This document shows positions 1-63,450 of a stretch of 63,450 bases of DNA, piece after piece. The stretch comes from an uncultured Candidatus Saccharibacteria bacterium (GTDB taxonomy: Bacteria; Patescibacteriota; Minisyncoccia; Spechtbacterales; HO2-43-30), in contig CAYJWU010000001.1 in NCBI GenBank assembly GCA_964374025.1, positions 1 to 63,450 on the forward strand, read 5' to 3'. Numbering within the stretch: position 1 is the first letter of the stretch; each line of letters starts with the position of its first letter. The translations under genes and the position numbers were made by a program. The notes under the pieces are model-generated. The model was given only the letters and a program-made list of their open reading frames with translations. It was not told the DNA's origin and searched no databases.

Positions 1-17
1 ACAATGATTCCTCTCGG

Positions 18-47
18 GGCCTGATTTGCGAAATCAGGTCTTTTCTT
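18..47 (+). terminator. putative intrinsic terminator for a + strand gene lying left of the window
   Basis: 10-bp stem GGCCTGATTT/AAATCAGGTC (one G-T pair), loop GCG, followed by TCTTTTCTT. Confidence 0.4.
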
Positions 48-99
48 GCCCGTCGCACTTTTTATATTTCTTCCCCGAATCGCACTGGCAGGGTTGTCA
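34..99 (-). pseudogene. orphan SEC-C zinc-motif fragment, a degenerate copy of the secA 3' end
   Basis: Minus-strand reading gives [20 protein letters not shown]-stop (stop at 34-36), but an in-frame TGA sits at 97-99. Nt 55-78 are identical to 853-876 at the true secA 3' end. Confidence 0.6.
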
Positions 100-160
100 T
101 TCGGGGCTATCGATAAGTTTTAGATGTTCTGCGCTCAACACGAAAAACAAAAATAATCCC

Positions 161-194
161 AATCGCCTCGGCATTGTGCCGAGGCGATTTTTTT
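161..194. terminator. hairpin terminator, probably bidirectional, downstream of the 220-708 gene
   Basis: 11-bp perfect stem AATCGCCTCGG/CCGAGGCGATT with loop CATTGTG. T-run on the + side; T-rich tract (revcomp of 140-160) on the - side. Confidence 0.55.
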
Positions 195-219
195 CAATGT
201 TTTCAACCGTGAATTGTAC

Positions 220-708
220 TTACTCCCAAGGGCTGCCGCTGGATAATCTACGGGACTCCGCGAGAGAAAACGGCACTCGCGGAGTTTCTTTTTCCTTTTC
301 TTCAATCAAGGCGTAGTTTTTCTCCCGCTGCTGCTGTTCTTCCGTGCTTGCGATTTTGTGCGCCTCATCGTAACTTAAACCCTTTTCTGCCATGAGTTTG
401 CGTTCCGTAAGTTCGTGTTGAGTGGTGTATTCCAGCTCCACCGCGTTTATTGATCCATCAAGCCAAATCTCTCCTTCGGGAATAAAATTATAGACACGGT
501 CATTTCCGCCAAAAAGAAATTCGGAAAGAATTTTGCGGCGGATAAAACTTCCGTTTACTATCCAAACATCTAACCCCTCTTTCTTCCCCAAGTAATACTC
601 GTACACACCCTTGAGTGATCGGCGTCTGCCGTTTGAAGAGGGGGGATGGCCGTTGGGAATAGTCGCTACTTGTTTTTTGTCAGTTTTATCTATGATTTCT
701 TGATTCAC
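220..708 (-). CDS. hypothetical protein with an HELTE...AH motif (possible zincin-like)
   Basis: 162-aa ORF with a GTG start and no obvious SD. No family recognised. Lies between the two secA 3'-end repeats. Confidence 0.5.
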   Translation of the reverse strand: MNQEIIDKTDKKQVATIPNGHPPSSNGRRRSLKGVYEYYLGKKEGLDVWIVNGSFIRRKILSEFLFGGNDRVYNFIPEGEIWLDGSINAVELEYTTQHELTERKLMAEKGLSYDEAHKIASTEEQQQREKNYALIEEKEKETPRVPFSLAESRRLSSGSPWE

Positions 709-810
709 AACTATATTATGCAGTATGCTTTTTAAAAAAGCTATGTGGATAAATCATATTCTGCTTCAACGCTATCCGCCAATGCTTACCGTTCTCGTAC
801 CGTCTAATCC

Positions 811-839
811 ATCGCTCCAATCACAGGGGCGATTTTTTT
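811..839. terminator. hairpin plus T-run immediately after the secA stop codon
   Basis: Stem ATCGCTCC/GGGGCGAT (one G-T pair), loop AATCACA, then TTTTTTT on the + strand. Its sequence resembles the hairpin at 161-194. The T-run is on the strand opposite to secA. Confidence 0.35.
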
Positions 840-840
840 A

Positions 841-3480
841 TTACTGCCCGTGGCACTTTTTATATTTCTTCCCCGACCCGCAGTAACAGGGGTCGTTGCG
901 GCCTATAGTTGCGCGCGGAGATGATACATTTTGCTCCATGGGCATTTGCGGCGTTTCTTTTAGCTCCACCCTAAATACCGTAAGCACAACTTGGGTCTGC
1001 CAAGCGCCGAGCAGCCGCTCAAACATCGCGAGACCCTCGCGCTTATATTCAACAAGCGGATCCTTCTGGCCGTACGCGCGCAGGCGCACGCTGTCGCGCA
1101 AACTTTCCATTGTCTCCAGATGATCCATCCAAAGCACATCAAGCGTACGGAGCATTATAAACTTTTCAAGCTCCCGCATCCTTTTTACGCCCATCTTTTC
1201 CTCTTTCTCTTTATGCGTCTTGTTAGCTATATCAAGCACGGCGTCCAATAACTCCCGTTTTAAATCCTCTGGTTCTCCGGCTTTTTTTATAATTGCCAAA
1301 AAATTTGAATGAAAATCATCAGAAACAGAAAATATGCCCTTTGTATTTTCGAAAATTTCTTCTATGTTCCACTCGGCAGGGTGCCCGGCCGCGGTGTGGA
1401 AATTCACCATTCTTCGAAGTTCATCCTCGATCATATCGATTAGCTGTGAGCTTTTAGCATTTAGCTTATAGCCGGATAGTATTTCTCTGCGTCTTTCATA
1501 AATAACCTGCCTCTGCTTATTCAGTACCTCATCGTAATCCAAAACATGCTTTCGGGTGTCGAAGTGAAATCCTTCTATCTTTCCCTGCGCCGACTCAATT
1601 GCCCCAGAAATCATACCGCTTGCGATCGCTTGATCTTCGGGTATTTTAAGGGTTGCCATAAGACCCTTGATCCTATCGCCCCCGAAAATGCGCATAATGT
1701 CGTCTTCGAGAGATACGAAAAACTGTGAGGCGCCCGGGTCTCCCTGACGGCCCGCGCGGCCCCTAAGCTGATTATCTATGCGGCGCGCCTCATGGCGCTC
1801 GGTGCCTAATACAAAAAGTCCCCCCACTTCGCGCACTTTCTTCGCTTCATCCGCAGAGGGCGGATTACCCCCCAAGATAATATCCACTCCTCTGCCGGCC
1901 ATATTTGTCGCGACAGTAACCGCGCCAAACTTCCCGGCTTGGGCAATAATCGCGCCTTCTCTCTCGTGATTTTTCGCGTTCAAAACCTCATGTTTTACTC
2001 CGGCCTTTTCTAAAAAGATAGAAACTACTTCATTATTTTGTATGCTTGTTGTTCCGATAAGCACGGGCTGGCCAACTTTATTGCGTTTTTTTACCTCCCC
2101 CACAATTGCCTGCATCTTTCCGCGGGCGGTTCTAAATACCAAGTCCGGCTCATTTTTGCGGATCATGGGTTTATTTGTGGGAATAGATACAACTTCCAAT
2201 TTATATACCTTGTCGAGCTCTTCGGCAGAAGTCATGGCAGTTCCCGTCATACCGCTAAGCTTCTTGTACATTCTGAAATAATTTTGAAAAGTAATAGAAG
2301 CAAGCGTTCTTGATTCCTTTTGCACCTCCAACATCTCTTTCGCTTCAAGCGCCTGATGGAGTCCCTCGGAATATCGCCGCCCCGGCATCAGACGGCCGGT
2401 AAATTCATCTACAATTATAACCTCCCCTCCGTCAGCTGACGGATTCACGACATAATCCCTGTCTTTTTGGAACAAAACTTTCGCGCGCAACGCCTGCTCA
2501 AGCTGATGAACATATCTTATGCCCCCACCCTTTGCCTGATCGTAGATATTTTCTATTCCAAGGATTTTCTCGAGTTTCGCGATTCCCTCTTCCGTAATTG
2601 ACACTGTCTTCATTTTTTCATCTATATTGTAATCTGGCCCTTCTTGAAGCTGGGGCACAATGCGGGAAAAAGTTTTGTAAAGCGTGGTTGATTCTTCGTC
2701 CGGAGCAGAAATTATAAGCGGGGTGCGCGCCTCATCTATAAGGATAGAGTCCACCTCGTCAACTATCGCGAAATTAAAATCCCTCTGTACACGCTCGCCA
2801 AGCGAATACACTAGATTGTCTCGTAAATAATCAAAGCCAAACTCATTGTTAGTCCCGTATGTTACGTCCGCGGCATATGCTTCTTTGCGGGTACAGGGAC
2901 GCAGATAACTTTCTTGTACCTCAAAGGCGCCTTTTGTATCCCGCTCCTCATCCTTTTTTTCGTTTTTGTACGCAGAGTCATACAGATACGCCGCATCGTG
3001 CTTTATGCAAGCCACGCTCAAAGCAAGCGCGTCGTAAATCTGCCCCATCCACACCGCGTCTCTTTTGGCCAGATAATCGTTGACGGTGACTACATGCACG
3101 CCCCTACCGGTCAGGGCATTGAGATAGACCGGAGCGGTTGCCGCAAGAGTCTTGCCTTCTCCTGTCCTCATCTCCGCGATTTTGCCCTGATGCAGGACAA
3201 TGCCGCCCATAAGCTGAACATCAAAATGTCTCTGGCCAAGCGTGCGCTTTGATGCCTCCCGCACAAGCGCGAACGCCTCGGGCAAAACATCCTCCAGTGT
3301 AACGGGGTCTGACCCCGTTACATTTATTCGGTTTTTAAGTTCCGCGGTCTTTTCTTTCATCTCGACGCCAGAAAGCCGCTCGAACTCGGGTTCGTGCGAA
3401 TTTATCTTCTCCACTGTGCTCTGCAACTTTTTCACCTCTCTCGCGTTGGGATCGCCTAAAATTTTAGAGAATATTGACAT
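841..3480 (-). CDS. secA: preprotein translocase ATPase SecA
   Basis: 879 aa. DEAD-like motor motifs ([38 protein letters not shown]) and the C-terminal SEC-C zinc motif [14 protein letters not shown]. Confidence 0.97.
1449..1472. repeat. tandem heptamer array (AGCTTTT AGCATTT AGCTTAT AGC) inside secA
   Basis: Read directly. Encodes GYKLNAKS in the secA frame. 18 of 19 nt match the murB array (1454-1472 vs 6031-6049). Confidence 0.6.
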
Positions 3481-3498
3481 AACCTATGTAAAGTACCA

Positions 3499-3526
3499 CA
3501 AAAAAGACCCGACATCAAATCGGGTC
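3499..3526 (-). terminator. intrinsic terminator after the 3546-3935 gene
   Basis: 7-bp stem GACCCGA/TCGGGTC with loop CATCAAA. On the minus strand it is followed by TTTTTTG. Confidence 0.6.
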
Positions 3527-3545
3527 ATAATCGGGCCATGTTTCC

Positions 3546-3935
3546 TTATGTTTCCTGTTTCCCGGCAACTCGTAAATATAACCTATTAAGCGCTATGCGC
3601 AGCCGTTCCTTTTCTCGAGCTTCGGGAGTTTGGGGGGCCCTCGGAAACTCCTCCCGTCCAAAAAATCTGCATACCCTTCTTAGGAATTTTCCGATGGGCG
3701 CTTGGGAAATATGTGTTTGCGGCTCAACAATGGTCTCTCCCCCGCCATTCACGAAACGTGTGAGGAAAATTGTGTTGTTTCCCAAGCCCATTACCGGGCC
3801 CGCATGAATACGAACTTCTGCGTCGTCAACTATAGCCCTGAACTTCTCGCAATAATCGTCCCCTAAACTAGTCCATTTAATTCCGTTGCTTTCTGTTCTG
3901 CGGCATAGATCTTCTACATAAACATCCGGACTCAT
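3546..3935 (-). CDS. hypothetical protein
   Basis: 129-aa ORF with ATG preceded by GGAGG (revcomp of 3941-3945). No family recognised. Confidence 0.6.
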   Translation of the reverse strand: MSPDVYVEDLCRRTESNGIKWTSLGDDYCEKFRAIVDDAEVRIHAGPVMGLGNNTIFLTRFVNGGGETIVEPQTHISQAPIGKFLRRVCRFFGREEFPRAPQTPEAREKERLRIALNRLYLRVAGKQET

Positions 3936-3960
3936 CGCACGCCTCCTTTGAGTATAACTT

Positions 3961-4848
3961 CTAACTAGTTGATTTTTCCTCCGGCAAGAAAAAGGTGAGG
4001 CACCTGTCCGCGCCGCCCGATTTCTTAAACTCCCTTGTATTGCTCTTTCGCGTTTCGATATCGCGTTTCGCCATATCTTCTATAAATTTCTTTGTAGGAT
4101 TTGATGCAATGTAGATTACCGCAGATTCGCCCCCTTCGCCACGAATCTCCCTTTGCTCCACAAAAGCGCCATTGCAGGTAAAGTTTTTCGCGTCTTCCTC
4201 ACTCACGGCATAGAGATCGGCAGGCAGTGCATTCCAGATGATGCGTTTTGCCGCGCTGTCAAAGGCTGGCGGGTAAAAAACATAAAGCATCTTCGGGGAA
4301 ATAAAATTGCTTGCCATATCCTTATGGTAAAACTCCGGCATAGTAAGGCGCATTGGGATTACATTTTCTTCGGGTAATTCATGAATTTGCGCAAGGTGCC
4401 TTGCCGCTTCATACTGCGTCCGCCCCTGCCCATATCCCATAAGAACTATAGGCGGGTCAACGGTGTCAATTGTTACGACATCGCCCTGCCCCTCAAAGAT
4501 GACATTCGGCGGCAGTTTGAAAATATTAACGCCAAGCATTTTCTGGCGATGCTTATTAAACCAAAGTTCATATAGCTGCTGCTCTCCTCGCCGTATCGCA
4601 TGCGCAAAGTTTGAAAGAATAACCTTGCCCCACCTGCACCATCCGGCATTTGCGGTAAAGCACATATCCTGCAAGCCGGGCTCGGGATCAACGAACCATA
4701 CTTCTACACCCAAATTCATATACAGGCGTACGAGCTCCTGCCATTGCGCGCGCGCCCTTTTGGGATCCGGCTTTCTACGCCTATCCATATGGATATTAAT
4801 TTCTTCTTCGATATCAATGTAATCCGGCGGGCACATTAATACTCGCAT
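3961..4848 (-). CDS. amidinotransferase-fold (guanidino-group modifying, DDAH/arginine deiminase-like) protein
   Basis: 295 aa. N-terminal MCPPDY...INIHM pattern and C-terminal GGADRC (catalytic Cys context) typical of this superfamily. GGAGG RBS. Confidence 0.55.
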   Translation of the reverse strand: MRVLMCPPDYIDIEEEINIHMDRRRKPDPKRARAQWQELVRLYMNLGVEVWFVDPEPGLQDMCFTANAGWCRWGKVILSNFAHAIRRGEQQLYELWFNKHRQKMLGVNIFKLPPNVIFEGQGDVVTIDTVDPPIVLMGYGQGRTQYEAARHLAQIHELPEENVIPMRLTMPEFYHKDMASNFISPKMLYVFYPPAFDSAAKRIIWNALPADLYAVSEEDAKNFTCNGAFVEQREIRGEGGESAVIYIASNPTKKFIEDMAKRDIETRKSNTREFKKSGGADRCLTFFLPEEKSTS

Positions 4849-4887
4849 AAGAGACCTCCAATTTGTATATATTTTAAAGATCTATTT

Positions 4888-5295
4888 TTACCCCGCTGCT
4901 TCGGAAAAGCGCGTCATATCTTTTGCTTTTCGCGCTTCGCTTTTTTGTTTCGCGCCCTGTTTTCTTTTATATTTTTTTAGGCGCCTTTGCATCTCATCTT
5001 TCGCCTCATCGATTGCCTGGTACAAATCCCATTGCGTGCTTTCCGTGCGCACGCCCTCTACTCCGGGCAATCTTATCTGTATCTCCGCCCTGAAAATATC
5101 TCCGCTCTGATGATGTTTTGTCGTACGCTCAACCTCAACCCAACACTCGTAAGGCGGATTGCCCTTTGCCCCGAGCTTGTCGAGGGGCTCGCCTATCCCT
5201 TGCGTGAATTTATCAAGGCCGCCAATCTTTTTTTGGATATATTTGTAGATAGAATCGGAGAGTTGTATATTTGTACCCCTGATCGTGATTTTCAT
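4888..5295 (-). CDS. hpf: ribosome hibernation promoting factor (S30AE/RaiA family)
   Basis: 135 aa. MKITIRGTNIQLSDSIYKYIQKKI... and DLYQAIDEAKDEMQRRLKKYK are characteristic. Lys-rich tail. Confidence 0.85.
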   Translation of the reverse strand: MKITIRGTNIQLSDSIYKYIQKKIGGLDKFTQGIGEPLDKLGAKGNPPYECWVEVERTTKHHQSGDIFRAEIQIRLPGVEGVRTESTQWDLYQAIDEAKDEMQRRLKKYKRKQGAKQKSEARKAKDMTRFSEAAG

Positions 5296-5303
5296 TTCAC
5301 ATT

Positions 5304-6275
5304 TTAAAATCCTACATATTGTACCTCTTCTTCCGGTATTATGGCAAATTTATCGCGAATTCGCTGTTTCGCGAAATCTATAAGCATAGCAACATCTTCT
5401 GCCATAGCATCTTTATAGTTTACAAAAAAGTTTGGATGTTTCGCGCTTATCATCGCTCCGCCGATCCTATGGCCCTTTAATTCTGCTTCGTCTATAAAAC
5501 AAGCCATGGGAACTACCGGAAACGGATCGTTTTTTATTGAATTCCTGAACCTCGGATATCTATCAAATATCTCGCTTTTTATAAAATTTACATCTACTGC
5601 TTTAAATACGCTGCCGCAGGAGCCGTACTCAAGCGGATGACGCGCGGCGCGGTATTCTATTGTGTCTTTTGAAAATTTCCGCAGCGCGTTCGTATCTCCC
5701 TTCTCAAACTCAAGGGTTGCGGACAGAATAATGTAGTTTGGATTTTGTTTTCCGCCAAAGGCGGATCCGCCTCTGGCGGAAAAAATACTGTCCCTATACG
5801 CAAACTGGCACTTGTTATTGTTAAATTCTTTTATGTTGCCTTTGTTGTCTAAAAATCGCGCGGAGCTTAGAATATCTTTTATCTCTCCTCCGAATGCTCC
5901 CGCATTCCCCCGTATTGCCCCCCCAAAACTCCCCGGGATCCCGGAAGCCCACTCAAGGCCCTTGAGGCCGTTCTCGATGGAAATTCCAACCAATTCAGGC
6001 AAATCGATTCCGGCTTCGGCCTCTATTTTATTAGCTTTTAGCTTATAGCTTTTAGCTTTTAGCTTTACGACAAGGCCGTCGAATCCTTTGTCTGAAACCA
6101 AGATATTGCTCCCTCCGCCCAAGATAAAAAACGGCACCGCCTCCTTTCGCGCCCACGAAACCGCTTCGGCTATCTCATCCTCGCTTTTTGCTTCAACAAA
6201 ATACCTCGCCGGTCCGCCGATTTTATAAGTGGTATGTGAAACAAGCTTTATATTTTCTTGTATATCCAGCTTCAT
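5304..6275 (-). CDS. murB: UDP-N-acetylenolpyruvoylglucosamine reductase MurB
   Basis: HTTYKIGGPARYF, FILGGGSNIL, GIPGSFGGAIRGNAGAFG, YRDS and GSVFK motifs. Start placed at the ATG at 6275. The ORF extends to 6317 only by running into the palindrome. Confidence 0.9.
   Translation of the reverse strand: MKLDIQENIKLVSHTTYKIGGPARYFVEAKSEDEIAEAVSWARKEAVPFFILGGGSNILVSDKGFDGLVVKLKAKSYKLKANKIEAEAGIDLPELVGISIENGLKGLEWASGIPGSFGGAIRGNAGAFGGEIKDILSSARFLDNKGNIKEFNNNKCQFAYRDSIFSARGGSAFGGKQNPNYIILSATLEFEKGDTNALRKFSKDTIEYRAARHPLEYGSCGSVFKAVDVNFIKSEIFDRYPRFRNSIKNDPFPVVPMACFIDEAELKGHRIGGAMISAKHPNFFVNYKDAMAEDVAMLIDFAKQRIRDKFAIIPEEEVQYVGF
5749..5784. repeat. 36-bp near-perfect palindrome centred on GGATCC, in-frame in murB
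   Basis: TTTTCCGCCAAAGGCGGATCCGCCTCTGGCGGAAAA has one mismatched pair. It encodes FSARGGSAFGGK. Confidence 0.85.
6033..6067. repeat. five tandem heptamers (AGCTTTT AGCTTAT AGCTTTT AGCTTTT AGCTTTA) in-frame in murB
   Basis: Read directly. Encodes KLKAKSYKLKA. Confidence 0.85.
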
Positions 6276-6310
6276 GTCCAATAAAATACCACAAAACCGC
6301 CATGAAATCA

Positions 6311-6339
6311 ATTTCATCGGGGACTGTCCCCGATGAAAT
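6311..6339. repeat. 29-bp perfect palindrome ATTTCATCGGGGACTGTCCCCGATGAAAT
   Basis: Read directly. Abuts the transposase stop codon (6339-6341) and lies upstream of murB. Confidence 0.95.
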
Positions 6340-7079
6340 TAGTCTAATGCTATATCTTTCCAGTCCTCGTATGCTTGCGCCTTATGTTGCATCCAATCTT
6401 CTACCGCTTCCTTGCAGCCGTCTTCGCCCCCAAACAATTCCAAAAAGAGTTTTCGATTTGTAACCGATGGAAAATTTTTCTTCCCAATGTAATCTGGATA
6501 ACTAGACCACTTCCATGCGCTTAATTTTCGTTTCGCCTCCTTGAAATTTCTTAATCCTGACGTTTTCCATAACACCTCACGTAACTCTACGGGGTTTGTA
6601 TGAATATAGGAAAAAATCGTAACGAGTTGCTGATCTGTTTGTATATCTATTGCTTTATATCTATTTTGAAATAGAGACCCCACTCGCTCGTATTTTTTAT
6701 TAAAGTATACGACGTAACCGCCAAGCTTCCTCATAAATAACGAAATTCCACCGTCTTTGCGCTGGCGAAGCAAAAGATGAAAATGATTGGGCATCAAACA
6801 AAAAGCCAGAATATCCACAAGCAATTTTCTCTTCTTGGGTTCAACTTTTTTACGTTTCTTATACTCACTCGTACTGCCAGGGGCTATTTTATCGGGGACT
6901 GTCCCCGATAAAATAGCCCTGAAGTCTTGAGCTACTACATCCTCATCATTGAACTCATATAAATCGTGGATAAAACGATAGTAATCATTATTGCACATGA
7001 AGATATCGCGCTTCTCAACGCCTCGGTTGATCACGTGATAAATATTATCCGTGCTTAAAACTATCGTTTTTCGAGCCAT
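6339..7079 (-). CDS. REP-associated / IS200-family tyrosine (Y1, HUH) transposase
   Basis: YHVINRGVEKRDIF strand, HUH motif MPNHFHLLL, catalytic Tyr motif SYIHTNPV. Start set at the ATG at 7079 (MARKTIVLS). The upstream extension to 7178 is just the palindrome read in frame. Confidence 0.85.
   Translation of the reverse strand: MARKTIVLSTDNIYHVINRGVEKRDIFMCNNDYYRFIHDLYEFNDEDVVAQDFRAILSGTVPDKIAPGSTSEYKKRKKVEPKKRKLLVDILAFCLMPNHFHLLLRQRKDGGISLFMRKLGGYVVYFNKKYERVGSLFQNRYKAIDIQTDQQLVTIFSYIHTNPVELREVLWKTSGLRNFKEAKRKLSAWKWSSYPDYIGKKNFPSVTNRKLFLELFGGEDGCKEAVEDWMQHKAQAYEDWKDIALD
6881..6919. repeat. 39-bp perfect palindrome GGGCTATTTTATCGGGGACTGTCCCCGATAAAATAGCCC inside the transposase ORF
   Basis: Read directly. 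Exactly 13 codons, translated as RAILSGTVPDKIAPG. Confidence 0.95.
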
Positions 7080-7096
7080 AAATCTTTTTTTCCTTT

Positions 7097-7123
7097 TTTT
7101 ATCGGGGACTGTCCCCGATAAAA
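7097..7123. repeat. 27-bp perfect palindrome TTTTATCGGGGACTGTCCCCGATAAAA
   Basis: Read directly. Lies 18 nt upstream of the transposase ATG. Confidence 0.95.
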
Positions 7124-7164
7124 TTAATATAGCATAGTATTTGAAAATAAAAAGAGCGGAATAT

Positions 7165-7962
7165 TTACTCCGCTCCAATCCTCGACCACTCCGGGCCCCA
7201 GAGGTAATGCCCCGCCTGAATCAAGCAAAAAACTTGACCCGGCAGCATTTCTTCGTGCTTTTCTCTGATAAAATTATACACTGCTCCCGGATCGCAGTCT
7301 AAGAAAAAAACTTCGCCCTCGTTTTCCTGTGCGTCAGGATGCCTGCGCGTGATTTCGCCCGATGATATCGAAACCTCAGCCAAAAAATTTAATTCGTTAG
7401 CCATCCTTCGCTCAAGTCTCTGTGAAATACCCAAAAGAAAAAGGTTTAGAACCTCATCGCATTCAATTGCAAGCTCCTCCCAAAACTCCCTCTTTGCATG
7501 GCTGAATGGGTTATTTTCATCTAAAATTCCTCCCGGAAGAGCAATAATGCCAGGAAAATCCACAGTTTGAGATCTTATGTTCATCACAATCTTGGAGTCG
7601 GATGTTATCACAACAGCACTCATCCCCACCCCCATGGGAAGATCTTCTATTCCCCAGTCAAACGCCTCGGCAAATTCTTTGCGGCATATATCATATAATG
7701 CGTATGTAAGGGGACCGAGCGCAAGCATAAGTATGTTCCCATCCATTTTGGATCGCTCCAAGGATAGATGCCTCGCTTCACCATCAAAAAGATTTGGGTT
7801 TGTCTCCTTGCGAGTAAGAAATCGGGCGAGCGCAACAGTCCTCATTTCCTCTGTTACACTTGGAGCAAGCCCATCCTCAAAATTAACCATGACACCGTCC
7901 TCGTCCCACACCCCCCTAGTCAAAATATTTACGCTAGAAGCCACCAAACCCATCAGGTCCAT
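7165..7962 (-). CDS. Nudix-family hydrolase
   Basis: 265 aa. Nudix-box-like PGGILDENNPFSHAKREFWEELAIE. Confidence 0.6.
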   Translation of the reverse strand: MDLMGLVASSVNILTRGVWDEDGVMVNFEDGLAPSVTEEMRTVALARFLTRKETNPNLFDGEARHLSLERSKMDGNILMLALGPLTYALYDICRKEFAEAFDWGIEDLPMGVGMSAVVITSDSKIVMNIRSQTVDFPGIIALPGGILDENNPFSHAKREFWEELAIECDEVLNLFLLGISQRLERRMANELNFLAEVSISSGEITRRHPDAQENEGEVFFLDCDPGAVYNFIREKHEEMLPGQVFCLIQAGHYLWGPEWSRIGAE

Positions 7963-8030
7963 CGCTTCACCCCCCTAAAAGCAGCTTGATTTTACAAGAA
8001 CTTATTACACACATAACATAATTTCTATAA

Positions 8031-8057
8031 AATAAAAAGGGGCGGAACTATCCGCCC
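8031..8057 (-). terminator. intrinsic terminator downstream of the 8163-8471 gene
   Basis: Stem GGGCGGA/TCCGCCC with loop ACTA. On the minus strand it is followed by CTTTTTATTTTAT. Confidence 0.55.
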
Positions 8058-8114
8058 TAGCGCTGTTATTCAAAGAACCACCCTAGCTTTAACTTGCCTC
8101 CTTTATGTAAGTAT

Positions 8115-8143
8115 TTTGCCGGTTTTAAGGGAAAACCGGCAAA
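8115..8143 (-). other. 12-bp perfect hairpin 20 nt after the stop of the 8163-8471 gene
   Basis: TTTGCCGGTTTT-AAGGG-AAAACCGGCAAA. No U-tract follows on the minus strand. Confidence 0.5.
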
Positions 8144-8162
8144 CCGTTAGATTCCCCTTTAC

Positions 8163-8471
8163 CTACCTCGGCCTCGGCGAGTTGAACAACGCCACGATGC
8201 CCTGCGCTATGACAAGGTCAGAGCTGACACCATCTTCTGTTCGCGGAAGACTTTCTACCCCGGGAAAATGCGTTGGCAGGAGCGCTTGCACCGCTTCGAT
8301 GGCCTTGTCCTTGTCAAGGTTGCTGGCAGCGCTTTGGATCTCTGGCACTCTAAGCGCATACGAGGTTACATAGGCACGAACCTGTCGAGGAGTCATGTAA
8401 TCACCTCGTCGAGTCGGCCCATTCGCCCCCCTACCCCTCTGTTTCTGGCTTTGATGTCTTTTGTTGCTCAC
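8163..8471 (-). CDS. small basic hypothetical protein, visibly more GC-rich than its surroundings
   Basis: 102-aa ORF with a GTG start 6 nt after GGAGGG. Has its own consensus promoter and two downstream hairpins. Confidence 0.65.
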   Translation of the reverse strand: MSNKRHQSQKQRGRGANGPTRRGDYMTPRQVRAYVTSYALRVPEIQSAASNLDKDKAIEAVQALLPTHFPGVESLPRTEDGVSSDLVIAQGIVALFNSPRPR

Positions 8472-8529
8472 CTTTCCCTCCTATTGTTTCATTTACTGGG
8501 CTCTTATCTGCCCCAATTTTCATGCTTCT

Positions 8530-8558
8530 ATTATAGCAAACCCCATGCTCTCTGTCAA
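8530..8558 (-). promoter_or_regulatory. consensus sigma70-type promoter (TTGACA-17 nt-TATAAT)
   Basis: Minus strand: -35 TTGACA at 8558-8553, a spacer of exactly 17 nt, -10 TATAAT at 8535-8530. About 55 nt upstream of the GTG at 8471. Confidence 0.7.
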
Positions 8559-8586
8559 GGTTTTGACCTCAATATTCTAATTTAAT

Positions 8587-8907
8587 TCACACCTTTTCCG
8601 CTATCTGATGAAACCACTTTTCGTGTCTATCCATCCCGTGAGAAAACATAACCATTTCCTGAAAATAAGTATCGGCCTTCTTCGCGTAAGCATCAACCGC
8701 ATTCACTAAATCGCGCACATCTGATTTATCCGCTTTATTTTCCTTTATGTCCTCTATCTCGAGATCAATCTTTGTAAAACGCTGAGCGACATTTTCGAAT
8801 TGATTATCGATATCCGTAAACCGCCCATCGATGTCGGTAAACCGCTCGTCGATGTTCGTAAACTTCTTATCTAGGTATTCCATTAACTCACTAAAATCTT
8901 TATCCAT
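8587..8907 (-). CDS. coiled-coil protein with five heptad repeats (FTxIDxx)
   Basis: 106 aa: FTNIDER FTDIDGR FTDIDNQ FENVAQR FTKIDLE. Three clear 21-bp DNA repeats at 8806-8868. Confidence 0.65.
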   Translation of the reverse strand: MDKDFSELMEYLDKKFTNIDERFTDIDGRFTDIDNQFENVAQRFTKIDLEIEDIKENKADKSDVRDLVNAVDAYAKKADTYFQEMVMFSHGMDRHEKWFHQIAEKV

Positions 8908-8951
8908 ATGCCTATATCGTATGTCTGACTACCGAGCTTGTCAAATCTCAT

Positions 8952-10733
8952 TCACTTCACGCTCGCGCCCTCTTTGTACCAGTTAAGTTCGGCCTTATTG
9001 ATGAGGTACACCATGTCCCACAATCTCCCGGTTGCCGAGAATTTTTCCGGGGTCATATCGAGCCAGTGGCGGGTGCCATCGCCGTTTATTTCGTATACTT
9101 TAGGATCGTCTGCTGCGCGGACGAGCCAAGCATCCTTATAGAGCGCGAGGGTTTGGGCACTCACAACCCGCACGACCGCGAAATTGAGATGCCCATAAAA
9201 GTTAAAAATCTCCGCGCTTTGTATCCAGCGCTTGTATGGGCCCTTTGTAATATATACTTTGTAGTCGCCCTCGGCTCTTAGAAGCGTACCATCCGGAAAA
9301 TCCGGCAACTTTGGAGCAGATTCTATGGCAATTGATGTGACTGCTACGGGCTCTGGTGCTATAGCCGGCGCGCCCGAGTCGGCCGCGGGCACGGCTGTCA
9401 CGGTTGTTGCGGTCATAAGAAATGACACGCTCGGCGCGTTCCCCTGCGTTCCCTTACGCGCGGATTGATTTGAGGGAATAACTACTATTTTGGGAGTACG
9501 ATATCCAAAGTCCTCAACAAAAAAAACTCCATTGCCATTTTGAAGTGTCAATTCCTTTACTGCGAGGACCAGCCCATCCTGATCGTAGACAACATAAGGC
9601 ACGCGGAAATTACTCGTTTCCGACGCGTTGAAATCCAGCCGAAACACATGGTCCGCTGGCCTCTCCCGACTTAAAGGAACTTCAAATTTATTCCAATCGG
9701 CCCGCCAATCCTTAGTCGTCTCCTGGGAAGTAATAGTTTTACCCCCGGCGTCGGGAAGGCCAAATTTTAAACGGAAATTGCCCAAGGAAGGATTCTTATA
9801 ACAATACGCGTCTATTGGCGCAAGCGCGCAATTGTTGACGAGATTCGCAATGGTCCAATTTGTATAGACATCGGAGAAATCCTCTTTAAATCCAAAAAAT
9901 TTAAGGGCGTCGTTGAAACTCTCAATCCCCGCTTTCGCACTCTGAATCGTCGCGGCAAAAACAGACCTTCCATAATGGTCTAGTATGTATTGCGCGAAAA
10001 GATTTATAGAAGCATAATCTTTTATCTCGTTTTCCCAGTCCAAAATGGCGTCCGAGGGAATCTTTAAAAATGCCGCCGCGCGCGCCTCGAGATTACTCCC
10101 TCGATACACATCGGGGTTGTCATATCCAAGGAGCGTTGGAGAAATTTCCGAACGGAGCTCGTTTATCCACGTCTCTTCCTGCACAGAGCGCTGTAGTATT
10201 TTTTGGTTTAAAGTAATAAGATGCTGAAACTCATGAGCTAAAAAGGATTTTGCCCGCGGCTTTCCAATATGCAGCACATTAAGGTTTATCATTTCGCGCT
10301 CATTGGATACTGAAATTTTCTCCCGAGGAAAACCGTCCTGCTCGCGGATATAGCCGCCCGCGTCCTCGTCCATGCGCGTTAGAAGTATTGTGATTTTTGG
10401 GTCGCCGTCTACTCCCGGCGTATTTTCGCTGCCGAAAATATTTCGCAGTTTAGGATATATAACCGAATCAAACTCACCCGCAAGATTCTGAATGTCGGAA
10501 AGAAGAGCAAGCTGACTCCTAGGTTCAAGCCCATACCAATGCTGATCCGAAACATACCATCGCGCGCTTATCCCCTCATATTGAAGTGTTGCTGTAACTC
10601 TTTGATTTCCGCGCCAGTCATACGAGGAGTCAACAAAAAAAGTTACGGTATCGGCATAAGCGTATTGGGCGAAAATTACGCCTACACACGCTACGAGCAG
10701 AGAGAATATAAATTTTGTTTTTAGCGAAAACAT
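8952..10733 (-). CDS. secreted protein with HExxH zinc-metalloprotease motif and two C-terminal ~50-aa repeats
   Basis: Signal peptide MFSLKTKFIFSLLVACVGVIFAQYAYA, then LAHEFQHLI. C-terminal pair: LLRAEGDYKVYITKGPYKRWI / LVRAADDPKVYEINGDGTRHWL. Confidence 0.55.
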   Translation of the reverse strand: MFSLKTKFIFSLLVACVGVIFAQYAYADTVTFFVDSSYDWRGNQRVTATLQYEGISARWYVSDQHWYGLEPRSQLALLSDIQNLAGEFDSVIYPKLRNIFGSENTPGVDGDPKITILLTRMDEDAGGYIREQDGFPREKISVSNEREMINLNVLHIGKPRAKSFLAHEFQHLITLNQKILQRSVQEETWINELRSEISPTLLGYDNPDVYRGSNLEARAAAFLKIPSDAILDWENEIKDYASINLFAQYILDHYGRSVFAATIQSAKAGIESFNDALKFFGFKEDFSDVYTNWTIANLVNNCALAPIDAYCYKNPSLGNFRLKFGLPDAGGKTITSQETTKDWRADWNKFEVPLSRERPADHVFRLDFNASETSNFRVPYVVYDQDGLVLAVKELTLQNGNGVFFVEDFGYRTPKIVVIPSNQSARKGTQGNAPSVSFLMTATTVTAVPAADSGAPAIAPEPVAVTSIAIESAPKLPDFPDGTLLRAEGDYKVYITKGPYKRWIQSAEIFNFYGHLNFAVVRVVSAQTLALYKDAWLVRAADDPKVYEINGDGTRHWLDMTPEKFSATGRLWDMVYLINKAELNWYKEGASVK

Positions 10734-10740
10734 TTAAAAG

Positions 10741-12780
10741 TTATTGTTGATATCCGAGTGTCTCTGCTTTCGCAAAGGCCTCTTCCGCTCTCTCTTTATT
10801 TCCCGAAAGATCATAAGCGCGGCCTAAATACCAATGGGATTCGCCGAGGTCAGGCTCCAAAGCCACGGATTTACTAAGTAAATCAATCGCCTTTTCATAG
10901 TCATTAGTGAACATATATACCTGCGCAAGGAGCCGATATCCCTGCTGATTCGTTGGGCTCATATCTATCGCGTTTTTCAACACGTCTTCGGCCCTGGCAA
11001 TAAATCCCGGATCGTATTCCTGCGCGTTAGTATAAAAATCGCCAAGGATAACCTGATGCCGGAAATCGTAAGGATTTTCTTCGGCGGTTTTACGCATAAT
11101 TTTCTCTACCTCCATTACAAAATCCGCCGGAACCTTTTTTTCCGTGTCTTTTCTTAATAAATCAGAAATATTGATTGTGAAAAATTCAACGATCTGGCGA
11201 TTTCCGAGCGAGTTTAGGGATATGCTCTTTTTGTAAAGTTCTATGGTGTCTCGCGCATTAAGCCCTCCCCTGCTTATCTTAATACCCCAGTGCGCCGCCT
11301 GAAACGACTGAACGCCAAAATAAAAAAGGGAATAAACAAGAATGGCTCCAACTATCGCGGAAATTACGGGGGAAGGAGCGCGCAGCGCCGATTTTTCCCC
11401 ACTTTCTTTTTCTACATCTTTGAAATACGCGGCGCTGCCCGCGAACGCAAGCGTAAAGAAAAACATAATATAGGTGTTGAGCATATCAAAAACAAGCAGA
11501 TTCTGAACAAAATAAGCCAGAAGCGCTACTGTTAGCGCGCTTGGTAAAAACCAGTTTTGCGGCTCGCGGAAAATTTTTCGCCACAACATAAATAGTGCCG
11601 AAACAAATATGGAAAGGTACGCCATGAGCCCGATAATTCCGGAGTGTATTAAATTATCAAGAATAACATTATGGGTCCTATCAAACCAAACCTCTCCTCC
11701 GCATTTATCCAAAGGCAAACAGGGATTGAAATATTTTGTAAATACCGCGTTAAAATTTTCCGGGCCCCAGCCCAAAATAGGCCGTTCCTTCGCCCCTTGC
11801 CATGCCATATTCCAGACAACTTTTCTTGCGCCAATTGAAGCGCTCGAAAAAAATCCCGGGAGATTATCAATAATAGCTTTATTTTGTGTTAAAGTCCCCC
11901 AACTCACAATACTGCCGAATAATATTCCTGCCGCAAAAATTGAGATAGCGATCGCACGGGCGAATTTCACTTTTTTTGCGAAAAACAGCCAGGCAAGAAA
12001 GAAAATCAGGAAACCGCCGAACATGGACAAAAACGCGCCGTGAGCAGTCGAGAAAAATACGGAAAGTATAAGCAATGCAATCCCAATGCCATAAAGCGCC
12101 TGTTTTTGCAGCACGCGCTCTTTGTAAAAAAGCCACATTCCAAAAAATATATTAAAAAGCAAATAGGCCGACATAAAGCTGGAGTTGCCTATGGTAGAGC
12201 CGTCCTTTGTGTCAAACGGTATAATTGATATTCCGATTTTTTGAAAAAGAAAAATAAGCGATACTATGGCGGCCGCAATAAACGAGGCGCTTAAAAGTTT
12301 CTTCCAATGAGATGCATCGCGGAACGTGGACGCAACAACAAGGAAAAACATAGCAAGATGTATCCAGTTTATAGTCCCTGCCATACGCTCAAGAGTGCTC
12401 CAAAAACTGCGCTCAAGGTTTATCCCGGTAAAAGAGGTTACGACAGTAACAAGCAAAAAGGATCCGAGCGCGATAGATATCGCGTTCCAGCGCGGACGGA
12501 ATTGTTTATTTGATACAGCAAGAAGAAGCCACGCCGCGAAGATAATTTCGGTAAATATCCAAAAAAACACCGACTTCGGGACAACAAATGGGAAAAAAAA
12601 CGCGGGGTGCACGACAAGCGGCGCAAAGAGCGCGATATACGCGCCCCAGCGGATAATTTCAACCAAAAATAAAGCAAACCCCGCCTTTGTCCCGCTACGC
12701 GGGACTTCGGCGGGCAAGCCGCTTTCGGCCTTTCGTTTTTTACGGTTTGACTTTCTTCCCATCTTGAATGAGCGATTCAT
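10741..12780 (-). CDS. O-antigen ligase / Wzy_C-family polytopic membrane protein fused to C-terminal TPR repeats
   Basis: 679 aa with ~12 hydrophobic segments, a periplasmic-loop-like region and a C-terminal TPR region (YRLLAQVYMFTNDYEKAIDLLSKSVALEPD..HWYLGRAY). Confidence 0.65.
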   Translation of the reverse strand: MNRSFKMGRKSNRKKRKAESGLPAEVPRSGTKAGFALFLVEIIRWGAYIALFAPLVVHPAFFFPFVVPKSVFFWIFTEIIFAAWLLLAVSNKQFRPRWNAISIALGSFLLVTVVTSFTGINLERSFWSTLERMAGTINWIHLAMFFLVVASTFRDASHWKKLLSASFIAAAIVSLIFLFQKIGISIIPFDTKDGSTIGNSSFMSAYLLFNIFFGMWLFYKERVLQKQALYGIGIALLILSVFFSTAHGAFLSMFGGFLIFFLAWLFFAKKVKFARAIAISIFAAGILFGSIVSWGTLTQNKAIIDNLPGFFSSASIGARKVVWNMAWQGAKERPILGWGPENFNAVFTKYFNPCLPLDKCGGEVWFDRTHNVILDNLIHSGIIGLMAYLSIFVSALFMLWRKIFREPQNWFLPSALTVALLAYFVQNLLVFDMLNTYIMFFFTLAFAGSAAYFKDVEKESGEKSALRAPSPVISAIVGAILVYSLFYFGVQSFQAAHWGIKISRGGLNARDTIELYKKSISLNSLGNRQIVEFFTINISDLLRKDTEKKVPADFVMEVEKIMRKTAEENPYDFRHQVILGDFYTNAQEYDPGFIARAEDVLKNAIDMSPTNQQGYRLLAQVYMFTNDYEKAIDLLSKSVALEPDLGESHWYLGRAYDLSGNKERAEEAFAKAETLGYQQ
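12680..12714. repeat. composite GC-rich hairpin CCCGCC-TTT-GTCCCGC-TAC-GCGGGAC-TTC-GGCGGG inside the ligase-like ORF
   Basis: Read directly. Encodes part of LPAEVPRSGTKAGF. Same inner stem as 46300-46317. Confidence 0.8.
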
Positions 12781-13549
12781 TTATCCTATCCACTGACTTG
12801 TGCAACTTTAGATCTATGCCCTGTTCTTTCGCGAATTGTATAAAAGTCTTTATATCTTTGGGCAGACATGCTCCCGCGTAACCCCTGAATCCTCCATGCC
12901 AAACATCGAAATGGCTATCGTTTATGCGCTTGTCGTACGTAAATCCAAGTTTTACTCTAGAGTAATCAGCTCCGACTTTTTGGCATACATCATAAATCTG
13001 ATTTGCGAAAACCACTTTGTGCGCGTAATAGGTATTGAGCATATACTTTATAATCTCTGCCTCAATGGCCGGTAAAATCAAACTTTGCGCGCGAGGCAAT
13101 AGGGGCATAATTTTTTCTGCTAGTTTTTTGGTTTGCGAATTTGTGTACCCTAAAATCTGTTTGTCCGGATACGCGAAATCCTCTTTCGCGTATGCCGCTG
13201 TCAAAAATTCAGGATTGAAAAGAATTTTTATTTTTGGAAACTTTTTATGGAAATAATCTGTTGTGCCGGGAGGGATTGTGGATTTTATCAGCGCAATTCT
13301 CCCCTGGGGAATTTTCGCGAGATTTTCATCTATCGCGGAAATATCCGCTCCGCGATACACACCGGGTTTTGAGGTTTTTGCGTAAGGAGTAGGCAAGCAA
13401 AGAAAAATACACGGCTGCGCCAGAACCTCTTCTAATGTATTTGGGGTTTGCACATACTTATCCCAAATTTTCGCCTCTTTGTAATGGTGTTTTACGGCGC
13501 TGCCGACATAGCCCGCGCCTATGATGCCAAGTTCGCTGTGTTTAAACAT
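12740..13549 (-). CDS. short UDP-glucose/GDP-mannose dehydrogenase-family protein lacking the C-terminal domain
   Basis: N-terminal GIIGAGYVGS Rossmann motif and catalytic-Cys context GYAGACLPKD. Only 269 aa. Its 3' end overlaps the next gene by 41 nt. Confidence 0.65.
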   Translation of the reverse strand: MFKHSELGIIGAGYVGSAVKHHYKEAKIWDKYVQTPNTLEEVLAQPCIFLCLPTPYAKTSKPGVYRGADISAIDENLAKIPQGRIALIKSTIPPGTTDYFHKKFPKIKILFNPEFLTAAYAKEDFAYPDKQILGYTNSQTKKLAEKIMPLLPRAQSLILPAIEAEIIKYMLNTYYAHKVVFANQIYDVCQKVGADYSRVKLGFTYDKRINDSHFDVWHGGFRGYAGACLPKDIKTFIQFAKEQGIDLKLHKSVDRINESLIQDGKKVKP

Positions 13550-13558
13550 TGCGAATAG

Positions 13559-14458
13559 TTAAATAATTGCGCAATTAAGTAATTGGGTAATTCCGTCTTT
13601 GAGATTCACTTTTGGCTCCCATCCCAGCATCCTCTTCGCTTTAGAAATATCCGCCAGCGTATCCTGCACCTCCCCGGGCCTTGCGGGTATATAAACGCAC
13701 TTTCCCCCAATAATATCAGCGACTTCCTGCACGCTATGGTTGTCTCCCGCGCCGGTATTTATAACCTCGCCTGCACCTCTTTCAATTTCTGAAGCTAAAA
13801 TATTTGCTTCTACAATATCAGACACATGCGTAAAGTCTCTTGTTTGTTTTCCGTCGCCCACTATGGTAAGGGGAGAGCCCTCTGCCCTCATGCGCAAAAA
13901 CTTGGAGATTACCGTGGCATATTCCCCATTTGGATCTGTGCGAGGGCCATATACGTTAAAATATCTCAACGAAATTGTATCAATGCCATAAAGGTCTGTA
14001 AACTCCCGGCATAGCTCCTCGCCAATATATTTTGAAAGCGCGTAGGGATTGAGCGGCTTTGGGCGCATATCTTCAGAGAGCGGCAACCTGTCTTGAGGTC
14101 CATACGCGGAAGACGAAGCGCTATAAACAACTCGTTTTACAAGCGCATCGCGCGCCGCCAAGAGAACGTTTAGGGTCCCCATCACATTGGAACGAAATAC
14201 TCCGGCAGGATCTTCTATGGAGCGACCTATCCTCGGAATTGCCGCGACATGAAAAACAGTATCCTTACCTTTAAATATCGGCTTAATGGCTGTAAGGTCC
14301 GCGATGTCGAACGGAAAAAACTCCGCGCCTTTATGGAGGTTCTCGCGCTTCCCCGTGGAGAGATTATCAATTATGCTAACCCTGTGTCCGTCACTGATAA
14401 GCCGCTCGACAAGGTTGCTGCCTATAAAGCCGGCGCCGCCGGTAACAAGTAAGTTCAT
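13559..14458 (-). CDS. NAD-dependent nucleotide-sugar epimerase/dehydratase (GalE/WbpP-like SDR)
   Basis: VTGGAGFIGSNL, SSSAYG, YALSK (YxxxK). Confidence 0.8.
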   Translation of the reverse strand: MNLLVTGGAGFIGSNLVERLISDGHRVSIIDNLSTGKRENLHKGAEFFPFDIADLTAIKPIFKGKDTVFHVAAIPRIGRSIEDPAGVFRSNVMGTLNVLLAARDALVKRVVYSASSSAYGPQDRLPLSEDMRPKPLNPYALSKYIGEELCREFTDLYGIDTISLRYFNVYGPRTDPNGEYATVISKFLRMRAEGSPLTIVGDGKQTRDFTHVSDIVEANILASEIERGAGEVINTGAGDNHSVQEVADIIGGKCVYIPARPGEVQDTLADISKAKRMLGWEPKVNLKDGITQLLNCAII

Positions 14459-16182
14459 AAAGAATAGATATAAATATTGTTGTCGCTAAAAAGTGCCTCG
14501 TCTATACCATAATCACCCAAGCGCCAATTGGGGTTTTGATTCTTATCCCACATTATATAACTAACCCTGTATTTTTTCAACCCTTCTCTAAATCCGGCCT
14601 CCTTTACCCTCGCTGCCGTATTTAAATAATTGCTTATGACAATCTCGGGGTATTCTTCTACTTCCCTTTCCTTAAAACCTAAAACTTTTCTCACTTTGTT
14701 TTCCTGAACAGCATGTTGGTATTCCGATTCGTAGCCATCTCCGTATATAGCAGTAAAATTCTTCTTTACGAAATTTTCGTTGATATTTTCAAAAAAGTTA
14801 GTAAGGGTAAATCTTTCAGCTATCTCCTCGTCGCTCATGAGATAAAAATTGACATACGGCGAATGAAGCACGTTATTGCGCGTATATACAGTCACAAAGT
14901 AGGAAAGCAATTGATTGACATACACAACTTCGTCTTTCTCTGTATTTTTGTTCAACCAGTCAAGCGCCGGGGCATATCTCTGTAAGTCGCTACCGGGGAA
15001 AGTTTCAACCATTTCTTTAATATCCAAAAAATTCATCCGGATAAATACGAATAAAGTACCCGATACCAAAAATAGCACAGCTGCTGTAATGGCCATATTC
15101 AAAGCTCTATTCATAACTTCCTTTAATGGAACTTCCTTTAGTAAAAACGCTAGAGAAAAAACCGACCAAAAAATCGCGCCCATAGCGTAATGGCTTGCAA
15201 ACTGTATATTCCTGCCGGTCAGAACATGCTGATTAACTGTTATGAGCGCCGCCGTAAGTCCGGCTATCATAAGCAAGGAAACGGGGCTTACGCGCAACAA
15301 CTTCCTTTTGATAAAAAACACATACAGCGCGAGGAGCGACGCGCAGGGAATTATTATCTTTATTCCGGAGGGAAAATGGCTGTAAATCAAACCTTGGCGA
15401 ACCATTATTTCTTGAAATTCTGCAAACTGCGAGGCCTGCAAGGCATACATAAAGTATGGGATGCCCAAAACTATACCGGCCCCCAAAATCATAAGGACTT
15501 TTTTCCCAAGATCCGGAAATTTATACACATAAAGCAACACAATGAACAGGGCAAGCAAACTTCCGTAGAATGTCCAATAATAAGGATATACATAGAACAA
15601 CAATCCAAAATTGACAGCGCAAAGACCCACAAAAAGTTTCCGTAAGCGCGTACTCCGCAAAAGTAAAACAAGTAAGATCAGCTGACTAATCCAAAAAGTC
15701 AAAATAAATTGAGGGCTAACTGGCCTGCCAAGAATGTGGAGGTACACAAGAACCGTCAAAAATGCGCAAGTTGTAAACGCGGCGGAGCGAGAGCGGGTCA
15801 ATAAAAACGCGCACCAATACGTGAGAAGCACAATGACGAAGGGAAAAATAAAATCGTAGAAGACAAAACCAATGGGGGCGCTTACATTAAACAACTTTAG
15901 CGGCTGAGCGAGAAGCCACTCCGATAAAAAAAACTGCATGGGCGGCTTATCTTTATGCTCATAAATGTAGGCATTACCCAAAGTGGGATGCCCATCAATA
16001 ATATCCTGAACCCTCGCGAGATAATGCTGTTCGTCATCATGAAAAGATATGTTTAATATACCCTGGAAATCGTCAACGGTAAAAATGTAAAAAAGTTGGG
16101 GAAGCACTATGAGACAGCCGACAACAAGCGCCAACCCAAAAATCGCCCAATGAGTTTTAATAAGTTTATTTAACTTGTTCAT
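14455..16182 (-). CDS. polytopic membrane protein with a soluble C-terminal domain (putative GT-C-type glycosyltransferase/polymerase); paralogue of 48538-50268
   Basis: 575 aa. The N-terminal region aligns by eye with the paralogue (ILPQL..F....DF.G......D.E.HYL.R......GHP.LGN). Confidence 0.6.
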   Translation of the reverse strand: MNKLNKLIKTHWAIFGLALVVGCLIVLPQLFYIFTVDDFQGILNISFHDDEQHYLARVQDIIDGHPTLGNAYIYEHKDKPPMQFFLSEWLLAQPLKLFNVSAPIGFVFYDFIFPFVIVLLTYWCAFLLTRSRSAAFTTCAFLTVLVYLHILGRPVSPQFILTFWISQLILLVLLLRSTRLRKLFVGLCAVNFGLLFYVYPYYWTFYGSLLALFIVLLYVYKFPDLGKKVLMILGAGIVLGIPYFMYALQASQFAEFQEIMVRQGLIYSHFPSGIKIIIPCASLLALYVFFIKRKLLRVSPVSLLMIAGLTAALITVNQHVLTGRNIQFASHYAMGAIFWSVFSLAFLLKEVPLKEVMNRALNMAITAAVLFLVSGTLFVFIRMNFLDIKEMVETFPGSDLQRYAPALDWLNKNTEKDEVVYVNQLLSYFVTVYTRNNVLHSPYVNFYLMSDEEIAERFTLTNFFENINENFVKKNFTAIYGDGYESEYQHAVQENKVRKVLGFKEREVEEYPEIVISNYLNTAARVKEAGFREGLKKYRVSYIMWDKNQNPNWRLGDYGIDEALFSDNNIYIYSL

Positions 16183-16186
16183 AAAG

Positions 16187-16567
16187 TTACCGAAATACTA
16201 TTTTCTTGCTTAAGGAAAAATTAAAAATCGCGGTGATAAAAGCGGCGATCGAAATTGATACAAGATAATAAACGGATAAAACTGAAGTCATCATATAAAC
16301 CAGCGCGGCGTTTATGAAAAAGGCACAGCAATAAATGAGAAGGAACTTTGCGTATTTCCTGAAATAATTTTCTTTTGAGTGACCGCGAAAAGTTATGTAT
16401 GAATTAGCAAAAAAGTTAAAAGTCCAGTTTACAAGTACTCCCCCAAGGAAGGCCCAGAAATACCAAAGTCCCGCAAATTCCTTAAGCGCGTACGCGACTC
16501 CCAAATTTAGCGCCAACCCCAACCCTCCAATAACGGAAAAGACAATAAATGGAATGGTATTTTTCAT
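16187..16567 (-). CDS. GtrA-family membrane protein
   Basis: 126 aa with four hydrophobic helices. The size and pattern are typical of GtrA-like proteins next to polyprenyl-phosphate glycosyltransferases. Confidence 0.65.
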   Translation of the reverse strand: MKNTIPFIVFSVIGGLGLALNLGVAYALKEFAGLWYFWAFLGGVLVNWTFNFFANSYITFRGHSKENYFRKYAKFLLIYCCAFFINAALVYMMTSVLSVYYLVSISIAAFITAIFNFSLSKKIVFR

Positions 16568-17124
16568 TTTTTGACTACAAATATAAATTCGATCTCTTCA
16601 AATCCCCCCACCCAGAAACACCAGACGCGGCCGCAAAGAATCGGCGAGAGGTTTGCAAAAAAGCTTAAGACTGCCCCCCCAATAGAGGCGGCGAGATAAA
16701 TAGACGGCGACAATGTCTGTTTTTTTAAGTATTTTTGAGCGAACCAAGAAAATTTTATTTTTTCAATTTCAAGTTCAACCCTCATGTATCCGCCCTTAAA
16801 ATCTTTTCTAAAATAGTAGGGAAACGTTACGTCAAACCCCCGCATGTGCTCCGGATGCGTAATCCCCCGCGAGAAATGGGGCGAACGTATTACAATTTTG
16901 CCTCCGTTCGCAGTAATCCGATGCAATTCCCGCATAACGCCAAAAGGGCTACTAAGATGTTCAAGGACATGATCCGCTTCTATATAATCAAAAGTGTTAT
17001 CCGAAAAAGGGTATGGGAACACATTTAAATCATGCAGAACATCCGGGCGCACCGATTCCAGCCAGTCCAAATTAACAAAACCTTCTTTTTTAAATTCTCC
17101 ACAACCCAAATTAAGTTTTTTCAT
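16564..17124 (-). CDS. class I SAM-dependent methyltransferase (Methyltransf_11-like) with a hydrophobic C-terminal tail
   Basis: LNLGCGEF motif and DHVLEHL. Start chosen at the ATG at 17124, which overlaps the asnB-like stop (ATGA). Confidence 0.7.
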   Translation of the reverse strand: MKKLNLGCGEFKKEGFVNLDWLESVRPDVLHDLNVFPYPFSDNTFDYIEADHVLEHLSSPFGVMRELHRITANGGKIVIRSPHFSRGITHPEHMRGFDVTFPYYFRKDFKGGYMRVELEIEKIKFSWFAQKYLKKQTLSPSIYLAASIGGAVLSFFANLSPILCGRVWCFWVGGFEEIEFIFVVKK

Positions 17125-19001
17125 ACTCCATTTTTTCCGAGCCACGTTTGCAGCACTAAAAGCGTCCATAGTTTCTTGCGATTGTCTTTTTTGCCTGAAA
17201 AATGCTCGTTTTTTAATCGGTCTATATAATCGAAGTTAAACAGTCCGGCTCTTTTAATAGCATCCTCCGACAGAATCTCGCTGCAAAAATTCCTAAGTTC
17301 TCCTTTGAGCCATCGGGCCACCGGCATCCCAAAGCCCTTCTTGCGCCTAAAAACTATATCTCGGGGCAGTTTGTCCTCCATCAGCTTTTTAAGAATGTAT
17401 TTGGTAGTAAATCGCTTATATTTCATATTATAGGGAAGGGAGCTTGCAAAATCAACCAAATGATAATCAAGGAATGGCGAACGGACCTCCAGGGCATTGA
17501 GCATGCTCGCGCGATCAGTTTTTACGAGTACCCCGTCCATCAAGTATGTCCGTAAATATACATATAAAAGTCTATCCTCAAACTTTTTGGCATTACACTC
17601 TTTGAAATAATAGTCGGTCTCCTCAAATTCATTTTTGCTTTTTAGATCCTCCCATAAATCTTGCCGGAATAACCTCGCCCTTGCCTCTGAATTAAAACTC
17701 CCAAGCCATGTTTGATGCACGTATTCTTTTCTTGGACTATACGTGCCTTCTATAAACTTTTTCACCTTAAAATCTAAACTAAAATTTCCACATGACACCG
17801 GCAAGGCCAGCAACAATTTTTCAATGAAATACTTTCTTAAAAACGCGGGGGTTCTCACGTAAAAATTGTAAAACGCGTGAGCTTGGAAAGTAGGGTAACC
17901 GGCAAATAATTCGTCTCCCCCATCCCCGCTCAAAGCGACTGTCGCATGCTTACGGGTGAATTTAGAGAGTAAAAATGTAGGGATAAGAGAAGCATCGGCC
18001 AACGGCTCGTCCATTGAATTAAAAATTAGCGGCAGAAGCGCTAAAGCGTCTTTTTCTTCTAATACGGCGCTCGCGTGATCGGTGCCCAAAAAATCGGCTG
18101 CTTTTTTAGCGTAAAGCGATTCGTCGAAACTATCCTCCTTAAAGCCGATTGAAAAAGTCTTTATTTTTTCCATGCTATTTTTTTGAGCGTAATAAGCTAT
18201 CGTAGAACTATCCAATCCCCCGCTTAAAAAAATCCCCAAGGGCACGTCGGCTATTAACCTCGCTTTAACGCTTCTTTCAAGCTCTCGGTCAAGAATAGTA
18301 AGCGCGTCGTCAAACTTAATGGTATTATTGCCGCAACCTGAAACTTGCCAAAAGCGCTTTTTCTGGACACGCCCTTCCGCGTAAGTCAAAATTGTAGCCG
18401 GCTCCAATTTATAAACGCCCTCGCATATGCTCCATGGGGTAGGCACATACTCATACAATAGGTATTTATTAACTGCTTGAAGGTTCAGTTTCTTTTGAAA
18501 GGAACTGTGGCGCATCAATGCCTTGAGCTCCGAACCAAAAATTAGGGTGGGACCAAATTTCGCCCAATACAGCGGCTTTTTGCCCAACCTATCGCGCGCG
18601 AGTATCAATTTATTATGGCGAAAATCGTAAATCGCGATCGCGAACATTCCGTTTAATTTGCTAAAACAATCCTCTCCGTATTCTTCGTATAAATAAATTA
18701 TCACTTCGGTATCGCTCTTACTCAAAAAACCGTACTTGCCTAATTTCAAAAGATCTTCGCGCAATTCCTTGAAGTTATATATCTCGCCATTAAAAACAAT
18801 GCCGATGGATTTTGCGGCATTAAACATCGGCTGGTCTCCCAAAGGACTCAAGTCAATAATGCTTAAACGCGCGTGCGCGAGACCAATGTTGCCCAAAGTA
18901 AAAACGCCCTGACTATCAGGGCCTCTATGCTTTATGGCGGCAATCATCTTATCTAAATCGTCCCGATTGCCGTTTCCTGCATAACCGGCTAACCCGCACA
19001 T
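17121..19001 (-). CDS. asparagine synthase (glutamine-hydrolysing)-family amidotransferase, copy 1
   Basis: MCG N-terminal nucleophile, NGEIYNF, SGGLDSS PP-loop. Confidence 0.9.
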   Translation of the reverse strand: MCGLAGYAGNGNRDDLDKMIAAIKHRGPDSQGVFTLGNIGLAHARLSIIDLSPLGDQPMFNAAKSIGIVFNGEIYNFKELREDLLKLGKYGFLSKSDTEVIIYLYEEYGEDCFSKLNGMFAIAIYDFRHNKLILARDRLGKKPLYWAKFGPTLIFGSELKALMRHSSFQKKLNLQAVNKYLLYEYVPTPWSICEGVYKLEPATILTYAEGRVQKKRFWQVSGCGNNTIKFDDALTILDRELERSVKARLIADVPLGIFLSGGLDSSTIAYYAQKNSMEKIKTFSIGFKEDSFDESLYAKKAADFLGTDHASAVLEEKDALALLPLIFNSMDEPLADASLIPTFLLSKFTRKHATVALSGDGGDELFAGYPTFQAHAFYNFYVRTPAFLRKYFIEKLLLALPVSCGNFSLDFKVKKFIEGTYSPRKEYVHQTWLGSFNSEARARLFRQDLWEDLKSKNEFEETDYYFKECNAKKFEDRLLYVYLRTYLMDGVLVKTDRASMLNALEVRSPFLDYHLVDFASSLPYNMKYKRFTTKYILKKLMEDKLPRDIVFRRKKGFGMPVARWLKGELRNFCSEILSEDAIKRAGLFNFDYIDRLKNEHFSGKKDNRKKLWTLLVLQTWLGKNGV

Positions 19002-19003
19002 TA

Positions 19004-19954
19004 TTAAAAATTAATTTTTTCTTTTATCCCGTACGGCCTCTTATTCTGCGACTCATAATAAGTTCGCGTCAGCATCTCGCCAATTATGCCCATAACTATG
19101 AGCTGTACTCCCACCATAATAAAAAGCGCGGCTAAAATGGGGAGCGGAGTTTCCACAAGACTTCTTATGCCTAGAATCTTAAGAACTAACGCGGCAAATC
19201 CAGTAATAAGGCCGAAGAAAAACGCGATGAAACCAATCCCGCCGAAAAAATGCATCGGCTTATTTAAATATTTATCCAAAAACTTTATGACAACAAGATC
19301 CAGCAAAACCGAAAAAGTGCGGCCAATTCCATACTTGCTTTTCCCTTTTGTTCTCTGCCTGTAGTTCACTGTAATTTCCCCGACTCTTGCGCCTCGCCAA
19401 AGGGCATAGGCGGGAATGAACCTATGCATTTCGCCGTAAAGGCGGACACCCGCGATAACTTCCTTCTTGTACGCCTTGAGCGTACAGCCATAATCGTGCA
19501 GATTTAACCCAGTAATTTTGGATATTAGAAAATTCGCGAGGATCGATGGGAGTTTCCGCGAAAGCCGTTTTTCCCGCCATCTATCCTTTCTCCATCCAGA
19601 AACAACGTCATATCCCTCCTGCATTTTATCCAATAATCTCACTATGTCCCGGGGATCATTTTCACGGTCGCTATCAATCGGGATAATAATATCCCCGGAA
19701 GCGTACTCAAAGCCCGCCGATAACGCGGCTGTCTGGCCGCAATTAGCAATAAAGTCAATCACCTTAACGCGCTTGTTGATCTTTACGGCTTCCTTCAAGA
19801 CCGACAAACTTTCGTCGCGGGATGCGTCATTTACGGCTAAAATTTCGTAATCGAATCCAGGGCCAAGGCCCTCAAGGACTGTAAAAAGCTCCCCAAACAA
19901 TGGATGTAAATTTTCTTTCTCGTTGTATACCGGCATCACTATTGATATCTTCAT
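19004..19954 (-). CDS. GT2 polyprenyl-phosphate glycosyltransferase (GtrB/ArnC/DPM1-like) with two C-terminal TM helices
   Basis: ISIVMPVYNEKENL, AVNDASRD, DSDREND. Confidence 0.85.
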   Translation of the reverse strand: MKISIVMPVYNEKENLHPLFGELFTVLEGLGPGFDYEILAVNDASRDESLSVLKEAVKINKRVKVIDFIANCGQTAALSAGFEYASGDIIIPIDSDRENDPRDIVRLLDKMQEGYDVVSGWRKDRWREKRLSRKLPSILANFLISKITGLNLHDYGCTLKAYKKEVIAGVRLYGEMHRFIPAYALWRGARVGEITVNYRQRTKGKSKYGIGRTFSVLLDLVVIKFLDKYLNKPMHFFGGIGFIAFFFGLITGFAALVLKILGIRSLVETPLPILAALFIMVGVQLIVMGIIGEMLTRTYYESQNKRPYGIKEKINF

Positions 19955-20847
19955 CTCGCGATTTCTCTTATTATTTTATAGGTAAGAGGAACGAACAAAA
20001 GCGGCAGCAGCACTGCTCCCACAAAAGAATACGTTACCCCTACCGCGAGGATTACCGTCCCCGGCGCAAGCGCGGAAAATAAAATGAGCATTGCTGTCTC
20101 GCGAGTTCCCACTCCCCAAACTGTAATAGGCAGTAAACTCACGAGCGTTACAAGCGGCTGAAGAGCAATTATCGGCAAAAGGGGCATATTCACATCAAAG
20201 GCAAGGAATGTAAGTTTTATATACAGCATTACCAAAAACCACGCAACAAACGTGGGCATAATTATGAGAAACATCATCCGTGGATGCCTAATCAAAGTAT
20301 TAAAGGCGTAAAGAAAATTCTCAAATTTACCACGAAATGCCGGAGGAACACTCTTTTTAAAAATAAGGGCCAAGTAATAGAAAAGGATTAGTACAGTAAT
20401 TATTGCTAACCCCGAAAAGTAGACCATCTCTTTTTCTATGACGAGCCCCCCGAGGATTGCTAGGGTCGCTAAAGCCGCAACATCTAGTACCATCCCTAGA
20501 AAAATTCCTCCTGCGTGTTTTGCTACGGGCACCTTATCTTTTAAATAGTACGCCCGCATAAAATCGCCGCCATACAACGGGACAATTTTCGTAACAGGGA
20601 TATTGGCTAAGTAAAGCCTGATTATAGTCTTAAGGCCTATATCTCTGCCCAACATTCTTAAAATTATTTTCCACCTCAAGGCGCTGACTACATGCGCTAA
20701 AAGCAATATAAGGGGAGATAAGGCGAGAAGGGGCTTATTAGATTCATTAAACACTTCACGAATCTCGCCAATATCAATCCGGGAAAACAAAACAAAGAGT
20801 ATCAATATGGCGGCTAGAACGGGTAACAAAAATTTTATCTTTTTCAT
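19951..20847 (-). CDS. flippase-like (UPF0104 / lysyl-PG synthase TM-region family) membrane protein
   Basis: 298 aa, ~8 TM segments, translationally coupled to the GT2 gene. Confidence 0.5.
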   Translation of the reverse strand: MKKIKFLLPVLAAILILFVLFSRIDIGEIREVFNESNKPLLALSPLILLLAHVVSALRWKIILRMLGRDIGLKTIIRLYLANIPVTKIVPLYGGDFMRAYYLKDKVPVAKHAGGIFLGMVLDVAALATLAILGGLVIEKEMVYFSGLAIITVLILFYYLALIFKKSVPPAFRGKFENFLYAFNTLIRHPRMMFLIIMPTFVAWFLVMLYIKLTFLAFDVNMPLLPIIALQPLVTLVSLLPITVWGVGTRETAMLILFSALAPGTVILAVGVTYSFVGAVLLPLLFVPLTYKIIREIAR

Positions 20848-20853
20848 TGGTTA

Positions 20854-21648
20854 TTACGTTCGAAATTTTGCTCTTACTACGATATTCCAACTTAAAAACT
20901 TGAATGCCCCTGGAAGACACGCATCTAAGATTTTATCAATTAAGATCGCGAGTTTACTAAGCGCCACGCTAATAACTTGCGGATTTACAATGACCTGCGC
21001 GAATGGGGGGGTAAAAAAGCCCTGAAACTCAAGCTCTATATTTTGAAAATTATGTTTTGCGAGAATCTCATATAATTCTTTTTTGGAAAAAAACTTTTGA
21101 TCTTTCGAGTACGCGGGGTTCACTCGCGCCCACAGCCACCGCAAAGCTTGGATAAGTGGGTTAGCCCTATTTGGCTCAACCGCTATGAAATACGCGCCGG
21201 GCTTTGCGATATATATCAATGCCTTAATTACTCTGTCTAATTCTGTCATATGGTGGAGAGCGCCTACGGCTAAAATAAGATCCGCGCCATGAGGGCCAAT
21301 GGGACACGCCGTTGTATCCTTAATATTCGCCCTGATAAATTCTGCCCTTTTATTCGCGCCGTACATGTCTCTCGCTTTCGCGATAAGCCGCGCGGAGTAA
21401 TCTACCCCTATGTACCTTGCGTAATAACCTTCAAGATATTTACTTGAAGCGCCAAGACCGCAAGCGATTTCTATTATAGTGTTAAGCCGCGAGGATTTTT
21501 TTAATACGGGCTCCACCGCAAACATTAGCTGATATTGCCGCGGCAAAGAAGAGGACCTGACGATATCTTTTTGCGCGTACTTTTGAGCGATCCTGTCAAA
21601 AAGAGCTTGGTCTTGCTCTTCGATTATGCGTTCGTGGATATGGGCCAT
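20854..21648 (-). CDS. class I SAM-dependent methyltransferase
   Basis: IIEIACGLGASS motif I; LILAVGALHHM. Confidence 0.75.
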   Translation of the reverse strand: MAHIHERIIEEQDQALFDRIAQKYAQKDIVRSSSLPRQYQLMFAVEPVLKKSSRLNTIIEIACGLGASSKYLEGYYARYIGVDYSARLIAKARDMYGANKRAEFIRANIKDTTACPIGPHGADLILAVGALHHMTELDRVIKALIYIAKPGAYFIAVEPNRANPLIQALRWLWARVNPAYSKDQKFFSKKELYEILAKHNFQNIELEFQGFFTPPFAQVIVNPQVISVALSKLAILIDKILDACLPGAFKFLSWNIVVRAKFRT

Positions 21649-21655
21649 GCTAATT

Positions 21656-22489
21656 CTAGAGCGTCACTTTTTTATTTATAAGATCTGCCAAAAACCCAAG
21701 CATAAATATAAGAATGGCGGTGTTTAGCGTAACAACCGATGCGTCTCCCACGTCATGCAGAACAAAAATGTCCATTCCAAGAAGCACGACTCCAATCAGA
21801 AATAGAAAAAGGCCTATCGGCAAAAAAACCTTGAGGGGATTAAAGTACATCACCACGCGTACAATTAGCTGCAAAAAATTTAATGTGTCCCGAATTGGCC
21901 GTATTTTTGACTTCCCAACGCGCGCGTTATAAGAAACTGGCACAAACTTTACCCTAAGATCAGTGCTTAAAAAAGCTAGGGTCAGCGTAGTGCTTAAAGA
22001 AAAACCCTGCGGCAGGATATGAAAAAATCTAAGAGCCGCGCCTTTCTTAAATACTCGGAGCCCGGAGTTTAAATCGGGAATTTTATAGTCCACAAGATAG
22101 TTCGCAAGTTTATTCAAAAGCCATTTCGCCGGCTTTCTCAATAAAGGGACTCTTTGAAATGGCCGGCTTCCTATGACCATATCGTACTCCTTTATATAAT
22201 TTACCAATTTGGGTATATCTCCTACGGAGTGTTCCGTATCCGCGTCGCAAGTTACGATGATGTCGTTTGCCGCCTCTCTTATGCCTGTTTTTATTGCCGC
22301 GCCATATCCTTTATTTGATTCATGGCTTATAATTTTTACAGGGAAATCATGCGCGATTTTGTAGGTTGAATCGGTTGAACCGTCGTCAACAACAATCACC
22401 TCTGCAGGCATCTGAAGCGCGAGTATGCCGCTCAAGATCTTCCCGATTGATTTTTCTTCGTTGTATACTGGAATAACAATAGAAATCAT
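21656..22489 (-). CDS. GT2 glycosyltransferase (DPM1-like) with C-terminal TM helices
   Basis: ISIVIPVYNEEKSI, VVDDGSTDST, DADTEH. ATG at 22489 is preferred over the TTG at 22519. Confidence 0.85.
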   Translation of the reverse strand: MISIVIPVYNEEKSIGKILSGILALQMPAEVIVVDDGSTDSTYKIAHDFPVKIISHESNKGYGAAIKTGIREAANDIIVTCDADTEHSVGDIPKLVNYIKEYDMVIGSRPFQRVPLLRKPAKWLLNKLANYLVDYKIPDLNSGLRVFKKGAALRFFHILPQGFSLSTTLTLAFLSTDLRVKFVPVSYNARVGKSKIRPIRDTLNFLQLIVRVVMYFNPLKVFLPIGLFLFLIGVVLLGMDIFVLHDVGDASVVTLNTAILIFMLGFLADLINKKVTL

Positions 22490-22521
22490 GATATATTTTA
22501 CTATAATATAGTATAACAAAT

Positions 22522-23691
22522 ATGCTAAAAAGCAAGCTGCTCAATAGCAATACTTTCTTTTGTTTAGTCATTTTTGCGATAAGTTCAATAATTGGCGTTA
22601 CGTTTAACATTCTTACGCCCGATTTCCCCCTTAACCGAGATACTATTAATCATTACCATCCGATAGCCGAGAGTATTAGAGATGGAACCGGATTTGGCGA
22701 GCGCGGCGAGCCAACGGCCCGCGTCGCGCCGGGATATCCATTTTTTCTATCGCTAATCTATAGAGCGGGAGGAGGATTTGAAGCGGCTCGTATCGTTCAA
22801 ATTTTTATACTTGCCGGAATAAGTTTATTTGGGTACTTAATAGCTAAGAGATTCGTCGCTCGAAACTTCGCTTTCCTTGCGGCGCTGAATATCGCCGCGT
22901 GGCCGTATTTATTGCTGTACAGCAAACTCATCCTAACCGAAGTATTATCCATATTCTTTCTTATAGCCGCGGTTTACGCGCTGATCAATTTTTACGAAAA
23001 GCCAAGCACAAAAACAGCAATTCTCTCCGGCGCAATGCTCGGCATAACCGCCCTCACTCGACCTCTCGTCCTATTATTGCCGTTCTGGCTAGTTGGTTTA
23101 GCGTTACTTTTTGCGATACTATTTCGCAGAATGCGTCGCGTAACGTACGAATGGAAAAAATACTTTATTCTTCTTGCTGTTTTTATACTGACACTCTCCC
23201 CCTGGACCATTAGAAATTTTCTAGAGTTTAATGCTTTTATTCCGATAGCAGGCGGCTTAGAGGACAGCGTAAAACGCGCTTATGAAAGATTGGATTACAC
23301 AAAAGGATCAAAGGTGTTAAAGCCCGGAGAAGCAACGATCTTAGACAACGCGCGAGCGCGGCTAAAAAACATCTATTTATTTTGGAATCCCGGCGCGGGA
23401 GGAACGAACGCCGAACTTCTCCTTAAACAAAACCGGCTTTTCGGCGCGGCTTTTCTTATCTATAAAATAATTTTTATTTTAACCGTAGCCCTCGCGGCCC
23501 TTGGGCTATACCTTGAAAGAAAAAAAACCGCGATACTTCTTGGAGTTGTGATCCTCTACTTTTGGGCAGTGCATGTGATACTCTATCCATACCCCCGCTA
23601 TACGCTGCCAATTATGCCGCTAGTTATAATCCTCGCCTGGCTAGCGATAAGCTTGCTATGGAACCGTATAAGATATACATTAAAGCGATGA
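22522..23691 (+). CDS. GT-C fold glycosyltransferase (ArnT / PMT_2 / GT39-83-like)
   Basis: 389 aa, polytopic. An early loop (RDGTGFGERGEPTARVAPGYPFFL) is typical of ArnT-like enzymes. Confidence 0.6.
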   Translation: MLKSKLLNSNTFFCLVIFAISSIIGVTFNILTPDFPLNRDTINHYHPIAESIRDGTGFGERGEPTARVAPGYPFFLSLIYRAGGGFEAARIVQIFILAGISLFGYLIAKRFVARNFAFLAALNIAAWPYLLLYSKLILTEVLSIFFLIAAVYALINFYEKPSTKTAILSGAMLGITALTRPLVLLLPFWLVGLALLFAILFRRMRRVTYEWKKYFILLAVFILTLSPWTIRNFLEFNAFIPIAGGLEDSVKRAYERLDYTKGSKVLKPGEATILDNARARLKNIYLFWNPGAGGTNAELLLKQNRLFGAAFLIYKIIFILTVALAALGLYLERKKTAILLGVVILYFWAVHVILYPYPRYTLPIMPLVIILAWLAISLLWNRIRYTLKR

Positions 23692-25049
23692 TGCAAATGT
23701 GGGCGCTAAAAAAAATAATTCTCTTTACGGGAGATGCCCTGCTCCTTCTTTTGTCTTTGCCGTTGATGCTTATAGTTCGATTTGGCGGAGACCCCAGTGA
23801 GGAGGTAATACTTCAACACCTCTACCCATTTCTCTTTATATATCTTTTTATTCTGCTGACATTTTATGTAATCGGCCTCTACGATATAAGATCAGTTAAA
23901 TCCACCACCTCTTTCTTCGCGAGCATCATAATTGTCCATATTGCGGGAGGGGTCTTTGGCACAATCCTTTTTTATTTACTTAACCCCGCAGTCACCCCGA
24001 AAACAAACCTTGTCATAAATTTGTTCGTCGCGGCAATATTTGTCAGTCTTTGGCGGGCCCTATTTCAAAGATTTATTACAAGTCATTTGCGAATCAATGT
24101 AGCTATCGCGGGAATAAATGAACACGCGAGGGAACTTGCGACCATCATGAATATGCGCCCCTATATGGGCTATAATCTTGCGGCTCTCATAAGCACCGAG
24201 CCGATACTCGGAGACGGTATATTCGGCGAAACCAAAATATACTTTACGGACAAAGATCTCGTAGAAAATTTGCGGACAGCAAAAATAGACACGGTGATTA
24301 CAGCAGAAAATCCTCATTTAAACCCGGCGATCGCCCGCGCCTTTTATGAATGCATACCCCATAAAATAAGATTTCTTGACCTTGCCCAAAGCTACGAATT
24401 GCTTACCGGGCGCATTCCCATATCATACATAAATCAGACGTGGTTTCTTGAAAACATAAATGAGCAGCAAAAAAAACTATACGACAGCGCAAAAAGGATC
24501 CTAGATATCATCTCCGCGTCGGTAGTGCTCGCGGCACTTTTGCCCGCGTGGCCATTAATCGCATTTTTGATTAAATGGGAAAGCGCGGGCCCCGTGTTTT
24601 ATTTTCAAGAACGTGTCGGGGGAAACAAAAAGCTATTCCGGCTTATTAAATTTCGCTCAATGATAAAAGAGGCGGAACGCGGCAATCCGGTATGGGCCCA
24701 AAAAGTAGACCCGAGAGTAACAAAAATTGGCGCGTTTCTTAGAAGGACCCACCTGGATGAGCTTCCCCAAATGATAAATATAATAAAAGGAGATATAGGC
24801 CTTGTGGGCCCAAGGCCCGAGCGCATAGAGTTTGTGCGAGAACTTGAAAAACAAATCCCCCACTATAACATCCGCCACATTATAAAACCCGGATTTACCG
24901 GCTGGGCACAGATTAACTTTAGATATGCCCGCACGCCAATGGATACCTACGAGAAATTTCAGTACGATTTATATTACCTAAAAAACAGATCTCTAATCCT
25001 TGATATATCAATACTGCTTAAAACCCTGAACTTATTCTTCAGAAAGTAG
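23688..25049 (+). CDS. polyprenyl-phosphate glycosyl-1-phosphate transferase (WbaP-type bacterial sugar transferase)
   Basis: N-terminal TM block plus C-terminal catalytic domain (KRILDI, FRSM, DELPQMINIIKGDIGLVGPRPE, KPGFTGWAQI). ATG at 23688 overlaps the previous stop. Confidence 0.9.
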   Translation: MMQMWALKKIILFTGDALLLLLSLPLMLIVRFGGDPSEEVILQHLYPFLFIYLFILLTFYVIGLYDIRSVKSTTSFFASIIIVHIAGGVFGTILFYLLNPAVTPKTNLVINLFVAAIFVSLWRALFQRFITSHLRINVAIAGINEHARELATIMNMRPYMGYNLAALISTEPILGDGIFGETKIYFTDKDLVENLRTAKIDTVITAENPHLNPAIARAFYECIPHKIRFLDLAQSYELLTGRIPISYINQTWFLENINEQQKKLYDSAKRILDIISASVVLAALLPAWPLIAFLIKWESAGPVFYFQERVGGNKKLFRLIKFRSMIKEAERGNPVWAQKVDPRVTKIGAFLRRTHLDELPQMINIIKGDIGLVGPRPERIEFVRELEKQIPHYNIRHIIKPGFTGWAQINFRYARTPMDTYEKFQYDLYYLKNRSLILDISILLKTLNLFFRK

Positions 25050-26847
25050 CACGAATGTTGGGAGAAATCCATTGTTCGTCTGCTATATGGTATAATTTAT
25101 AGAATCTCGAACTCTTATCTTCCAATAAACTTCTTGGGGAGCCATCCTCTACTATTTTTCCATTTTCCAAAAATACAACCCTATCGCAATTGAGCAGTGT
25201 GGACAATCTATGGGCAATAATAAATATTGTAACCTTTCCCCTTAATTCATTTATTGCCTTTTTTATCATGAGTTCCGACTTATTATCCAGCGCGCTTGTT
25301 GCCTCATCCAGTATTAGGATTTTAGAATTTCTCGCAAGGTACCTTGCCAATACTATCCTCTGTTTTTCTCCTCCGGACAATAAAACCCCTCTTTCACCAA
25401 CTTGCGTTTTGAATTTATTTGGCTGCGCCTCTATGAAATCGTATATGTAAGCCCTTTGCGCCGCCGACTGCGTGTCGCGATCCGAAATATTATCATCATA
25501 AAATCGTATATTATTCTCTACGCTGTCATTTATTACAAATATATCCTGCGAGACGTATCCAATATTTTTTCGCCACTCTTTTATATCTATTTCTGATATA
25601 TCAACGCCATCAGCTAAAATCTTTCCGCCCTGCGGCTCAAGAAGCCGTAACAATAAATCTACCAAGGTTGTTTTTCCGGCGCCAGATTCTCCAATTATGC
25701 CAACCATCTCACCCATTTTTACTTTGAGGAAAAAATCGCATAAGGTTTTTTGCTTACCTTCTCCGTATCCGAAAGTAATATTGTTAAATTCCAGGTAATT
25801 ATTGAAGCTGAAGGGCTTCGTACCTTTATGCATTTCTCTATTTACAGTAATAGTATCCCTAAAACTCATTATCCTTTGGAGATACGGCAGGCTCTCGTTT
25901 ATTCTATACAGCGTTGCCTGCGCATTCTGAATATGCCGAAAAGTCTTATGGACAAGGTATATCGTAGCGGCAAAAGTGCCGATCTCAAAATTATTAGTAA
26001 CATATGAGAAAGCAAATATCACACTTATAAAAATAATACTGACTGGCTCTATTAGCACCGAGGAGGCCGCCCTAAGTAAAAGAACTCTTATCCGCACGAG
26101 CTTTAGCAGATCAAAGAATTCGTTTGCCTTGCTATGAATGGAATCTTCGACCAGACTCGCGCGGATGGTTTTTAGCCCGATAATGCTTTCGCTAACGTGA
26201 TGCGACATATCGCTATACGCGCTAGCGGCTATGCGGGACAGCTCTCTAATCTTATAAAACACCGGCCTGATGAAAAAAAATATAACAACCCCCATAGCTA
26301 AAGAAAGCGAAGTTACAACGGGAGATATATTAAAAGCAACAAGCACGTAAACGAGTAGACTCGCTGTAGTTACTATAACTTCTCCGAAGCACAAAAAAAT
26401 TCCCCTGGCTTCCTCGGCATCCCTTATCAGAATAGTTTCCAGGTACCCGATTTTTTGCCCTATGAGAAAAGTCCATTTGGACTTTAGGGTTTCCAAGAAC
26501 AAAACGCTTCTTATATTTCGCTCGTAATCCGCGGAGATCCTAACCGAGATATATTGTGAGATAATAAATACAATCCCCTTAAGAATAAATAATATAACTA
26601 CAAGAGGTAGCAGAGTCCTCAGGGAGAATTCCAAACCAAACCATCCCAAAAATTGTCCGATCGCTTTGGATATCAAGTCTCCCGCCTCTCCGGCTTGGGT
26701 TAGACTATGAAACAGAGGAATTAGAGCGGTCGCGCCAATACCCTCTAAGGATGCGCCAAAAAATCCAAGAAGCGCCAAAAAAATAATTTGCGGCCAGTAT
26801 CTTCCGTAGGCTCTTTTAAATAATTTTAAAGTAAGTAAATAGTACAC
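25039..26847 (-). CDS. fused TMD-NBD ABC exporter (MsbA/PglK-like)
   Basis: Walker A GESGAGKTT, signature LSGGEKQR, Walker B ILILDEATS. GTG start. Confidence 0.9.
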   Translation of the reverse strand: MYYLLTLKLFKRAYGRYWPQIIFLALLGFFGASLEGIGATALIPLFHSLTQAGEAGDLISKAIGQFLGWFGLEFSLRTLLPLVVILFILKGIVFIISQYISVRISADYERNIRSVLFLETLKSKWTFLIGQKIGYLETILIRDAEEARGIFLCFGEVIVTTASLLVYVLVAFNISPVVTSLSLAMGVVIFFFIRPVFYKIRELSRIAASAYSDMSHHVSESIIGLKTIRASLVEDSIHSKANEFFDLLKLVRIRVLLLRAASSVLIEPVSIIFISVIFAFSYVTNNFEIGTFAATIYLVHKTFRHIQNAQATLYRINESLPYLQRIMSFRDTITVNREMHKGTKPFSFNNYLEFNNITFGYGEGKQKTLCDFFLKVKMGEMVGIIGESGAGKTTLVDLLLRLLEPQGGKILADGVDISEIDIKEWRKNIGYVSQDIFVINDSVENNIRFYDDNISDRDTQSAAQRAYIYDFIEAQPNKFKTQVGERGVLLSGGEKQRIVLARYLARNSKILILDEATSALDNKSELMIKKAINELRGKVTIFIIAHRLSTLLNCDRVVFLENGKIVEDGSPRSLLEDKSSRFYKLYHIADEQWISPNIRATF

Positions 26848-26875
26848 GAAAAAAGGTTTAGTTGAAAGTTGCGCA

Positions 26876-28321
26876 TTAGCAAAGATCTCTTCGAATCTTT
26901 TGGGCTATATAATCCGCGATCTTTGCGTGATTTCCTTCCCTGTCTTCAACGTGGTCTGATATAACTCCGCTCACAGAACTCATATACATACCCTCACTAC
27001 AGGTAGATATTACATTATATATAAACCAAAGCCACTCCTCTTTGTTTTCGTCGTATATCCCCGAACCATTTTGAATAGCTTTAAATATAGCTGCGGGAAC
27101 ATCGCAGGGATCATTTGCCTTATAGATGAGATTGCTGTAACTAAAATAAATTTTAGAATCCAACATCACAACCGGCTTACGTTTAAGATACGCTTCCCAT
27201 CCAGAACTGCCGTTTAGAACAACCACAGCTTCAGAATTATCTATTAACAACTGTCTGTCTGTTAAGGGATGGATCAATCTAACATTTCTGATTTTTTTTA
27301 TTTTTTGGAGCCTCTTTAGCGATAGTTCGCCCGGTGTGGCAGGGTGCTCCTTTACATATAGTTTCATTCCAACCGGTAAATTTTCAGCAATTTCTTTAAT
27401 CAAAGAGTCCTGGTTATCCGTCCAATAATGAAAGCTTGCTAAATTGAATGCTTCTCTTTCATAAAATATTGGAAAATACACATAAGGTTCTTTTAGGGGT
27501 TTATCGTACGAAAACATATTATACGTAACGTATTTGTACCACGATTGCCTAACCAATCTCTTATTGGCATACTTAGTTACAGCGGCATCAATGGGGTCAT
27601 TCTGAAACCGTGCTTTAACCGCGGAATGAAAGTAGTAAAAAAAATCCCGAAAACGTTTGATAAAAGACTCGCCCATAAAAATATTAAATCTTTCTCGGGC
27701 ATCTTTGTTGCTTGAAAAATAATCGGTAATATAATCCGAAGCAATCCTGCGCTGCTCATTTGTCAGCGGTTTATACCCTTCTTTTATAGAATTCATAAGT
27801 TCGCTCCAACAATAGTCCTTGCCCATATCGCATAAAACTATGTATCTTTCTCCGGGACCTGGCATTAACATCCCGACTCGCGGTTTTCCGCGCGAAACTG
27901 CCACATTATAAGCGGCCCTTGAAGAAAAAAATGCCGCATCAACCAAAAGCAAATAATCAATATTATGATCTCCGAAAAACTTTTCCCAATATTCGTACGC
28001 AAGCGCGATTACATGCTGCTTTTCCACTTGGTCTTTGGAGGAAACGCGATCCAAATAAATATCGGACTTATACACGGAATTTATAGGATATGGGCCATGC
28101 CCCAAATCAAATTTAAGTAAATCACTTTGAGAAAGTGCGATCTCTTGATCCCATATATTGGAAATAAAATATACCTCAAATCCATCACGTCTGCACTCCT
28201 GGAACAAATCTTTGGTCCTTGCCACAAATAAAAATTCGATACCCTTATCCTTGAGTATCCTCGCCACATGTCGTAAAAGTATATAATCCTTACCTTCTGG
28301 TATATAACAAACTCGAATCAT
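26876..28321 (-). CDS. GT-B-like protein resembling capsule-synthesis (KpsC/KpsS, Capsule_synth) transferases
   Basis: VKEHPATPG (HP motif) and VVVLNGSSGWEAYLKRKPVVML in the C-terminal half. Confidence 0.45.
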   Translation of the reverse strand: MIRVCYIPEGKDYILLRHVARILKDKGIEFLFVARTKDLFQECRRDGFEVYFISNIWDQEIALSQSDLLKFDLGHGPYPINSVYKSDIYLDRVSSKDQVEKQHVIALAYEYWEKFFGDHNIDYLLLVDAAFFSSRAAYNVAVSRGKPRVGMLMPGPGERYIVLCDMGKDYCWSELMNSIKEGYKPLTNEQRRIASDYITDYFSSNKDARERFNIFMGESFIKRFRDFFYYFHSAVKARFQNDPIDAAVTKYANKRLVRQSWYKYVTYNMFSYDKPLKEPYVYFPIFYEREAFNLASFHYWTDNQDSLIKEIAENLPVGMKLYVKEHPATPGELSLKRLQKIKKIRNVRLIHPLTDRQLLIDNSEAVVVLNGSSGWEAYLKRKPVVMLDSKIYFSYSNLIYKANDPCDVPAAIFKAIQNGSGIYDENKEEWLWFIYNVISTCSEGMYMSSVSGVISDHVEDREGNHAKIADYIAQKIRRDLC

Positions 28322-28325
28322 AATG

Positions 28326-29321
28326 TTAGTTCCTTTTTTTACCGATTAAAAGCATGTTGGATGATAACATATTTTTTGAAAGAAAATTTTGAAATTTCTC
28401 GCCAAGTTCCCCCCATCTGTCTATGAGAATCTGCTTTAAGAATGGCTGATTGGATATATCAAAATTTCCGGCAAGCACATCTTTCCTTACCAATTCAGCA
28501 TCCAATTGCCCGGGCGTAGAACTGTGCATAACATCGAACCCGCATATTCCCAGCAAAAGGGCTAAAGACTCGGGATGAAAATAATTTAGATGTTCAACGT
28601 CAACAGTATCAGACACTTCTTTCGTAACTTTGAGGTTGAATCCTTCTATATTGGGGCATGTTGTTATGACAATACCGCCCCTAGACAATACGGCCCTGCA
28701 GCCAAGCAAAAACTCTTTTGGAGAAAATAAATGCTCGATAACTTCAAAATTTGTTATCACGTCTATCTTCCCGCGGAACTTCGTATCTTCTATGCGCCTC
28801 TCCACAGTTTCAATTCCCTTCTTGCGGCACGTATCGGCTAAATCGGTATTTGGCTCTACTGCAATAACTCGTTTAAACAAGTTCAGTTTCTTGATTTCTT
28901 CGCAGAAAGTTCCAAAACCCGCTCCGACATCAACAATTGTTCCTAAATTTACTTTATATTTCATGCAAAGATCCCTTACTAATTCGGCCCTTGGTTTGAA
29001 AATTTTTTCACGCCGGGCGTTTTCTGATGCCGGAAAAATATATTTATTCCAATAAACGTAATTGCGTGAATAGCGGGAATACTCATCTATTACTTCCCTC
29101 GTCGGGCGGGGACAAACAAAAACCGTATCGCATTTCTTGCAGCGGACAAAGGTTAATCCGTATTTACGCCATTCTTTTTTATATTCCTTGGAATCGCATG
29201 CGGGACAACAAACCGCTACAAACTTATCCCTACGCTTTAACAAATCCCTGACATCGAGGATGAAAAGGCGCTTTTGCTCGGCCATTAACTCATCTGGCCG
29301 AATATCATTTTCTTTAAGCAT
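28326..29321 (-). CDS. class I SAM-dependent methyltransferase with an N-terminal zinc ribbon
   Basis: CPACDS...CKKCDTVFVCP, then VDVGAGFGTF and NFEVIEHL. Confidence 0.8.
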   Translation of the reverse strand: MLKENDIRPDELMAEQKRLFILDVRDLLKRRDKFVAVCCPACDSKEYKKEWRKYGLTFVRCKKCDTVFVCPRPTREVIDEYSRYSRNYVYWNKYIFPASENARREKIFKPRAELVRDLCMKYKVNLGTIVDVGAGFGTFCEEIKKLNLFKRVIAVEPNTDLADTCRKKGIETVERRIEDTKFRGKIDVITNFEVIEHLFSPKEFLLGCRAVLSRGGIVITTCPNIEGFNLKVTKEVSDTVDVEHLNYFHPESLALLLGICGFDVMHSSTPGQLDAELVRKDVLAGNFDISNQPFLKQILIDRWGELGEKFQNFLSKNMLSSNMLLIGKKRN

Positions 29322-29324
29322 AAG

Positions 29325-30131
29325 CTATATTTTAATGGATCGAGAGCCAAAAGCACTGCACATAAACAAAAGTTTCCATTTATCCTCCGCAGAGAAATTC
29401 AACGTATTGGGATAGTCTTTTACCTTCGGAAGGAGACTGGGCGCGCGTTTGTGAAGGTTATAAAATTCCTGCTGCACCTCCAAAAATCCATAATTCTTAA
29501 GTTCATACTTGTAATTGAGGGGGTTTGCGCGAACATTAAACGTGACGATCTCAGGACCCGCTCCCCCCGTAAGTAATTTCACAATAGAATCTCTGTCGCC
29601 CTCATAAAAATATTTAGCAAAAAATTCTACGGTATAACTATTTAAAGAATAGATATCAAAAAGTTCGTTTGAGTGAGTCACAATAAGCGCCCCGCCTTTT
29701 TTGAGCATCCTTTGAGCTTGGCGATAAAACATATCACTCTCTTCGTCGTTAAGATATGCCAAGACATTAAACGAAGTTATGACATCAAAGCTCTCTGATT
29801 GAAATTTCGCCATGTCATATACGCTGCCCACTTCGGCTCTTTTCCCATTATGGCCATTTTTCTTCAAAGACTTTTTCGCGAGTTTTATCATCTTTTCCGA
29901 AATATCTATACCTATACAATCCGCCTTTCTCCCAAGGAACTCAATTACTGTAGCTCCGTCTCCGCAGCCGAAATCAAAACATTTTTTTCCCACAAAATCG
30001 ATATCTTGGTACAATTTCCGTATCATAGAAAATCTATGAAGATGATACGCATTGTTCATTTCTTCCGCGTATTTCTTCGCGCTTATGTCCCAATGTTTTT
30101 TTGAATCAATGTCTCGTGAATATATTTTCAT
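29325..30131 (-). CDS. class I SAM-dependent methyltransferase
   Basis: CFDFGCGDGAT; FDVITSFNVLAYL. ATG at 30131 overlaps the upstream stop (ATGA). Confidence 0.8.
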   Translation of the reverse strand: MKIYSRDIDSKKHWDISAKKYAEEMNNAYHLHRFSMIRKLYQDIDFVGKKCFDFGCGDGATVIEFLGRKADCIGIDISEKMIKLAKKSLKKNGHNGKRAEVGSVYDMAKFQSESFDVITSFNVLAYLNDEESDMFYRQAQRMLKKGGALIVTHSNELFDIYSLNSYTVEFFAKYFYEGDRDSIVKLLTGGAGPEIVTFNVRANPLNYKYELKNYGFLEVQQEFYNLHKRAPSLLPKVKDYPNTLNFSAEDKWKLLFMCSAFGSRSIKI

Positions 30132-31285
30132 ATAGTATCCCATATATAATCTTTTACCCACTCGCCTCGCTCATTTTTCCACCATACCCTGGGGTTACGA
30201 AATGTATCGGCAATCTTATCGAATTCCTCCTCCGTCATACCCGTCATATTCAAAAAATATTCTAGGGATTTTCTTGCTTTGACATGATCATATTTTCTCA
30301 CTAATTCTATGCCCGTTTTACGATCCATAATGCCCAATCTTATATCTTTGGAAGTATGGTCGGTACAGCGGCCATAACCAAATTTTATGTATTTTAAATA
30401 ATCCTTTATTCCGTTTTCGTGGATATCATCCACGTTTGATGTTGTTCTATATGTCCTTTCAAATGGCTCGGGGTTGGGCTTAAAGCCGTATTTCAAACTT
30501 ATTTCCCGAGTATGCTTATTCGCATCCCAATACACATATACTCCCATAAAGACGCCACGAACTCCCACTCGCGCAATTTCTTCATCCGAGGGAAATTTCG
30601 CCCACAGCAAATCTTCCTCCGACAAACCCTCTTCGCCAACAAAGTCATACCAGTCATATCCGCGCAAGGAATCTTCTTTGCGCTCCCGTACCGTAAACTC
30701 TGGTCTATCATCAAGGCTGTATTTGCCCGCAAGGTCGAGAAATCCATGCTCTCCGTAAATAACAAGCGGGATATTGAATTTTACCGCGATCTGAAACGGA
30801 GTTGTCCATACCCCGCAATGAAAATGCCAGCTCATATCACCGGTTTTTATAAAACCGGCGCGATTCATTTTTTTAATAACTCCAAGGCTCGGCGTAAATA
30901 TGTAATGATCGACGCCAAATACCCTGCTGATATTGCGCAGATTCTCCTCGCCCGTGGGGGTGTAATTGTGAGTATAGTACGTAACAAGAAGCGGATTCAA
31001 TCCCAATTTCTTCTTTATATACCAAACTTGAAAGTGGCTATCCTTCCCTCCGCTAACTGGAATAATGCAATCATAGTTACTTTTTGTCTTATCCCGATAA
31101 GAATACAACAAATCGGCAAATTCTTTTTCCCTCACATTCCAATCAATCTTCATCTTCTCGTCATTCACAACGCAACCACTGCAAACTCCCTCTTCATTGA
31201 GAGTCAAATTTACCGCAATCGCAGGATACGTGCACCGCGCACAATATCTCATACGCGGAGGACGATTTGTGGGATCATGTTGCAT
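30128..31285 (-). CDS. N-acetyl sugar amidotransferase (PseA / WbuX / WbpG family, PP-loop ATPase)
   Basis: N-terminal Cys cluster CARCTYP...CSGC, then PVSGGKDS PP-loop. Confidence 0.8.
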   Translation of the reverse strand: MQHDPTNRPPRMRYCARCTYPAIAVNLTLNEEGVCSGCVVNDEKMKIDWNVREKEFADLLYSYRDKTKSNYDCIIPVSGGKDSHFQVWYIKKKLGLNPLLVTYYTHNYTPTGEENLRNISRVFGVDHYIFTPSLGVIKKMNRAGFIKTGDMSWHFHCGVWTTPFQIAVKFNIPLVIYGEHGFLDLAGKYSLDDRPEFTVRERKEDSLRGYDWYDFVGEEGLSEEDLLWAKFPSDEEIARVGVRGVFMGVYVYWDANKHTREISLKYGFKPNPEPFERTYRTTSNVDDIHENGIKDYLKYIKFGYGRCTDHTSKDIRLGIMDRKTGIELVRKYDHVKARKSLEYFLNMTGMTEEEFDKIADTFRNPRVWWKNERGEWVKDYIWDTI

Positions 31286-31299
31286 GGGGTGTGAAAAAA

Positions 31300-32127
31300 T
31301 TATACTCGCATATCAATGCCGGACTCCTTCATATACTTTTTGGCATTTATGATACTCTGCTCAGTAAAATTAAAAATATTCGCTGCCGCAACTGCTGTCG
31401 CTTGCGCATCCCTAAGCCCTTCTACAAAATGTTCGAAGCGGCCAACTCCTCCAAGGGCTATAACGGGTATAGATACTGAATTTACAACCTTTCGTATGAG
31501 TACGAGGTCATATCCTTTCCCCGTACCATCTCGATCAATGGAATTAAGCAGTATTTCCCCCGCTCCCCTTTCTTCAACTTCGCGACACCAGAGAACCGGA
31601 TCGAGACCCGTTGGTTTTTTCCCAAAATCCGTATATACCTCATGCTTCTTTGTAATCGGATCATATTTTGCGTCAACCGATACAATAATACATTGGCTTC
31701 CGAATAGTTTTGCGGCGCGCGTAATAAATGACGGATCACTAATGGCTTTAGTATTAATGCTCACCTTGTCCGCCCCGTTTTTTAAACAAATACGCATATC
31801 GTCAAGCGTACGGATCTTTCCCCCTATTGTAAGAGGTACCGTGCATTTTGCTGATATACAACGGACAACATCAACAAAGCTGTCCCTGAATGTCACTGGG
31901 ATATCTTTCTTTGAAGTAGTCGAGCCGATCATACTCAAACGATCACGATAATCATGACCTCCTTCCCTGCTTATGTCAAGGTAAATAATTTCATCGGCCT
32001 TCCACGAACTGAATCTTTCGACTTGCCCAATCGGGTCCCCGAGCGACTGATGGAAACTAAACTCTCGGCTGCGCACAATAATGCCGTTTTTAAGAAGAAG
32101 AACAGCGATAAGTCGTGGCTTCAACAT
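31300..32127 (-). CDS. HisF-like cyclase subunit (WbuZ-type), glycan-associated
   Basis: RLIAVLLLKNGIIVRS and the (beta/alpha)8 pattern with GADKVSINT and GAGEILLNSIDRDGT. ATG at 32127 is preferred over the TTG at 32136. Confidence 0.8.
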   Translation of the reverse strand: MLKPRLIAVLLLKNGIIVRSREFSFHQSLGDPIGQVERFSSWKADEIIYLDISREGGHDYRDRLSMIGSTTSKKDIPVTFRDSFVDVVRCISAKCTVPLTIGGKIRTLDDMRICLKNGADKVSINTKAISDPSFITRAAKLFGSQCIIVSVDAKYDPITKKHEVYTDFGKKPTGLDPVLWCREVEERGAGEILLNSIDRDGTGKGYDLVLIRKVVNSVSIPVIALGGVGRFEHFVEGLRDAQATAVAAANIFNFTEQSIINAKKYMKESGIDMRV

Positions 32128-32132
32128 AGGAT

Positions 32133-32756
32133 TCAAAGATCTAAAAAGTTTTTAAAAATTTGCAGGCCATCCATATCGCTCTTTTCTGGATGAAACTGGG
32201 TCCCCCAGATATTGCCATCCTCAACCAGTGCCACAATATCATGACCATAGCAAGATGTGCCCGCAACTACACGCCTCTCGTCTGGCACAAAATGATAACT
32301 ATGCACAAAGTAGAAAATGGGCTCACTCTCAAATCTACTTGTTATTATATGGCGATTTTCTATCGCAACGTTGTTCCATCCAATATGAGGCAATCTATGC
32401 CCCGATTCCCTTGTATCAATTTTTACGACTTTTCCTTTTATGAAATCAAGTCCTTTATGCGATCCCCCTTCAAAACCCTCCGAGGCAAAAAGCTGCATAC
32501 CCAAACAAATTCCAAGGATTTTCTTTCTCTTTTCAACAACTTCTTCGCGTAAAACCGGAATGAGATTCCGCACACGGAGCCCCAAAATACCCGCGCCGAA
32601 ACTTCCCACGCCCGGCAATACAAGATGCGTCGCCTTCCTTATCGAATCTCGACTACTTGAAATTGTTGCCGATACTCCAAGCAGCTCCAGAGAATTCTTT
32701 ACTGACGTCAGATTTCCTACGCCATAATCAATTATGCAAACCTTGTGATAATACAT
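32133..32756 (-). CDS. HisH-like glutamine amidotransferase subunit (WbuY-type)
   Basis: CIIDYGVGNLTSV, GICLGMQ (nucleophile Cys), QFHPEKS. Confidence 0.85.
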   Translation of the reverse strand: MYYHKVCIIDYGVGNLTSVKNSLELLGVSATISSSRDSIRKATHLVLPGVGSFGAGILGLRVRNLIPVLREEVVEKRKKILGICLGMQLFASEGFEGGSHKGLDFIKGKVVKIDTRESGHRLPHIGWNNVAIENRHIITSRFESEPIFYFVHSYHFVPDERRVVAGTSCYGHDIVALVEDGNIWGTQFHPEKSDMDGLQIFKNFLDL

Positions 32757-32786
32757 AGTAATATAAAAATAAACACCTAAAAAACT

Positions 32787-34196
32787 TCACGCATGCCCAT
32801 TCTTAAGCCATTGAACATTTGAATATCTTTTATCTTCGTAATTCACTTTCCCATATTCGATCAAATCCTTAATCTCACGCACCCCATCCTCTATCTGCTT
32901 TGATGGAACGAAATGTAGCTCGCTTCGTGCCTTTCCAAAATCAACTTTATAATTTCTGATATCTGTTGCTCCCGTCTCTATTTGTATGCGCGCATCCGGT
33001 ACAACTTCGTGAACAATATCCCCCAGCTCCTCTATTCTGTAATTTTGCTCATTGCTGCCGCAGTTAAAAATCTGTCCGCCTACTTCTTGTATCGGCGCTT
33101 TAAGAATTTTTATAATAAATTCTCCGACATCTCTTACGTGCACATTCGGCCTCCATTGCTTGCCGCCCAAAATAGTTATAATTTTTCCTTTTACAGCCCG
33201 TGCTGTGAGTAAATTCACGACAAGATCAAATCGCGGCCTGAAAGATTTTCCGTATACAGTGGCCAATCTCAAGATAGTGGGCGCGAAATTCTCATCTCTC
33301 ATTTCAAGAAGCGCCCTCTCTGACGCAATCTTCATCCTTGCATAAAGTGAAACCGGCCTAAGCTCTGACTCTTCGTTGAGAAGCTCTTCGGATTCAGTCG
33401 CTCCGTACACACTACAGGAAGAAGTATATATTAACCTATTTATCTGGAAATATTTACACATCGAAGCAATAAGTCTAGTCGCAAGATAATTTGTCTGCAC
33501 TGTAATTTCAGGATTTATGGAACAGGCATAATCTCCAACAATCTCGGCAAGGTGTACTACTGCGTCCACATCGCGCATTGCGTCCGTTAAGTCTTCCACG
33601 TGCCTTGTGTCTCCTTTTACAATCCGAAGATTCCTTCGAGATTCTATGTCTTTTAATGAATCGTAGCCATATAAAAAAGCATCTAATACATTAACGTCAT
33701 AACCCCGGTCAAGCAAATCATGCACCAAAACAGATCCCGTATACCCTCCCCCTCCTATAACTAATATCTTCCTTACGTTTGGGGATCTCCAGCCACTGAA
33801 TTTGTTTTCCGAAAAGCGCGAAAATTTATCTCCGCGCACATCCAATATATCAACCACTTCTTTCGTCTTATTAACTAAAGGGATTTTAAAATATTCGAAT
33901 GGCCCGCGCGCAATTACCCTATTGCTCCTTAGAAATTTATTTATGCGGAAAAAATCCCACGAATCTTCCGCGACTAGCGGATCCGTATTCATAATAGAAG
34001 CTATATGCTCATCTATTCCCACGCCCCTCAAAATTGCTCTTCGCACGTCGCCGTCCGTTGCCGAACCAAGAATTTTCTTTTTTCCATCAACAACAAATAC
34101 AACTCTCTGTCCATTGCGATCTATAAGTCCAATGGCCTGTTTTATGCTAGCTTTATCACTAATCAGCATATCCAAAATTTTAGATCTGTTGTCCAT
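32787..34196 (-). CDS. CBS-domain pair fused to an NAD-dependent nucleotide-sugar epimerase/dehydratase
   Basis: N-terminal ~120 aa are CBS-like (VVFVVDGKKKILGSATDGDVRRAI). Then VIGGGGYTGS Rossmann motif and YARMK (YxxxK). Confidence 0.75.
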   Translation of the reverse strand: MDNRSKILDMLISDKASIKQAIGLIDRNGQRVVFVVDGKKKILGSATDGDVRRAILRGVGIDEHIASIMNTDPLVAEDSWDFFRINKFLRSNRVIARGPFEYFKIPLVNKTKEVVDILDVRGDKFSRFSENKFSGWRSPNVRKILVIGGGGYTGSVLVHDLLDRGYDVNVLDAFLYGYDSLKDIESRRNLRIVKGDTRHVEDLTDAMRDVDAVVHLAEIVGDYACSINPEITVQTNYLATRLIASMCKYFQINRLIYTSSCSVYGATESEELLNEESELRPVSLYARMKIASERALLEMRDENFAPTILRLATVYGKSFRPRFDLVVNLLTARAVKGKIITILGGKQWRPNVHVRDVGEFIIKILKAPIQEVGGQIFNCGSNEQNYRIEELGDIVHEVVPDARIQIETGATDIRNYKVDFGKARSELHFVPSKQIEDGVREIKDLIEYGKVNYEDKRYSNVQWLKNGHA

Positions 34197-34834
34197 TAAT
34201 CCGCCTTATAGATTTTAATGATATACTTATGGCCCCTGTATTTAAAAAAGGCAGGATATCTCCCATTATCTGCTACGCGCAAGTTATTGAACGCTTCTTT
34301 TATTGATTTATTGATATCCAGCTCGCCATCCCGCCAAGTTCTTCGGCGATACCATGAAGAGGTGCCTCGCTGAACCCTTGAAACAAAATTCGGATATTTT
34401 GCAATAAATTTAAGTGCCATTTCGATTACTTTGTTTGCCTGCTTTTCTCTAAGTTCGTCGTGTAACTCGTGGCCTTCTAGTATAATGTGATCTTCGAGAT
34501 AAATATTACCGCTGTCTACCTTTTCAGTTGCTTCGAATAAAGTAAACCAAATTTTCTTTTTCCCTTCGAGAACTTGCCATATGAGCGGAGCAAATCCGCG
34601 ACCTTGCGGCAATTTACTTCCATGTATAACAATATTATGTTTATTCAACTGTAATATATCCCTCCCAACAATTCTCTCGCAGCTTAAAAGAAACAAACAA
34701 TCGCCTCTTTTTATTTGACTATAACTATGCGCCAAAAAAACTGCGTGACCCTCTTTGCGCAAACTTTCTCTTAATCCTTTTGCGTGGGGGATAAACCAAC
34801 TACTTGGGTTATCCACCAAAATAGTAATCTTCAT
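34196..34834 (-). CDS. formyltransferase-family protein (Fmt/PurN-like N-terminal domain)
   Basis: NIVIHGSKLPQGRGFAPLIWQVLEG matches the formyl-transferase core. ATG at 34834 is preferred over the TTG at 34843. Confidence 0.7.
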   Translation of the reverse strand: MKITILVDNPSSWFIPHAKGLRESLRKEGHAVFLAHSYSQIKRGDCLFLLSCERIVGRDILQLNKHNIVIHGSKLPQGRGFAPLIWQVLEGKKKIWFTLFEATEKVDSGNIYLEDHIILEGHELHDELREKQANKVIEMALKFIAKYPNFVSRVQRGTSSWYRRRTWRDGELDINKSIKEAFNNLRVADNGRYPAFFKYRGHKYIIKIYKAD

Positions 34835-34855
34835 TGGTGGCAAGTTTATAAAATT

Positions 34856-35530
34856 TTAGTACTCCCGAATTGGATATCGAGTACCGTACCTTTCCTCTAG
34901 CTGCTTCAGCCCCCTTGCCACAAGTCCTCGATCTGCCGTTATGCTGTTTTCACGACGAATATAATGGAATAGGGGGGTTGCTACGTGCGCGCCTTTGTAT
35001 TTTTGATTCATTATTTTAATAAGAATATCGTATTCCGGAAAAATAAGTTCTTCGTCATATAACCCAACCTTAAAAAGAATCTCCTTCCTAAACATAATTC
35101 CTTCTGCGATACTGTTAAAAATATTATCGCCCAACGATACGACTTTTTTTGTGTTATTTCTTGAATGCTCCCAGTAATCGCAGTACGCAAATGCCGCTTT
35201 TTTATCTAGATTGAGTCGAGAATACAGCTCTTCTATACAATTTTTCTCAAACATATCGTCTGAATCCAGTAAAATCACGAAGGGGGTTGATGAATTTTTT
35301 ATACCAACATTAATCGCGGAAACAGGACCGGCATGCTCACTTTCTATTGCGCGGATTTTTTTATTAAAGCCGCGCACAATATTTATTGTCCCATCAGTTG
35401 ATCCGTCATCCACTACTATAACTTCGTATACGCCTCCCCCAAAAGATTGATCTAGCGCGCTAGAAATTGCTCTCTCAACAAACTCCCTAGAATTGAAAGT
35501 ACGTATAATAACACTAACTTTCGGTTTCAT
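34856..35530 (-). CDS. GT2 glycosyltransferase (SpsA-like, soluble)
   Basis: VSVIIRTFNSREFV, VVDDGSTDGT, LDSDD. Confidence 0.85.
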   Translation of the reverse strand: MKPKVSVIIRTFNSREFVERAISSALDQSFGGGVYEVIVVDDGSTDGTINIVRGFNKKIRAIESEHAGPVSAINVGIKNSSTPFVILLDSDDMFEKNCIEELYSRLNLDKKAAFAYCDYWEHSRNNTKKVVSLGDNIFNSIAEGIMFRKEILFKVGLYDEELIFPEYDILIKIMNQKYKGAHVATPLFHYIRRENSITADRGLVARGLKQLEERYGTRYPIREY

Positions 35531-35539
35531 ATTTGTCTT

Positions 35540-36646
35540 CTATTTAGTCAGTATATCGTCCCATGTTATGCTTTTGTTGGAAGGAATATCTTGCACCGCT
35601 CTATACCCTTTCATTAGTAAATCGTAGTACTTTGGCTCCAATCCGCTCCTGTTCTTTCCTGGGCGCAACACAGCAATGTTTCTTGAAGTAAACTTTTCTC
35701 CCTTTCTTATGCCCCGTATCGCAAAAATAGTCCTGTACAAAAAACTCCTATAGTAGTTCTCCTGCTTAATGTTTCGTTCGGTTTTGCCAAGCACAATTGA
35801 GTTTATTTTGATGTCGCCGCCTTTTCCGGCGCGGAGCTTATTTTCCGTATCCCTTATTGCTTTCACCATAGACTTCAATTCTCTGGGATTAAGCGCAAAA
35901 GAATGATCCGGCCCTGGCATGCGCCTATCTAATGTTATATGTTTTTCAACAACCTTAGCACCCAGAGCAACGGCTGCCTTTGGCCCCATGGCGGGATCTC
36001 GGCTATGGTCGGAAAACCCGACAATTGCGCGCGGAAAACATTGCTTAAACATATTTATTGTACGCAAATTTAAAACTTTTAGAGGAGCTGGGTATACGGC
36101 AACGCAATGCATAATAACTATCTTATTGTTGCCTTCGTTCTCTATAGCTTCCACGGCCTCTGCGATCTCTTTCAATTTAGCCATGCCAAATGAGATTATG
36201 ACGGGCTTATTCTTTTTTGCGACATGGCGGATGAGTGGTATGTGCGAAGATTCGGAAGATGTAATTTTATACGCATCTGTGCCAAATTTTTCCAGCATAT
36301 CCGCGCTGACCTCGTCGCAAACTGAAGAGAAAAACTCCAAGCCCTTTGCGTGCGAATATTTGCGCAATTTGGGCAGCCACGCAAATGGAAGCTCGGAGTC
36401 TCTAATAATCTCTAATATATCGCGCTTTTCCCCACTTGCAATTTTATATTTTCCTGCATTTTGAGGATACATTCTCCCTGCTCTAAAAAGTTGAAATTTA
36501 ACAGCGTTACAACCAGTTTCTGCCGCAACGTCAATTAACTGCAGAGCTTGCTCATACTTGCCGTCATAATTAATGCCGATTTCAGCGACTACAAAGCATG
36601 GATTTTCTGCTCCTATTTTTGTTTTGCCTATTTTGAATTCCTTCAT
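35540..36646 (-). CDS. nonulosonic acid synthase (NeuB / PseI / LegI family) with a C-terminal SAF domain
   Basis: VVAEIGINYDG, NAVKFQ, MHCVAVYPAP, GFSDHS, EKHITLD. Confidence 0.85.
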   Translation of the reverse strand: MKEFKIGKTKIGAENPCFVVAEIGINYDGKYEQALQLIDVAAETGCNAVKFQLFRAGRMYPQNAGKYKIASGEKRDILEIIRDSELPFAWLPKLRKYSHAKGLEFFSSVCDEVSADMLEKFGTDAYKITSSESSHIPLIRHVAKKNKPVIISFGMAKLKEIAEAVEAIENEGNNKIVIMHCVAVYPAPLKVLNLRTINMFKQCFPRAIVGFSDHSRDPAMGPKAAVALGAKVVEKHITLDRRMPGPDHSFALNPRELKSMVKAIRDTENKLRAGKGGDIKINSIVLGKTERNIKQENYYRSFLYRTIFAIRGIRKGEKFTSRNIAVLRPGKNRSGLEPKYYDLLMKGYRAVQDIPSNKSITWDDILTK

Positions 36647-36647
36647 A

Positions 36648-37793
36648 TTAAGATAATATTTCTTTTACTGAATGAATTACGTAGTTAACATCCCCTTTCG
36701 TCATTTTAGGATACAATGGGAGCGAAACTATTCTTCTGAATATTCCTTCCGTTATGGGCAAAATGCCCCGCTTATAACCGAATTTCTTTCGGTAAAAAGA
36801 TTGCATGTGCAGGGGTATAAAATGCACGCTTGCGGCTATGTTTTTCTTTGCGAGTTTTTCTATGAATAAATCTCGCGCAAAGCCTTCAACTAATATGGGG
36901 TATAAATGATATGCGTGCCTTGATAGGGCTTCTGTACTAAAAATTTTTATGCGCTTCAGGTCTTTCAGGCCATCCGTATACAGACTCGCGTATTCATTTC
37001 TTATTTTCATAAACTTATCTGCTTTTTTCAATTGACAAATACCGAGAGCCGCTTGGATATCAAACATATTGTACTTCCAACCCGCATATTCTATATCATA
37101 TCGCCAAGACCCGCCTTTAGAATATCTCTTCCAGGCATCTTTTGAAATTCCGTGCAGTCTGTTTTTTATTACGAAATCGGCAATGCTCCTGTTATTCGTT
37201 GTAAGCATCCCGCCTTCTCCCGTAGTAATGCACTTCGTAGGATAAAAACTAAAACAGGTTGTGTTGCCAAATGAACCAATCTTTTTCCCCCTATACTCAC
37301 TCCCTAGGGCATGAGCCGCGTCTTCGATAATAATGAGTTTCTTATTTTTTGCGATTTCATTAACTGCCTCAATATCATAGGGATTCCCGCCGTAATGAAC
37401 AGGGACAATAGCTTTTGTATTTCTCGTGATAGCGCCTTTTATTTTCTCGGGATCAATGTTTAATGTATCTTCCCTTATGTCGACAAATATAGGTTTTGCC
37501 CCTACGTTAACAACCATATTTGCGCAGGAAGCAAAAGTAAAAGAAGGCATTATCACCTCGTCTCCCGGACCTACGCCATGGGCAAGAAGAGCCAAATGTA
37601 GCGAGGCGGTACAGGATGTCAGCCCAATCGCGTATTTCACTCCGATGTATGACGCGAAATCCTTTTCAAATTGACGGGTCTTCGGGCCAGTAGATAGCCA
37701 CCCCGATCTAAGAATTGCTACTACCTCATTTATTTCATCCCTTTCAATTGTTGGCAGACAAAATGGCATAAATTTTTCATGCGCTTTATCCAT
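36648..37793 (-). CDS. DegT/DnrJ/EryC1-family PLP aminotransferase (PseC/LegC/SpsC-like)
   Basis: SCTASLHLAL, DAAHALG, SFYPTKCITTGEGG (PLP lysine context). Confidence 0.9.
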   Translation of the reverse strand: MDKAHEKFMPFCLPTIERDEINEVVAILRSGWLSTGPKTRQFEKDFASYIGVKYAIGLTSCTASLHLALLAHGVGPGDEVIMPSFTFASCANMVVNVGAKPIFVDIREDTLNIDPEKIKGAITRNTKAIVPVHYGGNPYDIEAVNEIAKNKKLIIIEDAAHALGSEYRGKKIGSFGNTTCFSFYPTKCITTGEGGMLTTNNRSIADFVIKNRLHGISKDAWKRYSKGGSWRYDIEYAGWKYNMFDIQAALGICQLKKADKFMKIRNEYASLYTDGLKDLKRIKIFSTEALSRHAYHLYPILVEGFARDLFIEKLAKKNIAASVHFIPLHMQSFYRKKFGYKRGILPITEGIFRRIVSLPLYPKMTKGDVNYVIHSVKEILS

Positions 37794-37796
37794 GGG

Positions 37797-38495
37797 TTAT
37801 CGCGAATTATTACGCAAAAATTCAATAATTTTTTCCAGTATAATTTCTCCTCTGTTATCACGGAAAAATACTGACTCTATTTTTTTAAACATTTGATAAT
37901 CCTCCTCTGTGTCTAATGTTAAACGAATGCCATCCGCGTTATACGACTTCAGGGGCGCTACATCCTTCTGCTTAAATAGTTCGGAATGTTTGTAGAAATA
38001 TGGAGTCACATGTTCGCGTTCGTAATCTAGTTTTGCGTCATGATGCGCGGCTTCAAGCGCGTGGAATGTAAATACCTCCGATCCGGTTCCCACGGGCATC
38101 CCGCTTCTATGGTTGCTCACGTAGTCTAAATTTTCATTTATCAAAATATCAACCAATCTGCTCATCTCTATCATATCTGTAAATATGTTATCGGAAGTAA
38201 CTCTGCCTATAATTTCGCTTGCAAATCTCCTCGCAGCTTCATAATATCGCCCAAGCACGTCCTGCTCGCTCCCTCGCGAATATATATATAATCTCTTTTT
38301 GCATAGTTCTTCTATGGCATCATCCTTCGGGTTAATAGTGGTCGCGACTATAACATTTCCCACGCGGCTGGAAGCCCTTGCGGATTCTACAATATACTCA
38401 AGTACTGATACTCCCGCAAATGGCAAGAGGACTTTCCCCGGCAAACGCGTTGATCCCATCCTTGCCTGTATAATAATATCTATGGCTCGTTTCAT
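37797..38495 (-). CDS. cytidylyltransferase of the SpsF / acylneuraminate cytidylyltransferase family
   Basis: IIIQARMGSTRLPGKVL N-terminus. Confidence 0.75.
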   Translation of the reverse strand: MKRAIDIIIQARMGSTRLPGKVLLPFAGVSVLEYIVESARASSRVGNVIVATTINPKDDAIEELCKKRLYIYSRGSEQDVLGRYYEAARRFASEIIGRVTSDNIFTDMIEMSRLVDILINENLDYVSNHRSGMPVGTGSEVFTFHALEAAHHDAKLDYEREHVTPYFYKHSELFKQKDVAPLKSYNADGIRLTLDTEEDYQMFKKIESVFFRDNRGEIILEKIIEFLRNNSR

Positions 38496-38508
38496 TTCTT
38501 CAAACTAA

Positions 38509-38760
38509 CTACCAATCCCTTATTTTATCACTAATGCTCTTCTTCATGCCGCGGTACCAATGTATCGCCCTTTTCTCAACCGCTGGAGATATAACCCTAA
38601 GCAATTCACGGCCCAAAAAACGATACTGCCCGCCAACTTTATTCGCGCGTATTATGCCCTTCTTTATCATACGCTTCATAGTGCTGCTGCTTACCTTAAG
38701 CAACATCTGTGTTTCCTTCGTGGTATATACTGCGTTTGGCTTTATCTCTTGATCTATCAT
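38509..38760 (-). CDS. excisionase/MerR-type helix-turn-helix DNA-binding protein
   Basis: YTTKETQMLLKVSSSTMKRMIKKGIIRANKVGGQYRF. ATG at 38760 is preferred over the TTG at 38790. First gene of the minus-strand sugar operon. Confidence 0.65.
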   Translation of the reverse strand: MIDQEIKPNAVYTTKETQMLLKVSSSTMKRMIKKGIIRANKVGGQYRFLGRELLRVISPAVEKRAIHWYRGMKKSISDKIRDW

Positions 38761-38866
38761 ATATAAATAAACTATACTAAATAGTACCAAAAGGTGTCAA
38801 TGAGTATCGCGGCTATTGCGCTATATAACAATATCTTGTTATCATATTCTCAATTACTTCTTGCAC

Positions 38867-38895
38867 TTGACTTCTATACCGAGAGGACCAATAAT
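38867..38895 (+). promoter_or_regulatory. candidate promoter TTGACT-17 nt-AATAAT for the + strand block
   Basis: Read directly. A second -10-like TAGTAT ends 6 nt before the ATG at 38911. There is no SD. Confidence 0.3.
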
Positions 38896-38910
38896 CAATA
38901 GTATCAAAGT

Positions 38911-39669
38911 ATGATTCCACTTAAAGAGGCTCTACTAAAAAATAAACTCTCCGTCGGCTCCTGGATTACCCTCGGTCATCCCGCGATAGCCGAAATGATG
39001 GCTAAGGCCGGTTTTGATTGGCTGACAATAGATATGGAGCATAGCGCGATTGATTTAGGCGATGCGCAAATACTTATGCAGGTTATTGAGCTCTCCGGCT
39101 GCACGCCTCTCGTCAGGGTTGGCGAAAACGACTCTTACTTGATAAAACGCGTGATGGATGCCGGAGCAAAGGGTGTCATCGTGCCAATGGTAAACAGCAA
39201 AGAGGAAGCTATAAAGGCCGTGGAGGCAGTAAAATATCCGCCCTTCGGGAAAAGGGGGGTGGGGCTGGGCAGGGCCCAAGGATATGGCCTGGAGTTTGAA
39301 AAATACAAAAAGTGGGCCGCGAAGGAAAGTGTTGTGATTGTCCAAGTTGAACATATTGAAGCAGTAAGAAACCTGGAGGCGATCCTCGCCGTAAAGGGCG
39401 TAGATGGCTTTATTGTCGGCCCGTATGATCTTTCGGGATCCTTGGGCGTTCCGGGTGAATTTGATAATCCCCAAGTCAAATCTGCCCTAGATCGCGTAAT
39501 AAAAATCGCGAAAAAGATGGGTAAAACAGCCGGTTTTCATGTAGTCTCTCCTGACCCAGAGCTTTTTAAGCGCAAGTTTGCCGAAGGATATCGGTTTCTC
39601 GCTTTTGGATTAGATACTCTCTTTTTAGGGGAATGCCTAAGGGAACGAATATCTAAAATTAAAAAATAG
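38911..39669 (+). CDS. HpcH/HpaI-family class II pyruvate aldolase (GarL/YfaU-like)
   Basis: GSWITLGHPAIAEMMAKAGFDWLTIDMEHS, VRV..ND, QVEH, FIGPYDLS. Confidence 0.8.
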   Translation: MIPLKEALLKNKLSVGSWITLGHPAIAEMMAKAGFDWLTIDMEHSAIDLGDAQILMQVIELSGCTPLVRVGENDSYLIKRVMDAGAKGVIVPMVNSKEEAIKAVEAVKYPPFGKRGVGLGRAQGYGLEFEKYKKWAAKESVVIVQVEHIEAVRNLEAILAVKGVDGFIVGPYDLSGSLGVPGEFDNPQVKSALDRVIKIAKKMGKTAGFHVVSPDPELFKRKFAEGYRFLAFGLDTLFLGECLRERISKIKK

Positions 39670-39670
39670 C

Positions 39671-40459
39671 ATGAAAAATCCAAAAAAGAAACTTAGAGTC
39701 ATCGGCATTATACCCGCGAGAATGGGATCAAGCAGATTCCCGGGAAAACCTTTGGCAAAAATTCTCGGCGTTCCCATGGTTGGGCATGTGTATTTTCGCT
39801 GTAAAATGGCCAAATCTCTTGACGAGGTTTATATCGCCACTTGTGATAAAGAAATAATGGACTACGCGTCATCTATCGGGGCCAAGGCAGTGATGACTAA
39901 AGACACCCACGAGCGCGCTTCAGACAGATCTGCCGAAGCAATGCTTAAAATTGAGAAAGGGCTGAAGCAAAAACAGGATATCGTTGTAATGATTCAGGGC
40001 GACGAACCCATGGTGCACCCCAAAATGATAGATGCTTCAGTAAAACCCCTTCTCAAAGACTCTTCCGTTCTTGTAAGCAATCTCACCGAGCCAATCGAAA
40101 GCCAAGAGGAACATGAAGATCCAAACTGCATAAAAGTGGTTTTGGATAAAAGGAACTTCGCGGTATATATGTCCCGCGAGCCGATCCCTACTCGTAAAAA
40201 GGGCGCGACTGGATTTCCAATGTGGAAACAGGTTTGCATAATCCCCTTTCGGCGCGACTTTTTGCTTAAATTTAATCAGTTAAAGCCCACTCCCCTTGAA
40301 ATTGCGGAATCAATTGATATGCTGCGCGTTTTGGAACATGGCTATAAAGTGAAGATGGCGCCCACTCCCTTTCAAACCCATAGTGTTGATACAAGAGAAG
40401 ATTTGGAACTGGTTCAAAGATTAATGGCTAACGACCCCCTAATAGTCAAATATTCATGA
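39671..40459 (+). CDS. KdsB-family cytidylyltransferase (CMP-ulosonic acid synthetase-like)
   Basis: VIGIIPARMGSSRFPGKPLAKILGVPMVGHV; IQGDEPM. Confidence 0.8.
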   Translation: MKNPKKKLRVIGIIPARMGSSRFPGKPLAKILGVPMVGHVYFRCKMAKSLDEVYIATCDKEIMDYASSIGAKAVMTKDTHERASDRSAEAMLKIEKGLKQKQDIVVMIQGDEPMVHPKMIDASVKPLLKDSSVLVSNLTEPIESQEEHEDPNCIKVVLDKRNFAVYMSREPIPTRKKGATGFPMWKQVCIIPFRRDFLLKFNQLKPTPLEIAESIDMLRVLEHGYKVKMAPTPFQTHSVDTREDLELVQRLMANDPLIVKYS

Positions 40460-41358
40460 AAATAGTTATATCCACAACCACATTTGGAGAATTCGATCAG
40501 AGCCCAGTAAAGATGCTAGAAAACGCCAGCGTAGATTTCACGCTCAATCCATACCGACGCAAATTAACCAGCGAAGAAGTAGTGGATTTCGCCAAAGACG
40601 CAGCGGGAATTATTGCCGGCACCGAATCGTTAAATGGCGACGTTCTACGACAACTCAAGGGCCTCAAAGTTATCTCCCGTTGCGGAGCAGGAGTTGATAA
40701 TGTGGACTTTAAGACCGCGGGTGAGCTTGGAATAAACGTCTATAGCACTCCCTACGGCCCAACAAGAGCAGTGGCTGAATTAACCGTTGGTTTAATGCTT
40801 GATTGCTTGAGGGGTATCTCACAAAGCGATAGATCTATCCGGAGGGGTGAGTGGCAAAAGCCCATGGGCTGGCTGTTGGAGGGGAAGACCGTGGGCATAG
40901 TTGGCTTCGGGAGAATCGGCAAAACAGTCTGCCGGCTGCTTCAGCCCTGGGGGGTAAAAATTATAGCGTATGATATTGTCCCGCCGCTGGATAACTTAGG
41001 AGCAACAATAGTAACTCTTGGAAATTTAATAACGAACTCGGACATTATCACGCTTCATACGCCGAGTGACGCCGGCTGTATTATCAATGCTTCTTCTATC
41101 GCTAAAATGAAAGACGGGGCCATTGTTATCAATGCCTCTCGCGGAGATTTGGTTGATGAAAACGCCCTCTATGACGCAATAACATCAAAAAAACTAGCCG
41201 GCGCGGGCATTGATACCCCCTCGGAAGAGCCATATGTTGGAAAATTAAGAGAGTTGGAAAACATAATTCTCACATCGCACATTGGTTCTTACGCGAAAGA
41301 AGCCCGCGTTCTAATGGAAAAGCAGGCAGTGGAGAACCTGCTTAATGGGTTAGCATAA
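40456..41358 (+). CDS. D-isomer-specific 2-hydroxyacid dehydrogenase (PGDH/glycerate dehydrogenase-like)
   Basis: GKTVGIVGFGRIGKTV, ASRGDLVDE, TSHIGS. Confidence 0.85.
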   Translation: MKIVISTTTFGEFDQSPVKMLENASVDFTLNPYRRKLTSEEVVDFAKDAAGIIAGTESLNGDVLRQLKGLKVISRCGAGVDNVDFKTAGELGINVYSTPYGPTRAVAELTVGLMLDCLRGISQSDRSIRRGEWQKPMGWLLEGKTVGIVGFGRIGKTVCRLLQPWGVKIIAYDIVPPLDNLGATIVTLGNLITNSDIITLHTPSDAGCIINASSIAKMKDGAIVINASRGDLVDENALYDAITSKKLAGAGIDTPSEEPYVGKLRELENIILTSHIGSYAKEARVLMEKQAVENLLNGLA

Positions 41359-41370
41359 GCCCTATCGCTA

Positions 41371-42327
41371 ATGGACATCTTTATAAATAGAGAGTTTGAC
41401 AAATATTACGCGCATTCTCCTATCGTGCATCTCGACATTGGCGCCAGCGGTGGCCTGCAAAAAAATTGGCGTGGGGCTCGAAGGCATTTAATTAAAATTT
41501 TCGTAGAGCCAGACGAACATACTTTCAATAACCTATCAAAAAACGCTGACGAGGGGACAATACTAATCAGTACTCCACTGTACAGCGAGAGAAAATTCAT
41601 AGATTTTTATATATGCAGGAAACAAGAGGTTTCGTCTATATATTTTCCAAACAGAGAGTTTTTGAATCAGTTTCCCGACCCCCAACGTTTTGATGTCATA
41701 GATACAACCAAATTAGAAGCTGACACCTTGGATAATGTTCTTAAAAAATACAATACCCCGGATAAAAAATATGTAATTGATTTCATAAAGGTTGACACGC
41801 AAGGCAGTGAGCTTGATATTATCCGGGGCGCGACAGAAACAATCAAAAATGGCGTTATGGGATTAGAGGTTGAAGTTGAATTTGCGGAAATATACAAGGG
41901 CCAGCACTTTTTTGAAGACGTGAATACTTTTCTTCGAGAACATGGTTTTGTTTTTTTTGACTTTACGCAAACAACGCATTGGCGAAAAAAGAAATTTTTT
42001 GGAAGCGGACAGCTCGTATCCGCGGACGCTCTTTATTTTAAAAAACTAGATTTATTCATCAACGAGATGAATCGCCTGCCTATTTTGACAAAAAAAATCG
42101 GGGTGCTTAAGTATATGAGCTTATGCCATTTATACAAAAATTTCGACCACGCGAATACTTTATTTAGAACATTCTCGGATCTATTTACCGAGCGGGAGGA
42201 GAGGGCTATTAATTTACTGTATCAAAAGCATTATTTAATATCCCTCGCGCGAAATCCTTCGCGCTTTTTAAAAACGCCAGGAAAAATATACAAATTATTT
42301 CGTAATTTAAAAAATAATGAGTCCTAA
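41371..42327 (+). CDS. FkbM-family methyltransferase
   Basis: HLDIGASGG and IKVDTQGSELDIIRGA. Confidence 0.75.
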   Translation: MDIFINREFDKYYAHSPIVHLDIGASGGLQKNWRGARRHLIKIFVEPDEHTFNNLSKNADEGTILISTPLYSERKFIDFYICRKQEVSSIYFPNREFLNQFPDPQRFDVIDTTKLEADTLDNVLKKYNTPDKKYVIDFIKVDTQGSELDIIRGATETIKNGVMGLEVEVEFAEIYKGQHFFEDVNTFLREHGFVFFDFTQTTHWRKKKFFGSGQLVSADALYFKKLDLFINEMNRLPILTKKIGVLKYMSLCHLYKNFDHANTLFRTFSDLFTEREERAINLLYQKHYLISLARNPSRFLKTPGKIYKLFRNLKNNES

Positions 42328-42967
42328 TCGAAAAATCGAAACGATTATCTTTGATTTTGACGGGGTAATTGTGGAATCCATGGGCATTAAAGAAAATGCC
42401 TTTATTTCTTTATTTAAAAGTTACCCGGATCATCTGGAAAAAATCGTAGCCCTGCACAGGGCGCATGGAGGACTCTCCCGCTTTGAAAAATTCAAAATTA
42501 TTTATAAAGATATTCTTGGCCTCCCATACAGCGAAGAAATAGAAAGGGAACTTGGGAATAAATTTGCGAAGTACGTTTACGAAGAAGTTGTGCGATGTCC
42601 GTTTGTGGCCGGCGCCAAAGAGTTTTTAGAAAAATATCATAAAGAACTATCCTTTTTCATAGTTTCCGGCACCCCAGAAGTAGAGATGCGCAACATCACA
42701 AGGGCTCGCGGACTCGACAAATACTTTATTGGGGTTTTTGGTTCTCCGGAAAAAAAAGGCGCGATATGCCAGAAAATTTTGCGCTCGCGTAGGTTATCGC
42801 GCGATACCGTCATAATGGTTGGCGATTCAATTGACGACTATGATGGCGCAAAGGAAGCTCAAATTAAATTTATCGGCAGAATAACCGACAAAAACACTTT
42901 TGCGGGCTTGAGTATAGAGGGAACAATTCATGATTTTTTTGAATTAGAAAAATATCTTGGCAACTAA
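42317..42967 (+). CDS. HAD-superfamily phosphatase
   Basis: IIFDFDGVIVES (DxD nucleophile motif); VGDSIDDYDGA. Confidence 0.8.
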   Translation: MSPNRKIETIIFDFDGVIVESMGIKENAFISLFKSYPDHLEKIVALHRAHGGLSRFEKFKIIYKDILGLPYSEEIERELGNKFAKYVYEEVVRCPFVAGAKEFLEKYHKELSFFIVSGTPEVEMRNITRARGLDKYFIGVFGSPEKKGAICQKILRSRRLSRDTVIMVGDSIDDYDGAKEAQIKFIGRITDKNTFAGLSIEGTIHDFFELEKYLGN

Positions 42968-44396
42968 ACTTACATCCTACGAAACAGCTTTGGCACTATA
43001 CGGACTGATTTTTTCCCAGCTTAAAAGGAAGGAACAGCGTTATTTCTTGGGAACCATAAAGCACGATTTTGTGTTTTTTATTTTTGCTCTAATCGTAAAC
43101 GGCACGCGCCGGGACAATGGAAATTTTCAATCGAAAAGCAGAATAATTCCAAGAAACTTTAATGAATGGCATTTTGGCAAAAGGCGCATTACTTTTGATA
43201 ACACTGCCCCAAACGAAAGCAATTCCTCTCTCTGGAACAGAGATCGCGACTATTTTTTAAACAATACCAGCGCAAGGAAAAATACGGACGGAATTGCTGT
43301 TTTAACCTACGGGATAGATTTAGAAAAATCTTTTGAACTTGAGAACCTAACAAAGGAAAGGGAGATTAAGGCGATAGTTGATTGGAAGGGCGACCTCAAA
43401 CACGCAAATATCAATGGCGCTATGGTGGTTAAAAAATCTCTCATTTCAAACATAAAATCACTTCCCTACTTTTTAGAAAACCTTGCCGCTTTGGCTCCTA
43501 TTTATCGCGGCCTTGCGAAAAACTGCGGCCTCCGCTGCTCTCTTCCGGCTTTTTTGAGATACTTTATTTACTATGCTTTTGCTTCCGCGCGCATTCGTTC
43601 GATTATAAGCCGTCTGTCCAAGGACAACCGTATCGGAAAAGTTATGCTTTCCGATTTAGATAACGTAGTTGGCAATTCGTTTTCATTATGGAGCCAATTT
43701 TACGGATTTTCGCAGATTGTCTATCCGCACGGCTCTCCTGTTTTTCTTAATAAAAACCGATATTTTGAGCCGGACGAATACTACATCTGGACGACATATC
43801 AGAAAACATACGCGAAGGAAACCCAAAACAGCAGAACTAAATTTATACCTTTTCCCCCGAAGTGGCTTCAAAAGTTTTCGATAAAACAAAAAGAAGAGGT
43901 TAGGAAAATCACTATCGTCACGGCCATGGAAGAGAATTTAGAAATCCCCTTCGGGAATAAGGAGAAGCTGATTGACTATATTGAGGAAATTTGCGAATTC
44001 GCGCTTGAAAGAAATATTCTAGTCAATATAAAATCGCATAAGCTCTTGGATTGGCATGACGAATATGATAAATTATGCGCGCGATATAAAAATTTAACGC
44101 ATGTCAAAAGTCGCTGGAATATAGAGGAGATCACAGAAACTGACATTGGCGTCTTAATGAATACGAGCTCCACGCTTAGCCTACAGCTTCTTTATTGCGG
44201 AATTCCGGTAATAACCTGCGAGGAATCAATGTCCGAAATTGTACCGAAGCATTTTTCGGCCCCGCGCTTACAATTTATAGTCAAAAATAAAATAGAGCTA
44301 CTCAAGATTTTGGAACAATTGACTTCCGACAAGGAGTTCTACAAAAAAGCCCAAACCCAAGCCCTTGAAACTTTCCGCTCAATTTTCGCTACCTAA
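42957..44396 (+). CDS. uncharacterised GT-B-like transferase (TagF/KpsS/sialyltransferase-like C-terminal half)
   Basis: VYPHGSP, IKSHKLLD, GVLMNTSSTLSLQLLYCGIPVI. TTG start, so the start is uncertain. Confidence 0.4.
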   Translation: MATKLTSYETALALYGLIFSQLKRKEQRYFLGTIKHDFVFFIFALIVNGTRRDNGNFQSKSRIIPRNFNEWHFGKRRITFDNTAPNESNSSLWNRDRDYFLNNTSARKNTDGIAVLTYGIDLEKSFELENLTKEREIKAIVDWKGDLKHANINGAMVVKKSLISNIKSLPYFLENLAALAPIYRGLAKNCGLRCSLPAFLRYFIYYAFASARIRSIISRLSKDNRIGKVMLSDLDNVVGNSFSLWSQFYGFSQIVYPHGSPVFLNKNRYFEPDEYYIWTTYQKTYAKETQNSRTKFIPFPPKWLQKFSIKQKEEVRKITIVTAMEENLEIPFGNKEKLIDYIEEICEFALERNILVNIKSHKLLDWHDEYDKLCARYKNLTHVKSRWNIEEITETDIGVLMNTSSTLSLQLLYCGIPVITCEESMSEIVPKHFSAPRLQFIVKNKIELLKILEQLTSDKEFYKKAQTQALETFRSIFAT

Positions 44397-44401
44397 CTTC
44401 C

Positions 44402-45238
44402 ATGAAAAAAATCTATCTATTTCTTGAGCCCCTATTAATATTCGTTGTTAAGAAAATCCCGGTTAAGCTGCTTCTGCGAATAAAGCAAAATACCCATTTG
44501 GTGAAGAAAATGGACTACTCCCGCCATGATATCTTCCTAAATATAGACTCAACATTTGAAAATCATGCTCGCCCCATTTCATGCGCGAGCGAACCCGAAA
44601 CGGTGCGATGGATAGAAACATTTTTCAGGAGCGGCGAAGTTTTTTACGATATAGGCGCGAATGTAGGCGCGTATTCGTTTGTCGCGGCAAAATTTTTCAA
44701 CGGAAATATAAAAGTATACGCGTTTGAACCGGCTTTCATGACCTATGCTCAACTTTGCAGAAATATTCTCTTAAATAACTGCGAAGATTGCATTACTCCC
44801 CTACCAATTGCTCTCGCCGATAAAACCGCTATAAATACTTTCAACTACCATAACCTCGCTACCGGCAGCTCAATCCACGCGCTTGGCGAAGCCATAGATG
44901 ATAGGGGCAGGCCTTTTGAGCCCCTAGCCAAACAACGGGTTCTCGCGTTCAGCATTGATGACCTAATTAGGCAATTTAATATGCCGATCCCAAATCACAT
45001 CAAGATTGACGTTGACGGCATTGAGCTTGCGATATTAAAAGGCGCGGAAACGACCCTAGAAAGTCCTCTCGTCAGGAGCATACTCTTGGAATTACAAAAG
45101 GGGGACTCGGAAACAAACGCGGCCGTTCAATTCTTGAGGAGCAAGGGGTTTGAATTTCACTCCAAGCATCAGGACCGAAACTACATTTTTGTAAAAAAGT
45201 ATGCAAAAAACCTGCCACATTTACCAAAAACGCGCTGA
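44402..45238 (+). CDS. FkbM-family methyltransferase
   Basis: FYDIGANVGAYS, VYAFEP, IKIDVDGIELAILKGA. Confidence 0.8.
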   Translation: MKKIYLFLEPLLIFVVKKIPVKLLLRIKQNTHLVKKMDYSRHDIFLNIDSTFENHARPISCASEPETVRWIETFFRSGEVFYDIGANVGAYSFVAAKFFNGNIKVYAFEPAFMTYAQLCRNILLNNCEDCITPLPIALADKTAINTFNYHNLATGSSIHALGEAIDDRGRPFEPLAKQRVLAFSIDDLIRQFNMPIPNHIKIDVDGIELAILKGAETTLESPLVRSILLELQKGDSETNAAVQFLRSKGFEFHSKHQDRNYIFVKKYAKNLPHLPKTR

Positions 45239-46832
45239 TACGTCTCCGAGTCAAGCTAATGCTTACGCCATTGAGGATTATACTGACTTCGGATCTGTCC
45301 AAAGGGCGGCGGAAATCAACAGAGATCTCTTCCTCGATGAATGGAATAAAGGGTATATAAAGGGCCTTACATATCAAGGATACGAATTAAGTTGGGCGGT
45401 TTATGATACCTTATATCATCGATTTTCTTTTCCGGTAACTCAAATAGAAAAATTATGGGAGGAAGTTAAAAATTATGAAAAAATTGTTTTGCATAATATC
45501 TATGATCCGTACGATTTTGTTTTAAAGCATCTTTGTTTTAACAAAAAATTAGAAATTAAAAACAGAAGTAAAATCTTTGAAAAAATAAAGGCAAAGAAGT
45601 TGTTTTTGATTTTTACCGCTTTTATAATTGCTATTATAGGCATCGCGTACTTCACCGTCTCAAAACGAAAAATCGCGGTATGGTCTAGCGATATGATATA
45701 CCCCGGAACTGATTCGGATTTTCGCGTAAACAAACTTTACGAGAATTTACGCGTAAATAATTTAAGGTTTCTGGAATTTGTCCGGCTCAATGACATATCA
45801 AGTCTATTTAAAAACTTTTTCATAAGAAAAAGGCTTGTAATTTACTACCAGCCCATTATTTACCTATTTTCTCCATTCATTATCCCGCGGAAACTCGCTC
45901 CAAAATCCATCTATAACTCGGCCTTACTATCATGCGATCGCGATATTCGGCTTGCCGCGAAAGTCATTCCAATCTTCCGGGCTATTTATAAACTTTTCGG
46001 CATAAGGTCTCTATGGACGCTATATTTCACGTCGCGAAATGTTTCCCTTGTAATTGCGGCGAAATGCTCCGGGATAAAAACAGTTGGGATGAAGCATGGG
46101 GCCGGCACAAAATCGTATGATATTTTTGAATTCATTCCCGCGTATTCTTCGGAAAAAAAACTTGGGCCGGATGTTTTTGGGGTGTGGAGCGCTTGGTGGC
46201 AGGATTATTTCCGGAAATACAGCAAAATTTTTGCCGAGGACTCTGTAAGGTACGCTGGACTTCTTAGGCCATATACCTTGCGGCAAATTTCAGAATCTAG
46301 TCCCGCAGTTGCGGGACAAAAAGCGCAAAACAACAAAATTAAAATCATGCTGCTCTCCGAACCCCTGACCGACCCAAAAGAAATCGCGCCCTACTTAAAA
46401 GTTTTACTGCGCGATCAACGCTTTTCCGTGGCTATCAAAATAAGGCCAATGATTAAGGATTTATTTTATGAAGAACTGCTGAAATTAATGCCGGAGGTGA
46501 AGTTTTTGCCTAAATACAGCGGAAACATTTTTGAGGACGGGAAAAAAGCCGATGTATTTTTAGGATCCCATACTACAGCCCTGCTTGAGGCCTCGCTTAT
46601 AAACCGACTTTCGATATTTGTGAAAACACAAAAGTGGGGTGACTATTTCGATTTGAGCGATATAGTTCCCGAACTCAACATCCTCGTTGAAGATCCTAAA
46701 GAGCTGCCGCAAAATATTATTTTGAGAATAAACCAAGAGCCCAAATTGAAAACCATTGAAAAAATCAAAACACGCTACTTTGGAGAAAATAAAGACGGCG
46801 CAAAGTGGGCCGTAAGCGAACTCAATATATAA
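45201..46832 (+). CDS. uncharacterised membrane-anchored GT-B-like transferase, same architecture as 42957-44396
   Basis: One TM (LFLIFTAFIIAIIGIAYFTV), GMKHGAG, DVFLGSHTTALLEASLINRLSIFV. Confidence 0.4.
   Translation: MQKTCHIYQKRADTSPSQANAYAIEDYTDFGSVQRAAEINRDLFLDEWNKGYIKGLTYQGYELSWAVYDTLYHRFSFPVTQIEKLWEEVKNYEKIVLHNIYDPYDFVLKHLCFNKKLEIKNRSKIFEKIKAKKLFLIFTAFIIAIIGIAYFTVSKRKIAVWSSDMIYPGTDSDFRVNKLYENLRVNNLRFLEFVRLNDISSLFKNFFIRKRLVIYYQPIIYLFSPFIIPRKLAPKSIYNSALLSCDRDIRLAAKVIPIFRAIYKLFGIRSLWTLYFTSRNVSLVIAAKCSGIKTVGMKHGAGTKSYDIFEFIPAYSSEKKLGPDVFGVWSAWWQDYFRKYSKIFAEDSVRYAGLLRPYTLRQISESSPAVAGQKAQNNKIKIMLLSEPLTDPKEIAPYLKVLLRDQRFSVAIKIRPMIKDLFYEELLKLMPEVKFLPKYSGNIFEDGKKADVFLGSHTTALLEASLINRLSIFVKTQKWGDYFDLSDIVPELNILVEDPKELPQNIILRINQEPKLKTIEKIKTRYFGENKDGAKWAVSELNI
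46300..46317. repeat. hairpin GTCCCGC-AGTT-GCGGGAC inside the 45201-46832 ORF
   Basis: Read directly. Encodes SPAVAGQ. Same 7-bp stem as 12689-12705. Confidence 0.75.
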
Positions 46833-46834
46833 AC

Positions 46835-47491
46835 TTACTTCACCTTTTTCACTTGAACAAAATTTATTTTTAGTGTCCCCCACTCTTTTTTGAATTTATC
46901 CTGAATTGGCAGTATTTTGACTTCAAATTTTGTCCGGTCTAACGCGTCAATAAGGCTCTGACATCCGGCATCTTTCCTCTTGCCCCATTCTCCGCTCCAA
47001 TAATCGTCAAAAATAACTACGGTGTTATTATCCATAACTTTTTGGCTATAATACCAATCATTCGTAATCGTCTCAATGCTGTGCCCGCCATCTATAAATA
47101 CCAAATCCATCTTTGGCAGCGAGGGGACTACTTTTGGCAAAGTTTCCTCCGTGAAACCTTTAAATAGCTGAATCTTAGCGCCGCTCGCCTCAAGTCGAGC
47201 CCGGACTTGTTCCATGGTCGGCGGTCTTTTTGAAACCTCTTTTGTAAAAACTTCTTCGTTCATAATCTCAAAAATATCAAAGCCGTAATATTCTACTTCA
47301 TCCGGACCGTTAAACTCCTGCGCGGCTTCAATCATCTCACGGGATCGCCCGCCATTCCAAGTTCCTATCTCCATAATTCTTTTACATCTATTTTTCTTGA
47401 TAATTTCAAACAAATAATTATAGCGCCGAGCCATTTCCGCGCCCCGCAGACGATGGCAAATTTTTTTAAGAATGCGAGATAATTGCCGCAT
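46835..47491 (-). CDS. class I SAM-dependent methyltransferase (Methyltransf_24 / O-methyltransferase-like)
   Basis: IMEIGTWNGGRS and VFIDGGHS. Confidence 0.6.
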   Translation of the reverse strand: MRQLSRILKKICHRLRGAEMARRYNYLFEIIKKNRCKRIMEIGTWNGGRSREMIEAAQEFNGPDEVEYYGFDIFEIMNEEVFTKEVSKRPPTMEQVRARLEASGAKIQLFKGFTEETLPKVVPSLPKMDLVFIDGGHSIETITNDWYYSQKVMDNNTVVIFDDYWSGEWGKRKDAGCQSLIDALDRTKFEVKILPIQDKFKKEWGTLKINFVQVKKVK

Positions 47492-47503
47492 AATTTTATT
47501 GCT

Positions 47504-48541
47504 TTAGTTCATCAAACTTTTATACGCCGCGATATACTGCGCGACAGTTTTCTCCAGGGGATGCGCCCGGGCCCATTCGTGACTATTTTCGCTCATAGCC
47601 TGCCGCCTTTTATTGCTGCTTAAAATCGTACTTATCGCGCCGGCTGTGGCCTCAATATCATTTTGCCTCACAAGAATTCCGTTGTAATCGTTTTTGACTG
47701 CGTCTTCAATGCCATTGCCTAAAGTCCCAACAACGGGCAAACCCGCTGCTGCTGCCTCTAAAAATACCAAACCGAAACCCTCAAAGTTATGATCAATATT
47801 CAAGGAGGTCAGCACGAATAGTTGAGATTTTTGATACAAGCCGCGCAATTCTACCTCGGAAACCTCGTTTAAAAACTCTACACTTTCGGAAACGCCATAT
47901 TTTGCCGCAAGCCCTTTTAGCTCATTAAAATAAGCAGTGTCACTATGACTGCCAACTATTTTGTACTTCAGGGTTGGGAAATTTTTCCCGGCTAAAGCAA
48001 AGGCCGGGATAGATATATGATAACCCTTGCGACGCTTAATCGCACCGACGCTTAAAATGAAATTTTCATCGCCGGGCAAATGCTCCGTGTAAAATAGCGC
48101 AAGATTCACGCCATGATTAATAACCTCAATGTTTCTTAACTTTACTTTTTTGAGCAGTTCCTCTTTTGTGAAATTACTTATAGCGATTACCGCATTCGCC
48201 GACTTACACGCAAGCTTAGACAAAAAGGCAGTTTTCCATCCATACAAAGGTTCTATCGCATAGGTACCCTGGGCAGTTACAACTATTTTTTTTGACAAAA
48301 ATATCCTTGCAAAATACGCGATAACGCCGTATGGATAAACATCAAGCGCGTGGATTATATCAAAGTCCCCTATATGCTTACGCGCGTAAACTACGGCCCT
48401 TAAAAAACCCCTCGCGCCCCCCTCTACGGCAAGGACTGTTGTTGCGCAGCCGTTTGCTTTTACGCCGCAAACTAGATCGGCAGCGTACCTGCCCCATCCA
48501 GATTTTGGATTCATGTCGGGAGTTAAATATAAAATTTTCAT
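47504..48541 (-). CDS. GT4 (GT-B) glycosyltransferase
   Basis: C-terminal EGFGLVFLEAAAAGLPVVGT motif. Confidence 0.85.
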   Translation of the reverse strand: MKILYLTPDMNPKSGWGRYAADLVCGVKANGCATTVLAVEGGARGFLRAVVYARKHIGDFDIIHALDVYPYGVIAYFARIFLSKKIVVTAQGTYAIEPLYGWKTAFLSKLACKSANAVIAISNFTKEELLKKVKLRNIEVINHGVNLALFYTEHLPGDENFILSVGAIKRRKGYHISIPAFALAGKNFPTLKYKIVGSHSDTAYFNELKGLAAKYGVSESVEFLNEVSEVELRGLYQKSQLFVLTSLNIDHNFEGFGLVFLEAAAAGLPVVGTLGNGIEDAVKNDYNGILVRQNDIEATAGAISTILSSNKRRQAMSENSHEWARAHPLEKTVAQYIAAYKSLMN

Positions 48542-50268
48542 ATGCTATTTTCTACTTTATACACAGCGAACTCGTTGGCCGCTTCATATATTTTTTTCAA
48601 CACCGGAATATCTTCGTACATAAAAGTTATTTCCTTTTTTTTGTCCCATACCACTAGGTCAACATCCAAGTCCTTGAATATTTCACCGTATGACAATTCG
48701 TAAAAATCTTTATATTTTGCCGCGATCGCGATAAGCGCCTCATCTGGAATACGATCGTCATCGCCGTATTTCTCCCGATAATAAATTCCAAATGCCTCGC
48801 TCGCGACCATGCTTCTTTCTTTTTGCATTATTGACTGTATGTCTTTGGGATATATGTTGCGCAATTTATATTCTAAAAACAATTTTTTAATAAAGTATTC
48901 TCTTCCAGCGAGATAAAACTGGGCATGGTGAACATTTAAAGAGTCGTGCTTTGTGTATACGGGCAATAACGCCGCGAGTGTCCCCGTGGCCCATATATTC
49001 TGCGCTGATGCGTAATTACTCTCAAGATAGGACATTATGCCGGAATACCTCTGGCTCTCGAGCGCCCCGGGATAGCGATAGTTATAGGAATTAATCTGAA
49101 CGAGCGCCGCATTATAAAAAAGAATGACAACGGCGGCTGTAAGTACAATAGTCGTCAATCTTTTCTTCATAAACCTTTCCAGGATATAGACAAATAGCAT
49201 GGCCATAAGAATACTGACGAGGGGCTTTGTTATATACCAGTGGTAATGACCCGCCTGCAGTGTTTGCCCCGTAATAATTTGCTGGTTTATCAAAATCCAC
49301 AAGGCGATGATTGAAAATAGAAAAAATATTTTGGACCTCTCGTGCTTGCGCGGCCAAAAAAATAAAAGGATCATCAAGGAGGCCGCGAGCCAGGTTCCAA
49401 AAATAAACGAATGACTGTCAATAATCCCGTATCTTGCGGCGGTGTCAATATAATCTTCGTGAAACTTAAGTTTTAAAAAGTTAATCCAATACGGTATTGT
49501 TACTAATATATGAAGAGTGCACGCATAACAAAGCGCCTTAATATTCGCTTTATGCTTCTTGTACGCATAATAAAAAAAATATAAAGCCGTAAGAACCACA
49601 AGGAAAGACCAGGTATATATGTATAGATAGATAGATAGGCCGGATAGCGCTCCATATAATAAAATAACTCCCTTGTTCGTTTTTACGTTGTAATTTGTCA
49701 CCCTGAATAATATATACAGGCACGCAAACAGAAATAAAGAACTCACTTGGGGATTGATGGGTCGTGTATAAATCAAAAAGTCGTCGGTATAGCTCGTTGC
49801 GGAGAGTAACGCTATAATTGACCCGGCTCCGCTCGTCAGATTGAATCCCAAAAGCACAGCGCATGATGCAAGTAGCGAGATTTTTTTACACAAAAATAAT
49901 TTATACGCAAAAAAATATATGAGCAAAAAAATCAGAAACGGGAAAACGAACTTTGAAAGTACATTAACCGAAGCCGCGTCCATAAATAAAATCTTTCCCA
50001 ATCCCGCGACAATTATTTCTCCCAGCGGCGGCTGGAAATAGGGCATATCTTTATCGGGCGAAAATACGTTTCCTAGCGCCGGGTGACCATCATACACTTC
50101 GCGGATCCGAGTGAGATAATGATGCTCCGCGTCAGCTCCAAACATATGAATTCCGGAAAAGTCTTGTGCAGAAAACATAAAAACTAATTGGGGCAAAATC
50201 GAAATAGTCCCTATTCCAAACGCCACGATAAATGCTACAAAATGATTTTTAAAAAAATTCTTTATCAT
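48538..50268 (-). CDS. polytopic membrane protein, paralogue of 14455-16182
   Basis: 576 aa. Shares the N-terminal pattern and overall topology with the 575-aa protein. Confidence 0.6.
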   Translation of the reverse strand: MIKNFFKNHFVAFIVAFGIGTISILPQLVFMFSAQDFSGIHMFGADAEHHYLTRIREVYDGHPALGNVFSPDKDMPYFQPPLGEIIVAGLGKILFMDAASVNVLSKFVFPFLIFLLIYFFAYKLFLCKKISLLASCAVLLGFNLTSGAGSIIALLSATSYTDDFLIYTRPINPQVSSLFLFACLYILFRVTNYNVKTNKGVILLYGALSGLSIYLYIYTWSFLVVLTALYFFYYAYKKHKANIKALCYACTLHILVTIPYWINFLKLKFHEDYIDTAARYGIIDSHSFIFGTWLAASLMILLFFWPRKHERSKIFFLFSIIALWILINQQIITGQTLQAGHYHWYITKPLVSILMAMLFVYILERFMKKRLTTIVLTAAVVILFYNAALVQINSYNYRYPGALESQRYSGIMSYLESNYASAQNIWATGTLAALLPVYTKHDSLNVHHAQFYLAGREYFIKKLFLEYKLRNIYPKDIQSIMQKERSMVASEAFGIYYREKYGDDDRIPDEALIAIAAKYKDFYELSYGEIFKDLDVDLVVWDKKKEITFMYEDIPVLKKIYEAANEFAVYKVENSI

Positions 50269-50273
50269 TGAAT

Positions 50274-50873
50274 TTACTTTAACAAAAAAACAAAATATCC
50301 CGACACTTGTTTCCCTGACTGAAATTTTACGGTCATATTATCAAGAAGTCGGGCAAGATATGCAACGAACTTCGTAATAAAGATTTTTTGAAGGGGCAGC
50401 ATGTTTGCTATTGTTTCAAATTGTCCTTTAATGGTGCATATTTCTATGCTTTTGAATTTGTTAAATAATTCCCTGACCCCGTCAACACTAAACCTCCAAT
50501 AATCGCACATCCCTTCTTCCGAACGGCCGTGATAGGGATAAAGAAAGGGTACATATAACAAACACATACCGCCCGGCTTTAACACGCGGAAAATCTCATC
50601 GGAAGCCAAAAACGGATTGCGGACAAACTGTAAGACCGACTTACAAATTATCGCATCCGCGCTTTGATCGCCTAAGGGGAGATTATTGATATCAGCTACT
50701 ATGTCAGGATTACATTTTTCCGAGATATCTATTGTGCGGTAGTCGCAATTAGAGAAATAGTGCTTATACCTTAAAAGTCCTTGGAATCTGTACCCGCTGC
50801 CAATATCAAAAATAACTTTCCCTTTGGCGATTTCTTTTATTTTTGCCTCAAAAAAGTTTTCGCTCTGACTCAT
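50274..50873 (-). CDS. class I SAM-dependent methyltransferase (Methyltransf_11-like)
   Basis: VIFDIGSGY; VLKPGGMCLL. Confidence 0.7.
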   Translation of the reverse strand: MSQSENFFEAKIKEIAKGKVIFDIGSGYRFQGLLRYKHYFSNCDYRTIDISEKCNPDIVADINNLPLGDQSADAIICKSVLQFVRNPFLASDEIFRVLKPGGMCLLYVPFLYPYHGRSEEGMCDYWRFSVDGVRELFNKFKSIEICTIKGQFETIANMLPLQKIFITKFVAYLARLLDNMTVKFQSGKQVSGYFVFLLK

Positions 50874-50876
50874 AAT

Positions 50877-51971
50877 CTAGTTATCTTTTATAAACTTCAG
50901 GATTTGCCGCGCTCTATGATCCCAGCTATATGCCGCAACCTCCTGCCGCGCGCGAGCCGCGATCATTTTAGCCTTCTCTTTATTATCAAATATGTATTTT
51001 ATGGCTTCAGCCAATGCTTTGGGATTATCAGGTTCAACTAAAATAGAATTGTTCTCGTTCAAAATCTCGCGGATTGAAGGCAAGTCCGAAGCTACAATAG
51101 GCCGGCCAGAGGCCATATACTCAAAAAGTTTCAATGGCGAAGTCCAGAATTTCGAAATATCATACTTTGCCGAGTTTGGCAAAATAAGAACATCAGCGGC
51201 CCCTAACCAACAAGGGATATCTTTGTGTTGCCGGTGTTCTTGAAACTTCACATTCGACAAATCTTTTCCCGCACCTCCCACGATATATACAATTATGTCT
51301 CCCGGTAAATATTGGGCGGCCTTAACCAACGTATTTACGCCTTTCCATGGATACAAACGTCCGGTATATAAAATTATTTTTTTATCTTGCGGCAAAGCAA
51401 ATTTTTTACGACATTCTTCTTTGGTTTCCAAAATAGCAAATTCAGAAACATCTACTCCGTCGGGTGCTACCAGTATCTTAACCTCGCTTATTCCGCGCCT
51501 CGCGAAAACCTCTTTGAGATGCCTGGTAATAGTTATAATACCCCTCGCTCTCCCGATAAAAAATAATCCTGCCTGAACTTTTGTGTGCGCCTCGTAAAAA
51601 ATACTCTTCCGGAAAAAAACAAAGGCAAAAGCTACGAATTTATCCCGCGTATATATTATATTGCCACTTCGCGCCAGTAAATAAAAGCTTACAAAAAACA
51701 AAAACGATAATTCGGTCAACCAAAAGGCCACAGGTCCCAGAAACTTATCCAGTATAATAAAATCAATGCAGGGGACTTTTTTTATTGTAAAATTTCTCTT
51801 CACGCCATAATACTCAAAGGAATCTTGCCGGATCGGATTTATGCGCCTTGGAACCCACAACTCCACCTCGACTTTGTCGGTTCTCGCAAAGGCCTCGCAC
51901 ATCTTCATTATTTGGAGTCCGTGCGCCTTTTCGGTTGGAATCCTTGAACAATTTATATAAATTATTTTCAT
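50877..51971 (-). CDS. GT4 (GT-B) glycosyltransferase
   Basis: LFEYMASGRPIVASD motif. ATG at 51971 is preferred over the TTG at 51980. Confidence 0.8.
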   Translation of the reverse strand: MKIIYINCSRIPTEKAHGLQIMKMCEAFARTDKVEVELWVPRRINPIRQDSFEYYGVKRNFTIKKVPCIDFIILDKFLGPVAFWLTELSFLFFVSFYLLARSGNIIYTRDKFVAFAFVFFRKSIFYEAHTKVQAGLFFIGRARGIITITRHLKEVFARRGISEVKILVAPDGVDVSEFAILETKEECRKKFALPQDKKIILYTGRLYPWKGVNTLVKAAQYLPGDIIVYIVGGAGKDLSNVKFQEHRQHKDIPCWLGAADVLILPNSAKYDISKFWTSPLKLFEYMASGRPIVASDLPSIREILNENNSILVEPDNPKALAEAIKYIFDNKEKAKMIAARARQEVAAYSWDHRARQILKFIKDN

Positions 51972-51972
51972 G

Positions 51973-53832
51973 TCAGCCAAAAAACTTTTTATGCCATACT
52001 TGAAATGTTAAAAGCGACCAAAGCGTATCTAAATTATATTGCTTCTTCGCTATATGGCGATCAAGCATTTCGCGTATTGCCGTAAAATTCAAATATTGCG
52101 ATGTTTCACTGCAATACGAAGAAGAGAGGACTTCGTAGGCAAAATCTTTCATCCCCTCTCGAAGCCATATTGAAGCCGGAGAGAACCAACCCTTTTTGTC
52201 CTTATTTATGATATGCGGGGGTAAATATTTTGCCATGGCCTTTCGGAAAATCTGCTTATTTTTACTGCCCCCTCCCACCTTATATTTTGTAGGTATAGTA
52301 AAAGCAAGCTCTACTAATCTATGGTCAAGAATTGGCACCCTCTCCTCCAATCCATGCGCCATCGTCATTTTGTCAGAACGCATCAATGATTCGTCCGGAA
52401 GCCAACGCGCGAGATCAAGATACATCAAATATTTTCCGAAATCCTTAAATCTATTTCCGGGAAAATAACTTTCGAGATGTATATTAAAGCGATCCGGATC
52501 AAAAACACGCGGATTTAATACCTTGCTTAGAGTGTCGCTCTTTTCGCTCATAAAAAGCAGGTATCGCTCAAAGGTCTTTGGGACGTTGAGTTTATAATTC
52601 AAATCCTCTTTATTAAAAATATTTTCGAGAACCGCGGGCAAAAAATCCTTACGCAAGAAAGCCGGAAGAATCTGGTAAAAATCCAATAATTTACTGTAAT
52701 AATATCGCGGGTATCCGCCAAAAAGCTCGTCGCCTCCGTCACCCCCCAGAGCCACAACCACCTCTTTTCTCGCCTCCTTGGCCAAAAGGAATGTTGCAAT
52801 TTGAACGGGATTGGCCACCGGCTCATCCATATGGTACACAGTTTGCTCAAAGACATCTCTCGCCTCCTTGTCGCTCATAAATAATTCATGGTGATCGGTG
52901 TTGTAAAATTTGCCGGTTGCTCTCGCTAAATAAAAATCGCGGTTAAATTTATTTTCGAAAACCTCGCTTTTTCTTGATGAAGCAAAACCAACTGAAAATG
53001 TTTTGATTTTTGATGTCAGGATCTCGCTTGCCGCGCCCAAAACCGCGGTGGAGTCTATCCCTCCGGATAAAAAAATACCGACCGGCCTTTCCCCGACAAG
53101 CTGTCGTTTCACTGAATCAGAAAACAGTTCCCGGATTCCATTGACTAGATCCCGTTCGTTATTTACGCTATCGCCTCCTTCTATATCCCAATATCTTTTT
53201 ATTTCCAGGGAATTATTTTTATAAGTAAGAAAATGGCCCGGCTGAAGCTTGAATATATTCTTAAAAAGAGTTAACGGGCCCGGCACATAAAACATCTTAA
53301 AATACAGCGGGAAAGCGCTTTCTTCTATTGTTTTTTTAATTGGATGGCAAAGAATGGCTTTTATTTCAGAAGAAAAGATAAGTTTTTTACCGTCAAAATA
53401 ATAATACAGCGGCTTTACCCCAACCCTGTCGCGCGCAAGATACAGCATATTTTGATTTAAGTCCCAAAGGGCAAACGCGAATATGCCGTTCAAAAAGTCA
53501 ACGCATCTTTCGCGATGTTCTTCATACAAATGAACTATCACCTCCGTGTCTGTATCGGAATAAAAGGCGTGACCCTTCTTTTCTAAAACTCCGCGCAATT
53601 CTTTAAAATTATAAATTTCTCCGTTTAAAATAACGCAAATAGTTTTGTCTTCATTCCAAATCGGCTGACGGCCTCTTTCCGTAAGATCAATAATTGAAAG
53701 CCGGGCGCTGCCAAGAGATATTTCTTTATCGCAAAAACTGCCGTCTTGATCCGGCCCGCGATGCTTTGTCGCGCCAATCATATCTTGGATTAAATTCTCG
53801 TCTTTAAAATTAAACCCGTTTATCCCGCACAT
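51973..53832 (-). CDS. asparagine synthase (glutamine-hydrolysing)-family amidotransferase, copy 2
   Basis: MCG nucleophile, NGEIYNF, SGGIDST PP-loop. Confidence 0.9.
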   Translation of the reverse strand: MCGINGFNFKDENLIQDMIGATKHRGPDQDGSFCDKEISLGSARLSIIDLTERGRQPIWNEDKTICVILNGEIYNFKELRGVLEKKGHAFYSDTDTEVIVHLYEEHRERCVDFLNGIFAFALWDLNQNMLYLARDRVGVKPLYYYFDGKKLIFSSEIKAILCHPIKKTIEESAFPLYFKMFYVPGPLTLFKNIFKLQPGHFLTYKNNSLEIKRYWDIEGGDSVNNERDLVNGIRELFSDSVKRQLVGERPVGIFLSGGIDSTAVLGAASEILTSKIKTFSVGFASSRKSEVFENKFNRDFYLARATGKFYNTDHHELFMSDKEARDVFEQTVYHMDEPVANPVQIATFLLAKEARKEVVVALGGDGGDELFGGYPRYYYSKLLDFYQILPAFLRKDFLPAVLENIFNKEDLNYKLNVPKTFERYLLFMSEKSDTLSKVLNPRVFDPDRFNIHLESYFPGNRFKDFGKYLMYLDLARWLPDESLMRSDKMTMAHGLEERVPILDHRLVELAFTIPTKYKVGGGSKNKQIFRKAMAKYLPPHIINKDKKGWFSPASIWLREGMKDFAYEVLSSSYCSETSQYLNFTAIREMLDRHIAKKQYNLDTLWSLLTFQVWHKKFFG

Positions 53833-53844
53833 AAATAATATAAA

Positions 53845-54906
53845 TCAGCTTTTGAAATACATAACAAAGTTTTCTATTAAATGATCGAGGTTATGATGTT
53901 TAGTAACGATCTTACGTAACTTCTGCGCAAGTACAGTTCGTTCTTCTTTTGGCAAAGCTAACAATTTTTTAATTTTATAAGCGCAACTTTTGTAATCACC
54001 TTCTTTAAATAACAAGCTTGGCCCGAACTTACGCAGCATAGGATAAAAAGCTTCATTGGATACAAGCACCAACGCGCCGCATGCCATGGCCTCAAGCACG
54101 GCCTTATCAATACTGCCAGTGCGACTCGAGTTAAGAAAAAGATCGGTGTCTCGGTAGTATCTTATGGTTTCGGAATGTTGTTTCGGACCCGCAAAAGAAA
54201 TAAATCTCTCCAGCCCCTTTTGTTTTACCAACTCTGCGAGCTTACCAAGATAATGCGGATGCTCCTTTGAAGATTTTGATCCCAAAATTATCATCTCTAT
54301 ATTTTCCGCGCCTTCCTCATTTATGAGAATATCCATGGCATCTATTTGCGTTTCAAGATTCTTTGATGGTTCGATTCTGCCAACAGTTAAAATTTTGTAG
54401 CGGCTATTTTGACCTTTGGAATCCGCGGAGGGATAAAAAATATTTACATCAATGCCATGTCCGCAAATCTCTACTTTTCTGCTTTTTGTCCTGAAACTTT
54501 CTTTGCTTGCCGTGTATACCCTGTCAACAAACTTTTCCGCAAGCCAAACTTTCCAATTTTTAGATTTATGCGTATACCACATCACCATCCTCTTGCCAAA
54601 AATTTTTACAAGAGGTGCGCTTGCGATTGCGTATATCGGGCACATGTGCACAAATACTCCATCGACATCTTTTAAATTCCTTAACAGGTACTTTTGCAAT
54701 CTAAAAAACTGACCGATTCTTGATGTGTTCCTCTCCTTGCCTATAGAGTAGACCTCAACATTATGCGGCAAATCAAATTCTCCCCTTGAAAGACACGCCA
54801 CATATAGTTTATCGGTCTTTTGCGCAAATTTTTCGATCCAGCGGTGGAAAAAACCGAGATTATCATCGCTTGTATCAACTTTTTGTGTAATAATGAGCAA
54901 TTTCAT
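53845..54906 (-). CDS. GT4 (GT-B) glycosyltransferase
   Basis: GSIDKAVLEAMACGALVLVSN motif. Confidence 0.8.
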   Translation of the reverse strand: MKLLIITQKVDTSDDNLGFFHRWIEKFAQKTDKLYVACLSRGEFDLPHNVEVYSIGKERNTSRIGQFFRLQKYLLRNLKDVDGVFVHMCPIYAIASAPLVKIFGKRMVMWYTHKSKNWKVWLAEKFVDRVYTASKESFRTKSRKVEICGHGIDVNIFYPSADSKGQNSRYKILTVGRIEPSKNLETQIDAMDILINEEGAENIEMIILGSKSSKEHPHYLGKLAELVKQKGLERFISFAGPKQHSETIRYYRDTDLFLNSSRTGSIDKAVLEAMACGALVLVSNEAFYPMLRKFGPSLLFKEGDYKSCAYKIKKLLALPKEERTVLAQKLRKIVTKHHNLDHLIENFVMYFKS

Positions 54907-54910
54907 TTTT

Positions 54911-56002
54911 CTATGCGTTGATCATATCAATATAATTTTTGATATACTTTTCGTTTGAAAAGTTTTTGCGCACGAATCTTTGCCCTGCTTCCCCCATTCT
55001 TATTGCGTGATCCGGATTATCAATCAAATACGCTAATTTCAGAAATAAGGCATCTACATCTTTTGGTTCGATCAAGAATCCATTCTCGCCATCTCTTACA
55101 ACTTCTGACACCCCCCCAACCCTTGGAGCAATAACTGGCTTTCCCAGGGCCATTGCTTCTATAAACACACGCCCAAATCCTTCGTTCAATGAAGGAAGGG
55201 CAAATGCGTAACAATCCCTCATAACTTCCCTAACTTCATTAAGCGATAATTTTCCTGTAAAAATAACATTACCGCTAAGCCCTGAACTATAAGCTAAAAG
55301 CTCTAAACTCTTTTTTGACGGCCCGTCTCCCCCGATAACGAGTTTAAAATTCGGAAATTGTTTATGAATCCGCGAAAAAGCGCCTATTAAAGTTTCTATA
55401 TTCTTAATAGGAGAAAGTACCGCTATTGCTGCCACATAATTTTTAAAACTTACATTCTTTTCCCCTAAAAAAACATCAATATCCGTAAAGGCTGGAAAAA
55501 CAAAATACTTCTTATTGGGAAAATGCGGCCGTATTTCTCCTTGCGAAATAAAGGTAATTGTGCGAATTTTATCCGCTTGTCCCAGTGTCCACATTCCAAG
55601 ACGCGGAACGATTTTGCGCAAAAGAGGAAATGGGAGCCGATTACGGGTTAGAAATGGCACTTTACGCCAATCTCCATGAATTTCAATAATAAGCTCCTTC
55701 CTAAATACAATTTTTAAAAAAGCGCCAACAATGCCTTCTGTTAAGGGGCCCTGGCAAACTATAGTATCTACCTTTTTAGTAAGGCACAAGTAACTCCCGA
55801 GAACAATTGCCGCAGGCAAATATATAAATCTAGATCTTATAAGATAAAAGTAGCATCCCCAAATGTACTTCGGAAAGGACTTTCCCCTGCCAATGACGAA
55901 TACATTTATGCCCTTACTTAATCCCTCAAATTTCTTCTCGAGATGTTGGGTAGATTCACCTTTCTCATATTTGGTTATGCTAATAAAAAGCACGTTTTTC
56001 AT
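54911..56002 (-). CDS. GT4 (GT-B) glycosyltransferase
   Basis: EGFGRVFIEAMALGKPVIAPRVGG motif. Confidence 0.85.
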   Translation of the reverse strand: MKNVLFISITKYEKGESTQHLEKKFEGLSKGINVFVIGRGKSFPKYIWGCYFYLIRSRFIYLPAAIVLGSYLCLTKKVDTIVCQGPLTEGIVGAFLKIVFRKELIIEIHGDWRKVPFLTRNRLPFPLLRKIVPRLGMWTLGQADKIRTITFISQGEIRPHFPNKKYFVFPAFTDIDVFLGEKNVSFKNYVAAIAVLSPIKNIETLIGAFSRIHKQFPNFKLVIGGDGPSKKSLELLAYSSGLSGNVIFTGKLSLNEVREVMRDCYAFALPSLNEGFGRVFIEAMALGKPVIAPRVGGVSEVVRDGENGFLIEPKDVDALFLKLAYLIDNPDHAIRMGEAGQRFVRKNFSNEKYIKNYIDMINA

Positions 56003-56784
56003 AACCTTTTAAAAATATTTCTAAAAAAACCATACCACGGAGATAAAAGCGCCTTAAATTGTAAGTCACTAACAGCGTTGTTCAGAGGTACGCGCGGCAA
56101 TAAACGCGGATCGGAAGCCCTGGATACAATCCCGGTTTTTGAAGTAAAGGCAATTTTAAAACCCAATTCCTCTAACGCCCTAACAACGGTTTTATTAACT
56201 TTTCCTCTTGGGTAGCAAAAAGAATCTACGGGTTTTGCGGTATATTCTTCGAGAATCCGTTTTGATTCTTTTATTTCGTACATTAATGCCTCGGCATCTA
56301 AATCTGGCAGGTTAGCATGCGTATGTCCATGCGCCCCAAACTCAATACCGCGCCTGGCTAGGGATTGAATCTCGTCGGCATTCATCATGGGAAGTACGGG
56401 CACATCTTTCCTGCAAAAATTATTCACCCCGCCGATATGCGCGGTGGAAACAAAGATTACTGCCGAAAAATTATATTCGCCGAGTTTATCCGCTGCCGCG
56501 ATGTTATTCTTATATCCATCATCAAAAGTAATAAGAACTTTTCTCGCATCTTTTTTAAAACTCTTATTCATTAAATAATTTTTGAATTCATTAAGCGATA
56601 AGGTCGTGTAGCCTTGCGAATGAAAATATTTTATGAATCTTTGAAATCTGTCGCTCGAAATTGAAATAACTGACCCGCTCTCATCCACTGAATGAAAAAA
56701 CAAAACAGGCAACCCTGCTCGTGGAAAAAATTTATGGAGCAAGCATATAAGCAGGAACAACGCGGGTTTTAAAAAATGTATCAT
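55999..56784 (-). CDS. polysaccharide deacetylase (NodB homology domain)
   Basis: LITFDDGYKNN and GAHGHTH. Confidence 0.85.
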   Translation of the reverse strand: MIHFLKPALFLLICLLHKFFPRAGLPVLFFHSVDESGSVISISSDRFQRFIKYFHSQGYTTLSLNEFKNYLMNKSFKKDARKVLITFDDGYKNNIAAADKLGEYNFSAVIFVSTAHIGGVNNFCRKDVPVLPMMNADEIQSLARRGIEFGAHGHTHANLPDLDAEALMYEIKESKRILEEYTAKPVDSFCYPRGKVNKTVVRALEELGFKIAFTSKTGIVSRASDPRLLPRVPLNNAVSDLQFKALLSPWYGFFRNIFKRL

Positions 56785-58952
56785 TTTTCGAATAAATTAA
56801 TGTGCTCGCTCGCCACATCGGCAAAACTTCTTGTCGTATCCATGTTCATAATTACATTCTCATAATCCTGCCACTTTTTTGCGTCTAATAGAAAAAGAAT
56901 AGCGAAAATCAATTCTTTTTTATCCTTGGGATTAAAAGTCATAATGTTAGCCAAAACATTCTCCGGCAAACCGTTCTCTCTTGTGGCGATAACCGGAGTT
57001 CCCGCGGCACAGCTTTCAAGCACAAGATTTGGAGTAACCTCTGACAGCGACGGCACAACAACGAGCCAGCTCCGTTTAATTTCCCGGATAAGAACATCTC
57101 GGGAAAGCGCCCCCACCATTAAAACGTCGTCTTTCAGTCCGAGTTCATATATCGCTTTGTTCAATTCCCGCGCTTCGGGCCCATCGCCAATAATTTTTAA
57201 TGTTATTTTTGACTTCGCGAATCTTTTTACTTCTTTAAAAGCATGCAGCAAAAAGTTTATGTTCTTCAACTTGAGAAGTCTCCCTGCGTATAGAAGTACA
57301 AGGTTTTCTGGAAAACTTCTCTCCCTTTTGTCTATTTCGGGATACGAATTTTCTATGACATGTATTCTACGGCCGTTTAACCCGTAGTAACGAATATACA
57401 ATTCCTTCAAAAAACTAGAGGTAAATATTACAAAATTGCAGCGCCTGAACAAAACCCTGAGGATTCCAAAAATTATTTTCTCTCTTTTGGACTTCTTATA
57501 CGCCTCATAAAACAATCTAAGCGGCGCGTCTGTTCTGCCGCGCTCTACCGCTCTTTCCCAAAGAAAATCACCGCCCACTCTTAGGGCTAATTTTTTACCG
57601 CGCAATTTAGCGGCAAGAAAGGCTGGGAGAAGGATTTTGGGCGAGGAGCTTAGGGCATAACAGATTTCGAAATTTCGTAGAGATAAAAATATTTTTCTAA
57701 ACGAGCAAGCCTGCCTTCCGCTTATAACATCGGCTTCATACCCCCTTCTTTTAAGTTCCGACAAAAGTTTCTCGGCATAATATGATGGTCCGCCGATATC
57801 CGGCGGAAATATGCTTGTGAGTAGCAATATTCTCGGGGAAGATATGCCTTTGTACATTGAACCAACCCTCGAGGCGATGTTATTCCACGAATATCCTGAA
57901 GCTTTTTTAACTCCCTCTCTAGCCAGCAAATCCGCGGTCTTGGAATTATCTAAAATAAATCGCAGGGCTTGAGCTAATGAACTCGCGTTGGCGGGAAGGG
58001 CCAATAATCCCGTCTTTTTGTCTTCAACTAATTCCGCGAGGCTCCCAACACTCGTTGCGATAACCGGAATCCCAGAAGCCATCGCTTCAATGGCCGTAAT
58101 CCCAAACCCTTCTGACAGCGATGGCATTACAAATACATCGGCTATGTGGTAATAATGCGGGATATCGTCGTGCCTGATTGCGCCTACGAATTGGACAGAA
58201 TCTATAACGGCGAGTTTCTCTGCCTGCCTCTCAAGATTTACGCGCTCACTGCCATTGCCTACTAAAACGAACTTGATATTCCGGCCCCCTTTTTTTAGAA
58301 TTGAAAGTGCTTCTATAAGATATTTATGCCCCTTAACCTTCTCTAGGCGCCCCACGCTCAAAATAGTAAACTCGCTTTTTATGTGGGGGGTTTCACCCCC
58401 CACATAAAAAAACTTTTTCAAATCAACTCCATTCGGTATTATTTCTATATTTTTAACGCCGAGTTTTCTAAACCCTTCGTAAACAGCCCGGCTTGAAGCA
58501 ATACACAGCCGCGCCCGCCTATATATTATGCGTGATGCCAGTTTTGAAATAGAATTGTTCCAGATAACGCTCTGCTCCGTGCCTATAAACGGCTTTCGTG
58601 TAATCATTGATATAAAACATCCCATCAGCGCGCTTACAAAACCATGACAATGAAATATATCAACACAACGTACAAGCAAAAACGAACGAAAAGCAATAAA
58701 CGGAACCGCGCTTGCGATATATAAAATAGATGAGTGCGACAAATCCTGAAGCGAAAATAACGAAGTGCGATAAATCGTAACATTGTTTTTCTTTTCGAAA
58801 TTGGGAGCCCCATTCACGCGACCCGTTACGACAATAATACGTAAATCCTCCGGCTGACGCTCGGCAATATTTTGCGACCACTGCTCAAGTCCGCCGATAA
58901 CGGGAGGGTAATGCAATATGGGGTATAGAATCGTTAGCTTTTTTGAAAACAT
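56781..58952 (-). CDS. tandem double GT4 glycosyltransferase fusion
   Basis: 723 aa with two GT-B C-terminal motifs: EGFGITAIEAMASGIPVIAT and EVTPNLVLESCAAGTPVIAT. Confidence 0.8.
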   Translation of the reverse strand: MFSKKLTILYPILHYPPVIGGLEQWSQNIAERQPEDLRIIVVTGRVNGAPNFEKKNNVTIYRTSLFSLQDLSHSSILYIASAVPFIAFRSFLLVRCVDIFHCHGFVSALMGCFISMITRKPFIGTEQSVIWNNSISKLASRIIYRRARLCIASSRAVYEGFRKLGVKNIEIIPNGVDLKKFFYVGGETPHIKSEFTILSVGRLEKVKGHKYLIEALSILKKGGRNIKFVLVGNGSERVNLERQAEKLAVIDSVQFVGAIRHDDIPHYYHIADVFVMPSLSEGFGITAIEAMASGIPVIATSVGSLAELVEDKKTGLLALPANASSLAQALRFILDNSKTADLLAREGVKKASGYSWNNIASRVGSMYKGISSPRILLLTSIFPPDIGGPSYYAEKLLSELKRRGYEADVISGRQACSFRKIFLSLRNFEICYALSSSPKILLPAFLAAKLRGKKLALRVGGDFLWERAVERGRTDAPLRLFYEAYKKSKREKIIFGILRVLFRRCNFVIFTSSFLKELYIRYYGLNGRRIHVIENSYPEIDKRERSFPENLVLLYAGRLLKLKNINFLLHAFKEVKRFAKSKITLKIIGDGPEARELNKAIYELGLKDDVLMVGALSRDVLIREIKRSWLVVVPSLSEVTPNLVLESCAAGTPVIATRENGLPENVLANIMTFNPKDKKELIFAILFLLDAKKWQDYENVIMNMDTTRSFADVASEHINLFEK
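58381..58405. repeat. 25-nt perfect hairpin ATGTGGGGGGT-TTC-ACCCCCCACAT inside the double-GT4 ORF
   Basis: Read directly. Encodes VGGETPH in the inter-domain linker of the first GT module. Confidence 0.85.
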
Positions 58953-59659
58953 ACAAGACGTACCCTCCCTAAAATTCTGCTAGAAACTCTACCTATAGTC
59001 TTATCAAAGAAAATAAGGGCTCCGGGGGGCAAGAAGTTGACGGGCGGGTATGTATTAAATAATTTTTGAGAAATAAAATTAAGATTGTATCGCGTAAAAT
59101 ACTTGGAGATTCCCCTGACCGTCGCGTCATTATAGTATTTCCCCTCTTCGTTTACTAATTTTTTCCATTTGACTGCAAAATTTGCAATCTTATATAGACT
59201 TAAATAATTAATAAAGTCGCATACAAGAAATCCGCCGGGCTTAAGTACCCTAGAAACTTCTGCTTGCGCCCCCTTATAAGTCGCGGCCGAAGCATACCCA
59301 AAACTGACAACCACATCGAAATAGTTACTGGGATAAGCAAGAGAGTATACATCCCCCTGTTCTATTTTAATTTTTCCCATAAGACCCGCGCGTTTTACAT
59401 TGTCTCTTGCCCCGCCCACGCATACTTTACTTATATCACACCCAATAATTCTAAAATTCGCGCGTTTCGCAAGGAGCATATCCACTTCTCCAAAACCGCA
59501 GCCAACATCCAGCATGAGTCCGTCTCGCCTTTTGCCCAATAACTTTAACGCGTTATCCGCCGTAAGCGAAAAAGTGGCTTTTTTGGAGGAGCTCTGCGTA
59601 TCAACGCTTTTTGCGTATTTCTCCCATTTAGTTTTTCGCAAAATTATATCTTCGCCCAT
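58934..59659 (-). CDS. class I SAM-dependent methyltransferase
   Basis: MLDVGCGFGE; VLKPGGFLV. Confidence 0.8.
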   Translation of the reverse strand: MGEDIILRKTKWEKYAKSVDTQSSSKKATFSLTADNALKLLGKRRDGLMLDVGCGFGEVDMLLAKRANFRIIGCDISKVCVGGARDNVKRAGLMGKIKIEQGDVYSLAYPSNYFDVVVSFGYASAATYKGAQAEVSRVLKPGGFLVCDFINYLSLYKIANFAVKWKKLVNEEGKYYNDATVRGISKYFTRYNLNFISQKLFNTYPPVNFLPPGALIFFDKTIGRVSSRILGRVRLVCFQKS

Positions 59660-60633
59660 AAAGCAAGTGTTGCAAAACGTTTCATAATGGAAGGGGGAAT
59701 CAATCCAAGTATATTACGTAAAGTTGAATTGGCTGACCCTTTGCTGCTGCCCCCTATTTCATGTATTAGATATTCTTTCGTTCCCCAGCCGCGTTTAAAA
59801 ATTTCTAAACTGGACCCCTTTCTCGTGCCGCCTAGGTCAAAATAATCATATTCTCTTCCTGCATATGCCCGCATTACATGCCACAAAATCTGGTGACCAA
59901 TCTTTTTGCTGCGAAACTTCTCGTCCGATGCGCTTATGAAATAATGGATAAATGGAGGGTAGAGTAAGAATACACTCCCCCCGACGACCCTCCCTTCGTT
60001 CTTTGCCACAAAAATTTTTGCATGATTGCTAAAAAATGTAACTGCCGAAAATGGCAGCGGAATATTTTTGTGCCTCTTCACTGTGCGTAAATATAAACTA
60101 TAAAACTGTTTCAGCTCGTCCTCATCCCCGCACTCTTTAATCTCCACAAATCCCTCACCTTTTTTAATTTCCTGTTTTAGTGTCTTGCGAAATCCGCCCC
60201 ATAAATTTTCCGGAGATTTTTTTGAAAAATTTTCTAACCAGAAAGTTGTTCCCGAAGGCAGGGGATTATTTCTCGGCGGATTTGAGGCCTGTTTTGGCAA
60301 TATGTATGGATGAAACTTTATCCTTGCCCTCTCGCCGAAAAACTGTCTGAAATCTGATATAAACTCTCCAAGACCCACGCTATCTTTCAACGGCAAAGGT
60401 CCGCCATATTCGCAAAAAGGATGCGAAACTATCTTTTCTTTTCCAAACATTCTGCATCTTGCGATACTCAACAAAAGTTCGTCGCGCCATAAATAATGTT
60501 CAAATTTAAGCCAAAAAAATTCTTTTTCCAAAAAACTTTCCCAAACTGGCGTATGAAAAAAAGTTTTGAAAAGAGCTTTATCCAGTAAATCTTCCCATTC
60601 GCTTTCATTTTCTATTTTTTGAAATGTATTCAT
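59644..60633 (-). CDS. FemAB-like / Acetyltransf_6 GNAT-fold acyl(aminoacyl)transferase
   Basis: 329 aa. FVAKNEGRVVGGSVFLLYPPFIHYFISASDEKFRSKKIGHQILWHVM...YFDLGG is typical of the FemAB-related family seen in EPS loci. Confidence 0.6.
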   Translation of the reverse strand: MNTFQKIENESEWEDLLDKALFKTFFHTPVWESFLEKEFFWLKFEHYLWRDELLLSIARCRMFGKEKIVSHPFCEYGGPLPLKDSVGLGEFISDFRQFFGERARIKFHPYILPKQASNPPRNNPLPSGTTFWLENFSKKSPENLWGGFRKTLKQEIKKGEGFVEIKECGDEDELKQFYSLYLRTVKRHKNIPLPFSAVTFFSNHAKIFVAKNEGRVVGGSVFLLYPPFIHYFISASDEKFRSKKIGHQILWHVMRAYAGREYDYFDLGGTRKGSSLEIFKRGWGTKEYLIHEIGGSSKGSANSTLRNILGLIPPSIMKRFATLALWAKI

Positions 60634-61396
60634 TGGCTATTTCCTCGCCCCGCCTGAATTGATACCCATGCTTTTTCAATAAATCCAAAATTTTAAAAAG
60701 CTTTCCGGTAAATTTAGGGTCGTGAAACATATCCCACGAATGAAAGCTGAATGACACATATTGCGGCTTATGCATGGTAAATAAAAATTGATACGTAGAA
60801 AATGGCAACCCCCTTATCCATGCTCCGGCAAGCGGGACGCCTAAGAGGTGGCCGGTTACCGGCAACTCAAGAATGTCCATATCGCCTGCCTTCTTGTACG
60901 CTATTTCGCTTGGATAATATGGTATTTTGGGAGCGCTGCCCCGATATCCGCGATATTTTTTAAACGGCGGGTAATGCGGCACAACACTGCTGTCGTAGTA
61001 AAATCCGGCGTTGCTCACGGTCCTTATCGCAGTATTATCTATTATATGCGAAGGGGCGCGGAAACCTTTCGGCGCAACACCCAAGGTTTTCTTGTACAAA
61101 TTCACGAAGCGCTCAAGCTCTTCCCGTATATGGGATACGTGCACCAAATCGAAAAAAGTGTGGGAGTAACTATGGCAGCCAATTTCATGATTTTGCGACC
61201 AGCCCAGCACGAGCTTGGGATATTTCTCCAAAACTTCACCGGTGACAAAAAGCGTAGAGGATATGCCCGCCCCTGTAAGTTTATTTAAAATTTCATCCAC
61301 GCGCTCGGCGCCCCTGAAGGTCTTTGCGTGTTCAGACCCATAATCATGCTCAATGTCCACAGAAACAAAACAAATTTTTTCTTTAATTTGACTCAT
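60605..61396 (-). CDS. polysaccharide deacetylase-family protein (EPS-locus subfamily-like)
   Basis: ICFVSVDIEHDYG, LFVTGEV, CHSYSH. Confidence 0.7.
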   Translation of the reverse strand: MSQIKEKICFVSVDIEHDYGSEHAKTFRGAERVDEILNKLTGAGISSTLFVTGEVLEKYPKLVLGWSQNHEIGCHSYSHTFFDLVHVSHIREELERFVNLYKKTLGVAPKGFRAPSHIIDNTAIRTVSNAGFYYDSSVVPHYPPFKKYRGYRGSAPKIPYYPSEIAYKKAGDMDILELPVTGHLLGVPLAGAWIRGLPFSTYQFLFTMHKPQYVSFSFHSWDMFHDPKFTGKLFKILDLLKKHGYQFRRGEEIANEYISKNRK

Positions 61397-62375
61397 ACTT
61401 AATGATTTCTTTCATACTATCTTCTAGCATGTACTTCGGTTTATAGCCGATAAGTTTTTTTATTTTTGAAATATCCGGACGGCGACGCTGCATATCCTCA
61501 AAGCCCTCCGGATAGACTTTGGCGTACGGGATGTAACGTATTTTAGATTTGCTTTCCGTAAGTTTAATTACTTTCTTCGCTAAATTCTCAATTGTTATTT
61601 CTTCATCCGAGCCAAGATTGTAGACCTCTCCAGCGCTTTTCTGATGCGCCATTACTTTTAAAACCGCGTCAACAACGTCGTTGACATAACAAAACGACCG
61701 CGTCTGTTTCCCGCTGCCATGAACTGTCAGAAACTCACCCCTTAGGGCTTGCCGCACAAACCGCGGCACAACCATTCCGTACTCTCCGGTTTGGCGCGGC
61801 CCAATAGTGTTAAAAAACCTGACAACGCGTACCGGAAGTCCTTTTTCCTTAAAATAAGCAAGCGCCAAAAACTCATCCACACCCTTTGAGAGGGCATATC
61901 CCCAACGGTAATTTTTGACAGATCCGTAAACCCTGTCATCGTCTTCGCTAAAGGGCAACTTGGTATTTTTGCCGTAGATCTCCGAAGTCGACGCGATAAG
62001 CACTGGGGTCTTTTTGCCAAGCGCGGCATTTAACACGTTTTCGGTGCCGCGTATATTTAAAATCCACGACTCCAGCGGCTTTTCCATAATCGTTTTCACC
62101 CCAACAGCCGCTGCAAGATGATAAACCTCATCTGCGCGAGAGACCATTTTCTCGACCAGAGATTTATTCAGAACATCGCCTTCTTCAAATACAAAATTCC
62201 TTTCGGAGAGCAGGTGCCTTATATTATCTAAAGAGCCAGTTGAAAGATTGTCCAGCACAAACACCCTCTTGCCTTGCGCGAGAAGTTTTTCGCAGAGATG
62301 ACTGCCTATAAATCCGGCCCCGCCGGTGACAAAAACGGCTTTCTGCCTCCCGGCGGACAAGTTTTGTTTGCTCAT
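61383..62375 (-). CDS. NAD-dependent SDR decarboxylase/dehydratase (UDP-glucuronate decarboxylase / ArnA C-terminal-like)
   Basis: VTGGAGFIGSHLCEKLL, STSEIYG, YALSK, RFFNTIGPRQ. AAGGAG RBS. Confidence 0.75.
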   Translation of the reverse strand: MSKQNLSAGRQKAVFVTGGAGFIGSHLCEKLLAQGKRVFVLDNLSTGSLDNIRHLLSERNFVFEEGDVLNKSLVEKMVSRADEVYHLAAAVGVKTIMEKPLESWILNIRGTENVLNAALGKKTPVLIASTSEIYGKNTKLPFSEDDDRVYGSVKNYRWGYALSKGVDEFLALAYFKEKGLPVRVVRFFNTIGPRQTGEYGMVVPRFVRQALRGEFLTVHGSGKQTRSFCYVNDVVDAVLKVMAHQKSAGEVYNLGSDEEITIENLAKKVIKLTESKSKIRYIPYAKVYPEGFEDMQRRRPDISKIKKLIGYKPKYMLEDSMKEIIKYESN

Positions 62376-62408
62376 AAACTCCTTTTAGAGTACTATGAAA
62401 TTGGCTTT

Positions 62409-63450
62409 ATGTCTAGGATTCTATTCATAATAACGCAATCTGAAATTGGCGGCGCGCAGCGATATCTTTTGGAATTGGCCCCGTATCTTGCCTCGCAAGG
62501 ACACGAAGTACTGGTAGCGGCTGGCGAAGGTGATGGACCATTATTTACGGAGCTAGAATCAAGAATTATGAATCATGAATTAAGAACCTATAATATTCCA
62601 TATCTGGTTAGAAACTTAAATCCGTTTAGTGATGCAAGGGCATTATTTTCTATACTAGTAGTTCTAAAAAAAGAACAGCCAAACATCGTATTTCTCCAAA
62701 GTACAAAGGCGGGGTTCTTGGGTTCTCTTGCCGTAAAATTATTCATGATTCATAATTCAGGATTCATGATTCATGTGATATACCGCATCGGCGGCTGGTC
62801 CTTCAACGACCCGCGGCCATGGTGGATGAACAAAATACTTTTTTGGATGGAGAGAATCAGCGCGCCGTGGAAAAATATTATTATAGTAAATTCTGAATTG
62901 GATCGCAAAATCGCGATAGACAAAAAAATCGCGCCGCCAGAGAAGATCGTGAAGGTATATAATGGAATAGACGCGGATAAATTAAAATTTTTGACAAAGG
63001 AAGAGGCTAGGACAATTATCTTATCGAAGCTTTTTCGTAACCAGCCCTTCACTACCTCACCCCCTCCGGCTCCCCCTCTCCTTAGTAAGGAGAGGGGGAT
63101 GGGGGGTGAGGTATATGAATATGGCAAACTTTTGTTAGTAGGCGCAATCGCAAATCTTTACGCCACCAAAGGCATAAAATACCTGATAGAAGCTGCGCAT
63201 ATTTGTCAATTGTCAATTGTCAATTGTCCGCTGCTGTTTATCGTCATCGGCGAAGGCCCCGAGCGCTCAAAACTAGAGGCGCTAATAAAAAAATATAATC
63301 TCGGAGATAAGTTTTTCCTAGTCGGACGCATACCGAACGCATCACAATACCTAAAAGCATTTGATATATTTGTTTTGCCGTCGGTAAAGGAAGGATTTCC
63401 TTGGGTACTGCTTGAAGCAATGGCCGCGGAAGTTCCTATAATTGCGACAA
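62409..63450 (+). CDS. GT4 (GT-B) glycosyltransferase, 3' end truncated by the window edge (not in the supplied ORF track)
   Basis: Hand translation from the ATG at 62409 stays open to the window end: MSRILFIITQSEIGGAQRYLLELAPYL...VLPSVKEGFPWVLLEAMAAEVPIIAT. Confidence 0.8.
   Translation, partial: MSRILFIITQSEIGGAQRYLLELAPYLASQGHEVLVAAGEGDGPLFTELESRIMNHELRTYNIPYLVRNLNPFSDARALFSILVVLKKEQPNIVFLQSTKAGFLGSLAVKLFMIHNSGFMIHVIYRIGGWSFNDPRPWWMNKILFWMERISAPWKNIIIVNSELDRKIAIDKKIAPPEKIVKVYNGIDADKLKFLTKEEARTIILSKLFRNQPFTTSPPPAPPLLSKERGMGGEVYEYGKLLLVGAIANLYATKGIKYLIEAAHICQLSIVNCPLLFIVIGEGPERSKLEALIKKYNLGDKFFLVGRIPNASQYLKAFDIFVLPSVKEGFPWVLLEAMAAEVPIIAT
62564..62580. repeat. AATTATGAATCATGAAT, inverted partner of 62741-62757
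   Basis: Read directly. Encodes IMNHE in the GT4 frame. Confidence 0.85.
62741..62774. repeat. two direct copies of ATTCATGATTCAT separated by 8 nt
   Basis: Copies at 62741-62753 and 62762-62774. Encodes FMIHNSGFMIH. The first copy plus 4 nt is the exact reverse complement of 62564-62580. Confidence 0.85.
63054..63112. repeat. GC-rich compound hairpin element in-frame in the GT4 gene
   Basis: Inner perfect 13-bp arms CCCCCTCTCCTTA-G-TAAGGAGAGGGGG (63072-63098). Outer arms ACCTCACCCCC / GGGGGTGAGGT. Encodes TSPPPAPPLLSKERGMGGEV. Confidence 0.9.
63203..63228. repeat. tandem heptamer array (TTGTCAA x3 then TTGTC) in-frame in the GT4 gene
   Basis: Read directly. Encodes CQLSIVNC. Confidence 0.9.

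What the first reader, a model, noticed from the sequence alone, without database searches (positions are those of the whole stretch)
30128..38495. Nonulosonic-acid operon with PseA-HisH-HisF acetamidino module and a formyltransferase
This is a contiguous, translationally coupled minus-strand set:
- an SpsF-type cytidylyltransferase;
- a DegT aminotransferase;
- a NeuB/PseI-type synthase with a SAF domain;
- a GT2;
- an Fmt-like formyltransferase;
- a CBS-fused SDR;
- a HisH-like and a HisF-like protein;
- a PP-loop N-acetyl sugar amidotransferase.

Established parallels exist. The pseA-hisH-hisF-like trio sits next to pseI in the Campylobacter jejuni flagellin glycosylation locus, which makes acetamidino pseudaminic acid. 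wbuX/Y/Z play the equivalent role in O-antigen loci making acetamidino sugars. N-formylated pseudaminic acid occurs in Pseudomonas aeruginosa O7-type glycans.

Missing from the set are an obvious PseG/NeuC-type NDP-sugar hydrolase and a PseH-type acetyltransferase. The route and the final N-acyl pattern (formyl and/or acetamidino) may therefore be non-canonical.
Basis: partly seen in the sequence, partly recalled or inferred. Interest (0 to 1): 0.6.

Follow-up and report, generated by a model that had tools for sequence, protein, structure and literature searches.

The report
Sialic-acid-like sugar operon, swapped enzymes
An ultra-small (CPR) bacterium carries a complete-looking operon for a decorated sialic-acid-like nine-carbon surface sugar in which three textbook enzymes are replaced by unrelated proteins, most notably a tiny glycosyltransferase-fold protein that probably frees the sugar from its nucleotide carrier.

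Summary
All nine genes are present at the stated coordinates, on the minus strand and tightly packed. They form the core of a 14-gene operon (38760 to 25039) in a 0.78-Mb CPR/Patescibacteria genome.

- **Synthase, aminotransferase, cytidylyltransferase:** they belong to the Bacillus SpsE/SpsC/SpsF lineage (49, 49 and 38% identity), not to the PseI or NeuB/LegI equivalogs.
- **Missing enzymes:** the genome has no PseG, NeuC/Epimerase_2 or PseH gene.
- **Cassette:** CTP-transferase, DegT, NeuB and a short GT2 are followed by an acyltransferase and an SDR. This cassette recurs in CPR and DPANN genomes.
- **Acyltransferase slot:** it holds Fmt, Hexapep or GNAT. The Fmt-fold protein therefore probably N-formylates the 4-amino group.
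- **Short GT2 (224 aa):** the DxD motif is invariant. All 18 multi-domain relatives tested are fused to pathway-type enzymes. It most likely replaces PseG as the NDP-sugar hydrolase.
- **CBS-SDR:** it fills the dehydratase slot but lacks the Asp/Glu pair and most resembles the C4-dehydrogenase Cj1427.
- **WbuX/HisH/HisF:** these are dedicated to the pathway, since the genome has no other hisA/F/H-like genes.

Predicted product: a CMP-5-acetamidino-7-formamido nonulosonic acid. This is a new variant of a known kind, and no step has been tested biochemically.

The parts
38771..38800 (-). Promoter-like site, TTGACA-18-TATAGT (11 of 12 matches), upstream of the first gene of the operon.
   Evidence: This is a consensus match only. 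The region as a whole has no more such sites than shuffled sequence.
38509..38760 (-). Small HTH_17 (excisionase/MerR-like) DNA-binding protein of 83 aa; candidate operon regulator.
   Evidence: Pfam PF12728, 40.5 bits. An HTH_17 gene also lies about 2 kb upstream of the closest relative cassette, L183, separated from it by two ABC-transporter genes.
37797..38495 (-). SpsF-type cytidylyltransferase (CMP-NulO synthetase), 232 aa.
   Evidence: PF02348, 120 bits. It is 38% identical to Bacillus velezensis SpsF and 53% to the L183 homologue. The PseF and KdsB models score far below their cut-offs.
36648..37793 (-). SpsC/PseC/ArnB-like PLP aminotransferase, 381 aa; adds the 4-amino group to the NDP-4-keto sugar.
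   Evidence: PF01041, 442.7 bits. PseC scores 376 bits (cut-off 423.5) and ArnB 373 bits. It is 49% identical to Bacillus SpsC.
35540..36646 (-). SpsE-clade nonulosonic acid synthase (NeuB plus SAF), 368 aa. It is the only NeuB-family gene in the genome.
   Evidence: PDB 1vli (SpsE) scores 374 bits, against 163 for PseI and 157 for NeuB. The tree places it in the SpsE clade (SH-aLRT 95-100).
34856..35530 (-). Short GT-A (GT2) protein of 224 aa with no transmembrane or acceptor domain; proposed NDP-sugar hydrolase replacing PseG/SpsG/NeuC.
   Evidence: PF00535, 94.5 bits. The family has an invariant DxD motif and Asp168. All 18 multi-domain relatives tested are fused to NulO-type enzymes. It lies directly after NeuB in 8 independent relatives. 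The AF2 model has pLDDT 95.7 and its top structural match is 6p61.
34196..34843 (-). Fmt-fold acyltransferase, 212-215 aa; proposed N-formyltransferase acting on the 4-amino group.
   Evidence: PF00551, 35.4 bits. The ArnA formyltransferase domain is the best PDB match. The slot is occupied by Hexapep or GNAT in sister cassettes. His71 and Asp107 are invariant, but the canonical Asn is Val.
32787..34196 (-). CBS-pair plus extended SDR, 469 aa; proposed first enzyme, making the NDP-4-keto sugar.
   Evidence: The best PDB match is 6vo6 (Cj1427), E 2e-40. It has an invariant S-x-C-S-V-Y-G motif and YxxxK, with no TDE or TSE. It occupies the LegB slot in L100 and L102.
32133..32756 (-). HisH/WbuY-type glutaminase subunit, 207 aa.
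   Evidence: TIGR01855, 213 bits. The catalytic Cys (GICLGMQ) and His-Glu (HPEKS) can be read directly. The genome has no paralogue.
31300..32136 (-). HisF/WbuZ-type ammonia-channel subunit, 278 aa, with a ~24-aa insertion.
   Evidence: WbuZ scores 259 bits, HisF 247 and AglZ 211, all below their cut-offs. The insertion is seen against the G030 homologue. The first cyclase Asp (from memory) reads Leu here. No HisA or HisF paralogue exists in the genome.
30128..31285 (-). WbuX/PseA-type PP-loop N-acetyl sugar amidotransferase, 385 aa.
   Evidence: TIGR03573, 342.7 bits against a cut-off of 203. The SGGKDS PP-loop and the N-terminal CxxC...CxxC can be read directly.
29325..30161 (-). SAM methyltransferase overlapping the 3' end of wbuX. 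It may methylate the acetamidino group or a hydroxyl (inferred only).
   Evidence: Methyltransf_31/25/11. In G030 a methyltransferase likewise sits between hisF and wbuX.
28326..29321 (-). Second SAM methyltransferase (Methyltransf_23), 331 aa.
   Evidence: It is 26% identical to the methyltransferase that follows the cassette in L006 and L183.
26876..28321 (-). Capsule_synth-like protein (presumed GT-B) of 481 aa with a KEHP motif; candidate CMP-ulosonic-acid transferase.
   Evidence: PF05159, 29.7 bits. It is related to proteins beside the cassettes in L185 (E 3e-16) and G030 (E 3e-6).
25039..26847 (-). ABC exporter (transmembrane domain plus ATPase), 602 aa; last gene of the run.
   Evidence: PF00005 and PF00664.

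Best explanation
The region is the biosynthetic core of a 14-gene operon. It makes, decorates and probably exports a CMP-activated 5,7-diamino nonulosonic acid (NulO) of the Bacillus Sps-type lineage, in a CPR bacterium. The proposed order of steps is as follows.

1. The CBS-SDR oxidises an NDP-GlcNAc-type sugar at C4, with or without 4,6-dehydration. The CBS pair may sense a nucleotide end-product.
2. The SpsC-like aminotransferase installs the 4-amino group.
3. The Fmt-fold protein N-formylates that amine, replacing the acetyltransferase PseH/SpsD/LegH.
4. The short GT2 acts as a 'masked glycosyltransferase' that transfers the sugar to water. This releases the free hexose and replaces PseG/SpsG/NeuC.
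5. The SpsE-like synthase condenses the hexose with PEP.
6. The SpsF-like enzyme makes the CMP-NulO.
7. WbuX, with ammonia supplied by HisH through HisF, converts the remaining N-acetyl group to acetamidino.

The methyltransferases, the Capsule_synth-like transferase and the ABC exporter would then finish and deliver the glycan.

Shown: gene content, order, family membership, genome-wide absences, recurrent synteny and gene fusions. Inferred: every catalytic step, the substrate nucleotide, the stereochemistry and the final N-acyl pattern (predicted 5-acetamidino-7-formamido).
For: **Domains and coupling.**

**Sps lineage.**
- PDB 1vli (SpsE) scores 374 bits, against 163 for PseI and 157 for NeuB.
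- Identity to B. velezensis SpsE, SpsC and SpsF is 49, 49 and 38%.
- The tree places the synthase in the SpsE clade.

**Genome-wide absences.** PseG, NeuC, PseH and Epimerase_2 are all absent.

**Recurrent cassette.** It occurs with the same order in L183 (47-64% identity for all six genes) and in L004/5, L184, L185, L006/7, L008 and G030.

**Interchangeable slots.**
- The acyltransferase slot holds Fmt, Hexapep or GNAT.
- The SDR slot holds the CBS-SDR or a Polysacc_synt_2 protein.

**Short GT2.**
- All 18 multi-domain close relatives tested are fused to pathway-type enzymes: 8 CTP_transf_3, 5 GNAT, 1 NeuB, 1 NeuB plus CTP_transf_3, 1 Fmt, 1 GFO oxidoreductase and 1 formamidase. Two more NeuB-GT2 fusions appear.
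- The DxD motif is invariant. Sialyltransferases usually lack DxD (PMC7439481), so the substrate is more likely an NDP-sugar than a CMP-sugar.
- No GT2-bearing cassette has a NeuC-like or PseG-like hit within 6 kb of NeuB.
- Of the 30 class-mates examined (own genome plus the 29 with the strongest NeuB matches), 26 carry Epimerase_2, usually adjacent to NeuB.
- G030 has one NeuB beside Epimerase_2 and another beside the GT2.
- The sister branches of the GT2-linked synthase subclade carry PseG-like genes.

**Acetamidino module.** WbuX scores above its cut-off. There are no other hisA/F/H-like genes in the genome.
Against: - No enzyme of this cassette has been assayed.
- Every characterised GT2 is a transferase, and all structural neighbours with a known function are transferases. 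Eight fusions to the CMP-transferase would also fit a role after activation.
- L006, L184 and L185 have Epimerase_2 genes 5-9 kb from the cassette, which could supply the hydrolase there.
- The Fmt-fold family has Val in place of the catalytic Asn, so formyl transfer is not assured.
- The CBS-SDR lacks the acid/base pair of known 4,6-dehydratases.
- The PseG detection by tblastn used a single seed and is insensitive.
- The genome is about 91% complete, so a missing gene could lie in a gap.
Confidence: 0.68

Rival explanations
1. The operon makes a NulO, but the short GT2 is an ordinary glycosyltransferase. It would add the NulO or a neighbouring sugar to the growing glycan. The NDP-sugar would be released by something else: an unrecognised hydrolase, a promiscuous activity of another enzyme, or a gene in the unsequenced ~9% of the genome.
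For: All GT2 structural neighbours with a known function are transferases. The GT2 is often fused to the CMP-transferase, in 8 of the 18 fusions tested, which would suit activation followed by transfer. Earlier notes of this scan proposed other PseG substitutes (DUF218, a 620-aa GT-B) in other CPR clusters.
Against: - The invariant DxD points to an NDP-sugar, not a CMP-sugar.
- The GT2 is also fused to early-step enzymes (GNAT, Fmt, formamidase).
- It is only ~220 aa, with no membrane or acceptor domain.
- It alternates with PseG and NeuC on the synthase tree.
- A separate HP-motif candidate transferase is already present.
- No DUF218 or other candidate hydrolase lies in the operon.
Confidence: 0.22
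2. The CBS-SDR is a plain C4 dehydrogenase like Cj1427 and not a 4,6-dehydratase. C6 would then keep its hydroxyl, and the product would be a 5,7-diamino-3,5,7-trideoxy (9-hydroxy) nonulosonic acid, a backbone not recorded to my knowledge.
For: - The best solved relative is Cj1427 (6vo6, E 2e-40), a C4-dehydrogenase (PMC10680097).
- The motif S-x-C-S-V-Y-G is invariant, without the Asp/Glu pair found in RmlB-, LegB- or UXS-type enzymes.
- No PseB/PglF-type dehydratase exists in the genome: it has only four extended SDRs.
Against: - The family occupies the LegB/PseB slot and is interchangeable with Polysacc_synt_2 dehydratases in sister cassettes.
- Identity to Cj1427 is only about 30%.
- An invariant Cys could serve as an alternative acid/base.
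- The TSE-type SDR at 61383-62375 might supply a 4-keto-6-deoxy sugar.
Confidence: 0.3
3. DegT, Fmt, the SDR and the GT2 form an Arn-like route, by analogy to ArnB, ArnA and ArnC, to a lipid-linked 4-formamido sugar that is independent of the synthase.
For: - DegT scores 373 bits on ArnB, and the Fmt's best matches are the ArnA formyltransferase domain.
- The window also holds a UDP-glucose dehydrogenase fragment, an ArnA-C/UXS-like SDR (STSEIYG...RWGYALSK), two Polysacc_deac_1 genes and a PMT_2 protein.
Against: - The GT2 is fused to NeuB and CTP_transf_3 in relatives.
- The six-gene cassette is co-inherited with NeuB.
- The GT2 lacks ArnC's membrane anchor and scores only 21 bits on the ArnC model.
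- The CBS-SDR lacks the decarboxylase Glu.
Confidence: 0.04

Closest known systems
Bacillus subtilis Sps legionaminic acid pathway (SpsM, SpsC, SpsD, SpsG, SpsE, SpsF; PMC7439481)
   Same: The synthase, aminotransferase and cytidylyltransferase are the closest characterised relatives: 49, 49 and 38% identity to B. velezensis, and 1vli is the top PDB hit. Both follow six-step logic from an NDP-GlcNAc to a CMP-NulO. An SpsB-like, HP-motif protein lies nearby in both.
   Different: - The SpsM (Polysacc_synt_2) dehydratase is replaced by a CBS-SDR.
- The SpsD acetyltransferase is replaced by an Fmt-fold protein.
- The SpsG (PseG-like GT-B) hydrolase is replaced by a short GT-A protein.
- This operon adds a WbuX/HisH/HisF module and methyltransferases.
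- The host is a CPR bacterium, not a spore former.
Canonical CMP-pseudaminic acid pathway PseB/C/H/G/I/F plus PseA (Campylobacter jejuni, Helicobacter pylori). PseG is described as a 'masked glycosyltransferase' (Liu and Tanner 2006, cited in PMC5638570).
   Same: The number and order of chemical steps are the same. Both use a glycosyltransferase-fold protein with water as acceptor and a PP-loop amidotransferase for the acetamidino group. From memory, PseG is fused to PseF in H. pylori HP0326, which parallels the CTP_transf_3-GT2 fusions seen here.
   Different: None of the Pse equivalog models reaches its cut-off: PseB 43 (cut-off 408), PseC 376 (423.5), PseI 263 (340) and PseF 26 (206) bits. 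PseG and PseH are absent. The hydrolase candidate has a GT-A fold with DxD, not a GT-B fold.
Acetamidino modules: WbuX/WbuY/WbuZ (O-antigen FucNAm), AglX/Y/Z (Methanococcus maripaludis N-glycan) and PseA with Cj1314c/Cj1315c or PtmG/PtmH (C. jejuni). The roles are from memory and from the NCBIfam names TIGR03573, TIGR03572 and NF038364.
   Same: All share the three-gene architecture of a PP-loop amidotransferase with HisH-like and HisF-like subunits. WbuX scores above its cut-off. The genome has no histidine pathway. A methyltransferase sits next to the amidotransferase, as with ptmG/ptmH (bioRxiv 10.64898/2026.04.20.719630).
   Different: The HisF-like protein scores below the WbuZ, HisF and AglZ cut-offs and carries a ~24-aa insertion. 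The substrate, and the stage at which it acts (NDP-sugar, free NulO or CMP-NulO), are unknown.
N-formylated NulO clusters: Halorubrum sp. PV6 Leg5Fo (PMC6137143) and Ca. Kuenenia stuttgartiensis formylated/deacetylated NulO (bioRxiv 10.64898/2026.04.20.719630)
   Same: A formyltransferase-family gene is embedded among the leg/neu-type genes, and formylated NulOs have been detected chemically in those organisms.
   Different: Those clusters keep LegG/NeuC and an acetyltransferase or deacetylase. This operon has no deacetylase or acetyltransferase, so the only free amine is the 4-amino group, predicted to become N7. The Fmt here is a short, ~212-aa family with Val at the canonical Asn position.
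Cj1427, the GDP-heptose C4-dehydrogenase of C. jejuni (PDB 6vo6; PMC10680097)
   Same: It is the best solved relative of the SDR domain (E 2e-40). Both lack the dehydratase Asp/Glu pair.
   Different: Identity is only about 30%. Cj1427 has no CBS pair. Its context is heptose modification, not NulO synthesis. The active-site motif is T-N-S in Cj1427 and S-C-S here.

Membership tests
NeuB family of nonulosonic acid synthases (PF03102 plus SAF) | The Pfam NeuB domain scores above the gathering score, with a C-terminal SAF domain. | tested here: met
   NeuB scores 259.9 bits (cut-off 22.1) and SAF 27.6 bits (cut-off 21). DAHP-synthase models score only 26-32 bits.
NeuB/LegI equivalog (TIGR03569) and PseI equivalog (TIGR03586) | The whole-protein score reaches the curated cut-off. 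| tested here: not met
   TIGR03569 scores 296.9 (cut-off 399.65) and TIGR03586 scores 263 (cut-off 340.25).
SpsE clade of NulO synthases | The protein is closest to B. subtilis SpsE and groups with it on a tree. | tested here: met
   1vli scores 374 bits against 163 or less for other PDB synthases. The protein lies in a clade with B. velezensis SpsE, SH-aLRT 100 (11 rows) and 95 (15 rows).
Canonical Pse pathway | PseB, PseH and PseG are present. | tested here: not met
   PseG and PseH are absent genome-wide. The best PseB score is 43-48 bits, against a cut-off of 408.
Canonical Leg/Neu pathway | A hydrolysing 2-epimerase (NeuC/LegG, Epimerase_2) and a LegB equivalog are present. | tested here: not met
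   NeuC and PF02350 give no match in the genome. LegB TIGR04180 scores 85 bits (CBS-SDR) and 179 bits (61383-62375), against a cut-off of 475.
B. subtilis Sps Leg pathway | All six genes SpsM, C, D, G, E and F are present. | tested here: not met
   SpsC-, SpsE- and SpsF-like genes are present. No SpsG-like gene, SpsD-like gene or Polysacc_synt_2 dehydratase was found.
WbuX / PseA N-acetyl sugar amidotransferase (TIGR03573) | The score is above the cut-off and a PP-loop SGGxDS motif is present. | tested here: met
   The score is 342.7 against a cut-off of 203.2. SGGKDS can be read at residues 78-83.
WbuZ / HisF / AglZ | The score is above the curated cut-off of one of these models. | tested here: not met
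   WbuZ scores 259.2 (cut-off 299.7), HisF 246.6 (294.55) and AglZ 211 (310). The Pfam His_biosynth domain is met at 175 bits. The best match is WbuZ.
HisH glutaminase (TIGR01855) | The score is above the cut-off and the Cys-His-Glu triad is present. | tested here: met
   The score is 213.3 against a cut-off of 105.4. The Cys in GICLGMQ and the HPE motif can be read directly.
N10-formyl-THF-dependent formyltransferases (PF00551) | The domain scores above the cut-off. | tested here: met
   The score is 35.4 against a cut-off of 26.1, covering profile positions 79-169 only.
N10-formyl-THF-dependent formyltransferases (PF00551) | The catalytic Asn-x-His...Asp triad is present (ArnA N102/H104/D140, from memory). 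| tested here: not met
   His71 and Asp107 are invariant. The residue two before the His is an almost invariant Val, and an almost invariant Asn lies four before it.
GT2 inverting glycosyltransferases (PF00535) | A GT-A fold with a DxD motif and a downstream catalytic acid. | tested here: met
   PF00535 scores 94.5 bits. D89, D91, D92 and D168 are conserved. The AF2 model has pLDDT 95.7, with a Foldseek TM-score of 0.79 to 6p61 and 0.71 to SpsA.
NDP-sugar hydrolase acting as PseG (functional class) | Hydrolysis of the NDP-2,4-diacylamido-trideoxyhexose to the free sugar. | not testable with these tools
   The evidence is context only: fusions, synteny, and mutual exclusion with PseG and NeuC.
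Extended-SDR NDP-sugar 4,6-dehydratases (RmlB/LegB/Gmd type) | A Thr-Asp-Glu or Thr-Ser-Glu motif before the YxxxK. | tested here: not met
   The CBS-SDR family has S-(S/T)-C-S-V-Y-G. LegB-like SDRs in other loci have TSE, and RmlB-like ones have TDE.

The most novel reading that the evidence does not exclude
In many CPR bacteria and DPANN archaea, a ~220-aa GT-A (GT2) protein has displaced the GT-B enzymes PseG/SpsG (and NeuC) as the nucleotide-sugar hydrolase of nonulosonic acid synthesis. It forms a portable cassette with an SpsE-type synthase and an exchangeable N-acyltransferase, which here is an Fmt-fold enzyme lacking the canonical Asn. Together with a CBS-fused, Cys-bearing SDR that is not a classical 4,6-dehydratase, the cassette may yield a 5-acetamidino-7-formamido NulO. 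That sugar might even be a 9-hydroxy backbone, which has not been recorded to my knowledge.
Probability: 0.5. Interest if true: 0.72.

Novelty: new variant of a known kind. Interest (0 to 1): 0.55.

Why it matters
Nonulosonic acids shape how microbes are seen by hosts, phages and partner cells. CPR bacteria live attached to other cells, and this one spends about 8% of a 0.78-Mb genome on the glycan island that holds this operon.

The analysis gives a concrete, testable candidate for the sugar-release step that is 'missing' from many NulO clusters of uncultivated lineages. That candidate is a GT-A 'masked glycosyltransferase'. The analysis also flags two further untested enzyme families: a CBS-SDR in the dehydratase slot, and a short Fmt-fold acyltransferase.

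If confirmed, these would improve pathway prediction in metagenomes; NeuB genes occur in 84 of 301 sampled genomes of this class (own genome included). They would also supply compact enzymes for chemo-enzymatic synthesis of N-formyl or acetamidino NulOs. The operon itself is a variant of a well-known pathway type, so the interest is moderate.

Tried and rejected
- **Metagenome scan with the GT2 alignment.** The scan used the generic motif YEIIVVDDGS and returned only ordinary GT2 genes (34% identity or less). It gave no information on the short family.
- **Single-seed tblastn for PseG and NeuC near NeuB.** The search is insensitive: 33 of 66 full-flank loci showed neither gene. I use the co-occurrence only as supporting evidence.
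- **A PseG elsewhere in the genome.** The only weak hit (15.8 bits, contig 5) is MurG, lying beside Mur ligase and FemAB genes. Rejected.
- **The second DegT, on contig 5.** It sits in a lipid or peptidoglycan-type context, not a sugar-dehydratase one.
- **A hairpin mini-element as the source of the HisF insertion.** No inverted repeat was found.
- **Homology between the Capsule_synth-like protein and Bacillus SpsB.** The direct comparison is not significant. The link is only transitive, through L185 and L004.
- **Rfam scan of the window.** No family matched.
- **Literature search.** Searches for NulOs in Patescibacteria/CPR, or for a GT2 UDP-sugar hydrolase, found nothing in the held library.

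Full report
**1. Observation**

| Coordinates | Assignment | Score |
|---|---|---|
| 37797-38495 | CTP_transf_3 | 120 bits |
| 36648-37793 | DegT | 443 bits |
| 35540-36646 | NeuB plus SAF | 260 and 28 bits |
| 34856-35530 | GT2, 224 aa | 94.5 bits |
| 34196-34843 | Formyl_trans_N | 35 bits (cut-off 26) |
| 32787-34196 | CBS plus extended SDR, 469 aa | Epimerase 151 bits, CBS 26 bits |
| 32133-32756 | HisH | 213 bits (cut-off 105) |
| 31300-32136 | HisF/WbuZ-like | 259 bits (cut-off 299.7) |
| 30128-31285 | WbuX-type PP-loop amidotransferase | 343 bits (cut-off 203) |

These assignments come from Pfam and NCBIfam. Neighbouring genes are separated by between a 4-nt overlap and a 30-nt gap.

The run is longer than reported:
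- Upstream lies an 83-aa HTH_17 gene (38509-38760) behind the best promoter-like site of the region, TTGACA-18-TATAGT at 38800-38771.
- Downstream, with gaps of 3-28 nt, lie two SAM methyltransferases, a Capsule_synth-like protein and an ABC exporter, ending at 25039.

**2. Host and context**

The window belongs to a 778-kb genome in 34 contigs, estimated 90.8% complete. Earlier notes of this scan call it a CPR/Parcubacteria bacterium, and the best protein matches are from Patescibacteria and DPANN archaea. Most of the 63-kb window consists of glycan genes.

NeuB-family genes are common in this class. Of 301 sampled genomes (own genome included), 84 have one.

**3. What is missing**

In the whole genome there is:
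- one NeuB gene;
- no PseG, the only 15.8-bit hit being MurG next to Mur ligase genes;
- no NeuC or any Epimerase_2 gene;
- no PseH.

Only four extended SDRs exist:
- the CBS-SDR;
- a GalE/TviC-like protein at 13559-14458;
- an ArnA-C/UXS-like protein at 61383-62375, with STSEIYG and RWGYALSK motifs;
- a NAD_binding_4 reductase on contig 5.

No Polysacc_synt_2-type (PseB/PglF/SpsM) dehydratase is present. HisH and HisF have no paralogue, and no HisA-like gene was found. These two genes therefore serve WbuX and not histidine synthesis.

**4. Lineage of the core enzymes**

The synthase fails both equivalog cut-offs: NeuB/LegI 297 (cut-off 400) and PseI 263 (cut-off 340). Its best solved relative by far is B. 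subtilis SpsE (1vli, 374 bits). PseI scores 163 and meningococcal NeuB 157.

Against Bacillus velezensis, the synthase, aminotransferase and cytidylyltransferase are 49, 49 and 38% identical to SpsE, SpsC and SpsF. In B. subtilis these genes, with SpsM, SpsD and SpsG, are required for legionaminic acid synthesis (PMC7439481).

A maximum-likelihood tree of 98 NeuB homologues with known neighbours shows three groupings:
- a NeuC-linked set of synthases within a 22-row grouping (SH-aLRT 90), whose 10-row core has support 96;
- a large PseG-linked clade;
- an SpsE clade (SH-aLRT 95) that holds the window's synthase.

The synthase is a NulO synthase, not a KDO8P- or DAHP-like enzyme.

**5. A recurrent cassette with exchangeable slots**

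Loci around the closest synthases share the order CTP-transferase, DegT, NeuB, short GT2, N-acyltransferase, SDR.

- **L183 (Patescibacteria):** all six genes in the same order, at 53, 64, 57, 47, 59 and 51% identity.
- **L004/L005:** the same set, with the cytidylyltransferase last.
- **L184:** a Hexapep acyltransferase in place of Fmt.
- **L185:** a GNAT in place of Fmt, with WbuX-HisF-HisH, a Capsule_synth-like gene and the CBS-SDR placed divergently.
- **L006/L007:** GT2 fused to Fmt, followed by a PIG-L deacetylase, a GNAT and a Polysacc_synt_2-hitting SDR.
- **A Woesearchaeota locus (L008):** NeuB, GT2 and Hexapep, plus WbuX-HisH-HisF and a Polysacc_synt_2 dehydratase.
- **G030 (same family as the window's genome):** DegT, CTP-transferase, HisH, HisF, methyltransferase, WbuX, GT2, Fmt, NeuB.

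The Fmt-fold gene therefore sits where other cassettes carry an acetyltransferase, and the CBS-SDR sits where others carry a PseB/PglF-type dehydratase. The WbuXYZ module is an optional add-on.

**6. The short GT2**

Conserved features of the family:
- It is about 220 aa long with no further domain.
- It keeps an invariant DxD motif (D89, D91, D92) and a downstream Asp168.
- It folds as a compact GT-A domain (AF2 pLDDT 95.7).
- Its nearest structure is the uncharacterised Leptospira borgpetersenii protein 6p61.

In a search of 1.8 billion representatives, the close full-length relatives include many multi-domain proteins. All 18 that I tested are fused to NulO-pathway-type enzymes:

| Fusion partner | Count |
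|---|---|
| CTP_transf_3 | 8 |
| GNAT | 5 |
| NeuB | 1 |
| NeuB plus CTP_transf_3 | 1 |
| Formyl_trans_N/C | 1 |
| GFO oxidoreductase | 1 |
| Formamidase | 1 |

Two more NeuB-GT2 fusions appeared.

Distribution relative to the known hydrolases:
- The cassette has six genes for six steps, and the only step without a candidate is release of the hexose from its nucleotide.
- No GT2-bearing cassette has a NeuC-like or PseG-like hit within 6 kb of NeuB.
- Of the 30 class-mates examined (own genome plus the 29 with the strongest NeuB matches), 26 carry Epimerase_2, usually adjacent to NeuB. None has PseG.
- G030 has one NeuB beside Epimerase_2 and another beside the GT2.
- On the tree, the GT2-linked synthases form a subclade (SH-aLRT 90, inner six at 97). 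Its sisters, Bacillus SpsE and L010, carry PseG-like genes.

PseG itself is a glycosyltransferase homologue that uses water as acceptor (Liu and Tanner 2006, cited in PMC5638570). Sialyltransferases usually lack DxD (PMC7439481), which argues that this GT2 acts on an NDP-sugar and not on the CMP-NulO.

I therefore rate 'GT-A hydrolase replacing PseG' as the most likely role, at about 55-60%. An ordinary transferase role is not excluded.

**7. The Fmt-fold protein**

Its best solved matches are the formyltransferase domain of ArnA and Fmt. A family of ~212-aa proteins is widespread.

In 25 members, His71, Ser73, Pro76 and Asp107 are invariant. The residue two before the His, which is the catalytic Asn of ArnA and GART (from memory), is an almost invariant Val. 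An almost invariant Asn lies four before the His.

Formyl transfer is thus plausible but not assured. Formyltransferase genes inside NulO clusters, and N-formyl NulOs themselves, are documented in Halorubrum (PMC6137143) and Kuenenia (bioRxiv 10.64898/2026.04.20.719630).

This operon has neither a deacetylase nor an acetyltransferase. The only free amine is therefore the 4-amino group, which becomes N7 of the NulO.

**8. The CBS-SDR**

This fusion is a large family in DPANN, marine Euryarchaeota, Omnitrophota and CPR genomes. It occupies the LegB position in otherwise canonical Leg-like clusters that have NeuC, Hexapep, DegT and NeuB (L100 and L102).

All 36 aligned members keep S259, C261, S262, Y264, G265 and Y285xxxK289, with no Asp/Glu pair. 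LegB-like SDRs in my loci read TSE and RmlB-like ones read TDE.

The best solved relative is Cj1427 (6vo6, E 2e-40), a GDP-heptose C4-dehydrogenase (PMC10680097).

Two readings remain:
- a dehydratase with unusual catalytic residues, which I put at about 55%;
- a plain C4 oxidase, about 30%, which would leave a 9-hydroxyl and give a backbone not recorded to my knowledge.

The CBS pair on the first enzyme may allow feedback control by a nucleotide product. This is inference only.

**9. Acetamidino module and downstream genes**

- WbuX passes its model cut-off and shows the SGGKDS PP-loop.
- HisH keeps its catalytic triad.
- The HisF-like protein has Leu where the first cyclase Asp of HisF lies (from memory) and carries a ~24-aa insertion. 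This is as expected for an ammonia-channel subunit.
- A methyltransferase overlaps the end of wbuX. In C. jejuni the ptmG/ptmH pair makes an N-methyl-acetimidoyl group, so a similar role is possible but untested.
- The Capsule_synth-like protein has a KEHP motif. It is related to proteins beside the cassettes in L185 and G030, and more distantly, through L004, to Bacillus SpsB. It is a candidate CMP-ulosonic-acid transferase, but the divergent operon at 38911-46832 makes a second CMP-activated acid, so the pairing is open.

**10. Verdict**

The operon is a member of the NulO-pathway kind, in a variant form. It has an Sps-type core, with three slots filled by non-orthologous proteins (CBS-SDR, Fmt-fold acyltransferase, short GT2), plus an acetamidino module.

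The predicted product is a CMP-5-acetamidino-7-formamido nonulosonic acid, possibly methylated. Its stereochemistry is unknown.

An earlier report of this scan on another CPR genome reached the same GT2/Fmt idea. I tested that idea here with fusions, synteny, genome-wide absences and a tree, but it is not independent evidence.

Noticed in passing
window 38911-46832 (+): A divergent operon encodes an HpcH/HpaI aldolase, a KdsB-type cytidylyltransferase (318 bits, above its cut-off), a D-2-hydroxyacid dehydrogenase, FkbM methyltransferases and a HAD phosphatase. This is a second CMP-activated sugar-acid route next to the NulO operon, already followed up in this scan (e1-3322641).
   Followed up: partly
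window 55999-62375 (-) and 12740-14458 (-): Arn-like parts are scattered in the window: an ArnA-C/UXS-like SDR (STSEIYG...RWGYALSK), two Polysacc_deac_1 genes, a FemAB-like GNAT, a truncated-looking UDP-glucose dehydrogenase (269 aa) and a GalE/TviC-like SDR. There is also a PMT_2 protein at 22522-23691. Together they may form a 4-amino-pentose or uronic-acid route.
   Followed up: partly
window 31900-32000 (HisF-like residues ~57-85): The HisF/WbuZ-like protein has a ~24-aa insertion after the second strand, relative to its G030 homologue. No inverted repeat lies in the DNA, so it does not look like one of the in-frame hairpin elements reported elsewhere in this genome.
   Followed up: yes
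L183 12861-14171, L184 11215-12459, L185 11262-12569, L006 13954-15255, L186 9838-11055: A DUF4910/DUF2172/Peptidase_M28-like protein (~410-435 aa), usually followed by a Methyltransf_23 protein, sits directly after many SpsE-type cassettes. It is absent from the window, where WbuXYZ takes that position. Its role in NulO tailoring is unknown.
   Followed up: no
L100 (marine Euryarchaeota contig, 85-9401): A near-canonical Leg-like cluster (CTP_transf_3, HisF, HisH, WbuX-like, NeuB, NeuC, Hexapep, DegT) uses the CBS-SDR as its only dehydratase candidate. The open question about this SDR therefore applies to abundant marine archaea too.
   Followed up: partly
G000 contig 5, 21800-27700 (L099 10849-16648): A cluster holds a NAD_binding_4 reductase, an acyltransferase, a FemAB-like protein, a second DegT-family aminotransferase and a Mur ligase. 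It may modify a peptidoglycan stem or a lipid.
   Followed up: no
P0449 (373 aa) and P0303 (530 aa): Two further fusions were seen among relatives: GNAT plus the short Fmt-fold domain, and formamidase (FmdA_AmdA) plus the short GT2. They hint at N-acyl editing (formyl on, formyl off) within these pathways.
   Followed up: no

What the first reader, a model, noticed from the sequence alone, without database searches (positions are those of the whole stretch)
38911..46832. Divergent block pairing a pyruvate aldolase with a KdsB-like CMP-transferase: candidate PEP-independent keto-deoxy sugar acid pathway
This is the only long + strand block in the glycan island. In order, it encodes:
- an HpcH/HpaI class II pyruvate aldolase;
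- a KdsB-family cytidylyltransferase;
- a D-2-hydroxyacid dehydrogenase;
- an FkbM methyltransferase;
- a HAD phosphatase;
- a 479-aa GT-B-like protein;
- a second FkbM methyltransferase;
- a 543-aa membrane-anchored GT-B-like protein.

Established chemistry frames the hypothesis. HpcH aldolases condense pyruvate (or hydroxypyruvate) with aldehydes to give 4-hydroxy-2-oxo acids. KdsB-type enzymes CMP-activate 2-keto-3-deoxy sugar acids. KpsC/KpsS- and sialyltransferase-type GT-B enzymes use CMP-ulosonate donors.

Canonical Kdo and NulO synthesis uses PEP-dependent KdsA/NeuB-type synthases. An aldolase-based route feeding a CMP-transferase would therefore be an unusual way to build a (methylated) ulosonic acid for a surface polymer. 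The dehydrogenase and phosphatase could prepare the aldehyde acceptor or the hydroxypyruvate donor. This is inference from gene content only.
Basis: inference. Interest (0 to 1): 0.7.

Follow-up and report, generated by a model that had tools for sequence, protein, structure and literature searches.

The report
Aldolase-based CMP-sugar-acid gene cassette
This eight-gene operon belongs to a widespread, apparently uncharacterised cassette in bacteria and archaea that most likely builds, CMP-activates, methylates and transfers an unknown Kdo-like sugar acid, using a pyruvate aldolase where known pathways use a PEP-dependent synthase.

Summary
Eight tightly packed + strand genes (38911-46832) encode an HpcH aldolase, a KdsB-like cytidylyltransferase, a 2-hydroxyacid dehydrogenase (2-HADH), a HAD hydrolase, two FkbM methyltransferases and two Pfam-less proteins that model as GT-B folds.

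- The aldolase clade occurs in at least 598 species genomes. In 53 of 59 loci with enough flank, a CTP_transf_3 gene lies beside it.
- In reverse, 31 of 38 KdsB-like loci carry the aldolase.
- The KdsB-like clade keeps its catalytic residues but has fixed changes at positions shared by two reference CMP-Kdo synthetases, so Kdo is probably not the substrate.
- The 543-aa protein belongs to a large unnamed family with a distant link to KpsC.
- Three more cassette-linked genes lie at 25039-29321: an ABC exporter, a KpsC/S-like protein and a methyltransferase.

Unresolved: the sugar's identity and the 2-HADH's role. The 2-HADH always pairs with a phosphate-removing enzyme and stays with the cytidylyltransferase and transferase where the aldolase is absent (about 20% of loci). 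I found no published characterisation.

Verdict: a probable new variant of CMP-ulosonic acid biosynthesis; no step has been tested biochemically.

The parts
38911..39669 (+). HpcH/HpaI-family class II (metal-dependent) pyruvate aldolase, 252 aa. It belongs to a distinct clade that is 55-80% identical across phyla.
   Evidence: PF03328 5.5e-38. It scores below the equivalog cutoffs of HpaI, RhmA and GarL. H44, R69, E147 and D173 align with YfaU H49, R74, E153 and D179 and are invariant in 22 clade members. More than 7800 homologs were found, and at least 598 species genomes carry the clade.
39671..40459 (+). KdsB-like CMP-sugar-acid synthetase (CTP_transf_3), 262 aa. It belongs to a distinct clade named PRK13368 by NCBI.
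   Evidence: PF02348 9.3e-48; PRK13368 318 bits against a cutoff of 255. Best PDB match is E. coli KpsU, 1gq9, 6.5e-44. In 49 clade members the catalytic R10, K19, Q96, D98, R155, R204 and D225 are kept, while Y11M, D51C, S75R, T124N, H172Q, Y176I, E201D and Q202M are fixed.
40456..41358 (+). D-isomer 2-hydroxyacid dehydrogenase, 300 aa. It is PGDH-like in overall similarity but lacks the PGDH V-R-S motif.
   Evidence: PF02826 1.7e-49. Best PDB match is P. horikoshii PGDH, 1wwk, 7.8e-50. R229, E258 and H275 are conserved. The clade of 57 has A-G-(T/L/V)-E where PGDH has V-R-S-K. It is present in 42 of 47 full-flank loci.
41371..42327 (+). FkbM-family SAM methyltransferase 1, 318 aa.
   Evidence: PF05050 4.9e-16. 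Homologs occur in 5 other cassette loci.
42317..42967 (+). HAD-IA hydrolase, a presumed small-molecule phosphatase, 216 aa.
   Evidence: PF13419 2.7e-16. Only weak hits to named phosphatases. Orthologs in 31 loci. Replaced elsewhere by an IMPase-family protein or by adh_short plus a DHQS-like protein.
42957..44396 (+). Orphan GT-B-fold protein, 479 aa, TTG start. The family was seen only in Parcubacteria-type MAGs.
   Evidence: No Pfam hit. Only 19 homologs found. AlphaFold2 pLDDT 82.8. Foldseek matches generic GT-B structures, best PglH 6eji at 4.5e-9. A 46% identical ortholog follows the HAD gene in a Nealsonbacteria locus, and another follows it in L169. hhalign to the cassette family A6: 91%, E 1e-6.
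44402..45238 (+). FkbM-family SAM methyltransferase 2, 278 aa.
   Evidence: PF05050 2e-16; TIGR01444 1.3e-29. Homologs in 8 cassette loci.
45201..46832 (+). Membrane-anchored GT-B-fold protein, 543 aa. It belongs to a large unnamed family that closes many cassettes. I propose it as the transferase for the CMP-activated acid.
   Evidence: No Pfam hit even at E 0.5. AlphaFold2 pLDDT 89.3. Foldseek gives generic GT-B matches, including TarL at rank 4. Transmembrane segment at about 135-153. hhalign to A6: 98.5%, E 2e-15. A6 hits KpsC 8fuw/6mgc at 5e-5. One L123 ORF hits both profiles. Homolog P0147 ends a full cassette. 1324 representatives at E<=1e-3.
38791..38910 (.). Divergent intergenic region with promoter-like sites for the + operon and for the - strand HTH gene.
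   Evidence: TTGACT-17-AATAAT at 38867-38895 (+), and TTGACA-18-TATAGT at 38800-38771 (-). These are consensus matches only. The total count is not above the shuffled controls.
38509..38790 (-). Small HTH_17 DNA-binding protein, divergently transcribed. Possible local regulator.
   Evidence: PF12728 on the identical gene in L001. An HTH_17 gene also sits in the related Parcubacteria locus L169.
28326..29321 (-). Class I SAM methyltransferase, 331 aa. It is the counterpart of the ~340-aa methyltransferase that sits between the aldolase and the cytidylyltransferase in other loci.
   Evidence: Methyltransf_23 1.5e-15. Matches 29 cassette loci with a median of 173 bits.
26876..28321 (-). KpsC/KpsS-like (Capsule_synth) GT-B protein, 481 aa, with a 'VKEHP' motif. 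It is a candidate CMP-ulosonate transferase, either for this acid or for the neighbouring nonulosonic acid.
   Evidence: PF05159 at 29.7 bits against a cutoff of 20. hhalign to A6: 84%, E 7e-6 across the HP-motif region. The same gene order (ABC, then Capsule_synth) occurs in L169.
25039..26847 (-). Fused TMD-NBD ABC exporter, 602 aa, of the type found just upstream of the aldolase in other loci.
   Evidence: ABC_membrane plus ABC_tran. Matches 12 cassette loci with a median of 161 bits.
35540..38495 (-). Neighbouring, separate PEP-dependent nonulosonic acid module: NeuB-family synthase, DegT aminotransferase, and a second, PseF/NeuA-like cytidylyltransferase.
   Evidence: NeuB 2.8e-77, DegT 1.4e-132, CTP_transf_3 1.3e-34.

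Best explanation
The block is the local version of a widespread, uncharacterised cassette that makes and uses a CMP-activated 2-keto sugar acid different from Kdo and from the nonulosonic acids.

Proposed steps, all inferred:
1. The class II aldolase joins pyruvate (or a 3-substituted 2-oxoacid) to an aldehyde or aldose, possibly phosphorylated, giving a 4-hydroxy-2-oxo acid that can close to a hemiketal.
2. The HAD hydrolase removes a phosphate somewhere on this route.
3. The KdsB-like enzyme couples the anomeric 2-OH to CMP using CTP.
4. The methyltransferases O-methylate the acid or the finished glycan: the two FkbM enzymes, plus the conserved class I enzyme at 28326-29321.
5. The 543-aa membrane-anchored GT-B transfers the acid from CMP onto a lipid-linked or polymer acceptor. 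The 479-aa GT-B and/or the KpsC/S-like 481-aa protein may share this role. The acceptor is then exported by the ABC transporter.

The 2-HADH belongs to the pathway, but its step is not resolved. It may supply the 2-oxoacid donor, act on a distal alpha-hydroxy-acid end, or interconvert the aldonate and 2-keto forms.

What is shown: gene content, catalytic residues, folds and conserved synteny. What is inferred: every chemical step.
For: Aldolase with cytidylyltransferase
- The aldolase clade is in at least 598 species genomes.
- 71 of 80 fetched loci have a CTP_transf_3 gene on the same strand within 3.5 kb; it is directly adjacent in 44. Among loci with enough flank the figure is 53 of 59.
- Two unrelated CTP_transf_3 lineages, KdsB-like and PseF-like, are recruited next to the same aldolase.
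- In the reciprocal scan, 31 of 38 KdsB-like loci carry the aldolase.

Enzyme integrity
- Catalytic residues are intact in the aldolase, the cytidylyltransferase and the 2-HADH.
- The KdsB-like clade has fixed substitutions at positions that are identical in KpsU and Yersinia KdsB.

Transferases
- The cassette ends in the 543-type family, which is distantly KpsC-like with an invariant HP motif in A6.
- The PseF-type variant carries weak Maf/MptE-like genes.
- The window also has a Capsule_synth protein.

Independence from nonulosonic acid (NulO) synthesis
- A full cassette occurs without any NulO genes in L167/L168, in Ferdinandcohnia and on an Acuticoccus plasmid.
- Many loci have a second, NeuB-adjacent cytidylyltransferase, so the KdsB-like enzyme has its own substrate.

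Hosts include archaea, Firmicutes and CPR bacteria, which lack LPS (established knowledge).
Against: - There are no biochemical data.
- About 20% of KdsB-like loci lack the aldolase nearby but keep the 2-HADH and the 543-type protein. The aldolase may therefore be one of several feeder routes.
- A 2-HADH acts on exactly the 2-keto group that CMP activation needs, so its near-constant presence is awkward for a simple aldolase-to-cytidylyltransferase scheme.
- The protein passes, barely, NCBI's kdsB equivalog cutoff.
- Foldseek hits for both GT-B models are generic, with TM 0.4-0.6 and no KpsC, KpsS or sialyltransferase among the listed matches (best 50).
- The 543 family has Arg-Pro where the HP motif would be, and its own profile finds nothing in the PDB.
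- The functional meaning of the substituted KdsB positions rests on my recollection of the Kdo site. I did not check it against a structure.
Confidence: 0.5

Rival explanations
1. The cassette makes a 3-deoxy-aldonic acid side chain, not a glycosyl donor. The aldolase condenses pyruvate with glyceraldehyde or its 3-phosphate. The 2-HADH reduces C2, the phosphatase removes the phosphate and a methyltransferase methylates O2. The product would resemble the 2-methoxy-4,5,6-trihydroxyhexanoyl group carried by the pseudaminic acid of Treponema denticola flagellin. The acid would then decorate the nonulosonic acid made by the neighbouring NeuB module.
For: That acyl group is exactly a 2-O-methyl-3-deoxyhexonate (PMC13439194). 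This scheme gives the aldolase, 2-HADH, phosphatase and methyltransferases each a role. NulO genes are adjacent in the window and in about 17 of 80 loci. A Spirochaetia locus, L044, carries the cassette.
Against: It gives no role to the cytidylyltransferase, which is the most constant partner, or to the KpsC-like and Maf-like transferases. No amide-forming enzyme is conserved in the cassette. Full cassettes occur with no NulO genes within 10 kb. Loci that carry NeuB usually have a separate NulO cytidylyltransferase.
Confidence: 0.15
2. The conserved core is 2-HADH plus cytidylyltransferase plus 543-type transferase, and the aldolase is only an optional feeder. The 2-HADH would oxidise an aldonic or other 2-hydroxy acid to the 2-keto (ulosonic) acid, which is then CMP-activated, for example a 2-keto-aldonate. 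Less conventionally, the cytidylyltransferase would act on a 2-hydroxy acid.
For: The 2-HADH, KdsB-like and 543-like genes stay together where the aldolase is absent: L123, L155, L161, L169 and L170. The 2-HADH family includes 2-ketogluconate reductases, such as 9m0t in the list. Aldose-dehydrogenase-type enzymes (GFO, SDR, Zn-ADH) and a possible hydrolase (PF04199) are frequent in the cassette.
Against: The aldolase is present in about 80% of KdsB-like loci and usually lies immediately upstream with overlapping stop and start codons. Some loci have the aldolase and cytidylyltransferase without a 2-HADH: L021, L030 and L081. In the aldolase-less loci only 8-10 kb were inspected, so an aldolase may lie elsewhere in those genomes.
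Confidence: 0.15
3. The pathway makes authentic CMP-Kdo. The aldolase works as a Kdo aldolase in reverse (D-arabinose plus pyruvate) and the KdsB-like enzyme is a true CMP-Kdo synthetase feeding KpsC/S-like beta-Kdo transferases.
For: The protein passes the TIGR00466 kdsB equivalog cutoff (158.4 against 155.2) and the PRK13368 cutoff. The best solved relative is the capsule CMP-Kdo synthetase KpsU. KpsC/S-like proteins are nearby. Kdo aldolase, EC 4.1.2.23, is a known activity (my knowledge).
Against: Eight positions that are identical in KpsU and Yersinia KdsB are replaced by other residues fixed in at least 46 of 49 clade members (42 of 49 for Y176I), including H172Q and LEQLR to VDMLR. This scheme gives no role to the 2-HADH, the phosphatase or the methyltransferases.
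Confidence: 0.1
4. The genes are merely co-located, and the aldolase is an ordinary catabolic HpaI/RhmA/GarL-type enzyme unrelated to glycan synthesis.
For: Database names such as 2-dehydro-3-deoxyglucarate aldolase. Characterised relatives are catabolic.
Against: The protein scores far below all three equivalog cutoffs. It shows tight, translationally coupled synteny with glycan genes across many phyla and both prokaryotic domains. No aromatic or sugar-acid catabolic genes are nearby.
Confidence: 0.02

Closest known systems
Kdo pathway and capsule beta-Kdo linker system (KdsD, KdsA, KdsC, KdsB/KpsU; KpsC/KpsS, GT107)
   Same: The logic is the same: make a 2-keto-3-deoxy sugar acid, remove a phosphate with a HAD-type enzyme, activate the acid with a KdsB-family enzyme using CTP, and transfer it with GT-B enzymes of the KpsC/S kind. 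KpsU is the best solved relative of the cytidylyltransferase. KpsC is the only solved relative of the cassette transferase family.
   Different: C-C bond formation would be by a metal-dependent pyruvate aldolase (PF03328) rather than PEP-dependent KdsA. The HAD is a capped HAD-IA type, not KdsC. The cytidylyltransferase clade has fixed substitutions at positions conserved in CMP-Kdo synthetases. There are extra 2-HADH and methyltransferase genes. The hosts lack LPS.
Nonulosonic acid pathways (NeuB/PseI/LegI synthase, NeuA/PseF/LegF, Maf or KpsS-like transferases)
   Same: They give a CMP-activated alpha-keto sugar acid for surface glycans. One variant of the cassette uses a PseF-like cytidylyltransferase and a weakly Maf/MptE-like protein. 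A complete NeuB module lies next door in the window.
   Different: There is no NeuB-family synthase inside the cassette. The cassette also occurs without any NulO genes.
HpcH/HpaI class II aldolases (HpaI, YfaU/RhmA, GarL; hydroxyketoacid aldolase 6r62)
   Same: Same fold, with the full catalytic set of His, Arg, Glu and Asp. The chemistry gives 4-hydroxy-2-oxo acids. Some members accept hydroxypyruvate as donor (my knowledge; the PDB name 'hydroxyketoacid aldolase' appears).
   Different: Characterised members are catabolic. This clade scores far below their equivalog cutoffs, and its best plasmid-borne catabolic-type relatives are only about 40% identical. It sits in glycan operons.
Treponema denticola flagellin glycan (2-methoxy-4,5,6-trihydroxyhexanoyl-pseudaminic acid)
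   Same: The acyl group is the structure expected from aldolase plus 2-HADH plus O-methyltransferase acting on pyruvate and glyceraldehyde.
   Different: No genetic link is shown, and the cytidylyltransferase and GT-B proteins are not explained by this chemistry.

Membership tests
HpcH/HpaI class II aldolase (PF03328) | Pfam model matched above the gathering score | tested here: met
   130.9 bits against a cutoff of 25, E 5.5e-38.
HpcH/HpaI class II aldolase (PF03328) | Catalytic His and Arg plus the two metal-binding carboxylates | tested here: met
   H44, R69, E147 and D173 align with YfaU H49, R74, E153 and D179 and are invariant in 22 clade members. The residue roles are from my knowledge of YfaU and HpaI.
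HpaI / RhmA / GarL (named catabolic aldolases) | NCBIfam equivalog score above the curated cutoff | tested here: not met
   202.8 against 368.8; 179.2 against 441; 170.7 against 393; 167.3 against 406.75.
KdsB / CMP-Kdo synthetase | CTP_transf_3 domain and the NCBIfam kdsB models | tested here: met
   PF02348 9.3e-48; PRK13368 318.2 against 255; TIGR00466 158.4 against 155.2, only just above cutoff.
KdsB / CMP-Kdo synthetase | Catalytic Lys and Arg, the QGDEP motif and the two Mg-binding Asp residues | tested here: met
   R10, K19, Q96-G-D98-E-P and D225 (KpsU numbering) are conserved in 46-49 of 49 clade members. The Asp roles are from PMC3149649.
KdsB / CMP-Kdo synthetase | Sugar-side residues shared by reference CMP-Kdo synthetases | tested here: not met
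   Y11M, D51C, S75R, T124N, H172Q, Y176I, E201D and Q202M are each fixed in at least 42 of 49 clade members. That these positions contact Kdo is my recollection and was not verified here.
KdsB / CMP-Kdo synthetase | Kdo as substrate, and a genome with kdsA and waaA | not testable with these tools
   No enzyme assay is possible. Only a 63-kb window is available. No DAHP_synth_1 or KdsA domain appeared among the 48 window ORFs scanned.
D-3-phosphoglycerate dehydrogenase (SerA) | Equivalog score, and the V-R-S motif that I recall as the anion-binding site | tested here: not met
   TIGR01327 217 against 454. The clade has A-G-(T/L/V)-E where 1wwk has V-R-S-K. The motif's role is from my knowledge.
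D-isomer 2-hydroxyacid dehydrogenase superfamily | Both domains and the Arg-Glu-His catalytic triad | tested here: met
   PF02826 and PF00389. R229, E258 and H275 are conserved in 56-57 of 57.
KpsC/KpsS beta-Kdo transferases (PF05159, GT107) | Pfam Capsule_synth match (543-aa and 479-aa proteins) | tested here: not met
   The 543-aa protein has no hit even at E 0.5. Neither protein had a hit in the scan at E 0.01. The 543 profile finds nothing in the PDB.
KpsC/KpsS beta-Kdo transferases (PF05159, GT107) | Remote homology and the HP motif (543-aa protein) | tested here: inconclusive
   A2 against A6: 98.5%, E 2e-15. A6 against KpsC 8fuw/6mgc: 5e-5. A6 has an invariant His-Pro, but the 543 family has Arg415-Pro416 at that position.
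KpsC/KpsS beta-Kdo transferases (PF05159, GT107) | Pfam Capsule_synth match (481-aa protein, 26876-28321) | tested here: met
   29.7 bits against a cutoff of 20, with a 'VKEHP' motif.
GT-B fold glycosyltransferases | Two Rossmann-like domains (479-aa and 543-aa proteins) | tested here: met
   AlphaFold2 pLDDT 82.8 and 89.3. There are 212 and 231 PDB matches at E<=1e-3; the best 50 listed for each are GT-B glycosyltransferases or GT-B-fold epimerases.
TagF-type CDP-glycerol/ribitol phosphotransferases | Glyphos_transf (PF04464) match | tested here: not met
   No Pfam hit. TarL 8va1 appears only as one of many generic GT-B fold hits.

The most novel reading that the evidence does not exclude
A previously unknown class of CMP-activated, methylated ulosonic acid is built by a PEP-independent class II pyruvate aldolase. 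It is installed by a new family related to KpsC, with at least 1300 clusters, in hundreds of species across Bacteria (including CPR) and Archaea. That would make it a third general route to activated keto sugar acids, beside the KdsA and NeuB routes.

A still stranger version is not excluded: the constant 2-HADH, cytidylyltransferase and transferase trio activates a non-classical 2-hydroxy or 2-oxo acid.
Probability: 0.4. Interest if true: 0.8.

Novelty: new variant of a known kind. Interest (0 to 1): 0.68.

Why it matters
All established routes to activated keto sugar acids (Kdo, sialic, pseudaminic and legionaminic acids, Kdn) use PEP-dependent KdsA/NeuB-type synthases. An aldolase-based route would be a new entry to this chemistry.

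- It would add an unknown sugar to the surfaces of many uncultured lineages, including CPR bacteria, DPANN and methanogenic archaea, anammox bacteria and Omnitrophota.
- It would give a function to a Pfam-less transferase family with more than 1300 representative clusters.
- It would show that database labels now applied to hundreds of genomes, '3-deoxy-manno-octulosonate cytidylyltransferase' and '2-dehydro-3-deoxyglucarate aldolase', are probably wrong in this context.
- Class II pyruvate aldolases are useful biocatalysts, so a biosynthetic clade with a defined sugar product would also have practical value.
- The question is directly testable, because the cassette occurs in cultured strains.

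Tried and rejected
- **Literature.** Eight completed searches found no description of an HpcH aldolase with a cytidylyltransferase in glycan synthesis. The phosphonate paper mentioning KdsB was irrelevant.
- **T. denticola paper.** Kurniyati 2017 is not held, so I could not check that gene cluster.
- **Phages.** They carry no relevant homolog; there were two 29% hits in Staphylococcus phages.
- **Plasmids.** One Acuticoccus plasmid has the cassette under generic names.
- **479-aa versus 543-aa proteins.** BLASTP finds no similarity and hhalign gives only 4.8%. I do not call them paralogs.
- **Protein 'X'.** This protein lies between the PseF-like cytidylyltransferase and the aldolase in the variant cassette. 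It is unrelated to either window protein and has no PDB relative. It has only a weak MptE-like hit.
- **Specific fold match.** A Foldseek hit to KpsC, KpsS, TagF or a sialyltransferase was looked for among the best 50 matches listed for each model and not found, apart from TarL among many generic hits.
- **Hydroxypyruvate route.** The idea that the 2-HADH plus HAD make hydroxypyruvate from 3-phosphoglycerate was considered and down-weighted, because the V-R-S motif is absent.
- **Operon boundaries.** The promoter and terminator scan gave counts no higher than the shuffled controls.
- **Organism name.** Exact-sequence look-ups returned none. A Parcubacteria/CPR origin is inferred from nearest relatives only.

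Full report
**1. What is in the window**

Positions 38911-46832 carry eight consecutive + strand ORFs. They are separated by at most 12 nt or overlap by 4-38 nt.

Family scans identify six of them:
- an HpcH/HpaI aldolase, 252 aa;
- a CTP_transf_3 protein, 262 aa, that NCBI's models call KdsB (PRK13368 318 bits against cutoff 255; TIGR00466 158.4 against 155.2);
- a D-2-hydroxyacid dehydrogenase (2-HADH), 300 aa, whose best models are phosphoglycerate dehydrogenases but far below cutoff;
- an FkbM methyltransferase;
- a HAD-IA hydrolase;
- a second FkbM methyltransferase.

The 479-aa and 543-aa proteins hit no Pfam or NCBIfam model. AlphaFold2 models built on their small alignments are confident (pLDDT 82.8 and 89.3). 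Foldseek against the PDB returns hundreds of GT-B proteins for each, at E about 4e-9. No specific subfamily stands out. The 543-aa protein has one clear transmembrane segment at about residues 135-153.

A small HTH_17 gene (38509-38790, - strand) and a 120-bp divergent region with promoter-like hexamers precede the block. The promoter evidence is weak.

**2. Surroundings**

Directly upstream on the - strand lies a complete PEP-dependent nonulosonic acid (NulO) module:
- a second, PseF/NeuA-like cytidylyltransferase;
- a DegT aminotransferase and a NeuB-family synthase;
- then a GT2, a formyltransferase-like protein, a CBS-SDR protein and HisH/HisF-like amidotransferase partners.

Downstream are GT4s, methyltransferases, an AsnB-like protein and a deacetylase.

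Further upstream are a Wzy_C-TPR protein, a Bac_transf initiating transferase, an ABC exporter (25039-26847), a 481-aa protein that passes the Pfam Capsule_synth (KpsC/KpsS) threshold (26876-28321) and a class I methyltransferase (28326-29321). SecA at 841-3480 shows the context is chromosomal.

The nearest relatives of several proteins come from Nealsonbacteria, Spechtbacteria and Parcubacteria MAGs. The host is therefore probably a CPR/Patescibacteria bacterium; this is an inference.

**3. The co-occurrence test**

*Starting from the aldolase*
- The aldolase has thousands of homologs. The closest 120 are 63-90% identical and come from CPR bacteria, Omnitrophota, Thermodesulfobacteriota, Firmicutes, anammox bacteria, Methanolobus and Hadarchaeum.
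- In the first three contexts inspected, it sits with a CTP_transf_3 gene, a 2-HADH and a HAD hydrolase.
- A scan of one genome per species found the clade in at least 598 species, and I fetched 80 loci.
- 71 of the 80 have a CTP_transf_3 gene on the same strand within 3.5 kb, directly adjacent in 44. Among loci with enough flank the figure is 53 of 59, and the other six have one further away.
- Of 47 loci with long flanks, 42 have the 2-HADH. In 39 of those it is accompanied by a HAD, an IMPase-family protein or an adh_short plus DHQS-like pair.

*Two cytidylyltransferase lineages*
- One is the KdsB-like clade found in the window.
- The other is a roughly 225-aa PseF-like clade.
- Recruitment of two lineages next to the same aldolase is good evidence that the aldolase's product, or something derived from it, is cytidylylated.

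*Starting from the KdsB-like clade*
- A metagenome scan gave at least 568 loci. Of the 38 fetched loci with at least 2.5 kb upstream, 31 carry the aldolase.

A complete and compact example is L167/L168. Its gene order is Wzx, aldolase, cytidylyltransferase, class I methyltransferase, 2-HADH, SDR epimerase, PF04199 'cyclase', HAD, and a 40%-identical homolog of the window's 543-aa protein. The genes have overlapping stops and starts, and no NulO gene lies within 10 kb.

**4. The cytidylyltransferase is not an ordinary KdsB**

Its best solved relative is the E. coli capsule CMP-Kdo synthetase KpsU. I aligned 49 clade members with KpsU and Yersinia KdsB.
- The nucleotide and metal-binding residues are conserved (R10, K19, QGDEP, R155, R204, D225).
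- Eight positions that are identical in the two reference enzymes carry a different residue that is fixed in the clade: Y11M, D51C, S75R, T124N, H172Q, Y176I, E201D and Q202M. The last two turn LEQLR into VDMLR.

I recall several of these positions as lining the Kdo site, but I could not verify that here. The pattern is what one expects for the same chemistry on a different acid.

**5. The transferases**

*The 543-aa family*
- The word-indexed search found only 18-19 relatives for each orphan protein.
- An exhaustive profile search found 1324 representative clusters for the 543-aa family, 541 of them at E<=1e-10.
- Many cassettes in other phyla end with a Pfam-less protein of 580-690 aa (my clusters c15/c30, alignment A6).
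- A6 matches the 543 family at 98.5% probability (E 2e-15, 230 columns). One metagenome ORF in L123 hits both profiles.
- A6 also matches the 479 family (91%, E 1e-6) and the window's Capsule_synth protein (84%, E 7e-6).
- A6's only solved relatives are KpsC beta-Kdo transferases (E 5e-5).
- A6 has an invariant His-Pro, the motif typical of CMP-ulosonate GT-B enzymes (my knowledge). The 543 family has Arg-Pro at that position and the 479 family has Ser-His-Lys.

The link of the 543-aa protein to KpsC is therefore transitive and inconclusive for family membership. It is still suggestive for mechanism.

*The PseF-type variant*
- The gene wedged between the cytidylyltransferase and the aldolase has a GxGPS...CNS motif and a weak MptE-like/Maf hit.
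- Giant neighbouring proteins carry clear MptE-like plus GT2 domains.

*Other window genes in the conserved set*
- The methyltransferase at 28326-29321 matches 29 loci with a median of 173 bits.
- The ABC exporter at 25039-26847 matches 12 loci.
- The related Parcubacteria locus L169 has the same HTH_17, ABC, Capsule_synth order.

**6. What does not fit**

- The aldolase is missing near the KdsB-like gene in about one locus in five. Those loci still keep the 2-HADH and a 543-type protein, sometimes with an FkbM gene, a GT2-Zn-ADH fusion or a radical-SAM/SPASM gene.
- Conversely, a few loci have the aldolase and a cytidylyltransferase but no 2-HADH and no phosphatase.
- The 2-HADH keeps its Arg-Glu-His triad but has A-G-T-E where phosphoglycerate dehydrogenase has V-R-S-K. 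That argues against a simple 3-phosphoglycerate to hydroxypyruvate role.
- The strict pairing of the 2-HADH with one of three unrelated phosphate-removing solutions points to a phosphorylated intermediate. A DHQS-like alternative is notable because DHQS acts on a 3-deoxy-ulosonate phosphate (my knowledge).
- I cannot assign the 2-HADH step or name the aldehyde partner.

**7. Alternatives**

- *Side-chain rival.* The most concrete rival comes from Treponema denticola flagellin, whose pseudaminic acid carries a 2-methoxy-4,5,6-trihydroxyhexanoyl group. That is the structure that aldolase, 2-HADH and an O-methyltransferase would give. This rival explains the enzymes the main model cannot. It leaves the cytidylyltransferase and the transferases without a role, and it fails for cassettes with no NulO genes.
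- *Authentic CMP-Kdo.* Disfavoured by the fixed substitutions and by the extra enzymes.
- *Chance co-location.* Excluded by the synteny.

**8. Known or new**

- Eight completed literature searches found no description of this cassette.
- PGAP names its parts generically, for example on an Acuticoccus plasmid.
- A 2026 preprint shows that unknown CMP-linked ulosonic acids are still being discovered by mass spectrometry.

I classify the finding as a new variant of a known kind. It follows CMP-ulosonic-acid logic with a different C-C bond-forming enzyme, a divergent activating enzyme and an unnamed transferase family.

My confidence in the general model is about 0.5. The gene-level observation is certain.

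Noticed in passing
window 29325-38495 (- strand): A complete NeuB-type nonulosonic acid module sits next to the finding. It has NeuB, DegT and a PseF/NeuA-like cytidylyltransferase. It also has a GT2, a formyltransferase-like protein and a CBS-fused SDR. HisH/HisF-like proteins and a 385-aa Pfam-less partner complete it; that trio may form an acetamidino group (my inference). The island therefore probably makes two different CMP-activated acids.
   Followed up: partly
window 17121-19001 and 51973-53832 (- strand): Two AsnB-like glutamine amidotransferases (Asn_synthase) lie in the same glycan island. Their role is not examined; amidation of a uronic or ulosonic carboxylate is one possibility.
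   Followed up: no
window 10741-12780 (- strand): A Wzy_C (O-antigen ligase/polymerase-like) domain is fused to C-terminal TPR repeats, 679 aa.
   Followed up: no
L014, L016, L024, L029, L042, L048, L069, L073, L077, L082 (genome loci): In this cassette variant the HAD phosphatase is replaced by an adh_short plus 3-dehydroquinate-synthase-like pair, usually with a GmhA-like SIS protein and a GFO/IDH/MocA oxidoreductase. A DHQS-like enzyme next to a pyruvate aldolase suggests a DAHP-like 3-deoxy-ulosonate phosphate intermediate.
   Followed up: partly
L123:8805-10691, L155:1645-3498: A GT2 domain is fused to a zinc-type medium-chain alcohol dehydrogenase (617-628 aa), directly after the KdsB-like gene in aldolase-less variants.
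   Followed up: no
L002, L022, L034, L039, L065, L079, L123 and others: B12-binding radical SAM enzymes (about 480-540 aa) are often wedged between the aldolase and the cytidylyltransferase. L169 has a radical-SAM/SPASM protein there instead of the aldolase. They may be C-methylases or carbon-skeleton-modifying enzymes acting on the acid.
   Followed up: no
L016:8589-9986, L026:8591-9778 and six relatives (alignment A4): A Pfam-less family of 395-470 aa lies between the PseF-like cytidylyltransferase and the aldolase. It has a GxGPS...CNS motif reminiscent of Cst-II (GT42) and Maf proteins. Only a weak MptE-like hit (0.0022) and no PDB relative were found.
   Followed up: partly
L003:11695-12288 (Ferdinandcohnia): A fumarylacetoacetate-hydrolase-family protein lies inside the cassette, directly after the 2-HADH. 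Among its weak, far-below-cutoff matches is 2,4-didehydro-3-deoxy-L-rhamnonate hydrolase.
   Followed up: no
window 42957 (TTG start) and 45201-45238: The 479-aa ORF starts at TTG and overlaps the HAD gene by 11 nt. The 543-aa ORF overlaps the second FkbM gene by 38 nt. Homolog lengths agree with these starts, but the starts were not otherwise verified.
   Followed up: partly
L086 (Acuticoccus sp. I52.16.1 plasmid NZ_CP094833.1, 40686-45138): The five-gene core (aldolase, cytidylyltransferase, 2-HADH, HAD, NAD(P)-dependent oxidoreductase) is carried on a 97-kb plasmid next to repABC genes. The cassette can therefore be plasmid-borne.
   Followed up: no
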